This document shows positions 1 to 59,158 of a stretch of DNA of 59,158 bases, in pieces; the first letter of the stretch is position 1, and every line of letters starts with the position of its first letter. The notes beneath the pieces are model-generated. The model worked only from the letters and a program-made list of their open reading frames with translations. It ran no database searches and was not told the origin of the DNA. Origin of the DNA: a virus. Lineage: Duplodnaviria > Caudoviricetes. The stretch is from IMG/VR virus record IMGVR_UViG_3300035683_000206, positions 1 to 59,158 of that record; one strand, given 5' to 3'. The translations under genes were made by a program, and so were the position numbers.

Positions 1-864
1 GTGAGCGCGCCCGCCGTGCCGCGGCCGCGAGGCGAGGTCCTGGTGGTGGACTTCTCCAACTTGGCCGCGCGCGCCTGGTTCACGCTGCGAGACCCTTCGC
101 TGGAGAAGCTTCCGCGCAAGGTGAGCACAATGCTCACCGCCGCGGTCCGCCGGTGGTCGCCGGCGCACCTGATCCTCGCGCTTGATGCGCCGCGGTCGTT
201 CCGGCATGACCTGATCCCCCACTACAAGGCGGAGCGCGCCGGGCGCGACCGCCCGTCCACCGAGGCGATGACGGGCGCGCTCCGCCCGTACTTCGCCCGC
301 TGGGGGGTGGCCACGCGCGAGGCGGTGGGGATGGAGGCCGACGACGTGGTCGCCGCAGTGGTGGCGAGCGCGCGCGCCAACCAGGTGCCGGCGGCGATCC
401 TGAGCCGTGATACGGACCTTCTCCAGCTGGTCGATGATGCCGCCATGGTGCGCGTGCTGTGGCCGAGTGGCGGGAAGGAGGGGGAGCAGCCGATGGGTGA
501 GGCCGCCGTGGTGGGGTACGTCGGCGTGCCGCCTGGCAAGCTGCTGGACCTGCGGACCATGGTCGGTGGAAAGGACAACCTTCCGCGCATCGAGGTCCGC
601 GCGGGCAAGCCGCCGTACGGCTTCACTGAGCGGCGCGCGGTGCAGCTGCTGGGGGAGCAGGGCGCCACGCTCGATGCGCTCTACGGCGAGATGAGCTGGC
701 TGCTCACCCACAAGGAGACGGCTTGGATGGCCGCCTGCCGCGAGGAGGCTCTTGCGCGCCGGGAGGCGCTTCGGCTGCGCGACAGCTTCACGCCGATCGC
801 GACCGGTGCAACCGCGGTGGTTCGCCTCCAACTCGCCGGGGTGCCGGCTGCGAGGCCGTCATGA
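1..864 (+). CDS. 5'-3' exonuclease / flap endonuclease (PolA N-terminal-like)
   Basis: Motifs LVVDFSNL, ALDA..SFRH....YKAER, GMEADDV, SRDTDLLQL, GGKDNLP. Confidence 0.92.
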   Translation: MSAPAVPRPRGEVLVVDFSNLAARAWFTLRDPSLEKLPRKVSTMLTAAVRRWSPAHLILALDAPRSFRHDLIPHYKAERAGRDRPSTEAMTGALRPYFARWGVATREAVGMEADDVVAAVVASARANQVPAAILSRDTDLLQLVDDAAMVRVLWPSGGKEGEQPMGEAAVVGYVGVPPGKLLDLRTMVGGKDNLPRIEVRAGKPPYGFTERRAVQLLGEQGATLDALYGEMSWLLTHKETAWMAACREEALARREALRLRDSFTPIATGATAVVRLQLAGVPAARPS

Positions 865-1007
865 GAGCCTACGCCCGGGAGACGCACACCTGTTCCACCT
901 GCGCCCGGTGCAGGCGGCCGCGGGGCGAGCTCGAGGCCGTGGGTGATGTGTGCCTGGCCTGCTATCTCTGGCTCCAGCCGACCCCGGCCGCGGAGGTGGC
1001 GGCTTGA
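861..1007 (+). CDS. Small Cys-rich hypothetical protein
   Basis: ATGA overlap with the upstream stop and TTGA overlap with the next gene; CxxC pairs. Confidence 0.55.
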   Translation: MRAYARETHTCSTCARCRRPRGELEAVGDVCLACYLWLQPTPAAEVAA

Positions 1008-1873
1008 GCGCGGCCAGCCTGGCCATCGTGTCGCGACCCGCCCTCCGGGCCCACGGCGCGAAGTGGACGGACGCGCCTCGAATCATCGCCGAGCTGGGCC
1101 CGCACGACCGGTACATCGAACCGTTCTGCTACTCGGCTGCCGTCCTGTTCCGAAAGCCCCGCTCTCGCCGCGAGGTGATTGGGGACGTAAACGGCCAGGT
1201 GACGAACGTCTTTCGGGTGCTGCGCAACCGCTCCGCCGCCGCCGAGTTGCGGCGGCTGCTGGAGCTCACGCCCTATTCGGAGGAGGAGTTCAGGGCGGCG
1301 CGCGAGCCGCACGGGGACCAGGTGGAGCAGGCAAGACGGACGCTCGTTCGCTCATTCATGGCCTCGCGTCGGAACATGGCGCCTTCCGCGGGCTTCCGCT
1401 TCAGCGGCTCCAACACCTGCCCAAGCCGGCAGTGGGCCAACCTGCCGGCCTGCGTCGAGGAGTTCACGAGGCGTCTGCAGGGCGTGGTGATTCACACCCG
1501 CCCCGCCGTCGACGTGATCGTCCGCCACGACCGACCGGACGGCGCGATCTACGCCGATCCCCCGTACCCGCACAGCACGCGCAGCGGGATCCGGTGGCCC
1601 GCCGAGGGGCAAAAGTATTACGGCGCCGAGATGAGCGACGACGACCACCGCGCACTCGCGAAGGCGCTGCGCGCGTGCCGCGGCCGCGTGGTCATCAGCG
1701 GACACCCCTGCGAGCTCTACGACGTCGAGCTCTACCCCGACTGGCGCCGCGTGCAGTGGACGTCCTCGCGCAGCGATGCGGAGGAGCCCCGCACCGAGGT
1801 GATCTGGATCAACGGCCCTCCGCCAACACCGCCACGCCGGCCGCAGCTCTCTCTGCTGGAGGTGGACGGTTGA
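1004..1873 (+). CDS. dam: DNA adenine methyltransferase (Dam/D12 class), orphan
   Basis: GAK near the N-terminus, YIEPF (motif I variant), EVIGDVN, YADPPY catalytic motif; TTG start coupled to the upstream stop. Confidence 0.9.
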   Translation: MSAASLAIVSRPALRAHGAKWTDAPRIIAELGPHDRYIEPFCYSAAVLFRKPRSRREVIGDVNGQVTNVFRVLRNRSAAAELRRLLELTPYSEEEFRAAREPHGDQVEQARRTLVRSFMASRRNMAPSAGFRFSGSNTCPSRQWANLPACVEEFTRRLQGVVIHTRPAVDVIVRHDRPDGAIYADPPYPHSTRSGIRWPAEGQKYYGAEMSDDDHRALAKALRACRGRVVISGHPCELYDVELYPDWRRVQWTSSRSDAEEPRTEVIWINGPPPTPPRRPQLSLLEVDG

Positions 1874-2430
1874 GCGCCCAGGGCGAGCTCCCGCTCGCGG
1901 GCGCCCCGGCGGAGCGCTTCCCCCGCCTCTCGCGCACCCTACGGTTCCCGCCGCGCCTGGACCGCTGCCAGAACTGTGGCCGCCTCGCCGACGTGGGACC
2001 GGACAGCGAGGGCTACGACCACACCGTCGACGGTGTCGCCGTCCCGGTGCTGGAGCGCTGGCGGGAGCACGACGACCAGGACCAGCCCGAGCCCATCGTC
2101 ATCGTCCTCTGCACCCTGTGCAGCTCGCGCATCATCGAGCCGCACCCCCGCCTGTATTCGCAGCTTGAGGTGTGGGCGCCCCTCCCCGGGGCCATGGGGA
2201 TCTGCATCGGCTGCGTCCACCAGGACGCCGAGCGGGGGCTGCGCTGCACCCATCCCTCGATGCGCCCCACCGCGCCCGAGCTCTTCTGTGCCGTGATGCT
2301 CACGATGCCGGCGCCGATGCGCTTCCACTGGAGCGGCCGCGGTGCCGGGGGGCGGCGCACCGGCGGCTGGGCGACCCACTACACCGGGCCAGTCACCGAC
2401 TGCGCCGGCCGCGCCGGGGTCGCACCATGA
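1870..2430 (+). CDS. Zn-finger hypothetical protein
   Basis: Coupled at both ends; CQNC, CTLC, CIGC. Confidence 0.65.
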   Translation: MSAQGELPLAGAPAERFPRLSRTLRFPPRLDRCQNCGRLADVGPDSEGYDHTVDGVAVPVLERWREHDDQDQPEPIVIVLCTLCSSRIIEPHPRLYSQLEVWAPLPGAMGICIGCVHQDAERGLRCTHPSMRPTAPELFCAVMLTMPAPMRFHWSGRGAGGRRTGGWATHYTGPVTDCAGRAGVAP

Positions 2431-4214
2431 AAGCCGCGCGGGGGCTCCGCCTCGGGATCGCCGGCGGGAAGCCGTTCACGCTGCCGCCGGCGATCGGCAC
2501 GGAGGCGCTGGCCATCGTGGGCGTCCGCGGTGCCGGGAAGACAGTCACCGGCAAGGTGCTGGTGGAGGAGCTGCTGCAGCGCCGGCAGCAGGTGGTGATC
2601 CTGGACCCCACCGACGTCTGGTGGGGCCTCAAGTCTTCAGCGGACGGGACGGCGCCCGGCTTCTCCGTGGTGATCCTGGGCGGGCCACACGGGGACCTCC
2701 CCCTCGCCGCAGGCGCCGGCGCCGCGGTGGCGCGCTTCGCAGTGGAGCGCGGGGCGTCGCTGATCCTCTCCGTCCGCCACATGAGAAAGGGGGAGCAGCG
2801 CGCCTTCGCCACCGCATTCCTCGAGGAGCTCTACCACCTGAAGGGGAAGCCCGAGCACCGGACGTCTCTGACGCTGGTGATCGACGAGGCGTCGCAGTTC
2901 GTCCCGCAACGGGTGGGCGGGGCGGAGGCGCGGCTCGTCGGCGCCGCGCAGGACTGCGTCCGTCTCGGCAGGTCCTCGGGGCTCGGGGTGGTGCTGATCG
3001 ACGCGCGCCCGGCCAGCGTGAACAAGGACGTCCTCAGCGCGGTCGAGATCCTGGTGACTCACCGCATCACCGGGCCCCACGACCGCAGGGCGCTCGACGA
3101 CTGGGTGAAGCAGCAAGACACCCGCGGCCACCGGGACCGCTTCCTCGCGGACCTGCCCTCCCTCCCCGCCGGCGTCGCGTGGTGGTGGCGCCCGTCGGCG
3201 GACCTGTTCCAGCGTGTGGAGGTGCGGCCGCTCGGGACGTTCGACTCCTCCCGGACCCCGGAGCCGGGCGAGGCGCCGTCGCTGCCCCGGACGGCCGCCG
3301 CGGTGGACCTAGCGAAGCTGGGGGCCGAGCTCGCGGAGGCCGTCGCTTCGGCCGAGGCGTCCGACCCCCGCCCCCTCCAGGAGCGGGTCCGCGAGCTGGA
3401 GGAGGAGCTCCGCGCTGTGCGTGCGCTGCCGGCGGCCGATGTCGCGGCCACTGCACGAGCCGCGGCCACCGCGCGCGCTGACCTGGTGGAGATCGTCGAG
3501 GCCGCCGTTGGGATGGTGGTGCGCAGGCTTGAGAACCTGGAGGCCGGCGCCGCCGCGGCAACGAGGGAGCTGCAGTCCGCTCTCCGGGACATCCAGGAGC
3601 ATGCGGGAGGGGAGCGGGGTGTGGGGGATCCTGGTGGCTCTCCACGCACCACCAGCATTCAGCCAGCAGAGCCGCGGGTTTCTGATCCTGCTGGAGAGGG
3701 GAGCGCCACCAGCCCGGCGGGCACGCTTACGCAGGCGCAGCAGCGGATCCTGGACGCGATCGCCACCCTGGAGGCCCTGGGGATCCCGGAGCCCACGAAC
3801 GAAGCCGTGGGCGCGATCGCCGCCATGAAGGTCCGCGGGGGCTACTTCAAGAACCTGCGCGGCGCGCTCAGCAGCGCCGGGATGATCCGCTACCCGTCCA
3901 GCAACAGGCTCGCCCTCACCGCGGCGGGCCGGGCGCTCGCGCGCCCGCGCGCCGACATCCGGACCCGGGCGGACTTACACCGGGCGTGGATGGACCTGCT
4001 CTCCGCTCCGGAGCAGCGGGTGATGCGGCCGCTGCTCCAGGTGTACCCGCGCGCCCTCGCGAATGAGGACCTCGCCGCGGCCGCGGGGATGGAGGCGGAC
4101 GGGGGCTACTACAAGAACATGCGGGGCAAGCTGAGCACGCTGGGGGCCCTCCACTACCCGCAGCGGGGCTGGGTGGCGGCGACGGACCTGTGGTTCCCGA
4201 AGGGGCTGGCGTGA
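2427..4214 (+). CDS. HerA/FtsK-superfamily ATPase (DUF87-like) with two C-terminal winged-helix-like repeats
   Basis: Walker A GVRGAGKT, ILDPTD, Walker B LVIDEA, GRSSG; coiled coil; duplicated GGY[FY]KN.RG.LS..G...YP. Confidence 0.85.
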   Translation: MKAARGLRLGIAGGKPFTLPPAIGTEALAIVGVRGAGKTVTGKVLVEELLQRRQQVVILDPTDVWWGLKSSADGTAPGFSVVILGGPHGDLPLAAGAGAAVARFAVERGASLILSVRHMRKGEQRAFATAFLEELYHLKGKPEHRTSLTLVIDEASQFVPQRVGGAEARLVGAAQDCVRLGRSSGLGVVLIDARPASVNKDVLSAVEILVTHRITGPHDRRALDDWVKQQDTRGHRDRFLADLPSLPAGVAWWWRPSADLFQRVEVRPLGTFDSSRTPEPGEAPSLPRTAAAVDLAKLGAELAEAVASAEASDPRPLQERVRELEEELRAVRALPAADVAATARAAATARADLVEIVEAAVGMVVRRLENLEAGAAAATRELQSALRDIQEHAGGERGVGDPGGSPRTTSIQPAEPRVSDPAGEGSATSPAGTLTQAQQRILDAIATLEALGIPEPTNEAVGAIAAMKVRGGYFKNLRGALSSAGMIRYPSSNRLALTAAGRALARPRADIRTRADLHRAWMDLLSAPEQRVMRPLLQVYPRALANEDLAAAAGMEADGGYYKNMRGKLSTLGALHYPQRGWVAATDLWFPKGLA

Positions 4215-4239
4215 CGCGATCTCAACCGATGGACCCGGG

Positions 4240-5295
4240 GTGGTGGGCGTGAGCAGCGAAGAGACTCAGGCCGAACGAGTGCGGGTGGACGTCTTCCTTT
4301 GGCGGCGCGCGTTCATGTCGCGCCTGGGCCCCCATGCGACGTGCAGGGCGGTCCTGAACGGGCTCGCGCTGCACATGGATGACAAGGGCGCGAGCTGCTT
4401 CCCGAGCACGAAGCTGCTGGAGGAGGAGACCGGGCTAAGCGAGCGGACGGTCTGCACCCACCTCGAGGCGGCGGACCGCGACGGCTGGGTGGATCGGAGC
4501 GAGTGCGGCATGAGCGGCCAGAAGTGGAGCCGCCACCAGTACAAGGCGACGCTGCCCCGCGCCGTGCTCGATCAGCTCGCCACCCCCGTGGAGCGCGCCC
4601 AGGAGGAGCTGTTCGACGATCGTCCAACCGGGCAAGGCACTGAAAGAGGTTCAGTGCCTCGGGGCGAAGGCACTGAACCTCTTTCCATGAAGGCACTGAA
4701 GGAGGTTCAGTCTAACTCTACAGGTAACTCTACAGGTACCTGCAACGCTTCACCTGCAGGTTCGGTTGCTAACGCAACCGGCGCGGGGCGCCGTGTGGAA
4801 AAATCTACGACCCCTGCGAACGGCGAACGGCGGGACCGCTCCGCCCTGCCGCCACCGTCCTCGGCCCCGGCCTCCGACTGGACCAACTCCCGCCTGATGG
4901 GGCTCGTGCGGGATCACCTGTACACTCCCGACCGGAAGGCGCCCGCCGGCTACGACGATGGCCGGGACATGGGGATCATCCAGGATCTCCAGCAGTACGC
5001 GAAGTACTCCCGCGGCCGCATCGCGAACGCCATCCAGGGCCTGGCGCTGCTGCGCGATCAAGGCCAGCTGCGGAACGCGCAGGGGGAGGTCGTCCCTCGC
5101 GGGACCAAGCTCACCATGCGCTACCTGTACCACACGGAGTTGGGGGTGCGGGACCTGTTCGGCCTGGCCGAAGACACGTTCCTGGCCACGCTCCAGGCGC
5201 CCCGCGAGCCCCCCGGCGGGAAGCCCCGCGGGCTCGCACTGGTCGGGGAGGCGTTCGCCAAGGCGCTGCCGGGCTTCCCCCTGGAGCCCCCGTAG
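4240..5295 (+). CDS. Phage replication initiator (N-terminal HTH)
   Basis: CFPSTKLLEEETGLSERTVCTHL...GWV HTH typical of phage O-like initiators; internal repeats. Confidence 0.8.
   Translation: MVGVSSEETQAERVRVDVFLWRRAFMSRLGPHATCRAVLNGLALHMDDKGASCFPSTKLLEEETGLSERTVCTHLEAADRDGWVDRSECGMSGQKWSRHQYKATLPRAVLDQLATPVERAQEELFDDRPTGQGTERGSVPRGEGTEPLSMKALKEVQSNSTGNSTGTCNASPAGSVANATGAGRRVEKSTTPANGERRDRSALPPPSSAPASDWTNSRLMGLVRDHLYTPDRKAPAGYDDGRDMGIIQDLQQYAKYSRGRIANAIQGLALLRDQGQLRNAQGEVVPRGTKLTMRYLYHTELGVRDLFGLAEDTFLATLQAPREPPGGKPRGLALVGEAFAKALPGFPLEPP
4634..4736. repeat. Iteron cluster / putative replication origin inside the initiator gene
   Basis: AAGGCACTGAA at 4634, 4667 and 4690, inverted copy TTCAGTGCCT at 4650, then TAACTCTACAGG x2 (4713-4736); locally AT-richer. 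Confidence 0.75.
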
Positions 5296-5381
5296 CGATC
5301 GGGCGGGTCATCACCTTGGGGATTTACTCGAGTATTCGCCGGCGGCCTCGCGGCTGCCCATCCTCACCGACTGGAGACACC

Positions 5382-5924
5382 ATGGATTCCGCAACCGCCG
5401 CCATCGAGATCGACCGCCACCTCCCCGAGCTGCCCACCCCCCGGGAGTCCGGGTCCAGACTGTGGCTGGAGGTGCCAGAGGCCGAGCCGCAGCCCGCCGG
5501 CACCGCCACCGCGGCGGACGACCGCGTCTACGTCGCGCACTTCTACGCCCGGGAGCCGCGCCCCTGGCTCTATGCGGGGTCGTTCGCGACCCCGTTCTCC
5601 GACTTCACGGAAGCGCTCCGCAGCGTCGAGCTGCAGCTCCCGTTCGTCATCGGCGAGGAGGAGCGCGCCAACATCCAGGAGATGTCCCTGCGCCTGGAAC
5701 GCATGGAGAGCCCGACCCGGGTCCTGGCGCTCCACCCCGACGACTGCGCCCGGTACCTCGCCTGGCTGGAGCAGGTGATCACCCGGGTGCGCCTGGCGCG
5801 CGAGTGCACCGAGCTGGAGGCCAGGGCGTACGTGGCCGGGTCGCCCGAGCGGTGGTGGACGCTCCGGCTCCTGGGCTACTCCGCCAGGGGCGCGGTCGCC
5901 CACGACCTGAGCCGCGTTGACTGA
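5382..5924 (+). CDS. Hypothetical protein
   Basis: GGAG before ATG; high-GC3 codon usage. Confidence 0.7.
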   Translation: MDSATAAIEIDRHLPELPTPRESGSRLWLEVPEAEPQPAGTATAADDRVYVAHFYAREPRPWLYAGSFATPFSDFTEALRSVELQLPFVIGEEERANIQEMSLRLERMESPTRVLALHPDDCARYLAWLEQVITRVRLARECTELEARAYVAGSPERWWTLRLLGYSARGAVAHDLSRVD

Positions 5925-6137
5925 CCGCGATCCTCGCGGGAGGTGCGGCCGCACCTCCCGCGCAATCACCCGCTGCCAAGGAGTCCCGATGCCCGTGTAC
6001 GGAAAGCCCTGGATCCCCGCCGTCCCCCGCACCGCCGGCCCAGCTCCCCGAGAACCCCGGGAGCGTGCCCGGCCTGCGGCCTCCCGTCGTGCGCTCACGG
6101 TTCGCTCCCGTCGCGGCCGCGGCCGCCGGAGGGCCCC

Positions 6138-6476
6138 GTGACGCGCCGGCTGATCCTGCCGGTGCTGCTCGCCTTCGGCGCCGCCTACCTGATCGCCGGC
6201 GTGCTGCCCGGGCTCGCCGTGGCCGCGCTGCTGGTGCTGGGGCGCTGGCTGGACGCCGGACTGCTGCGCCTGGAGCAGGAGCGGGCGAGCACCCGCCACG
6301 CTGCGCTGCTGGAGGCGCTGGGTGCCCTGGACCAGGCGGCCGAAGCGCTCGCCGGCAGTCCGCTGCCGCGCAGCCGCCTCGCTCTTGCGCGAACCCGGCG
6401 TGTGGCGGCCGCGCTGCGTGCGGCGCTGGGGATGCGCGCCGGCGCCGACACCCCGCACCAGACGGAGGCCCGGTGA
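6138..6476 (+). CDS. Hypothetical membrane protein
   Basis: Two N-terminal hydrophobic segments; GTGA coupling. Confidence 0.65.
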   Translation: MTRRLILPVLLAFGAAYLIAGVLPGLAVAALLVLGRWLDAGLLRLEQERASTRHAALLEALGALDQAAEALAGSPLPRSRLALARTRRVAAALRAALGMRAGADTPHQTEAR

Positions 6477-6934
6477 CCGAAGAGACACTGATCGAGCACC
6501 TCGCGCAGCGGGACCACGCCCGCGCCGTCGCGGTGGTGGACGCGAACGCCCTTGGCCGCATCCCGGTCTACACGCCGGATGGGCCGGTGCTGCTGGTGGC
6601 GAACTGGGAGGAGCAGCAGGGCAAGGAGGAGTTCCGGGCGACGGGCCGCATGGTCCTGGAGGAGCTGGGGAGGCTGGGGCTGCACCCGCTGCGGGTGCCG
6701 TCCGTCTCGATGCAGGAGCTCTGCGACGCGGGCTTCAACTGCTTCGCGGTCAAGCTGCTGGTGGAGTCGTTCCGGCGGTTTCCCGACCATCACGCGCAGG
6801 GGATCGCGTTCGAGATCGGCGGGGTGCGGGTCGCGCTCACGCCGGCCGCCGAGCGGCAGACCGAGATCGAGGACTCGGTGACGCTCCGGCTCGCAGTCAC
6901 GCCGCCCGCTGGAGAGGGGGTGGGCAATGCCTGA
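6473..6934 (+). CDS. Hypothetical protein
   Basis: GGAGG RBS, GTGA coupling, codon usage. Confidence 0.7.
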   Translation: MTEETLIEHLAQRDHARAVAVVDANALGRIPVYTPDGPVLLVANWEEQQGKEEFRATGRMVLEELGRLGLHPLRVPSVSMQELCDAGFNCFAVKLLVESFRRFPDHHAQGIAFEIGGVRVALTPAAERQTEIEDSVTLRLAVTPPAGEGVGNA

Positions 6935-7898
6935 CCCGTCGACGCGGACGTTCGAGCTGGGCCGGATGTCGCCAGCGCGGTGGCAGGAGCTGAACGACCG
7001 GTGGCACGGGGGGAGCCGGATCACCGACAACCAGGTGGGCGAGCTGCTCTCCGCCGTGCTCGCGGTGGATCCCCGGGTCGCTGGGTTGGATGATCTGGAG
7101 TGCGTCTCCGTGTCGAAGCCGAAGTGCGCGTGCGGCACGCCCGTCCATGTGGGGTACGTCGGCTGCTACAAGCCCGGGTGCGGCCGATCGTACACGACCC
7201 AGCAGCTGCAGGCGGCCACCCTGTTCCACCTGGCGGCACGACTCCGCGACTTCGGAGAGATCGACGCCACCACCGCGATCTGGGGCGCCCGCCATCTTCA
7301 CCTTGTGCCCGGCTGGGTCCACAAGACGCTGCTGCGGGCGACCGGGGCAAAGATCGACGATGACTTCACATGGTGGCTTCCGTGGCCGGGGCGGCGGGGC
7401 AAAGCGGAGTGGGTCACCGCGGAGGAGTGGCGCGACCGCGCCGAGAGCCTGGAGGCCGAGAACGCCTATGTCCGCGAGGTCCTCCAGGAGCACCACCGCT
7501 GGCACGACCAGCCCGGGCTGATGCTCGTGCTCGGGGAGGCCGGCGAGTTCGACGCATCGCTTGAGTACGCAGACAGCTCGATGTGCGAGCGCACCATGGC
7601 GGCACTGGATCCCGTCATTGCCACGGAGCGGGGGCGAGAGCTGTTGCGGCCGAAGCGCCTGCCCACCGTCGAGGAAGTGCGCGGGATCCGGAAGGGCACC
7701 GGCGCGGACCCCGCGGCCGTCACGACGGCGCCGGCCGTCTGCGGAACGTGCGAGGCCGAGTGCTGGGTACCGGTTGTGGCTGATCCGCAGGGCGGCCGCT
7801 TCACCGCGGAGGGGCTGGCAATGCTCGCGGCCGAGGGGTGGGTGCACGACGGCATCAGCTGGTGCTGCCCGGCGCACGCGCAGCCGTCGCCGTCGTGA
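6927..7898 (+). CDS. Hypothetical protein with Zn-finger motifs
   Basis: RBS; CACG...CYKPGC and CGTC...WCCPAH. Confidence 0.7.
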   Translation: MPDPSTRTFELGRMSPARWQELNDRWHGGSRITDNQVGELLSAVLAVDPRVAGLDDLECVSVSKPKCACGTPVHVGYVGCYKPGCGRSYTTQQLQAATLFHLAARLRDFGEIDATTAIWGARHLHLVPGWVHKTLLRATGAKIDDDFTWWLPWPGRRGKAEWVTAEEWRDRAESLEAENAYVREVLQEHHRWHDQPGLMLVLGEAGEFDASLEYADSSMCERTMAALDPVIATERGRELLRPKRLPTVEEVRGIRKGTGADPAAVTTAPAVCGTCEAECWVPVVADPQGGRFTAEGLAMLAAEGWVHDGISWCCPAHAQPSPS

Positions 7899-8104
7899 GC
7901 CGACGCCGCGGCGCCCGCCGGCCGCTCGTGCGCCTCAAGCCGCGGGAGGGCAGCTCCGAGCACTGGACCACGCCCTCAGGCGCGGTGATCGCCATGCGCC
8001 GCGGCGAGGGCCCACCCAGCGCGGAGCTGGTAGCGGCCGTAGAGGAGACAGTGCGGCTGTTGGCCGCCTTGGACAGCGGCCACCCTCTTGCGCGCGAAAC
8101 TTGA
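7895..8104 (+). CDS. Small hypothetical protein
   Basis: GTGA coupling; last gene before a promoter. Confidence 0.5.
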   Translation: MSRRRGARRPLVRLKPREGSSEHWTTPSGAVIAMRRGEGPPSAELVAAVEETVRLLAALDSGHPLARET

Positions 8105-8129
8105 CGCAAACATGCGGGGTACATAGCTT
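8101..8129 (+). promoter_or_regulatory. Sigma70-like promoter upstream of the packaging genes
   Basis: TTGACG-N17-TAGCTT. Confidence 0.6.
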
Positions 8130-8160
8130 ACCGAACACGGACCGAATTCTCGACAGCCAT

Positions 8161-8198
8161 GACGGCTCGCGCCCCCGCCGGGGGCTGCGGGCCTTTTT
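8161..8198 (+). terminator. Leader hairpin plus T-tract (repeat family 2)
   Basis: GACGGCTCGC..CCCCCGCCGGGGG.TGCGGGCCTTTTT; similar to the copies at 15075 and 39684. Confidence 0.6.
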
Positions 8199-8228
8199 GC
8201 ATCCCCCACCCATCCACCCGGTGCCCCG

Positions 8229-8698
8229 TGCAGCCCAATTTCTGGCAGAACATGTTGGATCGGCAGCCGATCGTGTGCCCCAAGCCGGGCTGCAACTGGG
8301 TCCAGCGCCGCGTGGCGGTCGCATTGGCGAGCCCGAGCTTCGGCGGATACATCCTCACCTGGCACACATGCGAACGCACGAAAGGGTGCGGCGCTCGCAT
8401 GGCGGTCGGGTTCTTCGCGCCCCTCGGGTGGCCGTTCAATCTCCACTACGTCGGTGCTGAGTATCTCCGTGACTCCAGCGAGGAGACGGTGCGCGCGGCC
8501 CTCGCGCACCTCGGCGCGCGCCACGCCGGCGCGCGCGGCGTGCTGCTGAGGGATGAGATCGACCTCTTCGCCGTGTCCTGGCGCCTGCAAGGCGTGATCG
8601 ACCCGGAGCCGGTGTCGCATCACGCGCCGGCGTCGGGGCTGGCCAGTACCCGTAGGCGCTTGGTTGCCCGCCCGCCGGGCCGCAGCGCCGCGGCGTGA
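8229..8698 (+). CDS. Zn-finger hypothetical protein (start uncertain)
   Basis: CPKPGC...HTC...GC; ORF follows the leader hairpin. Confidence 0.55.
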
Positions 8699-8824
8699 TG
8701 CGCGAGATCCTGGACCGCTGACGCCGGCTCCCCTGCTACTGCGGTTTCGGTCTCCTACGCCCCACGTTTGGGTGTCGCGGCCGCCTGACGCCTCGGCCCC
8801 TCCCGCCTCTCCCACCTCGGTTCC

Positions 8825-9502
8825 ATGGTCGCCCTCGCGGCCGACATCGGCCACCTCACCCGCCCCCGCCCGCCGGAGGAGCTGCGCGACGCGCTGCGGC
8901 TCCCCGAGATCTTCGCGCCCGCCCCGGAGCTCGACGCGTGGGCGCGGGCGGCATTTCTGACGCGTGGCGCCCCGCTCTACAACAAGGACCACGAGCACCT
9001 GCTGTGGGCGAAGATCGGGTGGCTGTGGACCAACGTCGAGAACAAGAGCAGGAGCTACGACGCGAAAGGCCTCCGGCGCCTCGTCGGCGCCTCGGCCTGG
9101 TTCGTCAACCTGAAGGGCTCGCCCTGGACGAAGGGGATGGCGCAGTACCAGCTGGTGCAGTGGTTCAGGCAGGTGCCGGACTTCGTGATCACCGTGGATG
9201 CCGTGCTGGCCACGCGGGTGGGCGACCTGTCGTGGTGCGGCCTGATCGAGCACGAGCTCTACCACTGCGGCCAGGCGCGCGACCGGTGGGGGGCGCCGCG
9301 GTTCACGAAGAAGACGGGGCTCCCGGTCTTCTGCGCGCGCGGGCACGGCGCGGAGGAGCACCCGGAGGTGGTGCGCAGGTACGGCCTCGGCGCGGCAGCG
9401 GCCGGCGTGCGTGACCTCGTCGCGGCCGCGCTCCAGGAGCCCGAGGTCGGCGCGGCCGATGTCTCGCTCGCGTGCGGCACCTGCGACTGCAAGGTGGCTT
9501 GA
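8825..9502 (+). CDS. Putative phage metallopeptidase
   Basis: LIEHELYHCG (HExxH), QWF..VPDFVIT, H..EE...VVRRYG; usual position next to terminase. Confidence 0.85.
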   Translation: MVALAADIGHLTRPRPPEELRDALRLPEIFAPAPELDAWARAAFLTRGAPLYNKDHEHLLWAKIGWLWTNVENKSRSYDAKGLRRLVGASAWFVNLKGSPWTKGMAQYQLVQWFRQVPDFVITVDAVLATRVGDLSWCGLIEHELYHCGQARDRWGAPRFTKKTGLPVFCARGHGAEEHPEVVRRYGLGAAAAGVRDLVAAALQEPEVGAADVSLACGTCDCKVA

Positions 9503-9951
9503 TGGCGGCCGAAAAAACTGCCGGTCAGGAGGAGCCGGCGCCGCGGCCGAAGCACTGGGACAACATGGTGCGGGCCGCCATGATGCGCGTGCTCGGCGCC
9601 ACCCAGAAGGAAGCGGCAGAAGCGGCAGGCCGCTCCGAGCGCACCGTTCGCGACTGGGAGGGCTCGCCGCTGTGGCGGGAGGCGCTCGTCGAGGTGGAAG
9701 GGCTCTGGCTCCAGGACCTGAAATTTGCGGCCATGGGCACCGTGCTCCGCAACGCGGCAGTGAACCCCATGCTCGGGTGGGACGTCCTCCAGCGCCTCGT
9801 CCCGGCCCTCGCACCTCCCCGCCTCCGGCACGAGCACACGGGCAAGAACGGTGGGCCCATCCAGACCGAGAGCCGCTTCGCCGAAGTCCCGGACGCCGAT
9901 CTCTTCCGCGGCCGCGACGAGGCGCTCGCGAGCGCACTCGGCGTCGGCTGA
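9502..9951 (+). CDS. terS: Terminase small subunit
   Basis: HTH (TQKEAAEAAGRSERTVRDW), C-terminal EHTGKNGGPI; directly upstream of TerL. Confidence 0.8.
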   Translation: MAAEKTAGQEEPAPRPKHWDNMVRAAMMRVLGATQKEAAEAAGRSERTVRDWEGSPLWREALVEVEGLWLQDLKFAAMGTVLRNAAVNPMLGWDVLQRLVPALAPPRLRHEHTGKNGGPIQTESRFAEVPDADLFRGRDEALASALGVG

Positions 9952-9963
9952 GGCGCCGGCCCG

Positions 9964-11793
9964 GTGGTGGCCCTGGCGCCGGCGGTGCTGCCGGCGGACC
10001 TGTTCGCGGCGCCCGACCAGGAGGAGATGCTCCGGAAGCTCGCCCGCCCCGCGGAGCGCGAGCCGATCCCGGTGGACGCGCAGTGGCAGAGGGACGTGGC
10101 GGTGGTGCCGCTGGCCATGGGCGGGCAGGTGCGCTGTGTCCTCCTCCCCCGGGCCGAGGCGATCGAGCTGATCCAGCGCGAACGGGAGATCGTTCGCCGC
10201 GGGACGGCCGAGCAGCAGGCGGCCGAGCGGGAGCGCTGCCGGCGGGACCGGCTCTACTTCATCGGCCGCTGGGTGGACGTCGAGACGAAGTTCCCGATCG
10301 GCAAGGAGAGGTCGGTCCCCTTCGCGCTCTTCCCGTACCAGGTGCGGAGCATCCGGCTCTACGACCAGGCGCGTGCGGAGCGGAAGGGGATCTTCCAGGA
10401 CAAGAGCCGCCAGCTGGGCGAGTCCTGGCTGATGATGGCGCTCTTCCTGGCCGACCTGCTCTTCGAGGAGCAGTGGAACGGGCTCGTCACCCACCGGAAG
10501 GAAGTCGAGGTCGACGATGGCGGCCGCGGCTCCACGACGAAGAGCCTGCTCGGGCGCCTACGCTTCATGTACGAGCGCCTCCGCTCGGTGGCGGGGTGGC
10601 TGGCGGCCGAGCTGGAGATCAAGCACCTGCTGATCCGCAACCCGGCCCTCGGCAGCTTCATCGTCGGCGAGGGCAGCAGCCCCAGCATCGGCCGCGGCGC
10701 CACGTTCAAGGCCTGGCTCGCCGACGAGTGGGCCCACACGGAGCAGTCGGAGAGCGCCTGGGCCTCGGCGGACGAAGCGGTCGAGTGCCCCATCCTCAAC
10801 AGCACCCCTGAGGGCACGCACAATCACTTTGGCCGGATGCACGGGGCGCTCTCCGACCCGAAGAGCGATGGGGACCTCCAGGTCCGCCAGCGCTTCCTGG
10901 TCAACCGGGTGCACTGGAGCGAGAACCCGATCTACTCGATCGGGATCGAGCGGGACGCGGAAGGCAAGTTGACGTCGCCCTACTACCGCAAGGCCACGTC
11001 GACGAAGACCGTCGAGAAGGCCGCCCAGGAGTACGACATCAACTACTCGGTGTCGCTGCCCGGGCGCTTCTACCCCGAGTTCGCCTTCGGCACCCACGTG
11101 CCAGGCGAGCCGATCCCGCTCCGGCACGGCTGGTGGTACTACCTCTCGGCGGACCACGGCCTCGCCGACACCGAGGTGTGGGGCCTCTGGCAGACGGACG
11201 GCCGTGCGCGGCTGGAGCTGGTCGACGAGTGGCACTCCGTGCCGGCCGGGATGACGACGGGCGCGAACCTGACCAGCGCGCAGGTGGCCGTCGGGGTTTG
11301 GAACTGGCTCGCGGGCTGGGATCTCGACATCTGGCGGATGCAGGCCATCATCGTCGACCCGGCCGGCGGCGCGCGGGACCAGACGAGCGGCCAGTCGCAC
11401 CACGAACTGATCTACGCCACCTGGTTGCGCATGGCCGGCTCGGGCCAGCGCTTCCCGCCCGACTTCACGCTCGCCGACAACAGCGTCTCCCAGGGAATCG
11501 ACTCGGTTCGCTCGCTGCTCCTGGGCTCGTACGATGGGCAGCCCTTCGAGCTCTTCTTCAGCCCCCGGGCGGTGCTGACCATCGACTCGATCCAGAACTA
11601 CCGCAGGCGCGTCACCAGCAAGGGCCTGGTCACCGCCGACGAGCTCCAGGACTGGACGAACCACGCGGCCGACATGGTCCGCTACATGGTCCACACCGTC
11701 TACCCGGCGATCGCCGACGCCGTCGCGGCCGCCACCACCCCCCAGCCCTACACCGAGGCCGTCTCCCCCCGGAGAGCGAGCGGACACAGATGA
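9964..11793 (+). CDS. terL: Terminase large subunit
   Basis: LFPYQ, KSRQLGES, LADE, NSTPEG, nuclease SADHG and DWTNHAAD. Confidence 0.93.
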   Translation: MVALAPAVLPADLFAAPDQEEMLRKLARPAEREPIPVDAQWQRDVAVVPLAMGGQVRCVLLPRAEAIELIQREREIVRRGTAEQQAAERERCRRDRLYFIGRWVDVETKFPIGKERSVPFALFPYQVRSIRLYDQARAERKGIFQDKSRQLGESWLMMALFLADLLFEEQWNGLVTHRKEVEVDDGGRGSTTKSLLGRLRFMYERLRSVAGWLAAELEIKHLLIRNPALGSFIVGEGSSPSIGRGATFKAWLADEWAHTEQSESAWASADEAVECPILNSTPEGTHNHFGRMHGALSDPKSDGDLQVRQRFLVNRVHWSENPIYSIGIERDAEGKLTSPYYRKATSTKTVEKAAQEYDINYSVSLPGRFYPEFAFGTHVPGEPIPLRHGWWYYLSADHGLADTEVWGLWQTDGRARLELVDEWHSVPAGMTTGANLTSAQVAVGVWNWLAGWDLDIWRMQAIIVDPAGGARDQTSGQSHHELIYATWLRMAGSGQRFPPDFTLADNSVSQGIDSVRSLLLGSYDGQPFELFFSPRAVLTIDSIQNYRRRVTSKGLVTADELQDWTNHAADMVRYMVHTVYPAIADAVAAATTPQPYTEAVSPRRASGHR

Positions 11794-13493
11794 TGATGAA
11801 CTTCGGCGCCGCGGTGATGCGGCTCCTCCAGCAGCTGGTCAACCCGACCGCGCTGATCTCGGCCGGCTCGGTGGACTGGATCCCCACCACCCACCTCGAT
11901 CGGCTGCGGCAGTATGCGCTCTTCCGCGCTCTCGACGAGGGGCACTTCGCCACGCTCCTGAAGGACAAGGAGGACGGCAAGAAGCTGCGGGAGTACGGGG
12001 ACGCCGGCCTGATCAACGTGACCTCGCGCGACGCGGTCTTCGGCGACCAGCTCGGCTTCGACGTGCCCGGGGCCACCGACCAGGACAACGTGGGGGCGCG
12101 GGCGCGCAAGCTCCTCCTGGAGCGCTGGGGCGCCCGGGAGCGCTGGGCCACCCGCATCATCACCGGCGAGGGGGACGCCGCGGCCGTCGGGGACGCCGTC
12201 TACGAGCTCCGCGCCGACGGGACCCGCCTGCGGCTGCGCGGGCACTCGCCGGAGCACTTCTTCCCCGTGTGGGAGAGCGACGCCGGCGAGTTCACGGAGG
12301 CGTACCTCGCCTGGGAGGAGGAGAACACCGGGCAGTGGCCGGGCTCCACCGAGCCGCTGCCGCGCCTGCGCGCGCGCCTCGGCGACGTCGTGCTCTACCG
12401 GCGGCATTACCGGGTGGAGACGGCCGCCGGGGGGAAGCCGCGGTGCCTGGTGACGGCCGGCTGGTATAGCATCAAGATGGCCTCGGGGCAGCAAGACCAG
12501 CCCAGCCTGGACGACCTCACGCTGATCGCCGCGGAGCTCACGAGCTCGGGCACCCCGGTGGTGGACCTGGACACGGGCTTCGAGGACGTCCCGCTCTACT
12601 TCGTCCCCAACATCGAGAGCACCCGGCAGCCGTGGGGTCTCCCCGAGGCGCACGGCGTCTACCAGGTGCTCCTGGACCTGCAGAAGGATCACGCCGACCT
12701 GGCCGCGAACACGTACGCCAACGCGTTCCCGATCCTCTACGACGAGAACCCGCCCGTCGGCGCGGGGCGGGCGGTGCCCGGGGGTGGCGCGCCCACGAAG
12801 TCGCAGGAGACGTACAAGCCCGGGACCCTCTACAACGGCCGCAAGATCGGTGTGGTGGACCTGTCGAAGGGGAACGAGCTGCTCCTGGAGCACGAGCGCT
12901 TCCTCGTCGAGAAGGCGCTCACCAACAGCCGCACCACCGCGGTGGCCGCCGGCCGCGTCGCCCCGAACGAAGTGCCGAGCGGGGTGGCGCTGCTGATCGC
13001 CCTGATGCCGCTGGCGGCCAAGACGATGCCGAAGCGGGTCACCCGGCGAGACAAGCTCGGGATGCTGCTCAAGCACGCGCTGCGCTGGACGCGCGACCAG
13101 GCCGACCCCCGCGAGCTGCTCACCGACGCCGACCTCGCCGGCGCGGACCTCGTGCGCGGGCCGGGCGGGTGGCCGGCCGGGATCTGGGACGACGACCGCG
13201 CGTATCCCACCTTCGGGGCGATCCTCCCCATCGACCGCCAGCAGATGGCCACCAACGTCCGCGACCTGGTGGCCGCCAACGCGATGTCGCTGGAGACGGC
13301 CGTCGCCTGCCTCCAGCTGGCGGGGTTCCCGATCGACGACGCGCGCGCCGAGGTGGAGCGGATTCGCGAGGACCTCCAGCCGCCCGCCGGCGCGCCCGGG
13401 AGCGGCCTCGGGAACGAAGGGAAGCCGATCCCCATCCCTGGGCTCGATGACGAGGATGACGACGTCCCCGCCGACAAGGAGAAGGCGGCGTGA
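11790..13493 (+). CDS. Portal protein
   Basis: Follows TerL (ATGA overlap); 567 aa; SGVAL motif, S.ETA helix, acidic tail. Confidence 0.85.
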   Translation: MMMNFGAAVMRLLQQLVNPTALISAGSVDWIPTTHLDRLRQYALFRALDEGHFATLLKDKEDGKKLREYGDAGLINVTSRDAVFGDQLGFDVPGATDQDNVGARARKLLLERWGARERWATRIITGEGDAAAVGDAVYELRADGTRLRLRGHSPEHFFPVWESDAGEFTEAYLAWEEENTGQWPGSTEPLPRLRARLGDVVLYRRHYRVETAAGGKPRCLVTAGWYSIKMASGQQDQPSLDDLTLIAAELTSSGTPVVDLDTGFEDVPLYFVPNIESTRQPWGLPEAHGVYQVLLDLQKDHADLAANTYANAFPILYDENPPVGAGRAVPGGGAPTKSQETYKPGTLYNGRKIGVVDLSKGNELLLEHERFLVEKALTNSRTTAVAAGRVAPNEVPSGVALLIALMPLAAKTMPKRVTRRDKLGMLLKHALRWTRDQADPRELLTDADLAGADLVRGPGGWPAGIWDDDRAYPTFGAILPIDRQQMATNVRDLVAANAMSLETAVACLQLAGFPIDDARAEVERIREDLQPPAGAPGSGLGNEGKPIPIPGLDDEDDDVPADKEKAA

Positions 13494-13702
13494 TGGAGCA
13501 CGACACGAGCGAGGAGACAGGCGCTTCCTGCTGGTGCCGCCCGGCACGGCTGCAAGCCTGCCCGGAGTGCCTGGACACCCACCCGAACCCCGCGTGCTGG
13601 CGCTGTGACGGGTCCGGCTGGGTGTCGGAGTTCGATCCGGACGCGCCGGTGCACGTCGTCCACAATGACACCGACAGCATCCTCCGGGAGCTGCTCGGAT
13701 GA
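13493..13702 (+). CDS. Small Cys/His-rich protein
   Basis: CWC.P, CPEC, CWRCDGSG, VVHN; coupled at both ends. Confidence 0.65.
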   Translation: MEHDTSEETGASCWCRPARLQACPECLDTHPNPACWRCDGSGWVSEFDPDAPVHVVHNDTDSILRELLG

Positions 13703-14160
13703 AGGAGAACCGCGTGCTCCGCCTCCCGCGTGAGTGCCGCGCAGGGATCGAGGGGTTGTGCCGCGCGGCGGCCGGCGTGGAGACCGGGGGGCTGCTCCTC
13801 GGCGAGGCCCGCATGTGGCCGCTCTCCCGGTCAGGGTACGCGGTGCGGACCCTGACCGGGCCGGGGCCGAACGCCTCGGCCTCGGCCACCTCGCTGGACT
13901 GGGACAGCTCGTACGTGCTGGGATTCGCCCAGGCCGCCGCGCTCCTCGGTGGCGTCGACGTGCTGGGGCGCTGGCACAAGCACCCCTCGGGCAGCACCCT
14001 CCCGAGCCCCACCGACGTCGAGTGGGCCCACGCGTTCCGCGAGCTCCTGGCGCTGCCCGCCGTGGTGGACCTGATCGTTGCCTGCGTCGAGGACGAGCCG
14101 GTAGATTTCGCGGCGTACCTCTGCACGCCGGCGGGGTACAAGCGGATCACGTGCAGCTGA
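13699..14160 (+). CDS. JAB/MPN/Mov34 (JAMM) metalloprotease
   Basis: ETGGLLLG plus WHKHPSGSTLPSPTD, an intact E...HxH-x7-S-x2-D motif. Confidence 0.88.
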   Translation: MKENRVLRLPRECRAGIEGLCRAAAGVETGGLLLGEARMWPLSRSGYAVRTLTGPGPNASASATSLDWDSSYVLGFAQAAALLGGVDVLGRWHKHPSGSTLPSPTDVEWAHAFRELLALPAVVDLIVACVEDEPVDFAAYLCTPAGYKRITCS

Positions 14161-14169
14161 GGAGGGCGG

Positions 14170-14502
14170 ATGCCGAAGACGCTGGTTGACGATCGGGTTC
14201 GCCTGGAGGCATTCGCCTGGCGCGCGTACGTGGCCGTGCGGCAGGAATGGCAGGCGCTCGTCTTCACGCTCGACCTCGTGGTAGAGCAGTTCCCGCAGCT
14301 TGAGTTCCGCATGGAGGCGGAGGAGGGCGGGACCCAGAGGTACCGGTGTTCGATCGAGCAAGGCGCTCTCGACGGACACCCGGCTTACGTCGACGAGGTT
14401 GTTGGCGCCCTCCGGCAGTTCGTACCGGCGGGCACGCGCGATCGCGAGGAGCTCCGGCGGCGCGGCTTCCTGATCCACTCCACCCCTTGCTCCGAGCGGT
14501 GA
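14170..14502 (+). CDS. Hypothetical protein
   Basis: Strong RBS GAGGAGGG before ATG. Confidence 0.65.
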   Translation: MPKTLVDDRVRLEAFAWRAYVAVRQEWQALVFTLDLVVEQFPQLEFRMEAEEGGTQRYRCSIEQGALDGHPAYVDEVVGALRQFVPAGTRDREELRRRGFLIHSTPCSER

Positions 14503-14530
14503 GCAAGACGCTGCCGGAGATGCGCGTCCC

Positions 14531-14791
14531 TTGACCCCGCACCCCGCCCCTCCCCCGGGCTGGCCGCACCGCGAGCGCCGCGGCCTCGGCTTCCCACCAG
14601 GTCGGGATGGTGAGCACTTCGAGGCGATCGCCGATTGCTGGGTGGGGCCGCTGCTGCGCTTCCAGCTGAACCTGGAGACGCTGGAGGTGTTCCGGAGCGG
14701 GGTGGACGGGTGGGATCAGCCGCCCTGGTCGGAGCTGCCGCCGCGGGTGCGATCGAGGGTGTGGGACGCGCATCGAGACGACAACGCTTGA
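14531..14791 (+). CDS. Hypothetical protein (start uncertain)
   Basis: ORF fills the gap before the promoter. Confidence 0.45.
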   Translation: MTPHPAPPPGWPHRERRGLGFPPGRDGEHFEAIADCWVGPLLRFQLNLETLEVFRSGVDGWDQPPWSELPPRVRSRVWDAHRDDNA

Positions 14792-14816
14792 CGGGACGGC
14801 CGCGGCCGTCTACCTT
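14788..14816 (+). promoter_or_regulatory. Sigma70-like promoter upstream of the capsid genes
   Basis: TTGACG-N17-TACCTT. Confidence 0.6.
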
Positions 14817-14860
14817 CCACCTTCCACGGCCGCAGCAGCATCCACGGCCGAACCGAATTG

Positions 14861-14908
14861 ACGGGCAGGACGCCCCCGCGCTCAGCTGAGCGCGGGGGCG
14901 TTTTCGTT
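14861..14908 (+). terminator. Leader palindrome plus T-tract (repeat family 1, copy 1)
   Basis: ACGGGCAGGACGCCCCCGCGCTCAGCTGAGCGCGGGGGCGTTTTCGTT; near-identical copy at 32008. Confidence 0.7.
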
Positions 14909-15074
14909 TCCGGCCGGAGAATGCCGACGCGACCCCGGGCTCCTCTCCGGCCCGGCACGGCTGACGGCTGAACAGGTGGGTGGGAGAGCGGCAAGGCCGG
15001 CCAGCCGCGAAATCATAGCAAATGAATCGGCGTGGGACCGCGCCGGGCTGCCTCCCCCCACCACCCGACGACCC

Positions 15075-15127
15075 ACGGCCAGACGGCCCGCACGCCCACC
15101 CCGGCGCGTGCGGGCCGTTGCCGTTTT
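15075..15127 (+). terminator. Leader hairpin (repeat family 2)
   Basis: ACGGCCAGACGGCCCGCAC...GTGCGGGCCGT...TTTT; the 15-mer ACGGCCAGACGGCCC is also at 39684. Confidence 0.55.
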
Positions 15128-15198
15128 CGCACCGGCAGAAGCACCTGCCGGACCTTCGCCTGGACGGCGGCAACCGACTCACACGAGGACCTCTCCCC

Positions 15199-15966
15199 AT
15201 GCGCTTCCCGAGATCCAGCTCCCCCCGCAGGCCGCTCACCATCGCCCTGCTCGCGCTCGCCGCGCTGCCGGGGCACTTCGCCGACACGGGGGCCGGGGCC
15301 GGCGCTGGCGCAGGCACGGGCGGGGCCGGTGGTGCGAGTGGCCAGGGTGGAGCCGGTGGGACCGGAGCGGCCGGCGGCTCCGGCGGGGCGGGGCAGGGCG
15401 GAGCCGCCGGCGACGGTGGCCAGGGCGGCGGCTCCGGCGGCGAGACCCAGAGCCCGGTGCCGTACGACCGCTTCGCCGCGGTGGTGACGGAGCGTAACAG
15501 CGCCCAGCGCGACCTGGGAGTCCGCGACGCCGAGATCGTCCAGCTGCGCGCGCAGGTCACGCAGCTCCAGGCCGGCGACCAGACCGGCACCGTGACCCAG
15601 CTCCAGGCGCGCGTCACCGAGCTCACCACCCAGGTGCAGCAGGTGAACGACTACTTCGACACGCTCCTCGAGGCCGAGTACGGGAGCATGCCGGCGGAGT
15701 CCGCGGCGATGGTGCGCGACATCCCGGGCGGGCCCCGCGAGCGCTTCGCCTACCTCACCAAGCACCGGGCCCGGCTCACCGGAACCACGGGTGCGCCCAG
15801 CGGCGAGGGAGAGGGGAAGGCGAAGGGCAAGGAAGGCCCCGGGCACGAGAAGGCGCCCGGCGCCGGCGCGAAGGCCGGCGCCTCCGACTCGGCGAAGGGC
15901 TACACCGAGCGCCAGAAGTCCGCGACGGGCGGCGGCCAGAAGAGCGGCTGGGCCTCGATGCTCTGA
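15199..15966 (+). CDS. Capsid scaffolding protein
   Basis: Gly-rich linker, VPYDRF motif, coiled coil; upstream of decoration and capsid genes. Confidence 0.8.
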   Translation: MRFPRSSSPRRPLTIALLALAALPGHFADTGAGAGAGAGTGGAGGASGQGGAGGTGAAGGSGGAGQGGAAGDGGQGGGSGGETQSPVPYDRFAAVVTERNSAQRDLGVRDAEIVQLRAQVTQLQAGDQTGTVTQLQARVTELTTQVQQVNDYFDTLLEAEYGSMPAESAAMVRDIPGGPRERFAYLTKHRARLTGTTGAPSGEGEGKAKGKEGPGHEKAPGAGAKAGASDSAKGYTERQKSATGGGQKSGWASML

Positions 15967-16017
15967 TCCAGAGCACTTGCCCGAGCCTCATCACAAGCAC
16001 TCCAACCAGGCAGCACC

Positions 16018-16386
16018 ATGGACCTCCAGATCCGCGAGAAGACCACCCAGGAGACCCCCAACTTCCTGGACAGCGTCGAAACGCTGCGCTTCCGCACCGG
16101 CGGCGTGACGATCGACGCCACCACGGTGCCCGCCGACGGGGCGGGAAAGAAGATCATCAAGGGCGGGAGGCTCATCGAGTCGCTCGAAAATGGAAAGTTC
16201 CAGCTCATGCCGGCGGCGCCCACGGCCGGCCGCGAGTACGTCATGCTGTGGCGTACGCTCGACTGCACCAACGGCGACCAGGTCGGCGCGGCCATCGACC
16301 ACGGCCGCGTGCGGGAGGCCCGGCTCCCGGCACCCGTCACGGCCGCGCAGAAGCAGGTCCTCCCCGGCATCACCTTCCGCGCGTAA
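16018..16386 (+). CDS. Head decoration protein
   Basis: GKKIIKGG, HGRVREARLP, C-terminal ITF; between scaffold and MCP. Confidence 0.75.
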   Translation: MDLQIREKTTQETPNFLDSVETLRFRTGGVTIDATTVPADGAGKKIIKGGRLIESLENGKFQLMPAAPTAGREYVMLWRTLDCTNGDQVGAAIDHGRVREARLPAPVTAAQKQVLPGITFRA

Positions 16387-16439
16387 AGCGCGCGGCGGCC
16401 ACGCAGCTCCTCCATCCGCACTCGCACCCGCGACCATCC

Positions 16440-17669
16440 ATGCACACCCCGCTGTACACCCCCCTCGCCGCCCTCCTGGCGGTCCTGCTCGTGCTGGCGC
16501 TCCCCTCGGCGGCCGAGGCCGTCGCGTCGCGCCTGACCGTGGCCGCCGCCCCGGCGGTGCTCCGCCTCACCGCGCTGCCCGGGCGCTTCGGCGACCCCTC
16601 CGGGAACGACCTCCTCGACAGCGTGGAAGGCCTCGCGGCCGCCGACATCGAGGAGGTGGTCCGCAACGTCAACCCGTACGAGATGAACGGGGAGAGCACG
16701 CTGCTGGGCGACACGCTGTACCCGGACCACTCCCAGTCCAGCCTGGACCTCAAGTACCTCAAGGGCGCCAACAACGCTCCCGTCATGGCGAGCATCACCT
16801 CGCACATGGGCGAGTCGCCGCTCGTCGGCCGGGACACCCTCGGCCGGATGGAGGGCTCGATCCCCGCGCTGAAGCAGGCGCGCACGCTCGACGGCGAGGC
16901 GCTGATCCGGCTGCGCCGCGGCAGCAGCGAGCAGGTCCAGGAGGCCGTCACCGAGCTGTACGACGACGTCACCGCCACCCGCACCGGCATCGTCGCTCGC
17001 GTCGAGTGGATCCGCATGCAGGCCACCGGCAACGGCCGTGTGGTCTACAGCGAGGACGGCGTCCAGGTCGACGTGGACTTCCTGGTGCCGAACAACCACA
17101 AGGCGACCCTGCTCAACACCGCCCGGTGGGGCCAGGCCGACGCCGACATCATCGGCAACCTCGCCGCGTGGCAGGAGGTCCTGGTCGCCGACCGCGGCCA
17201 CCGCGCGGCTGTGGCGATCACCCGGCAGCCGGTCATTACCGCGATGCTCAAGGACCCCAAGATCCGGAAGGCAATCTGGGGCGTGAACGCCGACAAGATG
17301 CTGACCCTGGCGGACCTGAACGCGTTCCTGGAGCAGCAGCAGCTGCCGCGCTTCGTCTCGTACGACCTGCGCGCCCGCGTCATCCTCCCCAACGGCCTCC
17401 CCAGCTCGGTGCCGTTCTTCCCGGACAACAAGATCGCCATGCTGCCCGCGCTGGCCTCCGGCGCCCTCGGCAAGACCCGCCGCGCGCCGACGCCCGAGGA
17501 GGTCACCAAGGAGCTCGCCGAGGGGATCACCGTCACCGACGGCAAGCGGATCACCACCCGCGTCTACCTGTCCACCAAGGACCCGGTCGGGATGGTCACC
17601 CGGGCCGTGGCCAGCGCGTTCTGCAGCTTCGAGCGCGCCGAGGACGTCTTCCAGGCGCAGGTGCTGTAG
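16440..17669 (+). CDS. Major capsid protein (lambda E-like family)
   Basis: RVEWIRMQATGNG, VDVDF.VP, W...ADII; size and position. Confidence 0.88.
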   Translation: MHTPLYTPLAALLAVLLVLALPSAAEAVASRLTVAAAPAVLRLTALPGRFGDPSGNDLLDSVEGLAAADIEEVVRNVNPYEMNGESTLLGDTLYPDHSQSSLDLKYLKGANNAPVMASITSHMGESPLVGRDTLGRMEGSIPALKQARTLDGEALIRLRRGSSEQVQEAVTELYDDVTATRTGIVARVEWIRMQATGNGRVVYSEDGVQVDVDFLVPNNHKATLLNTARWGQADADIIGNLAAWQEVLVADRGHRAAVAITRQPVITAMLKDPKIRKAIWGVNADKMLTLADLNAFLEQQQLPRFVSYDLRARVILPNGLPSSVPFFPDNKIAMLPALASGALGKTRRAPTPEEVTKELAEGITVTDGKRITTRVYLSTKDPVGMVTRAVASAFCSFERAEDVFQAQVL

Positions 17670-17674
17670 CCCCT

Positions 17675-17708
17675 CACCACGTGCCCGGGGATCCCCGGGC
17701 ACGTGGTG
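17675..17708. repeat. Perfect 34-bp palindrome after the MCP gene
   Basis: CACCACGTGCCCGGGGATCCCCGGGCACGTGGTG. Confidence 0.85.
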
Positions 17709-17744
17709 TCTCCCGCCTCTCTCCACAACCAGACCTACCAGAGC

Positions 17745-18158
17745 ATGGCGAAGCAGAGCAACACCGAGGCACCCGCAGCGGGCGCCTCGCCCGGGACGGC
17801 GGCCGCCACGGCCGAGCCCACCCCCGCCGGCGGAGCCGCCCAGGCCGCGCCGCAGGGGCAGGCCCCCCAGGCCGCGGGCGCAGCCACCAACACCCCGGGC
17901 GCCGTGGTGCGTCCCTGGGAGGCCGGGAAGTCGGTCCCGCCGCCCCCGCCCACTGAGGCGGGGGCGTCCGCCTCCCCCGCCGCCGAAGGCGAGGCGGGCG
18001 AGGTGATGGAGGCGCTGGTCCACGTCCACCTGGGCGCGACGGATCTCGACGGGAACGGGCCGGAGTTCGCCCCCGGCGCGCCGATGCGCGTGACCGAGGC
18101 CGACGCCAAAGCGCTCGCCGCCGCCCGCGCTGCCAAGCCCGTCCGGCCCCGCAAGTAG
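17745..18158 (+). CDS. Ala/Pro-rich head accessory protein
   Basis: Typical post-MCP small protein with C-terminal PG..(V)TEADAKAL. Confidence 0.65.
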   Translation: MAKQSNTEAPAAGASPGTAAATAEPTPAGGAAQAAPQGQAPQAAGAATNTPGAVVRPWEAGKSVPPPPPTEAGASASPAAEGEAGEVMEALVHVHLGATDLDGNGPEFAPGAPMRVTEADAKALAAARAAKPVRPRK

Positions 18159-18162
18159 CACC

Positions 18163-18198
18163 AGCCCCGGCGGCGTCGCTGCCGCCGGGGCTCTTCTT
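18163..18198 (+). terminator. Intrinsic terminator
   Basis: AGCCCCGGCGGC-6nt-GCCGCCGGGGCT followed by CTTCTT. Confidence 0.6.
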
Positions 18199-18224
18199 CC
18201 CCACCCAGGCCACCAACGTCCACC

Positions 18225-18614
18225 ATGGAACCCACCCGGCCGCTCGACGTCACAGGCCTCCGCGAGGCCTTCCCGCGCGACGTGCAGGGCATGGAAGACG
18301 GCGAGCTCCGCGTGATGCTGGAGCTGGAGGAGGTCGCCCTCCGGGATCAGTTCGGGGTGACCCGGACCGATCCGGAAGCGAACGCGGCCGTGCGGCGCGC
18401 CATGCTGATGGGGTGGCTCTCCTTCCGGCAGCAGCTCCGGCAGATCGCCCAGGAGACCGTGGGCGTGGACAGCACATCGACCACGGCCGCGCGAGCCGGG
18501 GTGATCGACTTCACCTGGCCGGCTTTCGTCGGGATGGTCCTGGCCCGCGTGGCCACCGTGGAGGAGGCGGGCGTGCAGGAGGCGCCCAGCACCACCCAGC
18601 TCGTGCGCGGCTGA
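18225..18614 (+). CDS. Putative head-tail adaptor
   Basis: Position, size, QETVG motif. Confidence 0.55.
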   Translation: MEPTRPLDVTGLREAFPRDVQGMEDGELRVMLELEEVALRDQFGVTRTDPEANAAVRRAMLMGWLSFRQQLRQIAQETVGVDSTSTTAARAGVIDFTWPAFVGMVLARVATVEEAGVQEAPSTTQLVRG

Positions 18615-18615
18615 C

Positions 18616-19671
18616 GTGCCCATCCTCGGCCCCGGCACCGCCCTGGACCAGGCCGCCCTGGACCGTGTGCTCGCGCTCGCGCAGCTCTACGCCGGCGCAC
18701 GGGAGCGCCTGGAGGAGATCGAGCGGGAGCTCCGGGGCGGCACCTACCGCCGCGCGTACCTGGAGCGGCAGATTCGCGAGGCCTCCGCGGTGATCGACGA
18801 GCTGCTCGTGACCCACGGCGAGGCGCGCGCCGGCGCGGTGGCGGTGTGGGCGACCGAGGCGGTGCCCGCGGCGTACGGCCTCGGCGCCCGCATGGCGCTC
18901 GCCGACCTCTCCGTCCAGGGCATGACTCCGATCCGGGGCGCCGCGCGGACGCATACGGCGGCCGTCGAGGCGCTCCTCGACCGCTACCTGGACGACGCCA
19001 CGGAGATCATGGTGCGGCTGAAAGGCAACCTGGTGCGCGCGACCCGGCTGGTGATCGCGCAGGCGGGGCTGGGCGAGGAGATCGCGGCCGGGATGATCGG
19101 CGGGCTGCCCCGGCGCGAGACGTCGAAGCTGATTCGGCGGCGCCTGGAGGCGGCCGTCCGCGCCGAGCTGCCCGAGGGGGCGGTGATCGACCTGACCCAC
19201 GTCGAACTCGGCAAGCGGCGCATGCGCGTGGACGTCTACGCCGAGATGCACGCCCGCACCGAGACCGCCCGGGCGAGCACCGCCGGCACTCGCGTCCTCT
19301 CCAGCACCAACGGCGTGCGGCACGTCCAGGTCACCAGCCACAGCCACAGCCCGTGCATCTGCACCCCGTTCGAGGGGCGCATCTTCGCACTGGACCGCGG
19401 AGACCCCCGCTTCCCCCACGTGTCGACGATGCCGGGCGGCGGCTGCCCGATGCATCCCAACTGCGTCCACCGCGAGGCGCCGGCGGTGCTGGCGTTCCTG
19501 GAGGCACGCGGCGAGTTGGAAGGCCGCGACGAGATCCCCGCCGACTTCCGCGGCCGATCCCCGCGCGAGCTCGCCCAGCTGGTGCGCCGGCACAAGGCCG
19601 AGCTCGCCACCTACGCCGAGGCGCGCGACGGGATGATGCCCACCGACTTTCAGCTCAAGAGAGCAGCCTGA
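18616..19671 (+). CDS. Minor capsid / head morphogenesis protein (Mu F / SPP1 gp7-like)
   Basis: YAEMHARTE, CICTPFEGR, PMHPNCVH. Confidence 0.85.
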   Translation: MPILGPGTALDQAALDRVLALAQLYAGARERLEEIERELRGGTYRRAYLERQIREASAVIDELLVTHGEARAGAVAVWATEAVPAAYGLGARMALADLSVQGMTPIRGAARTHTAAVEALLDRYLDDATEIMVRLKGNLVRATRLVIAQAGLGEEIAAGMIGGLPRRETSKLIRRRLEAAVRAELPEGAVIDLTHVELGKRRMRVDVYAEMHARTETARASTAGTRVLSSTNGVRHVQVTSHSHSPCICTPFEGRIFALDRGDPRFPHVSTMPGGGCPMHPNCVHREAPAVLAFLEARGELEGRDEIPADFRGRSPRELAQLVRRHKAELATYAEARDGMMPTDFQLKRAA

Positions 19672-19904
19672 TGCCCAAGTTTCGCAGGAAGCCGGTGGTG
19701 ATCGAGGCGGAGCAGTTCAACGGGTTGAACGATCCCCGTGGCGTTTTCCGTCGCGTAGAGGACGACTCGCCCTACGTCGTCACCATCCATGGCCAGCGCT
19801 GCTATATCGAGCCGGGCGACTGGATCATCCCTGAGCCGGACGGGGTGCACTACTACCCCTGCAAGCCCGGCATCTTCGCCGACACGTACGAGCCGGCCGA
19901 GTAG
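19671..19904 (+). CDS. Conserved small phage protein
   Basis: MPKFRRKPVVIEAEQF...GDWII...YPCKPGIF..TYE, a widespread phage family. Confidence 0.85.
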   Translation: MPKFRRKPVVIEAEQFNGLNDPRGVFRRVEDDSPYVVTIHGQRCYIEPGDWIIPEPDGVHYYPCKPGIFADTYEPAE

Positions 19905-19906
19905 CC

Positions 19907-20182
19907 GTGGACTGGATGCGCGAGTGCGTGCCGTGGGCCCGGCGCCTCGGCGAGTCGGAGATCCCCGGCCGCGACGCCACCGCCCCGGCGGTGAGCATCC
20001 GGGCCAGGGTGACCCCGAAGGCCACCCGGATCGGCGAGGACCGCGTGGCCAACCTGGTGGTGAAGGTCTTCGCCGAACACGAGGTCGCCGTCGGTGACCA
20101 GCTCGCCGGAGGAGAGGTGCTGCGCGCCGATCCGGCCGGCTTCCCCCCGCTCTTCCGCGTGTGCTATGTCCTCCGGACCTGA
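19907..20182 (+). CDS. Putative head closure protein
   Basis: Position and size. Confidence 0.55.
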   Translation: MDWMRECVPWARRLGESEIPGRDATAPAVSIRARVTPKATRIGEDRVANLVVKVFAEHEVAVGDQLAGGEVLRADPAGFPPLFRVCYVLRT

Positions 20183-20615
20183 CCTCTCCTTCGACGTCAT
20201 CACGGACTTCACGGCGCTGGAACGCCTCCCCGACCAGCTGACTCCCGCGGGCGCGGGCGCGCTGCGCCTCTGCGCGCTGGACCTGCTGAGCGAGAGCCTG
20301 CGCGAGGCGCCCGTCGACGAAGGCACGCTCCGCGGCAGCGCCTCGGCGCATTTCGGCGGCGCGCGTGTCGAGACCGGCCCCGCCCCAGGCGGCGACGCCG
20401 TGCCCGCGACCCCGCTGGACGGGGGCGCGGAGACCGACGAGGGCAGCGCGGCGGTCGTGTTCAACACCGCGTACGCGGCCGCGCAGCACGAGCGCACCGA
20501 CTTCGTGCACCCCAAGGGCGGCAAGCCGAAGTACCTCCAGGACGCCGCTACGCGGCACGCGGACCTCTACTTCGCGCAGATCGCGGCCGCCATGGCCCGG
20601 GAGCTCCCCGGATGA
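20166..20615 (+). CDS. HK97 gp10-like neck/tail completion protein
   Basis: APVDEGTLRGS, FNTAYAAAQHE, GKPKYL. Confidence 0.85.
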   Translation: MSSGPDLSFDVITDFTALERLPDQLTPAGAGALRLCALDLLSESLREAPVDEGTLRGSASAHFGGARVETGPAPGGDAVPATPLDGGAETDEGSAAVVFNTAYAAAQHERTDFVHPKGGKPKYLQDAATRHADLYFAQIAAAMARELPG

Positions 20616-20995
20616 TCGCGCTTGCGCTGCAGCAGCTGCTCAAGAGCGCGGGCCTGCCGTGGGTCGGGGTCGGCACGCTCGGCGACTTCGCCCCGGGGGC
20701 CGCGCCGCGGCTGTCCGTCTACGCGGCCGCGGGCGCCGGGGAGGGGCTCTACCCGGTCACGGTGCAGGTGCGCGCCCGGGCCGCCGACCTGGTGGCTGCG
20801 GAGGGCGCCTGTGCCATCGCGTACGACACGATCCTCCAGGCGCGGTACACCACCCTCCACTGGGCCGACGGCGCCCGTAGCGGAGCCTTCGATGTCCGCT
20901 GGATCGAGGCCCGGGACCGGCCCACCTGGTACCCGACCCCCGACCCCGGCGAGGAGGCCGCGGTCAACTTCACCGTCTACGTCCGGGAGGCCTGA
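20612..20995 (+). CDS. Tail terminator / minor capsid protein
   Basis: VQVRAR and C-terminal VNF; position. Confidence 0.7.
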   Translation: MIALALQQLLKSAGLPWVGVGTLGDFAPGAAPRLSVYAAAGAGEGLYPVTVQVRARAADLVAAEGACAIAYDTILQARYTTLHWADGARSGAFDVRWIEARDRPTWYPTPDPGEEAAVNFTVYVREA

Positions 20996-21125
20996 TGCAG
21001 AAGCTGAAGCGGCAGCCGCGCGTCATCGGCCGCGCGAGGATCAACCCCGCGGCCGTCGCGGGCGACGTGGTGAAGTTGACCGCGGCTTCCTCGCGCCCCA
21101 CCTCGACACCTCAACAGGTTTGACC

Positions 21126-22373
21126 ATGGACCGGAACTTCGACAATGCGGCCTTGGAGCTGGGACTCGCGCACGTCTTCCTGAGTGCCGACGTGGACGCG
21201 GTCGGCACCGGGGGCTGGCGGTACTTGGGACGGCCCGGCGGGGAGACTACCATCGTGCGCGGGGAACAGCGGCTCGGGATCGACCTGGACGAGGTCCAGG
21301 GGTCGCAGATCCGGGAGTTTGCCGGCCCCGCCCACGTCCAGGTGCGCCACTCGCTGGCGGAGCTGTCGCTGCACAACATCGCGGAGACCCGCCCCGGCTC
21401 CATGCTGTTCATGGACGAGGGCACCCCCGTTGCGGTCGGGATCGGCCGGGAAAGCCACCTCGATCTCACGGGAACGGCTCCCACGCTCATGATCGTCCCG
21501 GAGTGGTGCAACCTCGCTGCGATGGCTGCCGACGCCACGCACGCCGATTGGTTCGACGTCATTTTCGTCTGGCGCGCGGTCCCCACCGAACAGGGCCAGT
21601 TCTCGCTCTCCCCGCAGCAGGTCGCGACGGCGCCCGTCACGTTCACCGGCCTGTATGCGCAGACGCCTGCGGGGCTCGCCCAGAACCTCCCGGAGGGCTT
21701 CGCGCTCTACTTCCAGGGGAACCCCAAGCGGATCCCGGTGGCGCACGCGATGAACGCAGTCGGCGCGGCCATCGTGGTCCCCAACCTGTCGGGGCTGCTG
21801 AGCGCATTCGACCCGGCGGCCTTCCGGGACGAAAGTTACGACGCGTACTACGGCGACGCGTTCGCCGTGGGCGGGGGGATGGAGTTCGTCGGCCGGATGC
21901 GCGGCGCAAGGAACCTCACGTTCGCTACGCAGGTCGCGGCAACGACCACGGAGTTCACGGGGCAAACGCCAATCCGAGCCACGGCCGTGGGCGCGGTGGC
22001 GGCGGCGGAGCTTACCATCATGGAGCTTGGTATCCCCGTGCTGCGCAGGTACGCCCGCAGCCGCACCGAGGTCAAGGACGGCGCGGCCCTGGTGGGAGTC
22101 GGCGCCGGGGGGTCCCGATTCTCGCGCGTGGCGCTCCCGCTCGCCTTGCTGCTCCGGCCGTCTTCAGCCGCGGACGGCGACCGCTCCCGCGACATCATCC
22201 TCTGGCACGCCGTCCCCACGGGGGACTGGGAGGAGACCTTCCGCCGCGCCACCCGCGACATGACGCTGCGCTTCCAGGCGCGCGTGTGGGACGGCGCCCA
22301 GGTCCCCAACGGCGCCAAGGTCGCACTCTGGGGCGACGCCGTCGCCGCCGGGATTCCGGTGACGTACGAGTAG
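21126..22373 (+). CDS. Major tail tube protein (tandem duplicated domain)
   Basis: Position before chaperone and TMP; two similar halves. Confidence 0.7.
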   Translation: MDRNFDNAALELGLAHVFLSADVDAVGTGGWRYLGRPGGETTIVRGEQRLGIDLDEVQGSQIREFAGPAHVQVRHSLAELSLHNIAETRPGSMLFMDEGTPVAVGIGRESHLDLTGTAPTLMIVPEWCNLAAMAADATHADWFDVIFVWRAVPTEQGQFSLSPQQVATAPVTFTGLYAQTPAGLAQNLPEGFALYFQGNPKRIPVAHAMNAVGAAIVVPNLSGLLSAFDPAAFRDESYDAYYGDAFAVGGGMEFVGRMRGARNLTFATQVAATTTEFTGQTPIRATAVGAVAAAELTIMELGIPVLRRYARSRTEVKDGAALVGVGAGGSRFSRVALPLALLLRPSSAADGDRSRDIILWHAVPTGDWEETFRRATRDMTLRFQARVWDGAQVPNGAKVALWGDAVAAGIPVTYE

Positions 22374-22437
22374 CCCTGCTGCACCGGTCTCTCTCCTCTG
22401 TCTGCACCTCCGTTCCTCAACCCCACCTGCCCCCACC

Positions 22438-22809
22438 ATGGCCCAGCAGACCCTTTCTTTCAGCAAGTACCGCGCGGCCGTAGCGCGGCCCCAAGTGGAG
22501 ATCGACGGAATCACGTACACGGGGCGGCCGTTCACCGTGAACCAGGCCATCGAATTCATGGCAGTCGGCGAGGACACCAGCGAATCGGCGGAGCGCCGCG
22601 GGCTGGAGCTCATGCGCGACGCGATGGCCTCCCGCCTCTTCACCGCGGACGGCAACCCCATCGACCCGGCCATCATCGGCGCGCTGGCGGCCGACGAGCT
22701 GAACATGCTCGCGGATTTTTTCTTCGCGTCGGGGACGAACCGGCCCGGGGCGGGGATCCCGGAACGGCTCGCCCCCTACATGGAGGAGAGCCCGGCGGCG
22801 ACGGCGTAG
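22438..22809 (+). CDS. Tail assembly chaperone (gpG-like)
   Basis: Between tail tube and TMP; contains a slippery heptamer. Confidence 0.75.
   Translation: MAQQTLSFSKYRAAVARPQVEIDGITYTGRPFTVNQAIEFMAVGEDTSESAERRGLELMRDAMASRLFTADGNPIDPAIIGALAADELNMLADFFFASGTNRPGAGIPERLAPYMEESPAATA
22716..22722 (+). other. -1 programmed ribosomal frameshift site
   Basis: T TTT TTC in the gpG frame; the -1 frame is open from here to the stop at 23168. Confidence 0.75.
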
Positions 22810-23168
22810 GTCCACTCGACCCGCCCGCGGATTTCGGCCTCGCTGTAGACTGGTTCGTCCGCGTGTACGGGGCGGACCGCTTCGACGGCGGGGCGGTGGG
22901 CTGGCTGGAGTTCTGGCGAGCCTACGAGAACATCCCCGCAGTTCTCAACCGGGAACTCTCGCTGCACCTGGACCTGCACCTCTATGGGGCGGCACTCTCC
23001 AGCGGCGAGGACGCGAAGCCCGTACGCGACGGCATAGAGCAGCGAATCACGAGCGGCGCGCGCTGGGACGGGCGCCCGCCTCCCCCTCCCTCCGCTCCCG
23101 GCGCCAGCCTGGACGCGAAGCGCGCGAGGTTCCGCGCCGCCAGCCCCGCCCCGCCCCCTCCCCCGTAG
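22716..23168 (+). CDS. gpT-like frameshift extension of the tail chaperone
   Basis: -1 frame relative to 22438; ends 9 bp before the TMP start. Confidence 0.7.
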   Translation, partial: FFLRVGDEPARGGDPGTARPLHGGEPGGDGVGPLDPPADFGLAVDWFVRVYGADRFDGGAVGWLEFWRAYENIPAVLNRELSLHLDLHLYGAALSSGEDAKPVRDGIEQRITSGARWDGRPPPPPSAPGASLDAKRARFRAASPAPPPPP

Positions 23169-23177
23169 CTCCCCGCC

Positions 23178-25505
23178 ATGTACACAGTCGGCGCGATTAA
23201 AGCGACCCTCTCCCTGGACTACTCCGCGTTCAGGGCGGGGGTCGCGTCCGTTCGGTCCCAGGCCGCGGCCCTCGCGCACGACCTCCGCGCGCAGATGGGG
23301 GGCGCGGGCGGCTCCGTATCGCGCACGATGCGCGGCATGGCGGGGGACGTCCGCAGCGGCATGCGCTCCATGCAGACCGAAGCCGCGGCGGGGATGCGCG
23401 ACGTGGTGCAGACGGTGGAACAGGGCATGGATCGTGTCGAGAACGCGACCCGTGGTGGTGGCGGCGGGGGCGGGCGCTTCGGCGGCATCGGCGGCCGGCT
23501 CATGGGCATGGCGACGGGGTGGGCCGCTGGCCTTGTCACCGTGTCGGCGCTGGCGGCAGGGGTCGGCAAGGCATTCGAGGCGACGGACCGGCTTGACGCC
23601 TCGCAGCGGGAGTTGGCGGCCACGGCCAAAATCACCGGGCAAAACCTCGGATTTCTCCAGAAAACGGCCGCCGACACGAACGACACTTACAGGCTGGGGG
23701 GCAAGCTCTCCAACGAGTACGCAATCGCGCTCACCAAGCTCACCAGCAAGGCCGGGGAGGTCGACAAGACCGGGGAGGCCATCGCCCGCGCTCTCGACCT
23801 GGGAGCGGCGCGCGGGCTGACGGCCGCGGAGACCCTGCAGGCGGTGGAGCAGGCGATAATCGGCGTGGACGAAGGCACCGACAAGCTGCTGGGCATGAAC
23901 CCGAGCGTCGCGTATCAGAAGTACGCGGAGAGCATCGGGACCACTGCCGCGAAGCTGACCGAGGCCGGCAAGGCGCAGGCGATCTACAACGAGCTGCACG
24001 TGCAGGGCGGGAAGGTGGCGGGCGAGTACGCCGAATGGCTCAAGAGTCCGGCTGGGCAGCAGCAAGTATTGCGCATCAAGACCGAGGAAGCCGCGGCGAG
24101 CATCGGCCGCAGCATGAACGGTATCCGCACGACCGCCCTCCCCGTGCTGGCGGATCTGGCGGAGTGGACCGCCAAAGCCGCGCTGGAGGTGCGGATCTGG
24201 GCCGCCGGGTTCCCCATGTACGCGGCGCAGGTGAAGCTTTGGGCGGCCGAAGTGAACGACTCTTGGGGCGGCGCGCTGGAGGCCATCAGCGGGAAAGTCG
24301 TTGCCTTCGCGGAGTGGACAAAGACCCTTCCCGAATGGGCTCAAAAGCTGTTCGGCTTCACGCTCAAGCCGAGCGATTTCGTCATGGGCAACGCCGCTCG
24401 CATCATCAACCGGGCGGCGGCGACCGGGGTGGACGACGCGAGAAAGGAGCTTGAGGCGGCGCGCAACGCCTACAACCTTGAGGCCGCGCGGCTCCGCCAG
24501 GACATGAAAACGGCGATCACCGGCGACACCTCGCCCGTAGACTTCGACGTCGGGCCGCTCTCCGAGGACAAGGAGGGGCGCGGCAGGAAGGCGCGCGAGC
24601 GCGACGCGATCCGCGACGCCATCAACGTCTACAAGGAAGCCAACGCCGAGGGGCTGATCCGAGAGCAGCACCTTGCCCGGCTCGCGACCCTGCACGACAC
24701 CGTCTCGGCGGCGCTCCGGCGGGAGCTGGCGACGCACAGCGGGACCGTCGAAAGCCTCACGCGGGAGCTGGACCTGCGGGAAAAGCTGCGGGACATCGAA
24801 GGGGTCCGGCTCACCCGCCGCGCGAACCCGGACCCCGTGGACCCCGGCACGCCCGCAATCTCCACCCGCGTTCCGCTCCCTGCGCCGCCGACCGACAAGT
24901 GGACCGACTTCGAAAGCACCCTGGCGAAGATAAACGGTCTACTTGGTCGGACCGTTCTCGGCATGGGGGAACTCACCAACCTCGCGAAGGGCGGGATCAC
25001 AGAAACGTTCATGGGTCTCGGCGCCGCCATCGAGGCGGCTTTCGCGGCCGGGGTGGACGGGAGCCGCAGCATGGCCCGCGCCTTCGGAGGCACCATGCTT
25101 ACCGCGATTGCGCAGGTCGCGCGCGGCTTCGGCCAGACGTTCCTTGGCCTCGCCGCGGGCGCGGTCGGAACGGCCCTGCTGACGGGCGACGTTAGCAAGC
25201 TCGGGGCAGCGGCCAAGCTTACGGCCGCGGGCCTGGGCCTCATGGCGATTGCGGGGGGCGTGGGCGCCGCGGGCGCCACCATCGGCACCCCCGGCGGCTT
25301 TGCGGGGCAGTCCGCGGGCGGGCGCGGTGCGTCCGACGCGGTCGCCGGCGCGCAGCGGCCCGAACAGATCATCATCTACGTGCAGCAGCTCGACCCGCAG
25401 TCCCCTGCCGTGCAGCGCGTGGTGTACGTCGCAAACGGCAAGGCCGTCGACCGCTTCGGCGCAGGCCAGCATGACGCCGTGCAGGTCCACGGCTGGGCTG
25501 GCTAA
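23178..25505 (+). CDS. Tape measure protein
   Basis: VGAIKATLSLD N-terminus; Ala/Gly-rich helical 775 aa; follows the G/GT chaperone. Confidence 0.88.
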   Translation: MYTVGAIKATLSLDYSAFRAGVASVRSQAAALAHDLRAQMGGAGGSVSRTMRGMAGDVRSGMRSMQTEAAAGMRDVVQTVEQGMDRVENATRGGGGGGGRFGGIGGRLMGMATGWAAGLVTVSALAAGVGKAFEATDRLDASQRELAATAKITGQNLGFLQKTAADTNDTYRLGGKLSNEYAIALTKLTSKAGEVDKTGEAIARALDLGAARGLTAAETLQAVEQAIIGVDEGTDKLLGMNPSVAYQKYAESIGTTAAKLTEAGKAQAIYNELHVQGGKVAGEYAEWLKSPAGQQQVLRIKTEEAAASIGRSMNGIRTTALPVLADLAEWTAKAALEVRIWAAGFPMYAAQVKLWAAEVNDSWGGALEAISGKVVAFAEWTKTLPEWAQKLFGFTLKPSDFVMGNAARIINRAAATGVDDARKELEAARNAYNLEAARLRQDMKTAITGDTSPVDFDVGPLSEDKEGRGRKARERDAIRDAINVYKEANAEGLIREQHLARLATLHDTVSAALRRELATHSGTVESLTRELDLREKLRDIEGVRLTRRANPDPVDPGTPAISTRVPLPAPPTDKWTDFESTLAKINGLLGRTVLGMGELTNLAKGGITETFMGLGAAIEAAFAAGVDGSRSMARAFGGTMLTAIAQVARGFGQTFLGLAAGAVGTALLTGDVSKLGAAAKLTAAGLGLMAIAGGVGAAGATIGTPGGFAGQSAGGRGASDAVAGAQRPEQIIIYVQQLDPQSPAVQRVVYVANGKAVDRFGAGQHDAVQVHGWAG

Positions 25506-25516
25506 GGCCGGGGCCG

Positions 25517-26890
25517 TCACGCCGCGCAGCTCCGCCGGGTGGCGATGGCGCGGAGCGAGAGCCACGCCCGATACTCATCAGGCGTTTTCGCGTTCTTGGA
25601 AAGGTTGCAGGACGGGCATGCGCAGACGATGTTCTCCGGGTAGTCCGATCCGCCCCGCGCGAGCGGCACCAGGTGGTCCGCATGGAAGTCGTCCCCCAGG
25701 TCGGCCGTGCACCAGTAGCACCGGCCGCCCTGCGCTTGGTACTGCCGCCGCACGTCGTCCAGGGTGTGGCTCCCGGGTGCGTTCTTTAGGCGGGCGCGCC
25801 GCAGCGCACGGGCGTTGTACCGCTGTTCGCGGCGCTGCTCCGGGGAAAGGGCCTTCCAGGCCGCCGCGCGGCACGCCCGGCACTTCGCCAAGAAGCCCTC
25901 CCGCTTGCTGTACGCGAAGCCAGAGGCCGGGTCCGGGTAGTGCTCGCCGCACCCCGTGCACGTCTTGCCGGTCTCTCGGGCTTTCGCCGCGATCCGCTCC
26001 AGCTCGCCTGGCCGCGCCAGCCGTTCCAGCCGAGCCGCGGTCGTGCATGGAGTGCACCAGGTGTTGAGCCCGTCGAACATCCTCGCGCTCACTGCGAAGC
26101 ACTCTGCGGGCTTGCGGGCCCCGCACCGCCGGCACTCCTTGCCGTTCGCCTGCCGATCCGCGATGATCCGCGCCCGCTCCGCCTCGCGGGCGGCCCGGCG
26201 GGCCGCGATCTCTTCCGCGGGCACCCGGCGGCGCCTCGCGTCGGCCGCGCAGCACGCCCGGCACCTCGCCTCATACCCCTGGCGTCTGCAGCGGTAGAAG
26301 CCAGCCGCCGCGTCCGGGTAGTGCACCCCGCACTTCCGGCACGTCTTGCCCGCGGCAGGGGGCCGGACGGGGCCCTGCGCCGCCCGCCTCCGACTGCACG
26401 CGATGCACCGCCCCTGCAACCCGTCGCGCGCGCCGACGTCACGGTGGAAGGCCGCCGCCGCGTCCGGGTAGTGGACCCCGCACCCGGGACAGGTCTTATT
26501 TGTGGTGGCTTGGGCTTCGCGGTTGCGCAGCTCGTAGCGGACCCGGTGCGCTCTGCGCGCCTCGCTCATACACTCCCTACACCAGCTCGCGAGGCCGTCA
26601 CGGCCCTTCGCCTGCCGGTGGAAGCCCGCCGCCGGGTCCGGGTAGAGCGTTCCGCACTTCGTGCAAGTCTTGCCCGCCACACGCTCCGCCGCCCGGCGCG
26701 CTGCCCGCTCCGCAGCGAGTCCGGCACGGCCAGGTCCGCCCGCCTTCGACGCCGCGGCGCAGCAGGCGCGGCAATGGCTCCTGAGACCGTCCCGCTTGTC
26801 GGCGGCCTTGTGGAATCCTGCCGCCGGATCCGGGTAGTGCACCCCGCACCCGGTGCACGTCTTGCCTACGACCGCGGCCGGCGCGGTCAA
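25517..26890 (-). CDS. HNH endonuclease with six N-terminal Zn-ribbon repeats
   Basis: 6x KxCxxCG...F...G....CxxC; C-terminal CYWC...DHLVPLARGG...NIVCACPSCN; TTG start overlaps the upstream stop. Confidence 0.85.
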   Translation of the reverse strand: MTAPAAVVGKTCTGCGVHYPDPAAGFHKAADKRDGLRSHCRACCAAASKAGGPGRAGLAAERAARRAAERVAGKTCTKCGTLYPDPAAGFHRQAKGRDGLASWCRECMSEARRAHRVRYELRNREAQATTNKTCPGCGVHYPDAAAAFHRDVGARDGLQGRCIACSRRRAAQGPVRPPAAGKTCRKCGVHYPDAAAGFYRCRRQGYEARCRACCAADARRRRVPAEEIAARRAAREAERARIIADRQANGKECRRCGARKPAECFAVSARMFDGLNTWCTPCTTAARLERLARPGELERIAAKARETGKTCTGCGEHYPDPASGFAYSKREGFLAKCRACRAAAWKALSPEQRREQRYNARALRRARLKNAPGSHTLDDVRRQYQAQGGRCYWCTADLGDDFHADHLVPLARGGSDYPENIVCACPSCNLSKNAKTPDEYRAWLSLRAIATRRSCAA

Positions 26891-28164
26891 GCGGCCCTCC
26901 CTGCCTTGGCGGCGCGTCCCGCTGCACGGCGCCGCGCATTCCTGACCCTGGCGCACACCGGGCACCACCGGCCTTGTCGTACGTTGCCCGGTCTGGCGCC
27001 CCAACGGTGCCCGGCACAGCACTCCCATTCCAGGTGCGACCGGTTGTCGGCGTACGCGGTGGAGATCAGGCGCCCGCCCCGGGCCTCGGCAAGTGCCCGC
27101 AGTTCCGCGAGCGGCCCCGTCAGGTATGCAGGGGCCAGGTCCACGGCCCGCGTGCTCCAGCCGGCCGGGAGGGGCCGCCCCGCAGCGAGGAAGGCCGCTT
27201 CCACCGCCGCGCGCACCTCGCGGACCCGCCCGGCCGCGTCCACGGTGGCGAACTCCGGTACCTCCACCAGCAGCACCCCGGCCGCCGCGCACGCGCTCCG
27301 CTTCCAGGCATCCCCCTCTTGCACCCGGCGCAGGTCTGAGGCGGTGCGAGTCATGCTGCCGATCAGCCGGTAGTGCTGGGCTCCCTGGTACTCGAACGCG
27401 AGCCGCAGCGGCGCCGCGTACCCGTCCAGCTCGCGCCGCCGCGCGCCCGGCGAAGGACGCAGCCACGCGGGCCGCGTCTTCGGGAACGGGACCCCGAAGA
27501 GCTGTTCCAGGGCGGTGCGGACCATGCGCTCGGAGAGGGAGCCAGAGCAGGTCGGGCACCATGCGCCCCGAAGAATGCCGCTGGGGACCGCGCTCCAGCG
27601 GTGGCCCTCGCTGCACTCCCATTCCAGGTGCGAGTGCGTGTCAAGGTAGACGGTCGAGAGGCACCGGCCGCCCCGGGCTTCCGCAGCGCGCCGCGCGCGC
27701 TCCCACGACGCCGCGCTTGCCCCAGCCTTCGCCGTCTTGCCACCGCACCGCCTACACCACTTCCCCAGTCGCACGCTGCCGGGAATCGCGCGCCAGCGGT
27801 GCCCCACCGCGCACTCCCACTCCAGATGCGTGCTTTTGTTGACGTACTCGCTGGACAGGCACCGGCCGCCGCGGGCCGCCGCGAGCGCGTGCATGGTTTC
27901 GATGTCGAGGCGCGCGGTCCCCGCGCACTTCGGGCACCAGTTCCCCTGCTGCACGCGGTTGGGGGTGGCGCGCCAGCGGTGCCCCGCCGCGCACTCCCAT
28001 TCCAGGGGTGTTTTGGCGTTCACGTACACCGCGGCAACGCAACGGCCGCCCCGGGCCGCGGCGTATCCGTGCATCGTCTCCAGCGTCGGCCGCGCGCGGG
28101 GCACGCCCCGCCGCGTCGCGGCCGGGGGGGTCTCCCCCGGCCGCGCGACGGTCGCCTGGTTCAC
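26887..28164 (-). CDS. Zn-ribbon repeat protein with PD-(D/E)xK/Vsr-like endonuclease domain
   Basis: 4x ARGGR....Y......LEWEC..GHRW.A.P......WC..C; SERMVR...ELDGY....LAFEYQGAQHY. Confidence 0.85.
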   Translation of the reverse strand: MNQATVARPGETPPAATRRGVPRARPTLETMHGYAAARGGRCVAAVYVNAKTPLEWECAAGHRWRATPNRVQQGNWCPKCAGTARLDIETMHALAAARGGRCLSSEYVNKSTHLEWECAVGHRWRAIPGSVRLGKWCRRCGGKTAKAGASAASWERARRAAEARGGRCLSTVYLDTHSHLEWECSEGHRWSAVPSGILRGAWCPTCSGSLSERMVRTALEQLFGVPFPKTRPAWLRPSPGARRRELDGYAAPLRLAFEYQGAQHYRLIGSMTRTASDLRRVQEGDAWKRSACAAAGVLLVEVPEFATVDAAGRVREVRAAVEAAFLAAGRPLPAGWSTRAVDLAPAYLTGPLAELRALAEARGGRLISTAYADNRSHLEWECCAGHRWGARPGNVRQGRWCPVCARVRNARRRAAGRAAKAGRAA

Positions 28165-28505
28165 GAGGCCCACCGCACGCCGTCCAGCGGCCAGTGCTCC
28201 ATGATCGAGCCGACCGTCTCCAGCCCCGAAAACCCGCTCCGCTCGTACGGGTGCAGGGACGATTCCGGCACCTTGCGCGAGGGGCCCACCTCGCGCTCGC
28301 AGAACTCCTGCACCTGCTCCGGCTTCCCGAACACGCCGACGCGGTCCGGCCGGTGCTGCGCATTCTGGAGCCGCCATTCCCCGCGGCGCCCCCACGGGGC
28401 CGCCTGGACGTAGACCGCCCCGCGGCGCCCGGTCACAAGCACGTTGCCGGCCGTTACGTCCAGCCCCGCCGCTTCCATCGCCTCCACCACCTGAGTCTTG
28501 CGCAT
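28161..28505 (-). CDS. Hypothetical protein
   Basis: GGAGG RBS; GTGA coupling to the nuclease gene. Confidence 0.65.
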   Translation of the reverse strand: MRKTQVVEAMEAAGLDVTAGNVLVTGRRGAVYVQAAPWGRRGEWRLQNAQHRPDRVGVFGKPEQVQEFCEREVGPSRKVPESSLHPYERSGFSGLETVGSIMEHWPLDGVRWAS

Positions 28506-28639
28506 CGGATTCGCCTCCGCTTGCCCGGGGCGCCGCCGCTGCGCATATTCAACGCGGCGCGGCCCTCGGGTCGTTGCTGGGGGCGGTGCGTCGGGGTTCT
28601 CTGGCAAGGGGAGCCGGCGCATCGCCCTTCGTTTTGCCC

Positions 28640-28693
28640 GCAAGCAACGTTGCTTGCGTAACGTAATTTACTTTACGTGTCGTTCGCTGTCAA
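28640..28693 (-). promoter_or_regulatory. Promoter/operator of the nuclease operon
   Basis: Minus-strand TTGACA(28693-28688)-N17-TAAATT; GTAACGTAA at 28658; 18-bp palindrome GCAAGCAACGTTGCTTGC at 28640-28657. Confidence 0.7.
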
Positions 28694-28881
28694 GAGATCG
28701 GTAGGTGTGTATGCGCGATCCGATTCCTCTGCCTATGGGCGGTCGTGACTCAAACGGCGCGGGTCCTGTCGCATCTGGTGCGGCCTCCCCGGTGCTCCAC
28801 GGCACCAAGCGAGATAGCTTTAAGGGGCCGCGGGAATGCGTCCCGCGGCCCCTTCCCCCCCTCTTCCTTCCAAGGCACACT

Positions 28882-29082
28882 ATGAACCGACGCACCACCC
28901 TGGCCGTCCTCGCCGCGCTTGGGCTCCTCGCCGCATGCGCGGAGCCGTCCGGCCCCGAAACCTCGTCCGCGCGTGCACCCCGCAGCTCGGTCGCGGACAC
29001 AGCGCAGCGGACCGTGACCACGACAACCACTGACACAACCTCCGCAGGGCGGGGTGGGCCGGTGGTCGGGAGCGGGAACTAG
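28882..29082 (+). CDS. Small lipoprotein / candidate signalling propeptide 1 (66 aa)
   Basis: MNRRTTLAVLAALGLLAAC lipobox; Thr-rich linker; C-terminal RGGPVVGSGN. Confidence 0.8.
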   Translation: MNRRTTLAVLAALGLLAACAEPSGPETSSARAPRSSVADTAQRTVTTTTTDTTSAGRGGPVVGSGN

Positions 29083-29894
29083 CCGCGCGCGTGCATTTCC
29101 CGCAATAGTTTCGCGGCCGTCCGGCGGGTGGACTCCTCCCCGTTCCGGGCGGCCGTCTTACGGGCCAGCGCGACGGCGCTTCGCGCGCCGCGGCGATCCT
29201 CCCCTAGGAGGTGCAGCGCAAGACCGAGAGAGTACCACCCCCACGCACTATCGCAGCCAGCGCCGGCAAGATCCTCGCGCAACGCCAGCACCGCAGCAAG
29301 CGCCCCGTCGCGCTGGCCGCCAACGGCGAGGGAGGACGCGAGGTTCGCCCGCGCCGTCAGGCGCAGCGCCGGGTCTGTGACGCGCTCCAGTTCCCCCGCG
29401 TACACGTACGCCGCTTCGCGGGGGCGGCCGGTGGTGAACAGGCCCCATGCGCGGTCTATCGCGAGCCGCGACGGCTGGCGCGCCGGAGCGTAGAAGCCCG
29501 CCGCCTTCTCGAAATAGCTTTCGGCGGTGCGGGTGCTCCCGGCGACCATGTGCAGCGTGTAAAGGTCGTGATACACAGCCCCCCGGCGCTCGGCGCCTGC
29601 AGGGGATTCCGCAAGCGCCTGCGCTCGCCGGAGTGCCCGCGCCCCGCGCCCAGGCTCGCCCTGCTCATAGGCCGCCCACGCGGCGACCTGCCGCGCTCGG
29701 CAAGCCGACAATGTGTCCCCCTCCAGCTCCGCCGCTGTCGCGGCGGCCAGCCCCAGCCGCTCCGCTTCCGCGTGGGCGCACCGGCTCTGCGCATCAAGGG
29801 CGAGCGCCAGGGCGCCCGCGGCCGTCTCTGCTGCCTGCATCGTCTCTGCGGGTGGGAGTGGCCCCGGCCGCTCGCATGGGCGGCCGGGGGTCAA
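29079..29894 (-). CDS. TPR-like protein 1 (candidate peptide receptor; start may be 29840)
   Basis: Ala-rich helical repeats, GAVYHDL motif; convergent with and overlapping the lipoprotein stop. Confidence 0.75.
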   Translation of the reverse strand: MTPGRPCERPGPLPPAETMQAAETAAGALALALDAQSRCAHAEAERLGLAAATAAELEGDTLSACRARQVAAWAAYEQGEPGRGARALRRAQALAESPAGAERRGAVYHDLYTLHMVAGSTRTAESYFEKAAGFYAPARQPSRLAIDRAWGLFTTGRPREAAYVYAGELERVTDPALRLTARANLASSLAVGGQRDGALAAVLALREDLAGAGCDSAWGWYSLGLALHLLGEDRRGARSAVALARKTAARNGEESTRRTAAKLLREMHARG

Positions 29895-29905
29895 CGTGTC
29901 GTCCG

Positions 29906-30340
29906 CTAGGCCGCTTGGGAAGGGTAGCGGCCGTGCGTGGTGAGGAAGGCGCGCACCGTGTAGGCGTCCGCCTCGCTGATCTGCACCGGGTCGAACGTCT
30001 CCGGGCTCACGACGCGAGAAAGCACGTCCAGCACCACCGGGGGCACCGCCACACCGTCCGCGCGCAGGGAAAGGGCGACGACAGCCTCACGGAACGCGTC
30101 CCATTCGTCAAGCAGCTCCACCATCCCGTATGCCACGTCGGGCGCCATCGGCAGATCCGAGGCGTGCAGGTATCCCGCCGAGACCGCACCCTGGGACGCG
30201 AGCGTAACGTGCGCCATCGCGTCGAAGGGTCGAAGCTTGTTCCCGAAGCTGTTGGCGATGTCGTCCAGACTCCACCCCGCCTCAAGCTGGGCAATCGCCG
30301 CCCCGGTGCCGGGCCGGGCACCCGGCGTCGTCGCGGTCAC
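29906..30340 (-). CDS. Hypothetical protein
   Basis: GTGA-coupled to the upstream gene, GGAGG RBS. Confidence 0.65.
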   Translation of the reverse strand: MTATTPGARPGTGAAIAQLEAGWSLDDIANSFGNKLRPFDAMAHVTLASQGAVSAGYLHASDLPMAPDVAYGMVELLDEWDAFREAVVALSLRADGVAVPPVVLDVLSRVVSPETFDPVQISEADAYTVRAFLTTHGRYPSQAA

Positions 30341-30843
30341 GCTGCACCCTCCGGCATGCGGACGCCACGGGTGCGGAGGAACCGGGTCAGGTCGGCCGCT
30401 TCCTCCGGGCCCAGGTCGGCGCCGCCCGCGGCGAGCGCGGACGCAAGGAGCCGGACGGCCGCGGGGGGGATCCGCCGCGCCTGCGGGCGTGCCTCGATGT
30501 ACAGGCCGTGCGCATCGGTCCAGGCGTCCACCACGTCCGTGAAGTCCTCCCCCAGGCGCCGCAGCAGCCCCCCAAGCTCGTAAGCCGGGAGCGCCGCCGC
30601 AACGGCCTCCATCAAGCTGCTTTTTCTGACGGGCTCCGTGTGAAAGTCCGCCTCTTCCAGCACCGCCCCGAGTAGGGACAGGGCGAGAATCCGCTCCCCG
30701 AACTGGTGCAGGCCGAACTCCGCGGCGTCCCGCTCCACCCGCTGCAGCTCCGCGGCGGGGTCGGCCAAGGCGGCGGCCAGCGCGTCCCGCTCCTCCGTGG
30801 GGGCTTCGGTCTGCGTGGTGTCCTGCGTCGTGTGTCCAGCCAT
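30337..30843 (-). CDS. Hypothetical protein
   Basis: AAGGAG RBS before ATG 30843. Confidence 0.7.
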   Translation of the reverse strand: MAGHTTQDTTQTEAPTEERDALAAALADPAAELQRVERDAAEFGLHQFGERILALSLLGAVLEEADFHTEPVRKSSLMEAVAAALPAYELGGLLRRLGEDFTDVVDAWTDAHGLYIEARPQARRIPPAAVRLLASALAAGGADLGPEEAADLTRFLRTRGVRMPEGAA

Positions 30844-30981
30844 GATTGCGCTCCTTGCGCGGTCCCGGCGGCCCACCGGCGGGGGGTCGTGGCGCTACGG
30901 GTGTGAATGCTTGAGGGGGCCGGGCGATAGTCGCCGTGGCTCCGGGCCCCCGCCTTCAACGCTCTTGCGCGGGCGAGCGTT

Positions 30982-31030
30982 GTAACGTAACGTACGTTAC
31001 GCAATGGGGTCTGTCAAGCACAATTTGACA
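30982..31030. promoter_or_regulatory. Divergent promoter/operator region
   Basis: Minus-strand TTGACA(31017-31012)-N17-TACGTT; GTAACGTAA at 30982; palindrome GTAACGTACGTTAC at 30987-31000; plus-strand TTGACA at 31025. Confidence 0.7.
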
Positions 31031-31040
31031 TACGGGGGCC

Positions 31041-31322
31041 GTGGATTTTAAGACAGCAGCGGGTACTCTTACGGCGCCCGCGGACGTGAGCAACGCGATC
31101 TTGGCGGACGCGTTTGGCGTGTCTCGCGTGACAATAACTCGCTGGCGCAGCGATGAATACAGCGAGGACGCGCGCGAGGGGTGGGAGCAGGTCGTTGCCG
31201 CTCTCGCGGAGACCGGCGCGGCTAGGTACGAAGAGCGTGCCGCCGAGCTTCGCGCGCTCGCGGCCGAACTGCGAGCAACCACGCATACCGAAGGGAGACC
31301 GAACGACCATGCGGGCGAGTAG
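31041..31322 (+). CDS. Small HTH regulator (Cro/XRE-like)
   Basis: SNAILADAFGVSRVTITRWR; divergent from the minus-strand operon. Confidence 0.7.
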   Translation: MDFKTAAGTLTAPADVSNAILADAFGVSRVTITRWRSDEYSEDAREGWEQVVAALAETGAARYEERAAELRALAAELRATTHTEGRPNDHAGE

Positions 31323-31914
31323 ATTCCACCTTGCGGCGGCCGTCGCCGTGGCGCTGGCCGCCGGGTGTGGGGACGGCGGGACCGGTCCGCAGCCGCGGGT
31401 CCGGCTCGACTTCGCGAGCCTCGCCGGGGAATGGGTGCTCACGTCGGACGTGACGGGGCGGGTGCCCTGCACGGTGGACCACTGCGCGGTAGTCTCCGGC
31501 GGCAAGGAGTACGACCGGCAGCAGCGGCGCATCCGCGCGCGGGTGACGGTCGGGGCCCCAGCGGAGCAGTCCGCGGAGACCGAGAACGGCGGAAGCTTCT
31601 ACACGGTGTCCCGCCACCCGGCTAACTACCTTGGCACCGATAGCATTTACCTGCTGGAGAGGAATGGCTCCGGGCGTATCGTGGGTCAGGTGAAGGCCAT
31701 CAACGTAAGCACGTCGCTCACAGTTCAAGCGCAGTCCACGCCGGGCGGAGCCCCTACGGCCCGCGTGCACGTGTACCTGCGCCCGTATAGCGGGCCCTCA
31801 ACCAGTTACGACGCATCCCTGCAGGGAGAGGGCTCGCAGCCCCGCCGCCTGGTGGGCAGCGGGCCCGGTGACGGCCCCGCCAACGTCGGCGCGTGGACGA
31901 TGGAGCGGCCGTAG
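31309..31914 (+). CDS. Lipoprotein (lipocalin-like/beta-rich; possible superinfection exclusion)
   Basis: Signal peptide with LAAGC lipobox; LAGEWVL and terminal GAWTMER. Confidence 0.75.
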   Translation: MRASRFHLAAAVAVALAAGCGDGGTGPQPRVRLDFASLAGEWVLTSDVTGRVPCTVDHCAVVSGGKEYDRQQRRIRARVTVGAPAEQSAETENGGSFYTVSRHPANYLGTDSIYLLERNGSGRIVGQVKAINVSTSLTVQAQSTPGGAPTARVHVYLRPYSGPSTSYDASLQGEGSQPRRLVGSGPGDGPANVGAWTMERP

Positions 31915-31936
31915 CGCGTCGCCAGCGCCGTGAAGG

Positions 31937-31965
31937 TTGATCTGTGCGGCAACGTGCTGTAACTT
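31937..31965 (+). promoter_or_regulatory. Sigma70-like promoter restarting the tail operon
   Basis: TTGATC-N17-TAACTT. Confidence 0.55.
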
Positions 31966-32007
31966 GAACGCTCCCGGCCGCGCCCCCGCGGCGGCCGAGC
32001 CGAAACC

Positions 32008-32055
32008 ACGGGCAGGACGCCCCCGAGCTCAGCTGAGCTCGGGGGTGTTTTCGTT
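32008..32055 (+). terminator. Leader palindrome plus T-tract (repeat family 1, copy 2)
   Basis: ACGGGCAGGACGCCCCCGAGCTCAGCTGAGCTCGGGGGTGTTTTCGTT. Confidence 0.7.
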
Positions 32056-32074
32056 ACCCCTCTCCTCCTCCTCG

Positions 32075-32494
32075 ATGTCTCTGCGCTGGCGGCCTCGCCT
32101 CAGCTTCCCCGACCTGGTGCTCACGCTGTCGCAGCCGATGCGGCCGCCCCGGCCGACGTCGCAGGGGATCGGCGCCGGGCGCGAGAAGAGCGCGGCCGGC
32201 ATCCCCTCCGTGTGGCCGGGGCGCCGCGAGCGGGGGTCCGTGCTGGTGCTGCAAGGCGTGGAATCCGAATGGCCCGCCGTGGTGGCGTTCATGGAGCGCG
32301 CCGTGCTGGGGGAGCCGTTCACGCTGAAGCCGGACCGGGACCAGGCGGCCGTCTATTCCGTCTATCTGGAGCGGCCGTCTGCAGAGGACCGGATCGCCCC
32401 CGACGATGGGCAGATCCGCGGGATGTGGACCTACACCATCGAAGTCGTGACGGTGGATGGTGCGCCCCTCCACATTGCCTACTTCGGGCTGTAG
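32075..32494 (+). CDS. Putative distal tail protein
   Basis: First structural gene after TMP and the insertion; size. Confidence 0.6.
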   Translation: MSLRWRPRLSFPDLVLTLSQPMRPPRPTSQGIGAGREKSAAGIPSVWPGRRERGSVLVLQGVESEWPAVVAFMERAVLGEPFTLKPDRDQAAVYSVYLERPSAEDRIAPDDGQIRGMWTYTIEVVTVDGAPLHIAYFGL

Positions 32495-32496
32495 CT

Positions 32497-35400
32497 ATGG
32501 CTGACTTCACCTTCACCGTCTACCGCGAGGACGGCAGCGAGCTGTTCCAGGTGGGCACGGCCGCCGACCATCCCGCCCCGTACCTGCACCTCCCGGGCGA
32601 GTACGACGCGGGGGAAATCGACCTGCTGAACGGCCGGGCGCTACTTGGGCAGATCGGCGCCCGCGTGATTGATCCGGCGCTCGGGGCGGACCACACCGAC
32701 CGCTTCCTGACCCGCCTGCTGGGCATCCCCGCCGGCCAGCCGGGCGCCGGGCATTCCGCCGTCAACGGCCGCCGGGCCACGTTCCGCCGGGTGGGGCCGG
32801 ACGGCGCGCGCCTGCTGCTGGAAGGCAGCGTCGGGGGGGTGGAGCTGAGCGAGTCGCGGGCGGGCTTCCGCTTTACGCTGCTGGACTCGCGGGCGGGGGA
32901 GCTGAAAGCCAAGGCGTTCCAGCTCGCGGGAACGTCTACGGTCTGGCCGCGGGGGGTGCTGGATGGATACGGGCGGCTCCCCGGCGGCGGATGGCTGGCG
33001 CCGCCCACGCGGCCGGCGTCGGGCACCGTTCGCACCACCGGGATTGCGAACTGGCGAATTGTGAAGGTGGACCGGGCGCGGGTGCTGAAACATGACCTGA
33101 TCTTGACCGACGCGATGCGCGAGAGCGTGCGGCCCGCGTGGTCCGCGGAGCGCAGCCGCTGGGAGGTGCCGGGGGTGGTGGTGCGCTGGCGGGTCGTGGG
33201 GGGGCAATGGGAGACGATCCCCCACATGGAGGTTTCGGACCCCGCGTACCGCTCCGGGATTCGCGGCGTCAGCCTCTTCGACACGGACCCCAGCGAGATC
33301 AAGGACCACGACGGCCGCGCCGTCCCCGCGGACCTGATCGACTTCGTCCACCTGCGCGCGGACGCGGGCGAGCCGCTGCCGGAGGCAGGTGACCGCGTCG
33401 AAATCATCCTGCTGCACGCGGGCGCGCCCAGCGAGGCGTACCCGTTCCATTGGGAGGGGACGGCCGGGGAGCTTCTGCACGGGCTCCACACGGGCGCCTT
33501 TGGTGGGCCGGCCGTGCCGGTGGACGCGGCGCGGTTCATCGGCGCCGATGCGCTCCCGGTCATGCGGACGCCGCTCCGGCTGCGAATTACAAAGGCGGTG
33601 GACGACCGCAAGGCGTTCGCGGAGCGCATCTACAAGGCGCTGCTCGCGGCGCCCGCGCTGGACGCGGAAGGGCGGATCTCGCCGGTGGTGGGGTCGCTGC
33701 CGGGCGTGGACGCCGAGCTGCCGCAGGTGGACGACACCAACGCGAAGCCCATTGCGGGGTGGAGTCACCCCCTCGCGGGGGCGGTAACGGTCGTCTCCGT
33801 GAAGTACGGCCGTGATTACCTCATCCCCGCCGAACAGGACCCGACCGGCGCGCGCTCCGGCGGGGACGGCATTGCGACGCAGGAAGTGGAGGTGCGCAGG
33901 CCGGCCCCCCCGGACCTGCTCGACCTGCTGGGCGAGCGCGTGCACGAAGTCGGCGGGACCGACTTTTTCCGGGCGCTCGGCGGGGCCGAAGGCCGGCCGG
34001 TCACAGGAGACGTGCTGGACGAAGCCGGGGCGCAGCGCGCGATTGCGCTCGGCTACGAGATCCTTGACCGCTGGGTATTCGGGGGCCAGACGTCGTTCTG
34101 CCAGGTGGCGGCGGCCGACTTCCCCGGGCTGCGGGAAGGTTCGTGGATCTTGGACGCGCGGAGTTGGCGCCCCGTGTACCGTCACGGTCGGCGTGGTTCG
34201 GCCGCGACGCTGGCTCAGGTGGCTGCGGTCCGCGCCGTCTCCGATACGCAGCTCGGCTTACGGCTGATCGACGCGGGCCCGGCGGACCAGCCGCTCGACC
34301 CCCCGCAGCTCGGCGCGGCGACGGTCGGCGAGGATGGGGTGTTGAGTGCCGCGGTGGACGCCGTGGTGGCCGGCGCGGAGGCGGCGGTGGAATATGCGCT
34401 GTCGCCCGCACTGCCGGGGCAGCACTCTGGTCTCTGGACCTTTCTTGGGCGGTTGGGCGCGCCGGGGGTGCTCCGCTCCGCCCCCCTTCCGGCCGGGGTC
34501 ACGGCGTGGGTGCGGGCGCGAAGCGTAGCACTGGGCCGCCGCCGGTCCGCGTGGGTGGTCGCTGCGCTGTTCGCGGTCCCCGCGGTGCCGCGGTTGACGT
34601 CGTTCGGGGTGGAGCTGGAGGATGGTGGCGTGCGCTTTTCGTGGACCTCGAACGGGTTCACCGGCGCGGTGCGGGTGCATTACGTCGTTCGAATCGCGGG
34701 CTCTAGCGCTCCTCTCGCCGCCTCTGTAGATGCGCCCGCCGGGCCGGGTACCGTCTCCCTGGCGGTAGCGGTCCCGGCCGGGGCAGAGATCGCAGCCGAG
34801 GGCGAGCCGTGGACGTGGTGGAGCGGCGCGGCGGTCACCGGCGAGGCGGGGTTGCGCATCCCGGCCAGCGCCGCGCGCCCGGCCGACGATTCCGCGTACG
34901 CGATCCTGCAAGCGCGCGTCGTGGAGGACCGCGACACGGAGGTGGTCGTCGAGGTGCGGACGGGCCCGCTGGTGGACGAACTTCAAATTTTCGTCCAGCT
35001 GGTGCCGACGCCGTATATCGGCCGGACCGACCCCAAGGTCACCGGCACCGCACGGCCCGGGGCGGTCGTCGTGGACACCCGCGCGCGCGTCACCCTGCCG
35101 AAGCCGAGCGGCCGCTACCTCCTCCTGGTCTCGGTTGTCGCGCTCGATGCCGATCTCCGGGAGCGGGGCTCCAGGGAGCTCTCGATCCCCGCGGCCGAGG
35201 TGCGCCTCGGCGAGCGCGTCGCCGCCGCGGTGGTGGGGGACGCGGCCGACGTCACGGTGTCGCTGGACCGCCCCAGCCTGAGCGCCTTCCCGGTGGAGTG
35301 CGGCGTGTACCTGGAGGACACCGACGGGGTCCCCCTGGTACGTCACACCTTCACCGCCGACGGGCCGCGCGCGATCGGGCCCGCCGACTACCCGGAGCTC

Positions 35401-37449
35401 GGCGCGATCCCGCTGCCGGAGCGGAGGCCGCTCGACGTGATCGCCGCCTTCGAGGCGGTGGACGGCTCCCTCCGCTTCGCCCGCGCCAGCCCGAACCGGG
35501 ACCCGCTCCCCTGGGGGGCGCCGAGCGCCGACGACTACCGGCCGGACGCGCGCATCGTCCTGCCGTACGACCCGGACACGGACGCGATCTACGTGCGGCT
35601 CGGCGACGGCCGCGTGCGGACCTACACCGCGTTGGTGGGCGGGGGCAGCTGGGTGTACATCCGGGGCACCACGACGCTCGACGACGGCAGCGTGGAGGAC
35701 ACGCTCCGCCCCGGGGAGACCAGCACGCCCTACGTGGTCGAGTACGAGGGAGGCGGCGCGCGCCTGGAGTACTTCCGCGCTCCCCTGCACGGCGTCGCCC
35801 CGCAGGCGCCCTCCGCCCGGGGCTACTTCGACCTGGTGGCGAACCGCACCGCGGCGGCCGCAGGCGCCGACCTGGCGAGTCCCGTCGGCGAGGACGTGGG
35901 GCTCCGCGTGCGCTTCGCCGCGGACGCCGATGCGCCGATCTATACCCTCGTCTCCGCCGACAACACGCCCCTGTACCTGCCGAGCGGCTCGCGCGTGACG
36001 CCGGCGGCGCTCTATGACGACGGACCTGGCGCGCCGCTGGCCAAGCTCGCGGCCGTCGCGCTCCGGAGCGGGCAGATCGTGCACCTGGAGATCCAGGCGT
36101 ACGGCCGCGACAGCGGTGTGTCGGGCCCCTGGACCCCGCTGCCGCTCTCGCTGATGGAGCGCGCCCGCGGCGGGAGCCTGGAGGGCACGTACGACCCCGC
36201 CACCGGCCACATCACCGCGGAAGCGATCGGGGGGACCCACCAGCAGAGCGCGCTGGTGCTGGTGGCCGACAACGAGGCGATGGTGGGCGCCATGACGCAG
36301 GTCCTCGCCCTCACCGAAGGGGCCGTGCAGCGCCCGGTCTTCGCGGTCCCCGCGGCCAAGCGGCAGGGCACCTGGCACCTCCGGATGATCTGCAACAACG
36401 GCCCGGTGATCGCAGGTGCCCCCTCCGGGCTCGACGGCGACGCGCTCACCGCGCGCGTGGTGCTGCCGGACCCGATCCCCACCGTCCGCAAGGTGCCCTC
36501 GCAGAGCGGGTCCACGGGCCTGCTGAGCCTGGAGATCACCGACCTGTCGGGGCGGCGGGGGGCGGTGCGCTTCAAGACGCACGCGGGCGGCGGGGACGTG
36601 AGCTTCGCCGACCCCGGGGACGGCAGCTGGAGCGACGACCCGACGGCGCCCTACGCCGCGAGCGTCTCCATCGACCCCAAGCACGGGGCGTGGATCGCGG
36701 GCGCCATCGCGTACACGGCCCACGACGGCGCACAGCGCTGGCTGATCGAGACCCACCACTTCGACCCGGACCAGTGGGCGCGCGTCGAAAACCTGATGGC
36801 CACCTTCGACGCGTCGCACCAGGTGCTCCCCAGCGCCGGGGGCGACGAGGACACGGACGTCGTCTACTTCACCGTCGGCGTGGGCGCCGAGCCCGCCGAC
36901 CCCACCCCGAGCGCGCACAACGGCTTCGTGGTCGGCCGCTCGGGCTCGGTCAACACGGGCGTGGTGTGCGGGCCTGGCAGTACGGCCGTCGTCAAGGCCC
37001 GCGGGTGGAACAGCGTCACGGGGATCGCCCCCGCCGAGATGGTCAAGCGCATCGAGGAGCGGAACGGGGCGACGGTCGCCACGCCGGCGCCGCCGTTCGT
37101 CACCTCCGCCCGGGCCACGGCGACGGCCGGCAACACGCTCTGTGGCTCCATCGTGCACACGATCTACCTGTCGGTCTCGGACACCGCGGCCGCGGGCTAC
37201 GGGGTCGTCGTCGAGGAGTGGCGCACCGACGTGGAAGATTGGCAGGCCGTGCACGTGGGCATCCTCCCGCTCACCACCACCCAGGTGGCCCACAACGTGG
37301 CCGGGTACCGGATCACCCTCTCCCCCGACTACACCTCGCGCCGCGCCTGGACGTACCGCGTCCGCGTCGTCCGGACCTCGGACGGGGGGACCGCGTCGCC
37401 CCCGCAGGCGTGCGCCCCCGTCGAGCAGCTCGTGGCGGCCTGCTCATGA
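32497..37449 (+). CDS. Large tail tip / baseplate hub-central fibre protein (1650 aa)
   Basis: Position; many beta-rich Fn3/Ig-like segments (WVRARS, YRVRVV). Confidence 0.75.
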   Translation: MADFTFTVYREDGSELFQVGTAADHPAPYLHLPGEYDAGEIDLLNGRALLGQIGARVIDPALGADHTDRFLTRLLGIPAGQPGAGHSAVNGRRATFRRVGPDGARLLLEGSVGGVELSESRAGFRFTLLDSRAGELKAKAFQLAGTSTVWPRGVLDGYGRLPGGGWLAPPTRPASGTVRTTGIANWRIVKVDRARVLKHDLILTDAMRESVRPAWSAERSRWEVPGVVVRWRVVGGQWETIPHMEVSDPAYRSGIRGVSLFDTDPSEIKDHDGRAVPADLIDFVHLRADAGEPLPEAGDRVEIILLHAGAPSEAYPFHWEGTAGELLHGLHTGAFGGPAVPVDAARFIGADALPVMRTPLRLRITKAVDDRKAFAERIYKALLAAPALDAEGRISPVVGSLPGVDAELPQVDDTNAKPIAGWSHPLAGAVTVVSVKYGRDYLIPAEQDPTGARSGGDGIATQEVEVRRPAPPDLLDLLGERVHEVGGTDFFRALGGAEGRPVTGDVLDEAGAQRAIALGYEILDRWVFGGQTSFCQVAAADFPGLREGSWILDARSWRPVYRHGRRGSAATLAQVAAVRAVSDTQLGLRLIDAGPADQPLDPPQLGAATVGEDGVLSAAVDAVVAGAEAAVEYALSPALPGQHSGLWTFLGRLGAPGVLRSAPLPAGVTAWVRARSVALGRRRSAWVVAALFAVPAVPRLTSFGVELEDGGVRFSWTSNGFTGAVRVHYVVRIAGSSAPLAASVDAPAGPGTVSLAVAVPAGAEIAAEGEPWTWWSGAAVTGEAGLRIPASAARPADDSAYAILQARVVEDRDTEVVVEVRTGPLVDELQIFVQLVPTPYIGRTDPKVTGTARPGAVVVDTRARVTLPKPSGRYLLLVSVVALDADLRERGSRELSIPAAEVRLGERVAAAVVGDAADVTVSLDRPSLSAFPVECGVYLEDTDGVPLVRHTFTADGPRAIGPADYPELGAIPLPERRPLDVIAAFEAVDGSLRFARASPNRDPLPWGAPSADDYRPDARIVLPYDPDTDAIYVRLGDGRVRTYTALVGGGSWVYIRGTTTLDDGSVEDTLRPGETSTPYVVEYEGGGARLEYFRAPLHGVAPQAPSARGYFDLVANRTAAAAGADLASPVGEDVGLRVRFAADADAPIYTLVSADNTPLYLPSGSRVTPAALYDDGPGAPLAKLAAVALRSGQIVHLEIQAYGRDSGVSGPWTPLPLSLMERARGGSLEGTYDPATGHITAEAIGGTHQQSALVLVADNEAMVGAMTQVLALTEGAVQRPVFAVPAAKRQGTWHLRMICNNGPVIAGAPSGLDGDALTARVVLPDPIPTVRKVPSQSGSTGLLSLEITDLSGRRGAVRFKTHAGGGDVSFADPGDGSWSDDPTAPYAASVSIDPKHGAWIAGAIAYTAHDGAQRWLIETHHFDPDQWARVENLMATFDASHQVLPSAGGDEDTDVVYFTVGVGAEPADPTPSAHNGFVVGRSGSVNTGVVCGPGSTAVVKARGWNSVTGIAPAEMVKRIEERNGATVATPAPPFVTSARATATAGNTLCGSIVHTIYLSVSDTAAAGYGVVVEEWRTDVEDWQAVHVGILPLTTTQVAHNVAGYRITLSPDYTSRRAWTYRVRVVRTSDGGTASPPQACAPVEQLVAACS

Positions 37450-37694
37450 GCGGCTACGCCCAGTGGGACGAACCCGCCGGCCTCGTCCCCGCCGCGCGCC
37501 TGCCCGGCCGCGCCGGGCTCCGCGCCAACGGCGACGGCACCTGGAGCTACACGGATGTCCCGGCCGAGATCACGGGCGTGCTTGCCGACGCCGGCGACGG
37601 GACGGCCGTGCCCGACGCCACCACCACCACCCAGACGGCCGTGCGCCTCGCGCGTGGGCCGGACGGGACCATCACCGCCTACGGGACGCTATGA
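37446..37694 (+). CDS. Small tail-associated protein
   Basis: ATGA coupling at both ends; VPAARLP, LRANGDGTW. Confidence 0.65.
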   Translation: MSGYAQWDEPAGLVPAARLPGRAGLRANGDGTWSYTDVPAEITGVLADAGDGTAVPDATTTTQTAVRLARGPDGTITAYGTL

Positions 37695-39619
37695 CGGACA
37701 TCCTGGTGCGCCACCGCATCGCCAACCGCGGTGGAGGCGGCCGCTACGACCTGGACGGAGCCGACAATCACCCCGCGACCGCGGCGACGGCCGCCGCCGC
37801 GCAGGCAGGGATCCTCGCGTGGTACACCGGGGCCGCCGGCGGCGGGATCCCCGACGGGGGCGGCGAGGGGGTGCTCCCTCCGGGCCGGCGCCGCATCACC
37901 GCCGACACCACCCTCCCCTACCACAGCCGCAAGGGGCTCACGATCCCCCCGGGCGGCGGCTTCTTCGTCGCCGCCGGCGCGACGCTCACCATCGAGTGCC
38001 CGATCCGCGCGGGGGCGTGGCGGATCTTCGAAGGCGCGGGCACCGTGGTGCTCGGCCGCCGCGCGGTGCGGAGCCTCCTGCCGGAGTGGTGGGGCGCCGT
38101 GGGAGACGGGGCGGCGGACGACACGCTCCCGCTGCGCGCCGCCCTCGCCGCGGCCGCCTCCATCCGCGGCCGGGTCGTGCTCTCGCCGGGCGCCACCTAC
38201 GTGGTCACCACCGCGCAGGTGCACCCGGGAACCACACTCGACGGCCGCGGGGCGAGGCTCCTCCGCCCGCCTGCGCAGCCCAACTACACCCGCACGCTGT
38301 ACGCGCTCTACGACGCCGCGGCCGACTCGGCGCCGATCACCATCCGGGACCTGGAGATCGACGGGCAGAGCCAGGCGCAGGGCGCCTACCGCGGCTACGA
38401 GCAGCAGCAGTCGCACCTGATCTACGTGCAGGGCGGGCCCGTGGCCGGCCCGGTGCAGGCCGGGCGCCTCCGGGTGCGCCTGCGCGGCGTGGTGCTTCGC
38501 GGGGGCGTCGCCGACGGGATCTCGCTGGTCAACAACGTGGACGCGGTGGTCAGCGACTGCGAGGCGCACGACTGCTGGCGTGGCGGCCTGGTGGTGACCG
38601 GGGGGCACACGCGCGTCCGCGCGACCTCGCTGCTCACCACCGGTGCGGTCGACCGCACCGGGATCGACTGGGAGGTGGACGTAGCCGGCTACGGCGGGAG
38701 CATGGCCACCGAGACGGTGTTGACGGGGGCGCAGCTGGACGGGGACTTCGACCTGACGCTGCGCGAGGGCTCCACCTGGGTCGGGAGCGGCATCGTGGCG
38801 GGGGACGGCTTCTACGTGGACGGGTACCGCTCGGTGGTACGGATCTCGGGGAGCACCTTCCGCGTGGGCGCCTTCGCCGACGATGCGCAGCGCATCGTCT
38901 ACCCGTCCGACATGGAGTTCACGGCCTGCACCTTCGTGCAGGCCGGCGTGGCGGCCGCGGGGCTGGTGCGGGGGGCGCCGATCCACGTCTTCTACAACGT
39001 CGCCGGCTCGGCCGAGGGCGGGCAGCGGCTCCGCCTCGTCGGCTGCCACCTGGAGACGGCCGTTGCGGCGCCGGCGGGCGGGCTGCTCGCGGGGATCCTC
39101 GTGGAGCCGGACGACCGCGCGCTCGGCAACCGCCTCGAGGTGATCGGCGGCAGCATCGCGGCGGGCTTCCAGCGCGCCCTGCACATGGCGCAGGGCGGCT
39201 GTGCGCGCTTCGTGGGGACACGCATCGAGAGCGCGATCGCGTTCCTGTGGAACGGGACGGCCGCAAGCCCGGTCACGCTGGAGGTGGAGTCCCCGAGTCT
39301 GGGCGAGGGGGTCACCACCTACATGTACATCGTCGCCTCCAACCCTGCCAACGTCCTCCGCCAGCGCGGCGTCGTGATGCGCGAGGCGCAGGCCGCCATC
39401 GGCACCACCAGCGGGTACGGCGGGACCTCGGTCGACGGCGAGCGAGTGATCCTCGCGGACGCCTCGCCCCAGGGGCGAGGGCAGCCGTTCAACGGGCTCG
39501 TCAGCGACCGGATGCGCCTCCGGGCGCCCATCGCCGGCGCCGGATACGCGTGGGTAGCCACGGGCTTCGACGGCGGCGGCAACACGGTCTGGAAGGAAGT
39601 GGAGCGCCTCGCGCTGTAA
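37691..39619 (+). CDS. Tail spike / depolymerase (pectate-lyase-like beta-helix)
   Basis: PEWWGAVGDGAADDT motif, IRDLEIDG, DGISL, GIDWE. Confidence 0.82.
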   Translation: MTDILVRHRIANRGGGGRYDLDGADNHPATAATAAAAQAGILAWYTGAAGGGIPDGGGEGVLPPGRRRITADTTLPYHSRKGLTIPPGGGFFVAAGATLTIECPIRAGAWRIFEGAGTVVLGRRAVRSLLPEWWGAVGDGAADDTLPLRAALAAAASIRGRVVLSPGATYVVTTAQVHPGTTLDGRGARLLRPPAQPNYTRTLYALYDAAADSAPITIRDLEIDGQSQAQGAYRGYEQQQSHLIYVQGGPVAGPVQAGRLRVRLRGVVLRGGVADGISLVNNVDAVVSDCEAHDCWRGGLVVTGGHTRVRATSLLTTGAVDRTGIDWEVDVAGYGGSMATETVLTGAQLDGDFDLTLREGSTWVGSGIVAGDGFYVDGYRSVVRISGSTFRVGAFADDAQRIVYPSDMEFTACTFVQAGVAAAGLVRGAPIHVFYNVAGSAEGGQRLRLVGCHLETAVAAPAGGLLAGILVEPDDRALGNRLEVIGGSIAAGFQRALHMAQGGCARFVGTRIESAIAFLWNGTAASPVTLEVESPSLGEGVTTYMYIVASNPANVLRQRGVVMREAQAAIGTTSGYGGTSVDGERVILADASPQGRGQPFNGLVSDRMRLRAPIAGAGYAWVATGFDGGGNTVWKEVERLAL

Positions 39620-39683
39620 CCGCGGCCGCCCCCGCCGCTGATCCCGCTCCCCGGCCGGGGAACATCCACCACTCGACGACTCG

Positions 39684-39728
39684 ACGGCCAGACGGCCCAC
39701 ACCCCACGCCGGGGTGCGGGCCTTTTTC
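39684..39728 (+). terminator. Leader hairpin plus T-tract (repeat family 2)
   Basis: ACGGCCAGACGGCCCACACCCCACGCCGGGGTGCGGGCCTTTTT. Confidence 0.65.
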
Positions 39729-39753
39729 TCTTACCCCACACCGACACCGAACC

Positions 39754-40143
39754 GTGACCGACCGAACGAAACTGTGGCTGGAGGGCTTCTCCACCACCCA
39801 GAAGATGATGATGGTGGTCGCGGGTGCGCTGATCGCCGCCTTCAGCGCGGGCGCCGGGGTGACCACGGCGGCCGCCCGCGTGACCGTAATTCCCGACCAG
39901 GTGCGGCGCCACGAGCAGCAGCTCCAGGACCTCGCGGCCGTCCCGGGCGCCATCGACACCCTGCGTGCCGAGCAGGCCCGGATCCGCGCGCACCTGGCGC
40001 GCACCGACTCGGCCGTCGCCGCCCACGACCGGTACATCCTGTTCCTCGCGTGCCGCGAGCGCCGCGCCGACAGGCAGCTGAGCCTGGAGTACTGCGAAGC
40101 CTTCATCTCGCCCGCAGACTTCGTCTCGCCGCTCGGCCGATGA
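39754..40143 (+). CDS. Membrane-anchored coiled-coil protein (holin/spanin-like?)
   Basis: One TM segment, coiled coil, two C-terminal Cys; lysis-cassette position. Confidence 0.55.
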   Translation: MTDRTKLWLEGFSTTQKMMMVVAGALIAAFSAGAGVTTAAARVTVIPDQVRRHEQQLQDLAAVPGAIDTLRAEQARIRAHLARTDSAVAAHDRYILFLACRERRADRQLSLEYCEAFISPADFVSPLGR

Positions 40144-40721
40144 GCACGCGAGCGCTGCTCGAACAGCTCCGGGCGCACGATCCCGGGTCCGCCCAGCACA
40201 GCGAGCGCGTCGTCCCCTACGCGGTCGCGCTCGGCGCCGAGGTCGGAGGGATCCCGCTCCGCCAGCTCTGGACGGCCGCCCTGCTCCACGATGTCGGCAA
40301 GGTCGCGGTCCCTACGGCCATCCTCAACAAGCCCGGCCGCCTTTCGCGTGAGGAGCGCGAGCTCGTCGCGCGTCACCCCGCCGCCGGCGAGCGCATGCTA
40401 CGCCGCATCACGACAGATCCGGTCGTTCTCGCCGGCGCGCGCAGCCACCACGAGCGGTGGGACGGCGGCGGCTATCCCGACGGCCTCAACGGCGCCGAGA
40501 TCCCCCTCGTGGCGCGGGTGCTCGCCGTGGCGGACACGGTCGACGCCATGGGGGCCGCGCGGCCGTACCGCCCGGCGCTCCCGTGGGACGCGATCGAGGC
40601 CGAGCTGCTCCGGTGCAGCGGCACCCAGTTCGATCCGGCCGTGGTCGCTGCCCTCCAGCGCACCCGCGACGTCCTTGCCGAGCTCCACGCCACGCGCCCG
40701 CCCATGGCCACCGCCGCGTGA
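40140..40721 (+). CDS. HD-GYP cyclic dinucleotide phosphodiesterase (stand-alone)
   Basis: HSERV, LLHDVGK, HHERWDGGGYPDGL, ARVLAVADTVDAM, RPYR, GTQFDP. Confidence 0.95.
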   Translation: MSTRALLEQLRAHDPGSAQHSERVVPYAVALGAEVGGIPLRQLWTAALLHDVGKVAVPTAILNKPGRLSREERELVARHPAAGERMLRRITTDPVVLAGARSHHERWDGGGYPDGLNGAEIPLVARVLAVADTVDAMGAARPYRPALPWDAIEAELLRCSGTQFDPAVVAALQRTRDVLAELHATRPPMATAA

Positions 40722-40776
40722 GCCGCCCGCCCCCCTCGTGCTCCTTCTTCACACCCTCCTGACCAGGACCGTACAG

Positions 40777-41199
40777 ATGGCCGTTACCCTCACCACCCCG
40801 CTCCGCAACCGCCTCGCCGACCAGCTCCAGGCCGCCTTCGGTGGCGGCGTGCTGGAGATCCGCTCCGGTGCGCGGCCGGCCGCCGCCGGCGACGCCCCGG
40901 CCGGAACGCTGCTGGCCTCGATCAACCTGCCCGCCCAGGCGTTCGCCGCGGGCGCGGGCGGGCAGGTCGCCAAGGCCGGCGTGTGGCAGGACCTCGCGGC
41001 CGATGCGGCCGGAGTCGCAACGTGGGCTCGCTTCCGCAAGGCGGGCGACGCGGGGACCACCAACGCCGTGGACGAGCGCCTCGACGTGTCGGTCGGGATG
41101 GCCGGCTCGGGCGCCGACCTGATCCTCGACAACACCAACGTGGCGCCGGGACAGGCCGTCACGATCAACACCTTCACCTTCACCATGCCTGCCCAGTAG
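40777..41199 (+). CDS. Putative virion structural protein
   Basis: RN...D, LEIRSG..P, GTLLA, A.AAG.ATWARF, DL.LDNTN; common phage family. Confidence 0.7.
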   Translation: MAVTLTTPLRNRLADQLQAAFGGGVLEIRSGARPAAAGDAPAGTLLASINLPAQAFAAGAGGQVAKAGVWQDLAADAAGVATWARFRKAGDAGTTNAVDERLDVSVGMAGSGADLILDNTNVAPGQAVTINTFTFTMPAQ

Positions 41200-41229
41200 C
41201 CATCCCGCGCACCCCCGCCGAGGGCTCCT

Positions 41230-42633
41230 GTGGACCTTCGCCTGAACTTCCGTTCGACGCTCGCCCACGCCGCCGACGGCGCGGGCGAGACGGCGTATTT
41301 CGGAGCCGCCTACGCAGCCCCCCCGGGCTTCGGCTGGACCGGCGGACAGGACGGGGTGCGCGATCGCACCACCAGCACCACCGACGCGCGCCTGCGCGGC
41401 CACCACCAGGCGTTCAACGACGGAACCACGCATGACCTGAGAATCGACGTGCCGGCACCCGGCACCTACGAGGTCCGCGCCGCGTTCGGCGATGCGCAGT
41501 TCAACATGGGTGCGCTCCGGGCCGAGTTCCGCGACGGCGCCGCCTCGCTGCTCGTGGTGACGTACGGGGCCACGGGAACCGGCAACTTCGTGGACGCCAC
41601 CGGCGTCGAGCGCACGCCGGCGGGCTGGATCTCCAGCAACGAACCGGTGCGCCTGACCCTGACCGGAACGGTGCTCACGCTGCGGCTCGGAACGCTGGCC
41701 GCCGCCGCGGACTCCTCCAAGGTCGCCCACCTGCACGTTGTCCAGGTGGACACACCCCGTACGGGGGATGGGGCCGCGGGCCTTCCTCCTGGATCGGCGG
41801 CTGGCATCGGTGTGGTGACCGTGCAGGGCGCCGGCGACACCTCCCTGCTTCTCGTGCAGGCGGCCGGCTCTATGGACACGCCCCCGGCTTCGGGGGACGG
41901 CGCGGCCGCGCTCCCGCAGCTGGCGGCAGTCGGGAGTGCGGCAACCGGCATCGAGGGCACCGGGACGGCCGCCCTGGGGCCTCCGACCTGCCTCGGATCC
42001 GCAGCCGTTGGGCTCGCCGCCGCCGGGTCCGCATCCCTCCCCGCAGCCGGCGGGGGCGGCGCGGCCGGACTCTCCGTCGGCGGCGAGGGCATCGCGGTGG
42101 TGCCTGGCCTCCAGCCCGTGGGTGCCGGAGCGCTTCAGATCCAGGGTGCCGGGGGAGGCGCAATGCCTTCCCCGGCGGCCGCGGGAACCGCCGGCACGGC
42201 CACAAGCGGCGGCAGCGGCGCGGCCACGCTCCCCGCCATGGTCTCGGCCGGTGTCGGCGCGCTGCCCTCGGCGGGCGCTGGGGCCACGTCGCTCCCCAAC
42301 CTGGAAGGAACCGCGGAAGGCGCTGCGCCGATGCACGGGTCGGGCGCTGCCGCTCTGATCCAGCTCCAACCCGCCGCCTTCGGCGCGGCGCGCCTCCAGG
42401 GCGACGGCCACGCGACTCCGCCCCCCGTCGCGGCGGCGGCTGGCGGACGAGTCGCCCTTGGGGGGATGGGGGAAGCCGCCCTGCCTGCTCTGGCCGCAGC
42501 TGGGGCGGGCGCCGCCGACGCTGCAGCACCCCCCGTCCTGATCGCCCAGCTGTTCGTCTCCCCGATTCTCACCGCGCGCTTCGGCGCGACTCCCCCCCTC
42601 ACGGCCGCGCTCGCGGTCGCCCGTCCCCCGTGA
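41230..42633 (+). CDS. Gly/Ala-rich repeat fibre-like protein with N-terminal carbohydrate-binding-like domain
   Basis: N-terminal beta-sandwich-like region (GFGW, VPAPGTYEV..FGD); repeats of about 22 aa, G.GAA.LP. Confidence 0.6.
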   Translation: MDLRLNFRSTLAHAADGAGETAYFGAAYAAPPGFGWTGGQDGVRDRTTSTTDARLRGHHQAFNDGTTHDLRIDVPAPGTYEVRAAFGDAQFNMGALRAEFRDGAASLLVVTYGATGTGNFVDATGVERTPAGWISSNEPVRLTLTGTVLTLRLGTLAAAADSSKVAHLHVVQVDTPRTGDGAAGLPPGSAAGIGVVTVQGAGDTSLLLVQAAGSMDTPPASGDGAAALPQLAAVGSAATGIEGTGTAALGPPTCLGSAAVGLAAAGSASLPAAGGGGAAGLSVGGEGIAVVPGLQPVGAGALQIQGAGGGAMPSPAAAGTAGTATSGGSGAATLPAMVSAGVGALPSAGAGATSLPNLEGTAEGAAPMHGSGAAALIQLQPAAFGAARLQGDGHATPPPVAAAAGGRVALGGMGEAALPALAAAGAGAADAAAPPVLIAQLFVSPILTARFGATPPLTAALAVARPP

Positions 42634-42636
42634 ACC

Positions 42637-42957
42637 ATGCTCCTCCAGTTCAGCAGCAACCAGGTCCGCGTCCGCGCCGTCCGCGTCGCGGGTGAAGCGG
42701 ACCCCATCGAGGACGCGGAGGTCCTCGTGACCGTCGCCGATCCCGTGGGCCTACCCGCTCCCGGCGTGTGGCCGGTCGCGGCCGAGCCGGTCTCCGGCGT
42801 CCCAGGCGACTACGTCGCCGACCTTCCGGTCGAGCTCGCTTCCACTCGGTACCGGGAGTGGATCATCTCCGCCATCGTCTCCGCCCGCGGGCAGACGCTG
42901 TACCTGGAGAGCCGCGAGCTGGTGGTGACGGCAGGCCGCGACGTGGTGCTCGGATGA
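42637..42957 (+). CDS. Hypothetical Ig-like protein
   Basis: Beta-rich; DAEVLVTV, GDYVA. Confidence 0.6.
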   Translation: MLLQFSSNQVRVRAVRVAGEADPIEDAEVLVTVADPVGLPAPGVWPVAAEPVSGVPGDYVADLPVELASTRYREWIISAIVSARGQTLYLESRELVVTAGRDVVLG

Positions 42958-43532
42958 CGCTGCCCCGCTACCTGTATACGGTCGACCCCGGGCTCGACGA
43001 GCTGGTGGTGGTCGTCTGGGACCTGGTGCTCTACCGCGACCTGGTCGGCCGCTGCCTCACTAACGTCCCCCACCCGCGGCTGATGACGGCGCAGGTGGAA
43101 GTGCTGCGGGTGAAGACCCCCAGCGAGGACCGGCCGGCCGCGCGCGCGGAGGCGTTCGGCCCGCCGCTCCGCGCGCTCATCGAGCGGCGGCCGCCGTGCC
43201 GCGTGGTGCTGGAGACGCCGGCGAACCTGGTGCCCTACGGGGGCCACACCGGCAAGGCGGTAGCCGAGCTGGCGCTGTCGATCGGAGTTGTGATCGGCGT
43301 CCTGGAGGGGCGGGGGATCCCGTGGGAGGCGATGCTCCCGGACCGGAAGCCGAGTCACTCGGCAGCGAAGAACGTCAAGGAGTGGCGCCGCGGCGAGGTG
43401 CACCACCTCTGCTCGCTGGCCGGGGTTCGGCTGGAGCGAAGCTTCGACGTCACCGACGCGCAGTGGATCGGGGTGCGGGTCCTATCGGCCGAGGGGCCGC
43501 GCCTCCACCGCTGGAGCCTGCCGGCCGAGTAG
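42954..43532 (+). CDS. RuvC-like Holliday junction resolvase
   Basis: YTVDPG, VVLETP, DVTDAQWIG match the RNase H-fold D/E/D..D pattern. Confidence 0.7.
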   Translation: MTLPRYLYTVDPGLDELVVVVWDLVLYRDLVGRCLTNVPHPRLMTAQVEVLRVKTPSEDRPAARAEAFGPPLRALIERRPPCRVVLETPANLVPYGGHTGKAVAELALSIGVVIGVLEGRGIPWEAMLPDRKPSHSAAKNVKEWRRGEVHHLCSLAGVRLERSFDVTDAQWIGVRVLSAEGPRLHRWSLPAE

Positions 43533-43536
43533 CGGC

Positions 43537-43594
43537 TGCTGTAGCCGAAGAGGGGGGCGAGCTCACGAGCTCGCCCCCCTCTTCGGCTACAGCA
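43537..43594. repeat. 28-bp perfect inverted repeat at the late/immunity convergence point
   Basis: TGCTGTAGCCGAAGAGGGGGGCGAGCTC-AC-GAGCTCGCCCCCCTCTTCGGCTACAGCA. Confidence 0.85.
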
Positions 43595-43799
43595 TGCGTC
43601 GGCCCTGCTTCTCGTAGCGCCGCAGGAGGCGCCCCATCCGGATCTCCGTGCGCACCGCCGCCTGCACCTCCCTTGAGTCGTAGTAGACCGCCAGGCACTT
43701 CCAGCACCGCCAGTAGGCGGTCAGTCTGCCGAGCCAGTGCCGGTGCCAAGACCCCGTGCAGTTGGGATCGTTGTGGCTAAGGCTTAGCGCTTCTTGCAC
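43587..43799 (-). CDS. Small Zn-binding hypothetical protein
   Basis: H...C and CWKC; starts 3 bp after the upstream stop. Confidence 0.5.
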   Translation of the reverse strand: MQEALSLSHNDPNCTGSWHRHWLGRLTAYWRCWKCLAVYYDSREVQAAVRTEIRMGRLLRRYEKQGRRML

Positions 43800-43802
43800 C
43801 GG

Positions 43803-44459
43803 TCACCACCCGAAGTCCACACCTACGTCGAACTGGACGAAATCTTCGCCGGCACTTCCCTTGACGAACAGCGACCCACGGCGGGATCCGTTCGTAGCCC
43901 AGACGGCCGTGCCGTAGGGGCGAGCGCCCCCGCCGAAGCGGACGCCGGGCCCGAGCGCCAGCCGACCCTGAAGGATGCGGAGGAGACCCTCCGCGCGAAG
44001 CGCCCAATCGAGATCGCCCGCGCAGTATGCGTCTGGAGCGAACTGGCCTGTGGCCGAGTCCCGACAGCGGCTGGTGCCGTTGCCGAGGTCGTCCCGGTAG
44101 TACCGGGTATCGCCCTCGTTCGGAACCACGATCATGTCGCCTGCCCCGGCGAGCCTCCAGTATGACCCTTGCTTTCCAGCGCTCAGGGTGAAAGGGATCC
44201 CCCCATCAGGTCTAGCGACGTACCCCATCGAGAACGCCCCATACCCTCCCCCTGCTCCCCCTTGTGCCGCAGCGGGCGCGACGGCGAGGAGCCCCATGGC
44301 AGCTGCCACCGCGATATGCCGCACAAAGGCCGCGCGGGTGCTCCCCGCGGCGCCGAGGCCGCGATTACCGCTGCCCAGCGTGCCGCCGCTCCGCCGAGCC
44401 CCGCCGTCACGCCGCGCCGCCACAAGATCGGTAGCGTATCCCTGTCGCGAAGTGCTCAT
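43803..44459 (-). CDS. Exported outer-membrane beta-barrel-like protein (start uncertain)
   Basis: Signal peptide ...APAAAQ; amphipathic strands; aromatic C-terminus FDVGVDFGW. Confidence 0.6.
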   Translation of the reverse strand: MSTSRQGYATDLVAARRDGGARRSGGTLGSGNRGLGAAGSTRAAFVRHIAVAAAMGLLAVAPAAAQGGAGGGYGAFSMGYVARPDGGIPFTLSAGKQGSYWRLAGAGDMIVVPNEGDTRYYRDDLGNGTSRCRDSATGQFAPDAYCAGDLDWALRAEGLLRILQGRLALGPGVRFGGGARPYGTAVWATNGSRRGSLFVKGSAGEDFVQFDVGVDFGW

Positions 44460-44584
44460 ACGTTCGATTAGTGGTCAACAGATTGGCGCGGTGAGACGCT
44501 AGGCGGCGTCTTTGGGTGCCGCTACTTTGGTGCCCATGGTGGACACTGTCCTTCCCCTACGCACCCCTCCCAGGAGAAAATCCC

Positions 44585-44821
44585 ATGCAGAAACTGCGCA
44601 GCCTCGTAGCCCTGGCGGCCGTTCTGGCGGCCAGCGCATTCGGTGTCGCCTGCACGGACCAGCACGAACCCCTGTCGCCAGGTCCCGCTCGAAGGGCGCT
44701 GGTCACAGACTCCACAACTATCCAGAAGCCGTCGCCGACGTCCGGCGCCACAACTGAATGCGTCTGCCGCGATGGGGGAGGGGTCGTCAGTTCTGGGAAT
44801 AAAGACTGCCCCTGCTCCTGA
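44585..44821 (+). CDS. Small lipoprotein / candidate signalling propeptide 2 (78 aa)
   Basis: AGGAG RBS; MQKLRSLVALAAVLAASAFGVAC lipobox; C-terminal CVCRDGGGVVSSGNKDCPCS. Confidence 0.8.
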   Translation: MQKLRSLVALAAVLAASAFGVACTDQHEPLSPGPARRALVTDSTTIQKPSPTSGATTECVCRDGGGVVSSGNKDCPCS

Positions 44822-44826
44822 TCGGC

Positions 44827-44857
44827 GCGAAGGGGAGGGCTCAGCCCTCCCCTTCGC
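44827..44857. terminator. Hairpin between the convergent peptide and TPR genes
   Basis: GCGAAGGGGAGGGC-TCA-GCCCTCCCCTTCGC. Confidence 0.6.
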
Positions 44858-46277
44858 TGTTCTGCAGGGAGCGAAGTGCCTGCACGAGCTCCTCACAGAC
44901 GGCCTGATCAAGCGAGTGGGTGACTGAGTCGCCAGATCCCCGCCCGTGCTCAACCGCACCCGGTAACTGCGCGCGAGCCAGCAGCTCCTCCGACTGGGTA
45001 GCGTAGCCGTCCTGGCTCAGCTCGCGGGCAAGGTGGAGGGCCGCGCGGCCGGCCGCGCCCGCACGTGCGGAGTCCCCCACCAGCAGTGCGGCCTCTGCGA
45101 GGTCTAGCAGTGCGGGCGCGGCCCGGCCCCGGAATGATGCACGGGTGACCGCTGCCCACGCCTCCCCCCACAGGCCCCGGAAGATGCCCTGGTCGTCACA
45201 ACCTGCCGCCGCCCGGACGGTAGCACAGAGCAGCAGCGTCCACGACTCAGGGTCGGACTGTGCGGCGGGAAGCTTGAGCAGTGCGCCGAAAACCGGGAGC
45301 GCCTCGTGAAACTGGCCGCGGTCTGACCAGTGATAGGCGATGTTTTGTGAAAGGCGTATCAGCCGTGGGTTGGCATCGCCGTATGCTCTCCGTGCTCGGC
45401 GCGCATACTCGAGGACGTCATCGTGACGGTTCTGCACTACCGCCAAAGCGCTCAGGTCGTGGCAGGCCATCCCCTCGAGTTCGCTCAACCCGCGCTCGCG
45501 GGCATGGTCCTCCGCATCTCGGAAGCAGTCACGAGCTCTCGTGTACTGCTCGCGCTGCAGGTGCACCCACCCCATCCCCAGCTTAGCACGCACCAGAGCT
45601 TGCTCCTCGCCGACTCTGCGAGCGAGCTCCCGCGCCCGAGCATACCACGCCTCCGCCCGGTCGAATCGCCCAGCCTCTCGCGCGCTCCGCGCAACAGTCA
45701 AGGCTAGAGCGGTACCTGAGACTTCTAGGTCTGCAACCTCGGCGCCGGCCCGCTCGCTTTCTCCATCGGTCAGGCCGAGGAGGACAGCCTTGACCTCCCG
45801 GAGGAGCTCGGGAAACCATCGAAGTACCCAATCATCCCCAACCTCTTCCAGTGCCTTCGCGACGTGTACCACCCATTCCTCTCCGCGCTCAGTCCAATCG
45901 GCGCGGTTGAACACACCGACGAGAGCAAAGGTGATGCAGATCGCCTTGAATGCGCCTGGGGGAACTTTATAGGCGTTCTCACTAAGGTTTATTTCAGCGA
46001 CCGCCTCCATTGTCATCAGCCGGAGGGCATAGACGCTCAGGTGCGGGCGCAGCCGGAGAATAGATCGGCAGCCGGCTGGCTTCGGCACGAGCAGAGCGAG
46101 CCGGCCGGGGGGGAGGTTCTTGTCCTGTTTGACCGTCAAGCCAAAAGCATCCTGAATCGCATGCCGGGCATCGGCCGTCAACCGGTCTAGGCCATACCGC
46201 GGCCAAATGCCCTGAACAGTGTCAACGAGACGAAGAACTTGATGGCTGAGAATCGCGGTCTCGGGCTGCACTTGCAT
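44841..46277 (-). CDS. TPR protein 2 with N-terminal degenerate ImmA/IrrE-like domain
   Basis: Clear TPRs (AEAWYARA, ARDCFRDA, GMACHDL); N-terminal FGLTV...ILRLRPHLS....RLMTMEAVAE; overlaps the repressor 3' end. Confidence 0.78.
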   Translation of the reverse strand: MQVQPETAILSHQVLRLVDTVQGIWPRYGLDRLTADARHAIQDAFGLTVKQDKNLPPGRLALLVPKPAGCRSILRLRPHLSVYALRLMTMEAVAEINLSENAYKVPPGAFKAICITFALVGVFNRADWTERGEEWVVHVAKALEEVGDDWVLRWFPELLREVKAVLLGLTDGESERAGAEVADLEVSGTALALTVARSAREAGRFDRAEAWYARARELARRVGEEQALVRAKLGMGWVHLQREQYTRARDCFRDAEDHARERGLSELEGMACHDLSALAVVQNRHDDVLEYARRARRAYGDANPRLIRLSQNIAYHWSDRGQFHEALPVFGALLKLPAAQSDPESWTLLLCATVRAAAGCDDQGIFRGLWGEAWAAVTRASFRGRAAPALLDLAEAALLVGDSARAGAAGRAALHLARELSQDGYATQSEELLARAQLPGAVEHGRGSGDSVTHSLDQAVCEELVQALRSLQNSEGEG

Positions 46278-46737
46278 CCGGCTGCCCCTCCTCGGCATGG
46301 AGCCGCAGTAACTCGGAGATGTAGGCTTTTACGTCCGACTCGGACTCTGCGTCCAATGTCTCTTCATCGGCCAAAGTGCGCAACGCGGCCGCTAGATCCG
46401 CGTATGTGACCCTGCCTCCGAAGGCCTTGATCGCACCTCTGCGGGCAAGCACTTGGAACGCGCGGATTAGCTGCTGGCCACGGTTGTCCGGGTAGTTCGC
46501 CCACACGCCCCACTCTGACCCCTCGCCGGCCTCCCGCAACAGCCCTCTCCTGCGCGCCCAGTCCTCGATCCGCTTCAACGCCCAATCTTCAGGAACTGAC
46601 CCGCTCGCGAAGTTCCCAACGAGCGTATGACTCACCTCGCCAATCTCCTCAGCGAGCCTGCGCCGCGAAGCCTTGGGTTCGGAGAGGGCCTGTTGCACAA
46701 GAGGGCGAAGCAGGGCGGCGCGCTGTTGGCGAGTCAC
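46222..46737 (-). CDS. CI-like repressor (XRE HTH)
   Basis: SRRRLAEEIGEVSHTLVGNFASGSVP...LKRIEDW; divergent from the early operon. Confidence 0.75.
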   Translation of the reverse strand: MTRQQRAALLRPLVQQALSEPKASRRRLAEEIGEVSHTLVGNFASGSVPEDWALKRIEDWARRRGLLREAGEGSEWGVWANYPDNRGQQLIRAFQVLARRGAIKAFGGRVTYADLAAALRTLADEETLDAESESDVKAYISELLRLHAEEGQPDASAARDRDSQPSSSSSR

Positions 46738-46744
46738 GTGTGGC

Positions 46745-46815
46745 TTGACAGTCGTTCCAAGGGCCGTTACAATCGTTCCAGGGCGCAATGCGCATCGTGC
46801 GCATCGTGCGCATCG
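46745..46815 (+). promoter_or_regulatory. Early lytic promoter and operator repeats
   Basis: TTGACA-N17-TACAAT (46745-46773); TCGTTCCA(A)GGGC x2; TGCGCATCG x3 (46789-46815). Confidence 0.8.
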
Positions 46816-46840
46816 GGGCCGAATGGTACAGGAGGGAGGC

Positions 46841-47107
46841 GTGGACCGCAAGACTTCTGTTTCACAGCCGGCGGCGGGTAATGATCTCCCGGACGCCGAG
46901 TGGATCGACGCGAAGGAGGCCGCGCGGCTCCTGGAGTGGGAGAACGAGAACTCCGTTCGCAACGCCAAGGATCGGGGTGCGTTCGGCCCCCGCGGCAAGG
47001 GGTGGATCAAGCTCAAGAGTCGGCAGATCCGCTACAGCCGGGGTGCCGTGGAGGCGTACAGCCGCCGCATCGTCGGTGAGGCGGCCCCCGCCAGAGCCAC
47101 CTCGTGA
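46841..47107 (+). CDS. Cro-position HTH protein (AlpA/MerR/Xis-like)
   Basis: GGAGG RBS; WIDAKEAARLL...SVRN...RQIRYSRGAVEAY. Confidence 0.75.
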   Translation: MDRKTSVSQPAAGNDLPDAEWIDAKEAARLLEWENENSVRNAKDRGAFGPRGKGWIKLKSRQIRYSRGAVEAYSRRIVGEAAPARATS

Positions 47108-47298
47108 GCACCGCCCCTATCGCCCTCCGCCGCACCCCTGAGGAGCACCGCCGCGCGCTCGCGCTGCTGCCCTGCGGCGCGTGCGGCGCCGCCGGCCCGC
47201 ACCACCTCTTCGAGGAGACCGGCCAGGGAGTTACGGCCGCCTGCGTCCGCTGCGGCGAGGACGTCGGCGCGGCCGCGGGCGCCGTGGAAGCCGCGTAG
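47104..47298 (+). CDS. Small Zn-ribbon protein
   Basis: CGACG...CVRCG; GTGA coupling. Confidence 0.6.
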   Translation: MSTAPIALRRTPEEHRRALALLPCGACGAAGPHHLFEETGQGVTAACVRCGEDVGAAAGAVEAA

Positions 47299-47304
47299 GG
47301 CCTG

Positions 47305-47346
47305 AAAAAGAAAAGCCCCGCCAGCGCTGCCGAGGCGCTGGCGGGG
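47305..47346 (-). terminator. Intrinsic terminator (minus strand)
   Basis: AAAAAGAAAAG-CCCCGCCAGCGC-7nt-GCGCTGGCGGGG. Confidence 0.65.
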
Positions 47347-47405
47347 TCCGACTGGAGGTGTTCGAGCGCCTCCAATCTACACACCGTCCACGATTGGAGG
47401 CAAGG

Positions 47406-47777
47406 TTGAGCGCGACGACTAGCCCCACCCGCCCCACCCCGCCGCCCGCCGCCGCCACCGAGGCGGCGGCCGTCCGGTACCTGAAATCTCTCGACACGGC
47501 CCGCCTCCGCACCGGCCGCCGCCATCTCGCCGACCGGATCCAGGTCGCGAAGCTGGACGGCGCCCCGCCCGCGGAGCTGCGCGCCGACCTGGCTGCACTC
47601 GCGCTGATCGACCGCGAGCTCGCCGCGCGTGCCCCGGGCGAGCGCGTCGGCCCCCACGCGGAGCGCGTCGTCCAGGTGGATCTTTCCGGCGAGCAGCTTC
47701 TCGCCGACGCCATGGAGGGCGGCCCGAACGGCCGCCACTCCCACGGCGCACACCCCTACGCAGGGAGCGAGCTGTGA
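47406..47777 (+). CDS. Hypothetical protein
   Basis: GGAGG RBS with TTG start; coupled to the next gene. Confidence 0.6.
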   Translation: MSATTSPTRPTPPPAAATEAAAVRYLKSLDTARLRTGRRHLADRIQVAKLDGAPPAELRADLAALALIDRELAARAPGERVGPHAERVVQVDLSGEQLLADAMEGGPNGRHSHGAHPYAGSEL

Positions 47778-48505
47778 CCACCGTCCTGCCCAGAGACCCG
47801 TCCGCGCTCTACCTGGACCGCGGCGGACACGAGAGCCCAGAGGCCGGGATGTGCCTCCTCGAGGCCGTCTCCTACGTCGCCGGCGAGCCGTTCGGCGACC
47901 ACCCGGAGTGCGTCTCTCCGGTGATCGCCGCCTTCGGGCGGAGATGGAACGATGCGCTGAGCGACGAGGACCGCAACCGCCTCCTCCGTCCGTTGATCCC
48001 GCTCCTGGTCGGGACCCGCACCACGCCGGAGGACGAGGAGATGCGAGCCTGGATGGCCGTCGACTGGCTCGCGCGCGTCCACACCCCGGCCTTCCTGCGT
48101 CTGGCTGGGCTGGAGGAACACGCCCGAGCACTCGAGTCCCTTGCGCGGATAGCGGACGCTACGACCGCGGGCGCGGCGCAGCCGCGCCTCAATGCGGCGG
48201 GGGCTGCGGCGTGGGCTGCGGCGTGGGCTGCGGCGGGGGCTGCGGCGAGGGATGCGGCGTGGGATGCGGCGGGGGCTGCGGCGAGGGATGCGGCGTGGGA
48301 TGCGGCGGGGGCTGCGGCGTGGGCTGCGGCGGGGGATGCGGCGGGGGCTGCGGCGAGGGATGCGGCGTGGGATGCGGCGGGGGCTGCGGCGGGGGCTGCG
48401 GCGTGGGCTGCCCTGCAGCCGACCGTTCTCTCGCTCCAGGTGAGCGCGACGGCGCTGATGACCGCCATGTGCGACGTCGGGCGCACGGAGGGATCCCTCG
48501 GATGA
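47774..48505 (+). CDS. Conserved phage protein with AAWAAA/AARDAA repeats
   Basis: GMCLLEAVSYVAGEPFGDHPECVSPVI...WND N-terminal family signature. Confidence 0.8.
   Translation: MTTVLPRDPSALYLDRGGHESPEAGMCLLEAVSYVAGEPFGDHPECVSPVIAAFGRRWNDALSDEDRNRLLRPLIPLLVGTRTTPEDEEMRAWMAVDWLARVHTPAFLRLAGLEEHARALESLARIADATTAGAAQPRLNAAGAAAWAAAWAAAGAAARDAAWDAAGAAARDAAWDAAGAAAWAAAGDAAGAAARDAAWDAAGAAAGAAAWAALQPTVLSLQVSATALMTAMCDVGRTEGSLG
48192..48410 (+). repeat. 12-bp coding tandem repeat (about 18 units)
   Basis: TGCGGCG[TGA]GGG[CA] units encoding AA[WGR][AD]. Confidence 0.9.
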
Positions 48506-48867
48506 CCTACCTGCTGATCGCGGAGGGGTGCGCCGTCCCCGTCCGCCGCACCGGCCGTATCACTCAGGAAGAGATGGCGGGCGTGGTGGGCGGGCCCATC
48601 GAGACGCTGCCGATCCCGGGGGAGACCGGCCCGCGGCGACTCGCCCTCGTGGTGTCCGAGCTGGGCCCGGTCGGCGGCGCCCCACTCAACTTCTGGCTGC
48701 GCACCTTCACGACGCCGGTGTTCGGCTCCGCCCTGGTGGTGGTGCTGGAGGAGCGCGGCCGGGAGGTGGACTTCGTCCCGCTCGGCCCCGCGGACCTGGA
48801 CCGCGTCGCGCTGGCGCCGGCCGGGGATCTCGGCCTCCGGCTCGCCGTCTCCCGGGGAGGTGCATGA
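48502..48867 (+). CDS. DUF3846-like phage protein
   Basis: EMAGVVGGPIE, V.ELG....PLN, VFGSALVV. Confidence 0.65.
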   Translation: MTYLLIAEGCAVPVRRTGRITQEEMAGVVGGPIETLPIPGETGPRRLALVVSELGPVGGAPLNFWLRTFTTPVFGSALVVVLEERGREVDFVPLGPADLDRVALAPAGDLGLRLAVSRGGA

Positions 48868-49274
48868 TGGCGGGCACTGCTGCACGCCCCGCTGCCGCGG
48901 GATCGCCGCCCGCGCTCCCTGTCGCGCACCGGTCGCCGTGGGTATGGCGGCCCGGGGTGCCCGGCCTCGCGCTCGTGGAGCAGCACGGCGGCCGCGTCAT
49001 CCTCCAGGCGGGGATCCGCGGCATCCTCTGGACGTCGGCCGGCGCCCGGGAGGTGCAGCTCACGGCCGAGCACCCGGTGGCGCGCACGCTCGCCGGCTCC
49101 GCGGCCGTCGAGGCGGCCGTGGCGGAGCTGCTCGCGGTCGCCGGGGACCCGGACGATCCCACCGGGATGGTGGCGGCGCTGGCGTGCCGCTGGGACGACA
49201 TGCGCACCGAATACCTCGCGATGCAGCTGCGGCGCCTGCGCCGGCTGGTCCCGCCGTCCGAAGAGGTGCGCTGA
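48864..49274 (+). CDS. Hypothetical protein
   Basis: GGAGG RBS; ATGA coupling. Confidence 0.6.
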   Translation: MMAGTAARPAAAGSPPALPVAHRSPWVWRPGVPGLALVEQHGGRVILQAGIRGILWTSAGAREVQLTAEHPVARTLAGSAAVEAAVAELLAVAGDPDDPTGMVAALACRWDDMRTEYLAMQLRRLRRLVPPSEEVR

Positions 49275-50383
49275 TGGCCGCGAGCGTGCGCTTCCTCACC
49301 CGGTTCGGCGCGGAGGTGCTGGTCCCGGTCGACGCGCCCAGCGCGGCCGACCTGGACCGCGCCGTCCTGGAGCTGCAGCGCGAGCTGGGGCGCCTGCGGT
49401 GGCGGGCGTGCTCCCCTCCGCCGGGGGGGCACCTCTTCCCCCTCACCAATGAACCCGATTTCGACTGGGCGCTCCTCGGCGCCGAGCGCGGCAAGGGCGC
49501 CGGAGACCGTGCGGACGAGGAGGGCGTGTGGGCGCACGACGGCTTCTACACCCGCCGCGAGCTGGAGGCGAACTCCCGCAAGAACCTGAAGCCCGCCATC
49601 AAGTACAGCCGCGGCGCCCGGCCGACCGATCCCCCGGAGGTCGTCGAAGGGGATGGCGACTACCGCTACGTCACGCTCTGCATTTTCCGCGGCGGCGGCC
49701 GTCGGGAGGAGCTCGCGGTCCCCAAGGGCGGCACGGGCCAGGGGCGCGGAAGCGAGGCGGAGAGGGCGGTCGCGCGCGCGGAGCCGGCCGGTGCGGATCC
49801 GGGGGGGGAGCGGAGCACCGCGGAGCTCACGCCCGAGGACTACATCACCACGGTGGTGGACGCCGCGCTGCGCCTGCGCGACAAGATCCCTGCCTACGTG
49901 GGCGTGGAGGGGGTGGGCGACGTCAAGGACATCCGCGCGTGGGTGGTCGAGAACCACAGCCTCCTGCGCGACCCGAAGGTCTACCGCGTGGTCTCGCGCG
50001 TCGTGGCCGACCTGGTCCGGAACGCCCGGAACCGCAGGAAGGCGGATCAGGTCGCCGGCGAGGCAGCGTCCCCCAGAGAGCAGCCGGCGGCGCAGCGCGG
50101 CTCCCCGGAGGAGGAGCAGCGCGCCGCCCGCATCACGTACGTCGAGACCGTAGGCCCCAGGGCCGGCGACGCGGCGCAAATCATCGTGGGGAACCGCAGC
50201 CGCAGCCTCAAGCGGTACGTCCGCGAGGAATGGTCGGCCATCAAGGCGGATCCGGCCAAGCTGCTGAACGTCGTGGAGGCGATCGAGCGCACGACGCGGA
50301 TCCCCTTCGCCGCCCTCACCGGGGACGCCGGTGGGGAGCCGGGGCCCCAGCAGACGCGTACAGCATCAGGAGGACGCCGATGA
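49274..50383 (+). CDS. ddrB: DdrB-like single-stranded DNA binding/annealing protein with C-terminal extension
   Basis: FLTRFGAEV, QRELGRL.W, FPLTNEPDFDWALLGA, Y.RRELEA, AIKYSRGA...DP, YVTLCIFRGG match my recollection of Deinococcus DdrB. Confidence 0.82.
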   Translation: MAASVRFLTRFGAEVLVPVDAPSAADLDRAVLELQRELGRLRWRACSPPPGGHLFPLTNEPDFDWALLGAERGKGAGDRADEEGVWAHDGFYTRRELEANSRKNLKPAIKYSRGARPTDPPEVVEGDGDYRYVTLCIFRGGGRREELAVPKGGTGQGRGSEAERAVARAEPAGADPGGERSTAELTPEDYITTVVDAALRLRDKIPAYVGVEGVGDVKDIRAWVVENHSLLRDPKVYRVVSRVVADLVRNARNRRKADQVAGEAASPREQPAAQRGSPEEEQRAARITYVETVGPRAGDAAQIIVGNRSRSLKRYVREEWSAIKADPAKLLNVVEAIERTTRIPFAALTGDAGGEPGPQQTRTASGGRR

Positions 50384-53300
50384 TGGTGCAGATCAGCACC
50401 GCCACCCTCGCGCTCCTCCTGGAGCGCCTGCCGATCGTCGACATCGTGCGGCGCCGAGAGGCGGAGCTCGCCGAGTCCGTCCCCGTGATCGAGCGCCTGC
50501 GGGTGCCCGCCGCCGTGGAGGCGGTCGCCGAGGAGCTCCGCACGGTGCGGCAGGACCTGGACGCCCTCGCCACCGTGGCCGCAGGCGACGGACCCTCCGG
50601 CCCCGGGCCTGGCGCCCGGGACCCCCGCCAGATCGACTGGGTCGATCTGGCGGGGGTCCCGGCGCCGCCCCGGGCGGAGGTCGACGCCGCGTACGCGGAG
50701 CGCGAGGGAGGGGCGGCGGCCGAGCTCGGCCCGTACGTCCCGGAACGGCCCGCGCCCGGGATGTGGGTCCGTGGCGCGTACGCGGAGCCTGATGCCTGGT
50801 ACCAGGTCGACCAAGTTCGGGAGGAGGAGGGGTACGGGCTGCGTCTGAAGGTGAGCAGCGAGTGGGACCGGCGGCAGGGCTTCGACGCGAACCGCTGGTT
50901 TGTGGGGGTCCGCCTCGACGGAGGAGCCTGGATTTCGAACCTCGGTGAGCGCCTGGCGTTCCTCCCGGCGCCCGACGCCGAGGGGCAGCCCGACCCCGCG
51001 GCCATCGGCCGCGAGATCCAGGCACAGCTGCGGGAGCTGCCGCCGGAGCGCTGGCGGGAGGTGGTGGAGACGGCCGACGCAGCACTGAAGGCCGCGGAGG
51101 AGGATTGCCGCGCCGCACGTGCGCAGGCCGCCGGGCTGTGTGAGGGATGCGGCGGGATCCCCGCCGCGCCGGCCGGGGCGAGCAGCGCATGCACGTGCGG
51201 CACTGCGTTCCGCACGTTCGAGGAAAGGTTCGCTGACGGAGAGTCGCTCCAGGAGGCGACCACCAGCTTCCTCGCCGACGTGGAACATGAGCTTCGCGAG
51301 CTGGGGCGAGACGACCTGGTCGATCAACCCGCCCCGCCCATCCCACCCACCCCGGAGCTCGCCGCCCGCGACCGGGAACTGCTCCAGATCCTCCAGGACG
51401 CGGCCGCGCAGAGCCCGGAGTTCCTGGCGGCCAAAGAAGAGGCGAGCCCCCACGTGCTCCGCCTGGCGCTTGCGGCCGTGCGCGGCCGGAAGCGCAGCGA
51501 GCGCCGGGTGGGGAAGATCGAGGCCAGGCTCCGCGCCCTGGGCGAGCTGATGGAGGCGCCGGCCACCGCGGAGGCCGAGGAGGAGGCCCAGCCCGCCGCC
51601 CCGCTGCCGGTGGAGCCGGAGGAGGGGCCGGCGATGATCGACGACCGGCACGCGCCCGCGCCGTACTGGGTGGCAGAGCGGAGGCCTCGGATCGTACCCC
51701 CCTACATGCCCGCCCGAGGCCGACTCCGGCAGCTCTGTTGGCTCGACGGCCGCCGAAGCCCGTTCGTGAACCAGTTGCCGGGGCGGTTCAACCATCTGCG
51801 GGCGATGCAGCGTCCCGCCCCCTACTGGGTGGCGATCCGCCTCGATGGGGACCGCGGCCAGGTGGAGAGCACGGACGGCCAGGTGCGCGTGCCCATGCCG
51901 CGCTTCGACCTGGCTGAGGAGTACGCGGCCGCGTGGAACGCCGAAAGCCTCCGGATGCCCCCGCGCCTGCCCGCGGCCGTGTCCCCGCTGGGCGCGATCC
52001 GGCCGCGGGCACGGGGCCAGCGGGCCACCAAGGTGCCCGCGGACCGGCTGGTCACCTACCCGGCGCTGCTGGAGCTGCGGCTCCTGCACCTGGAGGAGGC
52101 GTGGGTCGACCTGGCGGACACCCCACACTCCAGCCCGCGCCGCGGCGCGGCGCGGGCGCGCGTGGAGCGCCTGCACCGCTCTCTCGCCGTGTTCTGCGCG
52201 GATCACAGCATCCGGACGAACCGGGTGTTCCCCGAGCTCACCCGCGCGCTGGGCCTGCCCTCGCTCGGCAAGCTGATCGAGCAGCACCTCGCGCGGCCGC
52301 TGCCGGAGCCGCCGCGGCACGAGGACCTGGTGGGCTCGGCCCAGACCGCACCCACCGGGGAGCCGGAGGAGGAGGTCCCGCAGGCCTGGCGGCAGATCGT
52401 CGAGGACCGCAACCCCGGCAACCTGCCGCACCACCTGGAGCGGGTCACGCTGGCCGGTGCGCGGACCGCGCTGCGCGAGCTGCTCGCGCAGCCCAAGGGG
52501 ATGCGGGCGCGGATCCAGGCAGTGGCCAAGCGGGTGATCGAGCTGGAGCAGGCGGGCGAGGTGCGCCCCACCTTCTGGGTCTCGGGCCAGCGGGCACCCG
52601 TCAGTATAAGCGGCTGGACAGCGAAGGGAGGGGCGAGCGGCACGGCCGAGGACGGACTCGCGCGCCCCGTGGCCGACGTCGTGTGTGCCGGGTGGAACGC
52701 GGGGATGGACGTGGTCGAGTGGAACGGCCTCACCTTCCGCCGCCCGACGTGGGCCCGCGCTCCGGAAGTGGACGACTCGGCGTCCCCAGCTGCCGAGTCG
52801 TCCACCCCGGCGCCGGAGCCCGCGCCGGAGCTGGAGCACTCGGTGGACCCGGCTGCCGAGGTCGTCCTCCAGGACGATGAAGAGGAGGACGCCGGCGCTG
52901 ATCCCTTCGGCAAGGAGCCCAAGCCGGGGCATCCGCCGATCGCCGCCACCGTGGAGTGGACCGACAAGTACCGGGGCACCCGCACGGGATGGGTGTGGGA
53001 GTACATGGTCGCGGCCGACCGGCGGCGGTACGCCCGGGTCACCTGCCTCGTGGGCGACATCGCCTGCACCGTCGGGGTGCGCCCCGCCGAGCTGCGGGTC
53101 GTCGCGGATCCGCCAGCGCCGCTCTCGTCGGTGGTGGGGAAGAAAGAGATCGACGCGGCCTTCCGCGCGTGGTGGACGGGCGGGCGAAGCGACGCCGAGA
53201 GCTACCGGCCCTGGTGGCGCGAGGGCGTCCGCTGCGCCGAGCTGGGACTCCCCCGACCCGACCGCGCCGGCAAGGGCCGCGTGGAGGGCTGGGACTGGCG

Positions 53301-56300
53301 CATCGCGAAGCACAAGGAGATAGAAGCATCCGCAGCCGCCGGCGCCTCCGCCCAGCTCACCTACACCGTCAACGCCTGGCTCCAGGGCCACGTGGACGGG
53401 ATCGGCCGCAAGACCGCCCAGGGACTGCATGGCCAGTTCGCGAGCGTCGAGGACCTGGTGGCGGCTGACCCGGCGCGGCTGACCCAGGCGCTGCTGGAGT
53501 CGGGGCTCTACTCAATGGAGGGCTCCGCGCGGAAGAAGGCGGTGATCTACCACGCGGCAATCCAGGATGCTGCCGAGCGGCAGGGGTTGGTAGCTCGCCC
53601 CAGGCCGGCAGGGGGCGGCCGACGCTCCACCCCGGGCCACGTAGAAGTGTCGGCCTGGCTCGTGGAGCGCGTCCCGGCGCTGATCAGCAGGGACCAGGCG
53701 GCGGCGCTCGCCGGCCGCTGGCCCCACATCGCGCACCTGCTCGAAGCGTCTGCGGAGGAGATCGCGGTCGCCGTGGTGGAGGCGTTCTGCGCGCCGGGAT
53801 CGGATGCCCGCGCCTGGTCCGAAGATGTGCACGCCGCGATCCAGAAGGCGGCCCGGGACGCGTACCAGGCGTTCGTGGGTCATGTGATGGCGGGGGCTTC
53901 TGCCCGAGATCCCGGCGAGGCGCCCGCGGCCGACGCGCCGGCGGAACCTGGGCCGGCGTGGTACGTGGAGGAGGTGGACGGCAGGGTGGAGGTGGTGCTC
54001 GCCGGGACCGGTGTCCGCTGGCTGGTGCCGGAGGGCTTCGGCGCAATGGAGCGCGCGCGTAGCCACGCCGAGGAATGGACGGCCATCGAGGCCACCGAGC
54101 CCCTCCCACCGTGCGCGTCCTGCGGGGCGTGTCGTCCGCTCGTGCAGGAGCTTTGCGACGAGTGCCACCCCGACCCTTTCGCCCACCAGGTGCGGGAGGG
54201 GGAGTCGCGCTGCGTTATCTGCGGCTGCACCGACAGCCAGGCTTGCCCGGAGGGTTGCTACTGGGTGTCGGTGGACCGCGACGCGCAGGAGGGCGTGTGC
54301 AGCACGCCCGCGTGCGTGGCGGCCGGCGTGGAGCGAGGGCTGGTGCACCCGGAGCACGCGGCTGCTGAAGAGGGAGGTGAGACCCCCGGCAGGGAGGGAT
54401 GGGAGGACACCCCGGGCGTGGCGTGGCGGCCGGCGGCAGACCAGGACCCGGTGGAGCGGGCCATCCTCCGCTGGGGCTGGTACGTCACCCAGGTCTACCA
54501 CTCGAGCCCCGTCGACGGGGGCTGGGAGCGACGGCTCCGCCCGGGCGTACGCGAGCTGATCGCGTCGATCGACAGCTTCGAATCCTACCAGGCCGTCCAC
54601 AAGGCGCATGGCTGGGGCGGGTCTACGCCCGACGGGTTCGCGCGCCTGGTGGAGGAGCTGGCGGCTGCCGGCGAGGCGGTAGGCGCGGCCACTACGCATG
54701 CCTCGGAGCCCGAGCCGAGCAGCGGCGGCCGCGCGGCGCCCGCGCCAGAACCTTCGCCGACCGCTCCGGCACGCTTCTACGCGCCCCCCGGCAGTCGCTG
54801 GGGGGATCCCGACCGGACGCGGCTGGAGCGCAACACCGTAACTGCGGAGGACCGACCCACCCTCCTCCTGGAGCTGGAGCGGCACCTCGCGGGGAAGCGC
54901 CAGTCCACGAAGTACGTCGCCGACTTCCGTCGGGGCGCGGACACGGTGACACGCTACGGCCCGCCGCCGGAGTTGGAGGGGGAGCCCGAGGCATTCCTCG
55001 ACGGCGTCGCCTGGGCGCGGGCCCGCGCCTTCGTCTACTACCGGTCGTACGCCTCCATGCACCGGCCGCCCACCCCGGAGGAGACCTCGGTCCTCGATGG
55101 CCACGGAATCATGACCGGATACTACAAGATCCGGGACCGGATCGTCGCGCCGGTGGAAGTCGCGCAGGCGAGGGCGGACTGCCTCCTGATGCAGGTGCTC
55201 TGGGAGCACTCCGACGACTTCTACGCCCGCATGTATGAGACGCGGGCGCGGCTCAAGCTTGTGCCGGACGCGTTGCTCGGGCAGTGGATCGCCGACGCCA
55301 TGGGGGAGCCGGGAGAGCACGGGTTGGTGCTGCCGTTCGGCCGGATCACCTACCAGGGGTGGAAGCCTGGACAGGCCCGGACCGACACCCCGGAGCCATG
55401 GGCGGAGGTCATTCGGGGGGAGAGGATCAAGGGCCCGCAGCTGCTCAGCTGGGTGCGCAGGATCACCGGGATCCATGCGCCAACGGCGGAGACCAACCCG
55501 GCGGACATCTACTCCCCCCCGGTGATCGCGGCTGAGACCCTGCCGGTGGCGACGCCCGCGCGGGAGGCCGACCAGCTGCAGGCACACGAGCAGCTCGGCG
55601 CCTCGGGCCGCGACACCCCCAGCGCTGACGACCTCACCATCGCGGCGCTGGGTGGAGAGGTGCCTCCCGATTCAGCCGCGCGCGAGCGCGACGTGACGGA
55701 GCAAGGCCCGCACCGGTTCTTCATCCGGGAGGCCGCGGACGACCCGGAGGAGCGCGAGCTGGTGGACCGCACCGACGGGCGCGTTCTCACCACGGCACGA
55801 TGGATGGAGGCGTGGGGGGCGGCGCTCCGGATCAACGGCCTTGCACCGGATCCGGAGGGGCTGCTCGAAAAACACGGCATCGCGCCCGTTGCTGCGGCTC
55901 ACGCGCCGGCATCCCTCACGGCCGAGGTGCCCGTCGAGCAGCTCGGCGAGGAGGAGGACGCCCGTGCCGAGCCGGCGGAGCGGCACGCGCTGGTGGCCTC
56001 CGCGAAAGACGAGGCCGCCGAGGTCTACATCAACCTCAAGTTCCGCGAACTGTTCGTCCGCGGCGCGCGCGCGTGGGCGGATGGCAAGTCCTACCCGGCC
56101 GACGGGTACCCGCAGCTCCAGGCAGGCTTCCGATGGGGGGCCAGGTGGTGCGCCGCGGATCGAGCCACCCGTGCGGCCATCGAAGAAGACCTGCGCGCCA
56201 GCGCGGCCCCGGCGCCTCCCCCAGCGCCGGCGCCCGCCGAGCCCGAGGGCGACATCCTCACCATCGAGTACGCCGCCCAAGTGATGGGCGAGATGGAGAC

Positions 56301-56685
56301 GCGGTGCAGGGACGTCGTGGAGGTGCACGAGGTGCTCCAGCTGGTGCGCGCGGCGCTGCTCCGGGACAGGGAGGGGCGGGGCGACCCCAACGCGGCCGCG
56401 TTCTGGGCGATCGACGGGCCGAAGCTCAACAACGCCGCCTTGGACCGCGAACTGCGCGAGCGCCTGGCCGGGGAGGACGGGCGCGCCCTGGAGGGCCACC
56501 GCGCCGGCGTAGGCAGCTACCGGACGCCACCCGGCACACGGGGGTGTCTCGCCCTGGTGCTCGCATCATCGAAGCGCACAGTCCACCTGCGCGACGCGAC
56601 GCTCCTGCTCTGGGTCCGCGCGGCGCTCGGGCTCGCGTGGGTGGGCACCTCCCCCGCGGCCGTGCACGCGGAGGCGGCCGCGTGA
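50380..56685 (+). CDS. Giant mosaic early protein (2101 aa)
   Basis: Uninterrupted ORF with AGGAGG RBS; HhH-like DGIGRKTAQGL..QFASVEDL; Zn fingers CEGCG and CVICGCTDSQACPEGCYWV. Confidence 0.8.
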   Translation: MMVQISTATLALLLERLPIVDIVRRREAELAESVPVIERLRVPAAVEAVAEELRTVRQDLDALATVAAGDGPSGPGPGARDPRQIDWVDLAGVPAPPRAEVDAAYAEREGGAAAELGPYVPERPAPGMWVRGAYAEPDAWYQVDQVREEEGYGLRLKVSSEWDRRQGFDANRWFVGVRLDGGAWISNLGERLAFLPAPDAEGQPDPAAIGREIQAQLRELPPERWREVVETADAALKAAEEDCRAARAQAAGLCEGCGGIPAAPAGASSACTCGTAFRTFEERFADGESLQEATTSFLADVEHELRELGRDDLVDQPAPPIPPTPELAARDRELLQILQDAAAQSPEFLAAKEEASPHVLRLALAAVRGRKRSERRVGKIEARLRALGELMEAPATAEAEEEAQPAAPLPVEPEEGPAMIDDRHAPAPYWVAERRPRIVPPYMPARGRLRQLCWLDGRRSPFVNQLPGRFNHLRAMQRPAPYWVAIRLDGDRGQVESTDGQVRVPMPRFDLAEEYAAAWNAESLRMPPRLPAAVSPLGAIRPRARGQRATKVPADRLVTYPALLELRLLHLEEAWVDLADTPHSSPRRGAARARVERLHRSLAVFCADHSIRTNRVFPELTRALGLPSLGKLIEQHLARPLPEPPRHEDLVGSAQTAPTGEPEEEVPQAWRQIVEDRNPGNLPHHLERVTLAGARTALRELLAQPKGMRARIQAVAKRVIELEQAGEVRPTFWVSGQRAPVSISGWTAKGGASGTAEDGLARPVADVVCAGWNAGMDVVEWNGLTFRRPTWARAPEVDDSASPAAESSTPAPEPAPELEHSVDPAAEVVLQDDEEEDAGADPFGKEPKPGHPPIAATVEWTDKYRGTRTGWVWEYMVAADRRRYARVTCLVGDIACTVGVRPAELRVVADPPAPLSSVVGKKEIDAAFRAWWTGGRSDAESYRPWWREGVRCAELGLPRPDRAGKGRVEGWDWRIAKHKEIEASAAAGASAQLTYTVNAWLQGHVDGIGRKTAQGLHGQFASVEDLVAADPARLTQALLESGLYSMEGSARKKAVIYHAAIQDAAERQGLVARPRPAGGGRRSTPGHVEVSAWLVERVPALISRDQAAALAGRWPHIAHLLEASAEEIAVAVVEAFCAPGSDARAWSEDVHAAIQKAARDAYQAFVGHVMAGASARDPGEAPAADAPAEPGPAWYVEEVDGRVEVVLAGTGVRWLVPEGFGAMERARSHAEEWTAIEATEPLPPCASCGACRPLVQELCDECHPDPFAHQVREGESRCVICGCTDSQACPEGCYWVSVDRDAQEGVCSTPACVAAGVERGLVHPEHAAAEEGGETPGREGWEDTPGVAWRPAADQDPVERAILRWGWYVTQVYHSSPVDGGWERRLRPGVRELIASIDSFESYQAVHKAHGWGGSTPDGFARLVEELAAAGEAVGAATTHASEPEPSSGGRAAPAPEPSPTAPARFYAPPGSRWGDPDRTRLERNTVTAEDRPTLLLELERHLAGKRQSTKYVADFRRGADTVTRYGPPPELEGEPEAFLDGVAWARARAFVYYRSYASMHRPPTPEETSVLDGHGIMTGYYKIRDRIVAPVEVAQARADCLLMQVLWEHSDDFYARMYETRARLKLVPDALLGQWIADAMGEPGEHGLVLPFGRITYQGWKPGQARTDTPEPWAEVIRGERIKGPQLLSWVRRITGIHAPTAETNPADIYSPPVIAAETLPVATPAREADQLQAHEQLGASGRDTPSADDLTIAALGGEVPPDSAARERDVTEQGPHRFFIREAADDPEERELVDRTDGRVLTTARWMEAWGAALRINGLAPDPEGLLEKHGIAPVAAAHAPASLTAEVPVEQLGEEEDARAEPAERHALVASAKDEAAEVYINLKFRELFVRGARAWADGKSYPADGYPQLQAGFRWGARWCAADRATRAAIEEDLRASAAPAPPPAPAPAEPEGDILTIEYAAQVMGEMETRCRDVVEVHEVLQLVRAALLRDREGRGDPNAAAFWAIDGPKLNNAALDRELRERLAGEDGRALEGHRAGVGSYRTPPGTRGCLALVLASSKRTVHLRDATLLLWVRAALGLAWVGTSPAAVHAEAAA

Positions 56686-57299
56686 GCGCCGGGGCGCAGG
56701 TCCCCGGCACGCTCGATTGCCCGGCGGATGGCTGCATGCGCGAGATCGGCCCGTTCCCGCCGCTCTGTCGGGAGCACTGGCATCAGGTGCCGATCGGGAT
56801 TCGCGATCGCATCTACCAGCTGTGGCGCCGGAGCGGGCAGACGGGTCACCTCAACCACCAGTACTATGCCCAGGTCCGCCTCGCCGTCGGTGCGGTCGCG
56901 CGGCTGAAGCGGGGCCGGAAGAGCGCGCCTTCCATCGTGGACTCCACCGCCGCACGGATCTACGTGCGGCTCCACGCAGAGTACAGGCGCGACGAGTGGT
57001 GCTTCGTGCGCACGGGCGCCGGCGGTGGGCTGCTGCTCGCCTGGCGGGTCCGGGACTTCCGAGGCGCCGATCGGCGGCCGTGCGTGCTGCACCAGGTCAC
57101 AGTGACGCGCACCAGCGGCGGCCGGCTCACCGACGTCGACGTCTACCAGGTCGGCCGCGGCGTGCCCGGCGAGCTCCGCGAGGTGCGCCGGCGCCTGCTC
57201 CGCGGCGGGGCCGTGCTCCGGATCCACTACCGCCCCGTCGGCGAGGTGCCGGCGGGGGCATCCGTGCTGTCCACCCGCTCGATGGAGGCTTCCGCGTGA
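56682..57299 (+). CDS. Hypothetical protein with N-terminal Zn finger
   Basis: CPADGC...LCREHWHQVP; GTGA coupling. Confidence 0.7.
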   Translation: MSAGAQVPGTLDCPADGCMREIGPFPPLCREHWHQVPIGIRDRIYQLWRRSGQTGHLNHQYYAQVRLAVGAVARLKRGRKSAPSIVDSTAARIYVRLHAEYRRDEWCFVRTGAGGGLLLAWRVRDFRGADRRPCVLHQVTVTRTSGGRLTDVDVYQVGRGVPGELREVRRRLLRGGAVLRIHYRPVGEVPAGASVLSTRSMEASA

Positions 57300-57526
57300 C
57301 CACGGATCAGATCCCGCCCGCGGCCGCCGAGGCGAGCCCGGCCGTCCGCATGCCGCGGCGCCTGGAGCAGATGGGCTGCGGCCGCCACCGTTTCGTGGTC
57401 ACGGCGGGCGAGGGCCCGGACCGCGTCTTCGCCTGCGTCGACTGTCCGCTCAAGGCGTACCCGGGGCAGCTTTTCCACGGGGAGGTAGCCGACTGGTACG
57501 ACAGCCTCCCCGCGGCCCGCGCGTGA
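57296..57526 (+). CDS. Small hypothetical protein
   Basis: C..H...CVDC; coupled at both ends. Confidence 0.6.
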   Translation: MTTDQIPPAAAEASPAVRMPRRLEQMGCGRHRFVVTAGEGPDRVFACVDCPLKAYPGQLFHGEVADWYDSLPAARA

Positions 57527-57693
57527 GCAGCGGCGTGCGGGAGCTGGTGGGGCTGCTGGTGGCCGGCGGGGCGCTCGCCGCCGGCGCCGCGATCATCCGG
57601 GTGCGCATCCGCGCCACCCGGCGGCCGCCGCGCGCCACCGACCTGGTGGTGGTGCGCGGCGGCAAGAACCTGGAGGGGAGGAGGGTCGGATGA
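57523..57693 (+). CDS. Small membrane protein (56 aa, absent from the ORF track)
   Basis: GTGA and ATGA coupling; LVGLLVAGGALAAGAAII hydrophobic segment. Confidence 0.55.
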   Translation: MSSGVRELVGLLVAGGALAAGAAIIRVRIRATRRPPRATDLVVVRGGKNLEGRRVG

Positions 57694-58010
57694 GCGCGAA
57701 GCCGAAGCCGGTGACGGATGGCGAAGGGGGGAGCGCCCCACTCTACCCGCACAAGCCGCCCGTGGAACCGACGGCCGCGTACACGCTCGCGGAGGCGGCC
57801 GTCATCCTCTGCATGTACGGCAAGGATGCAGAGAAGCGCGTCGCGCAGATCGCCGACGAGCTCCTCCCGAAGACGAGAGTCGGTCCCAACCTGGGCCGCG
57901 TCACGGTGCGCGGCATCGACCTGTTGCGGTACCTGAACAACAACCGCGAGATCAACGGCCGCCCGGCCCCGCTGACCGACACGGACTTCCGCCTGGAGGC
58001 CGTGCCTTGA
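57690..58010 (+). CDS. xis: Excisionase-like HTH protein
   Basis: YTLAEAAVIL...RVTVRGIDLLRYL; coupled to the integrase. Confidence 0.65.
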   Translation: MSAKPKPVTDGEGGSAPLYPHKPPVEPTAAYTLAEAAVILCMYGKDAEKRVAQIADELLPKTRVGPNLGRVTVRGIDLLRYLNNNREINGRPAPLTDTDFRLEAVP

Positions 58011-59158
58011 CGTTCCGGAAGAAAGATCGGCCGACCTGGTACACGTGGCCGGAGCTGCCGGGCTTCGGCCGCGTGGGGCCGTGGTCGACCGGCGTGCCGA
58101 AGAAGAAGTCCAAGAAGGAGGCCGACCGGGTCGAGGAGAAGCTCAAGGAGCTCGCGCGCACGCGCCCGGAACTGGTCCAGGGTGTGGTGCAGGGCAAGTA
58201 CACGCTGCGCGCGCTCTACGTGGCCACGCTGATGAAGCGCGAGGACCACCTCCTGAAGCACGCGACCGACCCGCTGCTGAAAGACGTCGTCGAGCGCTTC
58301 AAGCCGCTCGTGACGGACCGCCGGTACAAGGAGGGGCTCAACGACCTGCTCCGCCTGGCTCCCAAGAACGCGCGCCTCAGCCATATCGCGGCGCTTCCGG
58401 ATCCCCTGCGCCCGGGGGCGGAGACCGGGGCCAAGAACATCACAACGATGATCGGCCGCCTGAAGGAGGAGGGGCAGAAGCCGAACTCCATCTTCCGCGG
58501 CTTCTACATGGGCGTCTCCAAGCTCCTCCTCCACGAAGTGGGCAAGGACACGCGCCGGACGATCATGGGGGATGTCGAGACCCCGCACGAGGACGACCGG
58601 CGGGAGGTCGACCTCACCCAGGCGGAGGTGGAGGTCCTCCTGGGCGCCTGCGGAGAGCCGCTCTACCCGATCGTGGTCTTCGCGATGATGACGGGGTGGG
58701 ACCGCGGCCCGATCTCGCGGGCGCTCGGGCGCGACTTCGACCCGAGCGACGACAGCATGGACATCCGCGACACGAAGAACGAGGCGCGCCGGAAGCGGGA
58801 GGTCCTCTCCGACGTCGCGGCCGCGGTCGTCCGCGCCCAGATGGAGGGCAAGGGCCCGGACGACCGGGTGTTCGACCTCACGTACAACCAGATCGGCCAC
58901 CACTGGGTCAAGGCGCGCGAGGCTGCGGGGCTTCCGCAGCTGCGCTTCAAGGACCTGCGGCACGTCGCCGGCGACGCGGCCGCCGCGGTGATGTCCCAGC
59001 GCGAGCTGCAGGACTTCTTCCGGCACCGCACAGGAGAGATGTCGCTCCGCTACCTGTCCAGGAAGCCCGCGCTGCGGAAGGAGAAGCTCAACCAGATGAC
59101 CGACGGGCTGGGTCTCGGCCGGGCGCACCTTCGCGCGCGAAAGGGCGGGCAGGCATGA
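58007..59158 (+). CDS. int: Tyrosine recombinase / integrase
   Basis: MTGWDRG, DTKN, RFKDLRH, FRHRT, SLRY. Confidence 0.88.
   Translation: MTFRKKDRPTWYTWPELPGFGRVGPWSTGVPKKKSKKEADRVEEKLKELARTRPELVQGVVQGKYTLRALYVATLMKREDHLLKHATDPLLKDVVERFKPLVTDRRYKEGLNDLLRLAPKNARLSHIAALPDPLRPGAETGAKNITTMIGRLKEEGQKPNSIFRGFYMGVSKLLLHEVGKDTRRTIMGDVETPHEDDRREVDLTQAEVEVLLGACGEPLYPIVVFAMMTGWDRGPISRALGRDFDPSDDSMDIRDTKNEARRKREVLSDVAAAVVRAQMEGKGPDDRVFDLTYNQIGHHWVKAREAAGLPQLRFKDLRHVAGDAAAAVMSQRELQDFFRHRTGEMSLRYLSRKPALRKEKLNQMTDGLGLGRAHLRARKGGQA

What the first reader, a model, noticed from the sequence alone, without database searches (positions are those of the whole stretch)
28882..29894. Second TPR / lipopeptide pair with a related peptide motif inside the tail-operon island
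Seen: a 66-aa lipoprotein ending RGGPVVGSGN converges on, and overlaps by 4 bp, a TPR-like gene. The motif aligns with RDGGGVVSSGN of pair 2, and both TPRs share G.x.x.HDL...Y...A...Y followed by RL...A..W/F. The precursors are otherwise dissimilar, so the conserved part is likely the functional peptide. Inference: two paralogous channels with different peptide specificity, or an eavesdropping module; this TPR has no obvious effector domain.
Basis: partly seen in the sequence, partly recalled or inferred. Interest (0 to 1): 0.85.

Follow-up and report, generated by a model that had tools for sequence, protein, structure and literature searches.

The report
Phage lipopeptide paired with TPR receptor
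A prophage from a high-GC soil-crust bacterium carries two related gene pairs, each a small secreted lipoprotein next to an all-TPR protein shaped like the peptide sensors of Bacillus phages, so it may be a peptide signalling system outside the bacteria where such systems are known.

The parts
28822..28854 (.). Perfect 14-nt inverted repeat (5-nt loop), 27 nt upstream of the lipoprotein start. It may be a U-tail-less terminator of the minus-strand TPR transcript, or a 5'-UTR hairpin or operator of the lipoprotein gene.
   Evidence: 100% complementary arms. RNA fold -31.5 kcal/mol on the + strand and -35.8 on the - strand, z -4.2 and -3.8, with 0 of 200 shuffles folding as well.
28882..29082 (+). 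Small lipoprotein-type propeptide A, 66 aa. It has the signal peptide MNRRTTLAVLAALGLLAA, the lipobox Cys19, and a Thr/Ser/Pro/Ala-rich 47-aa mature part.
   Evidence: GC3 is 0.82. BLASTP against the second G001 lipoprotein gives E 2e-4. Conserved residues are encoded by different codons in the paralogues, for example Ser AGC versus TCT.
29047..29079 (+). C-terminal motif GRGGPVVGSGN, the proposed ligand part of the propeptide.
   Evidence: In the co-fold the only confident interface residues of the partner are 56-66.
29079..29840 (-). TPR-only protein of 253 aa (P0001). The longest ORF runs to 29894 (271 aa). It forms 13 helices, about 6 TPR-like pairs, and has no signal peptide and no extra domain.
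   Evidence: family start; pLDDT 94.7, pTM 0.89.
29906..30340 (-). orf144, directly upstream on the same strand as the TPR gene (65-nt gap). It is probably co-transcribed and is a candidate output partner. Function unknown.
   Evidence: GC3 0.86. No match in Pfam, PHROGs, PADLOC or NCBIfam.
30337..30876 (-). orf179, whose 3' end overlaps the orf144 start by 4 bp. It is the first gene of the putative orf179-orf144-TPR253 operon. Function unknown.
   Evidence: GC3 0.88. No family match.
44585..44821 (+). Paralogous lipoprotein-type propeptide B, 78 aa, ending in CRDGGGVVSSGNKDCPCS. An AGGAG Shine-Dalgarno sequence lies upstream.
   Evidence: BLASTP against the G001 orthologue gives E 3e-10 at 40% identity.
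44827..44857 (.). Perfect 15-nt inverted repeat at the junction of the convergent stop codons of pair B, overlapping the TPR485 stop codon. It resembles a bidirectional terminator.
   Evidence: -39.4 and -36.8 kcal/mol, z -4.9 and -6.3.
44841..46277 (-). Paralogous receptor candidate TPR485 (478 aa from M8; the longest ORF runs to 46298). It has an N-terminal domain of about 190 aa with unknown fold, plus a C-terminal TPR domain (44973-45713) homologous to the whole of TPR253.
   Evidence: The model of the N-terminal domain failed (pLDDT 41.9).

Best explanation
The finding is one of two paralogous two-gene modules carried as accessory cargo by this prophage. Each module has a small propeptide with a lipoprotein-type export signal, and a cytoplasmic TPR protein whose concave groove binds the conserved C-terminal ~10 residues of that propeptide (here ...GGPVVGSGN). 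The most likely working mode resembles Rap/Phr and other RRNPP systems. The propeptide would be exported through Sec and signal peptidase II. Its disordered Thr/Ser/Pro-rich stalk would be cut outside the cell, and the C-terminal peptide would accumulate with the density of cells carrying the phage. The peptide would then be taken up again and lock the TPR solenoid around itself. The 253-aa receptor has no DNA-binding or enzymatic domain, so like Rap it would act by holding or releasing a protein partner. Candidate partners are the two unknown proteins encoded just upstream on its strand, or a host protein. The convergent, overlapping 3' ends, with the only strong hairpin lying beyond the lipoprotein gene, suggest added antisense or transcription-interference coupling between the two genes, as recalled for prgQ/prgX. 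Shown here, by computation only: the genes and the overlap, the homology of the two receptors, the conservation of the pairing and of the motif in another provirus, the TPR fold and its likeness to RRNPP peptide-binding domains, and a predicted groove-peptide interface. Inferred only: lipidation and export, proteolytic release, re-import, the output and the biological decision controlled.
For: (1) The pairing is conserved. All 3 family TPR genes whose surroundings I could read (2 in the window, 1 in provirus G001) have one or two small lipobox ORFs converging on the 3' end, with spacing of -4, +19 and +15 nt.
(2) G001 and the window are otherwise unrelated. Of 7 tblastx HSPs of at least 55 bits, 6 lie in the TPR gene and 1 lies elsewhere, and the terminase has no match in G001. 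The pair therefore moves as a module.
(3) The receptors are homologous: hhalign 99.2%, E 7.6e-20, and the family HMM hits only these two window sites.
(4) The precursors have propeptide anatomy. The signal and the C-terminal motif are conserved while the middle is variable with indels. Conserved residues use different codons, so selection acts on the protein.
(6) Co-fold: the verdict is that the model supports binding but does not show it. The score is 0.83 and the best of 3 controls is 0.01. This mark was reached by 58 of 80 solved complexes and by 2 of 110 mismatched pairs; these counts hold only roughly here because my own alignments were used. The runs agree in at least 34% of contacts, and the partner's pLDDT is at least 44. 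The partner's interface is residues 56-66. The TPR contacts run from residue 48 to 238 and include family-invariant P123, D129 and W200 and near-invariant H91, L126, A230 and E235.
(7) There is precedent for the unusual signal. In RRNPPA systems, 211 of 2,734 propeptides with a predicted route are SPII/lipoprotein type and are enriched on mobile elements, and the pheromone usually sits at the C-terminus (PMC9765709, passages read).
(8) The pair meets the size, adjacency and secretion-tag criteria of the generic RRNPP signature (PMC10075063, passages read).
Against: No experiment or expression data exist. The host is unknown, so an uptake route cannot be checked. At 72% GC the host is unlikely to be a typical member of the Bacillota, the only phylum in which such systems are described in the papers I read.

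A lipobox means that the product would be membrane-tethered, so an extra cleavage has to be postulated.

The 253-aa protein has no output domain. Nothing links it to orf144 or orf179 beyond gene order, and neither resembles the N-terminal domain of the paralogue.

The co-fold may pass through likeness to the many solved TPR-peptide complexes, and the partner's own fold is uncertain.

The predicted contact positions are not more conserved than the rest of the family: mean 0.53 versus 0.527, permutation p 0.49. Between the two orthologues of pair B the figures are 21 of 35 against 105 of 216 identical, p 0.15.

Lipoprotein A is only weakly related to the others: BLASTP E 0.12 against B, and no hit from the mature-part HMM. 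Trained on the G001 peptides, the motif PSSM ranks it 7th among Gly-rich noise.

Pairs B and G001 have Cys residues flanking the motif. These could form disulfide loops outside the cell and so point to an extracytoplasmic role for the motif.
Confidence: 0.4

Rival explanations
1. The two proteins do bind, but not as a signal and its receptor. The small lipoprotein would be a membrane-acting effector for lysis, abortive infection or exclusion, in the manner of small bacteriolytic or exclusion lipoproteins (recalled: entericidin, T5 Llp). The cytoplasmic TPR would hold its C-terminus before export, acting as a chaperone, brake or antitoxin, or would sense a phage cue and release it.
For: The co-fold interface is the same as for the best explanation. 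The module sits in accessory islands of two unrelated proviruses, as defence and exclusion cargo often does. In G001 it lies at the provirus edge next to low-GC cargo genes. The Cys residues flanking the motif in B and in the G001 peptides suit a folded extracytoplasmic loop. The TPR has no output domain, which fits a pure binding or holding role.
Against: No PADLOC, PHROG, Pfam or NCBIfam family of defence, lysis, spanin or exclusion proteins matches either partner. The only matches are weak signal-peptide-type hits and one generic PADLOC 'TPR' hit for the paralogue. The mature lipoprotein is low-complexity and Thr/Ser/Pro-rich with no amphipathic or hydrophobic segment, so it looks like a spacer rather than a membrane-damaging peptide. 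Convergent transcription is unusual for toxin-antitoxin pairs (general knowledge). The conservation pattern, with only the signal and the C-terminal 10 residues conserved, is that of a propeptide.
Confidence: 0.25
2. The lipoprotein and the TPR do not touch. The lipoprotein would be a lysogenic-conversion or superinfection-exclusion surface protein. The TPR would be an unrelated scaffold or regulator, and the two genes would stay together only because their convergent, overlapping transcripts regulate each other or because they were acquired together.
For: Stops overlap or lie close together, and strong hairpins sit at or beyond the junction. No terminator-like site lies between the pair A genes. 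The groove contact positions show no excess conservation. Phage lipoproteins are common exclusion factors (general knowledge).
Against: The co-fold scores 0.83 against 0.01 for the best control, and the interface is confined to the conserved motif. The pairing is kept at 3 of 3 readable loci, across receptors that have diverged to about 21% identity. The motif is kept through codon changes.
Confidence: 0.15
3. The small ORF of pair A is not a gene, or its likeness to the other lipopeptides is a chance product of Gly/Ala-rich translation of 72% GC DNA. On this reading only pair B and G001 are real modules.
For: BLASTP of A against B gives E 0.12. The mature-part HMM does not find A. A ranks 7th of 105,100 with the PSSM trained on G001. 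The Shine-Dalgarno sequence is weak (AAGG). No homologue of the 66-aa ORF could be sought in the large libraries.
Against: The signal and lipobox are canonical and begin at an ATG. GC3 is 0.82, in a 436-nt gap between minus-strand genes that would otherwise be empty. A and B are reciprocal best motif matches within the window. BLASTP against the second G001 lipoprotein gives E 2e-4. The position and orientation relative to a homologous TPR gene are the same. The co-fold picks out its last 11 residues.
Confidence: 0.07

Closest known systems
Rap-Phr cassettes of Bacillus and their phages and plasmids (RRNPP family)
   Different: This protein lacks the N-terminal 3-helix-bundle effector domain of Rap; the alignment begins at about Rap residue 93. 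There is no specific sequence relation: the family profile scores Rap at E 8.2e-5, weaker than generic TPRs. The genes converge and overlap instead of being co-directional (the Rap-Phr order is recalled). The signal is lipoprotein-type. The proposed ligand is longer and Gly/Val-rich. The element has 72% GC and an unknown host, probably not Bacillota.
Arbitrium (AimR-AimP) of SPbeta-like phages
   Different: AimR has an N-terminal HTH domain and controls aimX (abstract of PMC13220667, search listing only), and no such domain or target is seen here. There is no sequence similarity: no match in 50,697 phage records. The gene orientation and the type of signal peptide also differ.
PrgX/PrgQ of pCF10 and convergent Rgg/SHP pairs
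   Same: A peptide gene and a receptor gene are transcribed towards each other with overlapping transcripts. Enterococcal pheromones are linked to lipoprotein precursors. Both points are recalled and were not checked in a call.
   Different: Those receptors carry HTH domains, and their peptides are exported by PptAB rather than Sec (PMC10075063 passages). In the enterococcal case the pheromone is the lipoprotein signal peptide itself, whereas here the conserved part is the C-terminus.
Generic TPR_12 / kinesin-light-chain-like and MalT domain III TPR solenoids
   Different: Those are domains of larger proteins with other partners. Here the TPR is a stand-alone 253-aa protein in a family of 11 sequences, always about 222-309 aa long, and it is tied to a lipopeptide gene.

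Membership tests
RRNPP(A) peptide quorum-sensing systems | Small propeptide (10-100 aa) directly adjacent to the receptor gene | tested here: met
   The 66-aa ORF overlaps the receptor gene's 3' end by 4 bp. The criterion is taken from PMC10075063 (passages).
RRNPP(A) peptide quorum-sensing systems | Propeptide carries a Sec secretion signal (SPI in the strict class; SPII/LIPO accepted in the 'relaxed' class) | tested here: inconclusive
   A lipobox signal was found with my own regular expression. SignalP was not available. The signal is of SPII type, which 211 of 2,734 RRNPPA propeptides are predicted to use (PMC9765709).
RRNPP(A) peptide quorum-sensing systems | Receptor of 250-500 aa that matches TPR HMMs (E < 1e-5, coverage > 65%) | tested here: inconclusive
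   The length of 253 aa fits. Pfam-A gives no TPR hit for this protein at E <= 0.1, so it would escape HMM-based detectors. The TPR nature is shown by the model and by the family profile against PDB sequences. The paralogue does match TPR_12 at E 4.9e-9, but with partial coverage.
RRNPP(A) peptide quorum-sensing systems | Homology to a known receptor subfamily (Rap, Rgg, NprR, PlcR, PrgX, AimR, ComR) | tested here: not met
   The family profile gives Rap (6t3h) only E 8.2e-5, far below generic TPR proteins, and no other RRNPP receptor appears among the best 60 shown. One weak library hit named NprR has E 2.5e-4 with 11% coverage. The structural likeness is high but does not prove common descent within this family.
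RRNPP(A) peptide quorum-sensing systems | Mature peptide binds in the TPR groove of the cytoplasmic receptor | tested here: inconclusive
   Prediction only. The co-fold score is 0.83 and the best of 3 controls is 0.01; the mark was reached by 58 of 80 solved complexes and 2 of 110 mismatched pairs. The runs agree in at least 34% of contacts, and the partner's pLDDT is at least 44. The pass may reflect likeness to solved TPR-peptide complexes.
RRNPP(A) peptide quorum-sensing systems | Peptide is released outside the cell and re-imported (Opp), with a density-dependent response | not testable with these tools
   The host genome is not available, and no RNA or peptide data exist.
RRNPP(A) peptide quorum-sensing systems | Host or element belongs to the Bacillota (Firmicutes) | tested here: inconclusive
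   The host is unknown. The provirus has 72% GC. The papers read describe the family in Firmicutes only (PMC9765709 and PMC10075063 passages).
Bacterial lipoproteins (SPII substrates) | Basic n-region, hydrophobic core and lipobox [LVI][ASTVI][GAS]C within the first ~35 residues | tested here: met
   MNRRTTLAVLAALGLLAA|C (the pattern was recalled from PROSITE PS51257). Weak signal-region hits to NCBIfam lipoprotein families lie below their cut-offs.
TPR superfamily (TPR_12 / KLC-like) | Tandem helix-turn-helix repeats forming a right-handed solenoid, with sequence-profile similarity to TPR proteins | tested here: met
   13 helices, pLDDT 94.7. Foldseek gives 41 PDB matches at E <= 0.001, all of those listed being TPR or related repeat proteins. 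The profile scores consensus TPR at E 4.6e-24.
Phage spanins, or Llp/Cor-type exclusion lipoproteins | Sequence membership in a described phage lipoprotein family | tested here: inconclusive
   PHROGs gives no family at E <= 0.1 for lipoprotein A, and only two weak hits (E 0.07-0.09) for B. These families are short and diverse, so a miss is not decisive.

The most novel reading that the evidence does not exclude
This would be the first peptide-based, Rap/Phr- or arbitrium-like communication module of a phage that infects a high-GC bacterium outside the Bacillota. It is built from a new TPR-only receptor family and a lipoprotein-anchored propeptide. One prophage carries it as two paralogous channels with related ligands (GGPVVGSGN and GGGVVSSGN), which could allow cross-talk or eavesdropping. 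The module is exchanged as a cassette between unrelated prophages.
Probability: 0.3. Interest if true: 0.85.

Novelty: new variant of a known kind. Interest (0 to 1): 0.66.

Why it matters
In the papers read here, peptide signalling through cytoplasmic TPR receptors (RRNPP, arbitrium) is described only for Firmicutes and their mobile elements. It underlies phage lysis-lysogeny decisions, conjugation, sporulation and virulence. A structurally equivalent pair in a 72% GC soil-crust prophage would have several implications.

- Its receptor escapes Pfam TPR models, so signature-based detectors would miss it. That would show the logic is more widespread than current searches reveal.
- It would give a minimal, 253-aa, domain-free receptor on which to study how peptide binding becomes an output.
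- It would offer a natural two-channel case for testing specificity and cross-talk.

If the pair instead proves to be a chaperone-effector or exclusion module, it would still define a new, very rare phage cargo family.

Tried and rejected
Context of relatives. The 8 viral scans returned only one other record, G001, found. The 2 metagenome scans and the 2 genome scans returned nothing. Two further attempts failed because alignment A1 had no conserved stretch. The test of whether relatives P0002-P0011 and P0015 also have a lipopeptide neighbour therefore could not be run.

Other collections. GenBank phages and plasmids hold no match to either TPR protein.

Word-based homologue searches. One found only the protein itself. 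With the family profile, the search found only P0010 and P0011 plus three weak TPR hits.

Host identification. It failed. Terminase and minor-head matches are remote (27-30% identity) and point to phages of both Gram-negative and Gram-positive hosts. The exonuclease had no match. Further Pfam scans gave no lysis or host-type clue.

N-terminal domain of the paralogue. The AF2 model was unusable (pLDDT 41.9), the Atlas gave no usable hit, and the domain shows no likeness to orf144 or orf179. The idea that pair A encodes this domain as a separate gene is therefore not supported.

Defence or lysis families. PADLOC, PHROGs and NCBIfam gave nothing meaningful.

Groove conservation. The tests were null.

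Mature-part HMM. It did not find lipoprotein A.

Fold and Atlas look-alikes. The viral fold library gave only generic TPR proteins of giant viruses. Atlas look-alikes of TPR253 were generic TPR_12 clusters.

Sequencing runs. No RNA holder is listed. The single DNA holder may be the source sample.

Literature. Searches for RRNPP-type systems outside Firmicutes returned nothing relevant beyond the two papers cited.

Rejected ideas. A Tat signal was considered because A has an RR, but B and the G001 peptides have none. An o-spanin was considered, but there is no i-spanin partner, the ORF is a lone plus-strand gene, and PHROGs has no match. A motif-like site RPGGGVVCSGA at 45631-45663 (-) is out of frame with TPR485 and was taken as chance.
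Full report
WHAT IS THERE. The window is a whole IMG/VR provirus record of 59,158 bases with about 72% GC. The finding lies in a minus-strand island (25517-30876) set between plus-strand genes: head genes on one side (terminase 9964-11793, portal-like, minor head protein), and tail-like or virion genes on the other. From right to left the island holds:
- orf179 (30337-30876);
- orf144 (29906-30340, 4-bp overlap with orf179);
- the TPR gene;
- the small plus-strand lipoprotein gene;
- orf160 (28161-28643), with its own promoter-like site at 28693-28665;
- two HNH/EndoVII-like zinc-ribbon genes.

The 66-aa ORF at 28882-29082 has a canonical lipoprotein signal (MNRRTTLAVLAALGLLAA|C). Its mature part is 47 aa, rich in Thr, Ser, Pro and Ala, and ends in GRGGPVVGSGN. 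Its stop codon and that of the TPR gene share the palindrome CTAG at 29079-29082.

THE TPR PROTEIN. The longest ORF is 271 aa, but the gene callers and all relatives start at M19, giving 253 aa at 29079-29840. Pfam-A, PHROGs, PADLOC and NCBIfam give nothing for it. An exhaustive HMMER search of 1.84 billion representatives found 12 proteins at E <= 0.001. These are the protein itself, 10 relatives at E <= 1e-10 (222-309 aa, 32-47% identity) and one marginal hit. The family is very rare, and all its members are about this size, so it is a stand-alone TPR.

THE SECOND PAIR AND THE HOMOLOGY. Lipoprotein B (44585-44821, +) ends in CRDGGGVVSSGNKDCPCS. It converges, 19 nt apart, on a 485-aa ORF (44841-46298, -; probably 478 aa from M8) with TPR_12. 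BLASTP between the two TPR proteins is weak (E 0.011). The profile comparison is decisive: hhalign probability 99.2%, E 7.6e-20, with 245 columns covering the whole of TPR253 against residues 196-445 of the longer protein. The family HMM hits only these two places in the window, at E 2.8e-88 and 4.7e-20. The longer protein has an extra N-terminal domain of about 190 aa. It could not be modelled (pLDDT 41.9) or matched.

AN INDEPENDENT LOCUS. The 485-aa protein has a 50%-identical relative, P0014, at the edge of another provirus, G001 (41 kb). G001 shares essentially nothing else with the window. Of 7 tblastx HSPs of at least 55 bits, 6 lie in this gene, and its terminase does not match. Fifteen nucleotides after the TPR stop in G001, two tandem small lipoprotein genes converge on it. 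They end in CRDGTGVVSGGG and GCGDNGGTVGSGGDC.

So all 3 family TPR genes whose surroundings I could read have convergent lipopeptide genes, and the module moves between unrelated prophages. B and its G001 orthologue are clearly homologous (E 3e-10, 40% identity). Identity is concentrated in the signal and the C-terminal motif, with indels between them. Identical residues are often encoded by different codons, for example Arg CGC versus AGG and Ser TCG versus AGC, so the protein is under selection.

Lipoprotein A is a more distant member:
- BLASTP gives E 2e-4 against the second G001 peptide and E 0.12 against B.
- An HMM of the mature parts of the other three does not find it.
- At the motif level, A and B are reciprocal best sites among 105,100 six-frame positions.
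- A PSSM trained on the G001 peptides alone ranks A only 7th.

The homology of A therefore rests on the combination of signal, motif, position and partner, not on any single statistic.

DO THEY BIND? One co-fold was allowed: TPR253 (11-row alignment) with the mature lipoprotein A (residues 20-66, 4-row alignment). The verdict was that the model supports binding but does not show it. The score was 0.83 and the best of 3 controls was 0.01. The mark was reached by 58 of 80 solved complexes and by 2 of 110 mismatched pairs, and these counts hold only roughly here because my own alignments were used. The runs agree in at least 34% of contacts, and the partner's pLDDT is at least 44. The confident interface of the partner is residues 56-66, exactly the conserved motif. 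On the TPR side the contacts run along the groove from residue 48 to 238. They include family-invariant P123, D129 and W200 and near-invariant H91, L126, A230 and E235.

There are caveats. TPR-peptide complexes are common among solved structures, so the pass may come from likeness. The contact set as a whole is not more conserved than the rest of the protein (0.53 versus 0.527, p 0.49). It is not significantly more conserved between the pair B orthologues either (21 of 35 against 105 of 216 identical, p 0.15).

HOW IT MOST LIKELY WORKS. The anatomy has five features:
- a small exported precursor with a variable spacer and a conserved C-terminal decapeptide;
- an adjacent cytoplasmic TPR solenoid of the size and shape of the RRNPP peptide-binding domain;
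- a predicted groove-peptide interface;
- carriage on a prophage;
- duplication into two related channels.

This is the anatomy of Rap/Phr-type and arbitrium-type systems. The generic signature of such systems is a small Sec-tagged propeptide, a 250-500 aa TPR receptor, and adjacency (PMC10075063, passages). Lipoprotein-type signals are a known minority among their propeptides (211 of 2,734) and are enriched on mobile elements, and the pheromone usually lies at the C-terminus (PMC9765709, passages). I therefore propose this sequence: export and lipidation, extracellular release of the C-terminal peptide, re-import, and binding to TPR253. Lacking any output domain, TPR253 would act like Rap through a protein partner. 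The candidates are orf144 and orf179, which lie upstream on its strand.

The transcription layout adds a second layer. Pair B has a perfect 15-nt hairpin exactly between the convergent stops (44827-44857; -39.4 and -36.8 kcal/mol). Pair A has no room for one. Its only strong hairpin (28822-28854; -31.5 and -35.8 kcal/mol) lies beyond the lipoprotein gene, and no terminator-like site lies between the genes. The TPR transcript probably reads antisense through the whole lipoprotein gene, and the lipoprotein transcript probably reads into the TPR gene. That would make expression of the two genes mutually antagonistic. Everything after 'the genes exist, are homologous, are paired and are predicted to dock' is inference.

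RIVALS. (a) The two proteins bind, but as a holding factor or antitoxin and a membrane-acting lipoprotein effector (exclusion, lysis or abortive infection). The Cys residues flanking the motif in B and in the G001 peptides would suit an extracytoplasmic disulfide loop, and the module sits with other cargo. However, no defence, lysis or exclusion family matches, and the mature peptide looks like a spacer. (b) They do not bind, and are linked only by transcription or by joint acquisition. (c) ORF A is a chance ORF. I give these 0.25, 0.15 and 0.07, against 0.4 for the signalling reading.

COMPARISON AND NOVELTY. It works like an RRNPP system, but I do not file it as a member. Specific homology to any known receptor subfamily was tested and not met. 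The receptor escapes Pfam TPR models. The host is unknown, and at 72% GC it is probably not a typical member of the Bacillota. I found no description of such a pair in GenBank phages or plasmids or in four literature searches. I rate it a new variant of a known kind, of high interest if confirmed, resting at present on two proviruses and on predictions.

LIMITS. None of the 10 relatives' contexts could be fetched despite using every scan. No RNA data were available.

Noticed in passing
window 28822-28854: A perfect 14-nt GC-rich inverted repeat lies 27 nt upstream of the lipoprotein A start. It folds strongly on both strands (z about -4). It may end the minus-strand TPR transcript after that transcript has run antisense through the lipoprotein gene, or it may be an operator or 5'-UTR element.
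   Followed up: partly
window 44827-44857; L003 1409-1437 and 1722-1764: A perfect 15-nt hairpin sits exactly between the convergent stops of pair B. G001 has hairpins at the end of its TPR gene and between its two tandem lipoprotein genes.
   Followed up: partly
L003 1459-1686 (-) and 1782-1964 (-): In provirus G001 the lipopeptide gene is tandemly duplicated, including its leader and Shine-Dalgarno region. This gives one TPR gene two different candidate peptides (…RDGTGVVSGGG and …GDNGGTVGSGGDC).
   Followed up: partly
window 25517-27622 (-) and 26887-28395 (-): Two long ORFs with repeated treble-clef/zinc-ribbon units and HNH/EndoVII-like or DUF4379/CapR-like domains overlap by about 740 nt in different frames. 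One start is probably mis-set. They look like homing-endonuclease-type cargo next to the module.
   Followed up: no
window 31309-31914 (+): A third lipoprotein of 201 aa (MRASRFHLAAAVAVALAAGC...) has no family match. It lies just downstream of the island, at the start of the tail-side genes.
   Followed up: no
window 32212-37449 (+) and 49528-56685 (+): Two giant ORFs of 1745 and 2385 aa, with coding-like GC3 of 0.85-0.89, have no Pfam or PHROG match at all.
   Followed up: no
window about 48100-48450, within ORF 47774-48505 (+): A short-period tandem repeat encodes AAWAAAGAAARDAAWDAAG-type repeats in one frame and GCGVGCGGGCGE-type repeats in another. The ORF matches a PHROG of unknown function (phrog_3416).
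   Followed up: no
window 46222-47016 (-): The ORF upstream of TPR485 on the same strand overlaps its start. By eye it contains a helix-turn-helix-like stretch (…RRRLAEEIGEVSHTLVGNF…), but no Pfam match. It may be a DNA-binding partner of pair B.
   Followed up: no
window 2172-4214 (+) and 9964-11793 (+): Two different ATPases both hit terminase-large-subunit PHROGs. The first also resembles HerA/FtsK-type ATPases (DUF87).
   Followed up: no
L003 2228-3681 (+): Next to the G001 module lie two low-GC genes (about 58% GC): a 309-aa protein and a 174-aa multi-pass membrane protein. They look like separately acquired cargo, possibly a defence pair.
   Followed up: no

What the first reader, a model, noticed from the sequence alone, without database searches (positions are those of the whole stretch)
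49274..50383. Phage-encoded DdrB homologue in the recombinase/SSB slot
Seen: the N-terminal ~150 aa carry FP..NE.DFDW.L.GA, RRELEA, AIKYSRGA...DP and YV.L.IFRGG. Established: DdrB is a pentameric ssDNA annealing protein described as characteristic of Deinococcus radiation resistance. I found no Erf/Sak/RecT/SSB gene elsewhere in the window. Inference: DdrB serves as the phage single-strand annealing protein, possibly with the 5'-3' exonuclease (1-864), and has about 200 extra C-terminal residues including two similar helical modules.
Basis: partly seen in the sequence, partly recalled or inferred. Interest (0 to 1): 0.78.

Follow-up and report, generated by a model that had tools for sequence, protein, structure and literature searches.

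The report
Phage-borne DdrB-type DNA annealing protein
A temperate phage carries a true relative of DdrB, the DNA-strand-annealing protein known from radiation-resistant Deinococcus, fused to a tail domain also found on other kinds of annealing proteins, which suggests that DdrB-type proteins are an overlooked class of phage recombination proteins.

Summary
ORF 49274-50383 (+, 369 aa) matches Pfam DdrB (88.3 bits, cut-off 25) and the solved DdrB chains (E 1e-35). Its AlphaFold model superposes on DdrB crystal structures (TM 0.85-0.91, about 2 A). The window is an IMG/VR provirus with terminase, portal, HK97-type capsid and integrase genes. The gene lies in the early operon, 2.5 kb downstream of the only consensus promoter found in 46-51 kb. 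No SSB, Rad52, RecT, ERF or Sak4-type gene was found in six frames. New here: the last ~70 residues form a conserved module. A profile search found it on 44 proteins: 31 Rad52-family, 8 DdrB, 2 PF27148, 1 ERF, 2 unassigned. Six IMG/VR contigs apart from the window carry DdrB genes, mostly beside replication or recombination genes. Best reading (about 0.7): the phage's ssDNA-binding and annealing protein, built like Red-beta with a core and an adaptor domain. Not supported: partnership with the 5'-3' exonuclease, and sequence similarity of the "two modules". Only 5 of 9 known DNA-binding residues are conserved. No biochemistry exists. My paper searches found no phage-encoded Deinococcus-type DdrB.

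The parts
49274..50383 (+). DdrB-family gene, 369 aa (P0001)
   Evidence: Translation. Codon-position GC 0.75/0.54/0.92. Pfam PF12747 88.3 bits. PDB DdrB E 1.2e-35.
49274..49723 (+). DdrB-fold ssDNA-binding / annealing domain (residues 1-150)
   Evidence: AlphaFold pLDDT 93-98 over residues 1-150. Foldseek against 4noe, 4hqb and 4exw: E 4e-16 to 2e-10, TM by target 0.85-0.91, rmsd 1.8-2.7 A, 40-46% identity.
49724..49828 (+). Low-confidence, probably disordered linker (residues 151-185)
   Evidence: Block-mean pLDDT 43-72 over residues 151-190; residues 163-180 are below 50.
49829..50065 (+). Middle helical module (residues 186-264), shared only with the 70%-identical homologue P0002
   Evidence: Alignment A1. 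Predicted helix, hairpin and three helices, pLDDT 66-90. Weak repeated match to the five repeats of P0122. No similarity to the second module by BLASTP, hhalign or HMM.
50105..50323 (+). Conserved C-terminal module (residues 278-350), shared with Rad52-, ERF-, PF27148- and other DdrB-family proteins
   Evidence: Alignment A3. Profile search: 44 proteins, of which 31 PF04098, 8 PF12747, 2 PF27148, 1 PF04404 and 2 without a family. pLDDT 92-98. No known fold found.
46745..46773 (+). Sigma-70-like promoter (TTGACA, 17 nt, TACAAT), the likely early promoter of the operon that holds the gene
   Evidence: 11 of 12 matches. It is the only promoter-like site in 46000-51000, where shuffles give a mean of 0.2. 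No plus-strand terminator-like site was found before the gene. The assignment is inferred.
48957..49274 (+). Upstream ORF (105 aa, unknown) whose stop overlaps the DdrB start (TGATG)
   Evidence: No Pfam family above its cut-off and no PHROG.
50380..56685 (+). Downstream 2101-aa ORF whose start overlaps the DdrB stop (ATGA); unknown function
   Evidence: Only a sub-threshold helix-hairpin-helix match (HHH_5, 25.8 bits against a cut-off of 27) at residues 1005-1036. No PHROG and no PDB sequence match.
1..864 (+). 5'-3' exonuclease (FEN / Pol I N-terminal type); considered as a partner, no link shown
   Evidence: PF02739 E 4.9e-23. The gene starts with GTG at base 1.
58007..59158 (+). Integrase-like gene that ends the provirus record
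   Evidence: phrog_216 integrase, E 1.4e-9. Complete ORF with its TGA stop at 59156-59158.

Best explanation
The gene encodes the phage's own single-stranded-DNA binding and annealing protein. It is built from a DdrB-type core (residues 1-150) and a C-terminal adaptor region. By homology with Deinococcus DdrB, the core should form a ring that binds ssDNA without sequence preference and brings complementary strands together without ATP. It is probably made early after induction or infection, from the operon that starts at the promoter-like site near 46.75 kb. In that setting it would coat ssDNA arising at replication forks or resected ends and promote strand annealing, for recombination-dependent replication, concatemer formation and repair of the phage genome. 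The conserved last module (residues 278-350) is not part of the DNA-binding core. It also sits on Rad52-, ERF- and PF27148-type proteins, so it most likely plugs different annealing cores into one common partner. That would parallel the C-terminal domain of lambda Red-beta, which binds lambda exonuclease and host SSB. The partner is unknown. Shown here: family membership, predicted fold, phage and early-operon location, the domain sharing, and recurrence in other proviruses. Inferred: ring formation, ssDNA binding, annealing, and the role of the module.
For: (1) Homology and fold: PF12747 88.3 bits; PDB DdrB E 1e-35; model TM 0.85-0.91 to 4noe, 4hqb and 4exw.

(2) DdrB is an established ssDNA-binding, annealing-stimulating pentamer. 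I read passages of PMC3834827, the abstract of PMC2879517, and passages of PMC13110880 and PMC8303780.

(3) Phage context: terminase, portal, major head and minor head proteins; an O-like replication initiator; the record is classed as a provirus. The gene is 2.5 kb downstream of the only consensus promoter found in 46-51 kb and is translationally coupled to both neighbours.

(4) No SSB, Rad52, RecT, ERF or AAA_24/Sak4 match in six frames of the window.

(5) Domain sharing: the C-terminal module occurs on 31 Rad52_Rad22, 1 ERF, 2 PF27148 and 8 DdrB proteins among 44 hits. Pfam confirmed Rad52 in P0133 and ERF in P0141.

(6) Recurrence: six IMG/VR contigs apart from the window encode DdrB homologues. 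Neighbours were scanned in five, and in four they are integration, replication or recombination genes. L002 has a serine recombinase, an IstB/DnaC-like ATPase and RusA. L003 has a tyrosine integrase upstream and terminase and portal downstream. L070 has an integrase, a Dam methylase and a DnaB helicase. L073 has a Prim-Pol and an SF2 helicase.

(7) In a Gemmatimonadales MAG the closest chromosome-labelled homologue is followed directly by a Sipho_Gp157 gene.

(8) In L006 a canonical SSB lies two genes upstream of the DdrB gene, so there DdrB is not simply the SSB.

(9) Precedent for a core plus adaptor: the Red-beta C-terminal domain binds lambda exonuclease and SSB (PMC8303780 abstract and introduction).
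Against: No experiment exists for this protein or for any phage DdrB.

Nine D. radiodurans residues reduce ssDNA binding when changed to alanine (PMC3834827). Only 5 are kept here: K94>K103, K102>K110, K108>R116, R132>R139 and R85>R95. Four are not kept: R64>E71, W66>G73, R83>T93 and K135>G142. A basic residue stands next to two of these (R72, R143). W66, the main base-stacking residue, is missing. The clade has instead an invariant W86 at another position, and its role is unknown.

E51 and R83, needed for the stacking of two pentamers, are T58 and T93 here.

No exonuclease gene is adjacent, unlike the classic exo-annealase pairs.

The shared module is not phage-specific. In one Gemmatimonadota genome (L018) a Rad52+module gene sits among ordinary chromosomal genes, and a second genome (L019) shows the same gene order.

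One DdrB-bearing viral record (G005) also has an ERF gene and another (G607) an SSB.

The record is about 70% complete, so a second recombinase could lie outside it.
Confidence: 0.7

Rival explanations
1. It is only the phage's replicative SSB. It coats and protects ssDNA at the fork and recruits replication proteins through its C-terminal region, with no meaningful role in annealing or recombination.
For: DdrB was first described as an alternative SSB (title of Norais et al. 2009, seen only in the reference list of PMC10140301; abstract of PMC3739723 in the listing). No PF00436 SSB was found in the window, nor in 4 of 5 other DdrB-bearing viral records. The neighbours in L070 and L073 are replication genes: DnaB, Prim-Pol and a helicase.
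Against: The C-terminal module is shared with Rad52- and ERF-family proteins, which are annealing proteins, and none of the 44 hits carries an SSB family in its Pfam column. In L006 a canonical SSB coexists two genes away. G607 has both. DdrB itself stimulates annealing (PMC3834827 abstract). The two roles do not exclude each other. T7 gp2.5 does both (recalled, not checked here).
Confidence: 0.15
2. It is a lysogenic-conversion gene. Expressed from the prophage, it raises the host's tolerance of desiccation or radiation damage, as DdrB does in Deinococcus.
For: DdrB contributes to recovery from DNA damage in Deinococcus (abstracts of PMC2879517 and PMC3834827). The only sequencing run that holds this stretch is labelled a biocrust metagenome. 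It may be the source sample.
Against: The gene lies inside the early operon and is translationally coupled to both neighbours, with no promoter-like or terminator-like site of its own. It is therefore probably silent in the lysogen. No RDRM-like motif was found: 0 matches with up to 3 mismatches. In the other proviruses it lies among replication and recombination genes.
Confidence: 0.07
3. It has been recruited for something else, for example as a decoy or inhibitor acting on host defence or repair proteins, or as a working partner of the 2101-aa downstream protein. In that case ssDNA annealing is not its selected function.
For: Loss of W66, R64, R83 and K135 equivalents. Translational coupling to a giant protein of unknown function. 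Two extra modules with no known fold.
Against: The DdrB core is strongly conserved across the clade: 35 invariant columns in 14 sequences, including the KYSRGA and FRG motifs. The giant gene is not conserved next to other DdrB genes: tblastn of the window's proteins against 14 related loci matched only DdrB, one Dam methylase and one unrelated ORF.
Confidence: 0.05

Closest known systems
DdrB of Deinococcus radiodurans / D. geothermalis (PDB 4exw, 4hqb, 4noe; Pfam PF12747)
   Same: Same family and same predicted fold: 40-46% identity over about 150 residues, TM 0.85-0.91. The most conserved motifs are shared (FPL.NE.DFDW, RREL, KYSRGA, YV.L.IFRG), and 5 of 9 tested DNA-binding residues are kept.
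   Different: It is phage-encoded and lies in an early operon. It is not a chromosomal gene of the radiation/desiccation regulon, and no RDRM motif is present. It is 369 aa, whereas 4exw has 184 residues. The short disordered, acidic-ended tail of DdrB (PMC2879517 section 11) is replaced by two folded modules. The equivalents of W66, R64, R83, K135 and E51 are not conserved.
Lambda Red-beta (RecT/Red-beta family)
   Same: The architecture and presumed logic are alike: an N-terminal oligomeric annealing core plus a small helical C-terminal domain for partners (lambda exonuclease and SSB; PMC8303780). Both are early phage genes.
   Different: The core fold is unrelated, and no RecT match exists in the window. 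The C-terminal module shows no detectable similarity to solved structures. No adjacent exonuclease gene.
Rad52/Sak-type and ERF-type annealing proteins carrying the same C-terminal module (for example P0133, P0141, P0150 named 'Rad52/Rad22 family DNA repair protein [Longimicrobium sp.]')
   Same: They share the ~70-residue C-terminal module: 25-45% identity to the window's module in A3, profile E 1e-29 to 3e-19. In each protein it stands at the C-terminus, after a low-complexity linker.
   Different: The cores are not homologous (PF04098 or PF04404 against PF12747). In at least one genome (L018) a Rad52+module gene lies among ordinary chromosomal genes, and a second genome (L019) shows the same gene order. 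Those proteins lack the middle module.
T7 gp2.5 with gp6 exonuclease (recalled from general knowledge, not tested here)
   Same: A phage ssDNA-binding protein that is not a Rad52-type annealase yet serves as both SSB and annealing protein. That phage also encodes a FEN-type 5'-3' exonuclease, as this window does.
   Different: No sequence relation was tested or is claimed. The comparison is functional only.

Membership tests
DdrB family (Pfam PF12747) | Significant match to the family profile above the curated cut-off | tested here: met
   88.3 bits against a cut-off of 25, E 4.7e-25, profile positions 2-131 of 132. The six-frame search gives 90.1 bits.
DdrB family (Pfam PF12747) | The DdrB fold as seen in crystal structures | tested here: met
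   AlphaFold model with pLDDT 93-98 over residues 1-150. The top 12 Foldseek PDB matches are all DdrB chains: TM by target 0.85-0.91, rmsd 1.8-2.7 A. The next match has E 0.2. The model is a prediction, not a solved structure.
DdrB family (Pfam PF12747) | Homopentameric ring | not testable with these tools
   Complex prediction allows at most 4 copies, so no oligomer of the core was modelled.
DdrB family (Pfam PF12747) | Conservation of the residues shown by mutagenesis to support ssDNA binding (R64, W66, R83, R85, K94, K102, K108, R132, K135; PMC3834827) | tested here: inconclusive
   5 of 9 are kept: R95, K103, K110, R116, R139. 4 of 9 are changed: E71, G73, T93, G142, with R72 and R143 adjacent to two of them. 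The clade has an invariant W86 elsewhere.
DdrB family (Pfam PF12747) | ssDNA (not dsDNA) binding and stimulation of strand annealing | not testable with these tools
   This needs purified protein.
Deinococcus radiation/desiccation-response DdrB orthologue group | Chromosomal gene of Deinococcus under RDRM/DdrO control | tested here: not met
   The gene lies in a provirus. No RDRM-like site with up to 3 mismatches. In the quick tree it falls in a 24-row clade separate from the clade that holds the Deinococcus core genes.
Phage single-strand annealing proteins (functional class) | Early-region gene among replication and recombination genes of a phage | tested here: met
   for the window. for four of the five other viral contigs whose DdrB neighbours were scanned.
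Phage single-strand annealing proteins (functional class) | Adjacent partner exonuclease gene (typical, not universal) | tested here: not met
   The genes next to it have no nuclease family. The only exonuclease-like gene found is at 1-864, the other end of the record.
Rad52 superfamily (Rad52/Sak, ERF, RecT/Red-beta) | Match to PF04098, PF04404 or PF03837 | tested here: not met
   DdrB is the only Pfam family at E<=10 for the protein. No match to these families anywhere in the window. Only the C-terminal module is shared with members of these families.
Bacterial OB-fold SSB (PF00436) | Match to the SSB profile | tested here: not met

The most novel reading that the evidence does not exclude
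DdrB-type proteins are a separate, so far unrecognised family of phage and mobile-element single-strand annealing proteins, next to Rad52/Sak, ERF, RecT and Sak4. The famous Deinococcus DdrB would then be one chromosomally fixed branch of this mobile family. The ~70-residue C-terminal module would be a portable adaptor domain that connects non-homologous annealing cores (DdrB, Rad52, ERF, PF27148) to the same cellular partner. Such a domain could decide in which hosts an annealase works.
Probability: 0.35. Interest if true: 0.8.

Novelty: new variant of a known kind. Interest (0 to 1): 0.66.

Why it matters
The papers I could read treat DdrB as a Deinococcus (or simply bacterial) protein and give phages only the Rad52-type annealases (passages of PMC13110880 and PMC8303780; abstract of PMC2879517). 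A DdrB-type annealase in temperate phages would have three consequences. It would add a structurally distinct family to the phage recombinases and give new candidates for recombineering in high-GC or little-studied hosts. It would reopen the question of where the Deinococcus radiation-resistance gene came from. It would also point to a small domain shared by unrelated annealing cores. That domain is a direct handle on how annealases are coupled to host partners, which is thought to limit their portability between hosts (recalled, not checked here).

Tried and rejected
Function of the C-terminal region: nothing was found.
- Foldseek of the model of residues 181-369 against the PDB gave no match at E<=0.001.
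- Foldseek against BFVD gave none either.
- VIA-align against 48,161 chains gave a best Z of 5.5, with generic helical matches only.
- ESM Atlas on residues 275-352 gave no usable hit.
- phmmer of the whole protein against the PDB gave only weak chance-level rows besides DdrB.

Complex prediction with two copies of the module (A5 residues 95-172) gave no verdict, score 0.00. It counts neither for nor against self-association.

Internal duplication of the two modules: BLASTP, hhalign and HMM all found nothing significant.

Host assignment:
- The capsid protein has only 3 relatives, all unnamed.
- It found nothing in 401 Gemmatimonadota genomes.
- The window has no tRNA gene.
- megablast and tblastn against 50,697 deposited phages gave no relevant match.
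- The host stays unknown. A Gemmatimonadota host is only a guess, from the nearest DdrB and module relatives.

Synteny: tblastn of 43 window proteins against 14 related loci found, besides DdrB and the module, only a Dam methylase in L070 and one weak unrelated hit in L005. There is therefore no conserved gene slot in which DdrB replaces a Rad52 core.

Expression: no RNA holder is listed. There is one DNA run, possibly the source.

PHROGs has no family for the protein.

The AU test rejects a single clade of the 28 labelled Deinococcota rows (p 1.7e-43). The unlabelled metagenome rows may themselves be Deinococcota, and I chose the test after seeing the tree, so it is weak evidence of transfer.

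Supplementary files (for example Supplementary Figure S2 of PMC2879517 and of PMC3834827, on residue conservation and the DdrB C-terminus) were not opened. They may bear on the residue mapping.
Full report
THE OBSERVATION.

The ORF at 49274-50383 (+) translates to 369 residues. Its ATG overlaps the stop of the upstream ORF (TGATG). Its stop overlaps the start of a 2101-aa ORF (ATGA). GC at the third codon position is 0.92 against 0.54 at the second, as in the neighbouring genes of this 72% GC window.

Pfam finds a single family, DdrB (PF12747): E 4.7e-25, 88.3 bits against a cut-off of 25, residues 5-140 on profile positions 2-131 of 132. phmmer against the PDB finds the DdrB chains 4exw (E 1.2e-35) and 4hqb (E 4.2e-30), and nothing else below E 0.07.

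An AlphaFold model built on 96 family sequences has pLDDT 93-98 over residues 1-150. Its 12 best Foldseek matches in the PDB are all DdrB chains: E 4e-16 to 2e-10, TM by target 0.85-0.91, rmsd 1.8-2.7 A, 40-46% identity. The next match has E 0.2.

WHERE THE GENE SITS.

The window is a whole IMG/VR record classed as a provirus, with an estimated completeness of 70%. Its genes include:
- large terminase, portal, HK97-type major head and minor head proteins;
- a phage metallopeptidase, a Dam-type methylase, a HerA/FtsK-like ATPase and a 5'-3' exonuclease;
- an O-like replication initiator;
- an integrase-like gene that ends the record exactly at its stop codon.

The record begins exactly at the GTG of the exonuclease gene. 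The exonuclease and the DdrB gene therefore lie at opposite ends of the integrated element, with the integrase between them on the circular map.

A lower-GC stretch with minus-strand ORFs (43.8-47.0 kb) is followed by the only sigma-70-like promoter found in 46-51 kb. This is TTGACA-17-TACAAT at 46745-46773, 11 of 12 matches. A run of plus-strand ORFs follows, and the DdrB gene is the seventh of them by my own ORF call.

Six-frame HMM searches of the window found no SSB, Rad52_Rad22, RecT, ERF or AAA_24 (Sak4-type) match at E<=0.1.

ANATOMY OF THE PROTEIN.

After the DdrB core come four parts:
- a low-confidence linker (residues about 151-185);
- a middle helical module (186-264);
- a second linker;
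- a very confidently predicted C-terminal module (278-350, pLDDT 92-98).

Both modules are predicted as helix, beta-hairpin and three helices. No sequence method relates them.

The middle module is shared only with a 70%-identical, 372-aa metagenomic homologue, P0002.

The C-terminal module is the informative part. In the search of 1.84 billion cluster representatives, 10 of the 128 hits matched only this C-terminal region. Among these, P0133 has a Rad52_Rad22 core and P0141 an ERF core. A profile of the module (A3), searched against longer proteins, found 44 proteins:
- 31 with PF04098 (Rad52_Rad22), two of them named by NCBI 'Rad52/Rad22 family DNA repair protein [Longimicrobium sp.]';
- 8 with PF12747 (DdrB);
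- 2 with PF27148 (not in my Pfam copy);
- 1 with PF04404 (ERF);
- 2 with no family.

In every case the module is C-terminal, after a low-complexity linker. Three or more non-homologous ssDNA-annealing cores thus carry the same tail domain. This is independent evidence that the DdrB core here does the same job as those cores.

The module has no detectable relative among solved or predicted viral structures.

Two cautions apply:
- In one Gemmatimonadota genome (L018) a Rad52+module gene lies among ordinary chromosomal genes. A second genome (L019) shows the same gene order around it. The module is therefore not phage-specific.
- It was found in only 3 of 301 sampled genomes of that phylum, 2 of them strongly.

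THE DDRB FAMILY BEYOND DEINOCOCCUS.

128 clusters at 50% identity match the protein at E<=0.001, and 87 at E<=1e-10. A pattern scan of one genome per species found six loci: Gemmatimonadales (2), Rhodothermales (1) and Deinococcaceae (3).

PF12747 was found in 99 of 201 sampled Deinococcota genomes, many with 2-4 copies. It was found in 1 of 301 sampled Gemmatimonadota genomes, and that one is the genome used as the centre of the search.

Two pattern scans of IMG/VR found six viral contigs apart from the window. I scanned the neighbours of the DdrB gene in five of them:
- L002: a serine recombinase, then DdrB, then an IstB/DnaC-like ATPase and RusA.
- L003, which is identical to a locus of a Deinococcota genome: a tyrosine integrase, then DdrB, then terminase and a Mu-type portal.
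- L070: an integrase, then DdrB, a Dam methylase (38% identical to the window's), then a DnaB helicase.
- L073: DdrB, then a Prim-Pol and an SF2 helicase.
- L069: DdrB after a weak Mu-F-like match.

The neighbours in L072 were not scanned informatively.

In the Gemmatimonadales MAG locus L005, a Sipho_Gp157 gene follows the DdrB gene directly. From memory, Gp157 genes often stand beside phage recombinases. In L006 the order is DUF932, SSB, an HTH gene, then DdrB.

Among five other DdrB-bearing viral records, Rad52 and RecT were found in 0, ERF in 1 (about 78 kb from the DdrB gene) and SSB in 1.

A quick maximum-likelihood tree was built on 147 rows and 161 columns. The dropped rows are listed under Tried and rejected.
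- The window pairs with P0002 (support 100).
- Both lie inside a 24-row clade (SH-aLRT 90, not starred) with 16 module-bearing metagenomic proteins, both Gemmatimonadales rows and the Rhodothermales row.
- The sister clade of 42 rows holds the Deinococcus core genes.
- Another 42 metagenomic rows lie beyond a starred branch.
- The root is unknown.

An AU test rejects one clade for the 28 labelled Deinococcota rows (p 1.7e-43).

HOW IT MOST LIKELY WORKS.

By homology, the core forms a ring that binds ssDNA on its top face and between subunits. It would promote annealing of complementary strands without ATP (PMC3834827 passages; PMC13110880 passage). The early-operon position, the absence of any other recognisable SSB or annealase, and the tail shared with Rad52 and ERF proteins all point one way. 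I therefore read it as the phage's ssDNA-binding and annealing protein. The C-terminal module would act as an adaptor to a partner, as the Red-beta C-terminal domain binds lambda exonuclease and SSB (PMC8303780). I put this at about 0.7.

What weakens this reading:
- Of the nine residues whose alanine mutants bind ssDNA at only 20-50% of wild type, five are kept (K103, K110, R116, R139, R95). Four are not: R64>E71, W66>G73, R83>T93 and K135>G142.
- The two residues needed for stacking of pentamers (E51, R83) are T58 and T93 here.
- The window's clade has an invariant tryptophan (W86) at another position. The DNA path may therefore differ.
- No nuclease gene is adjacent.
- Nothing has been measured.

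The rival readings are a pure replicative SSB (0.15), a lysogenic-conversion gene for damage tolerance (0.07) and another recruited role (0.05). They are set out in their own section.

COMPARISON AND NOVELTY.

The protein is a member of the DdrB family by profile and by predicted fold. It is not a member of the Deinococcus radiation-response orthologue group, for three reasons: it lies in a provirus, no RDRM site is present, and it falls in a separate clade. It works most like a phage annealase of Red-beta-like design.

My literature searches were: 'DdrB' with 'phage' (53 papers, 25 listed), 'DdrB-like' (2 papers), 'PF12747' (1 paper), and 'DdrB' with 'prophage' and 'Deinococcus' (18 papers, 15 listed). 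I judged these by titles and abstract starts, and by passages in the six papers I opened: PMC10140301, PMC10711431, PMC13110880, PMC1978522, PMC3834827 and PMC8303780. No paper found this way describes a phage-encoded Deinococcus-type DdrB.

Three details of the literature matter:
- The 'ddrB' and 'DdrB-like' entries in phage papers appear to refer to the unrelated phage P1 dar gene. I judge this from titles and my own knowledge.
- PMC10140301 reports DdrB-profile hits in Antarctic soil metagenomes without any phage context.
- PMC10711431 used Deinococcus DdrB only as one seed for annealase mining.

Subscription journals and supplementary files were not searched.

I rate the finding a new variant of a known kind: a known fold in a new setting, with a new and informative domain architecture.

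VERDICT.

The finding is real and of moderate to high interest (0.66). It rests on homology, context and domain sharing. It needs a simple binding and annealing assay to become firm.

Noticed in passing
window 50380-56685 (+): A 2101-aa ORF whose start overlaps the DdrB stop. Its only family match is a sub-threshold helix-hairpin-helix hit (HHH_5, 25.8 bits against a cut-off of 27) at residues 1005-1036. It has no PHROG and no PDB sequence match, and it contains Cys-rich stretches. L069 also has an ORF of at least 1391 aa downstream of its DdrB gene, but tblastn finds no similarity between the two.
   Followed up: partly
C-termini of the module-bearing proteins (P0003-P0173; alignment A5): 48 of 66 stored proteins that carry the C-terminal module end in the dipeptide Ala-Ala (often RRAA, EAA or QAA). 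This recalls ssrA-like C-terminal degradation signals (recalled, untested). The window's protein ends in GGRR instead.
   Followed up: partly
window 48192-48411, inside ORF 47774-48505 (+): A tandem repeat of period 12 or 36 (18 or 6 copies, 89-92% matches). In the coding frame it gives an Ala/Trp/Asp-rich repeat (AAWDAAGAAARD...). The ORF matches phrog_3416, of unknown function.
   Followed up: partly
Deinococcota genomes G312, G334, G395, G423, G430, G435 and others (loci L050-L067): Many Deinococcota genomes hold 2-4 DdrB-family copies. The extra copies score far lower against the profile (E 1e-13 to 1e-53). Some lie in open frames of 411-522 aa with long N-terminal extensions, and some sit far from the core genes in the tree.
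   Followed up: partly
L005:7349-8866 (-) and L005:10498-11046 (+): In a Gemmatimonadales MAG the DdrB gene is flanked by a SAVED-domain gene (a CBASS-type defence sensor) upstream and a Sipho_Gp157 gene directly downstream.
   Followed up: no
window 2172-4214 (+): A HerA/FtsK-like ATPase (DUF87, HerA_C) that also matches a PHROG named 'terminase large subunit' (phrog_2666, E 4e-15). The real large terminase is at 9964-11793.
   Followed up: no
window 43800-47016 (- strand): A lower-GC stretch (0.66-0.69) with minus-strand ORFs, including a 485-aa ORF (44841-46298) and a 218-aa ORF with a signal-like N-terminus (43803-44459). It is probably the immunity and accessory region. None of these ORFs was scanned against families.
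   Followed up: no
G607:C1:17345-18010 (-), the viral record that holds L069: A single open frame with two SSB (OB) domains in tandem, the arrangement known from Deinococcus-Thermus SSB (recalled), on the same viral contig as a DdrB gene.
   Followed up: no
P0122 (476 aa, metagenomic): A protein made of five ~85-residue repeats, each weakly similar to residues 214-258 of the window protein's middle module. It has a weak ISP_coupler match with no single stretch passing on its own.
   Followed up: no
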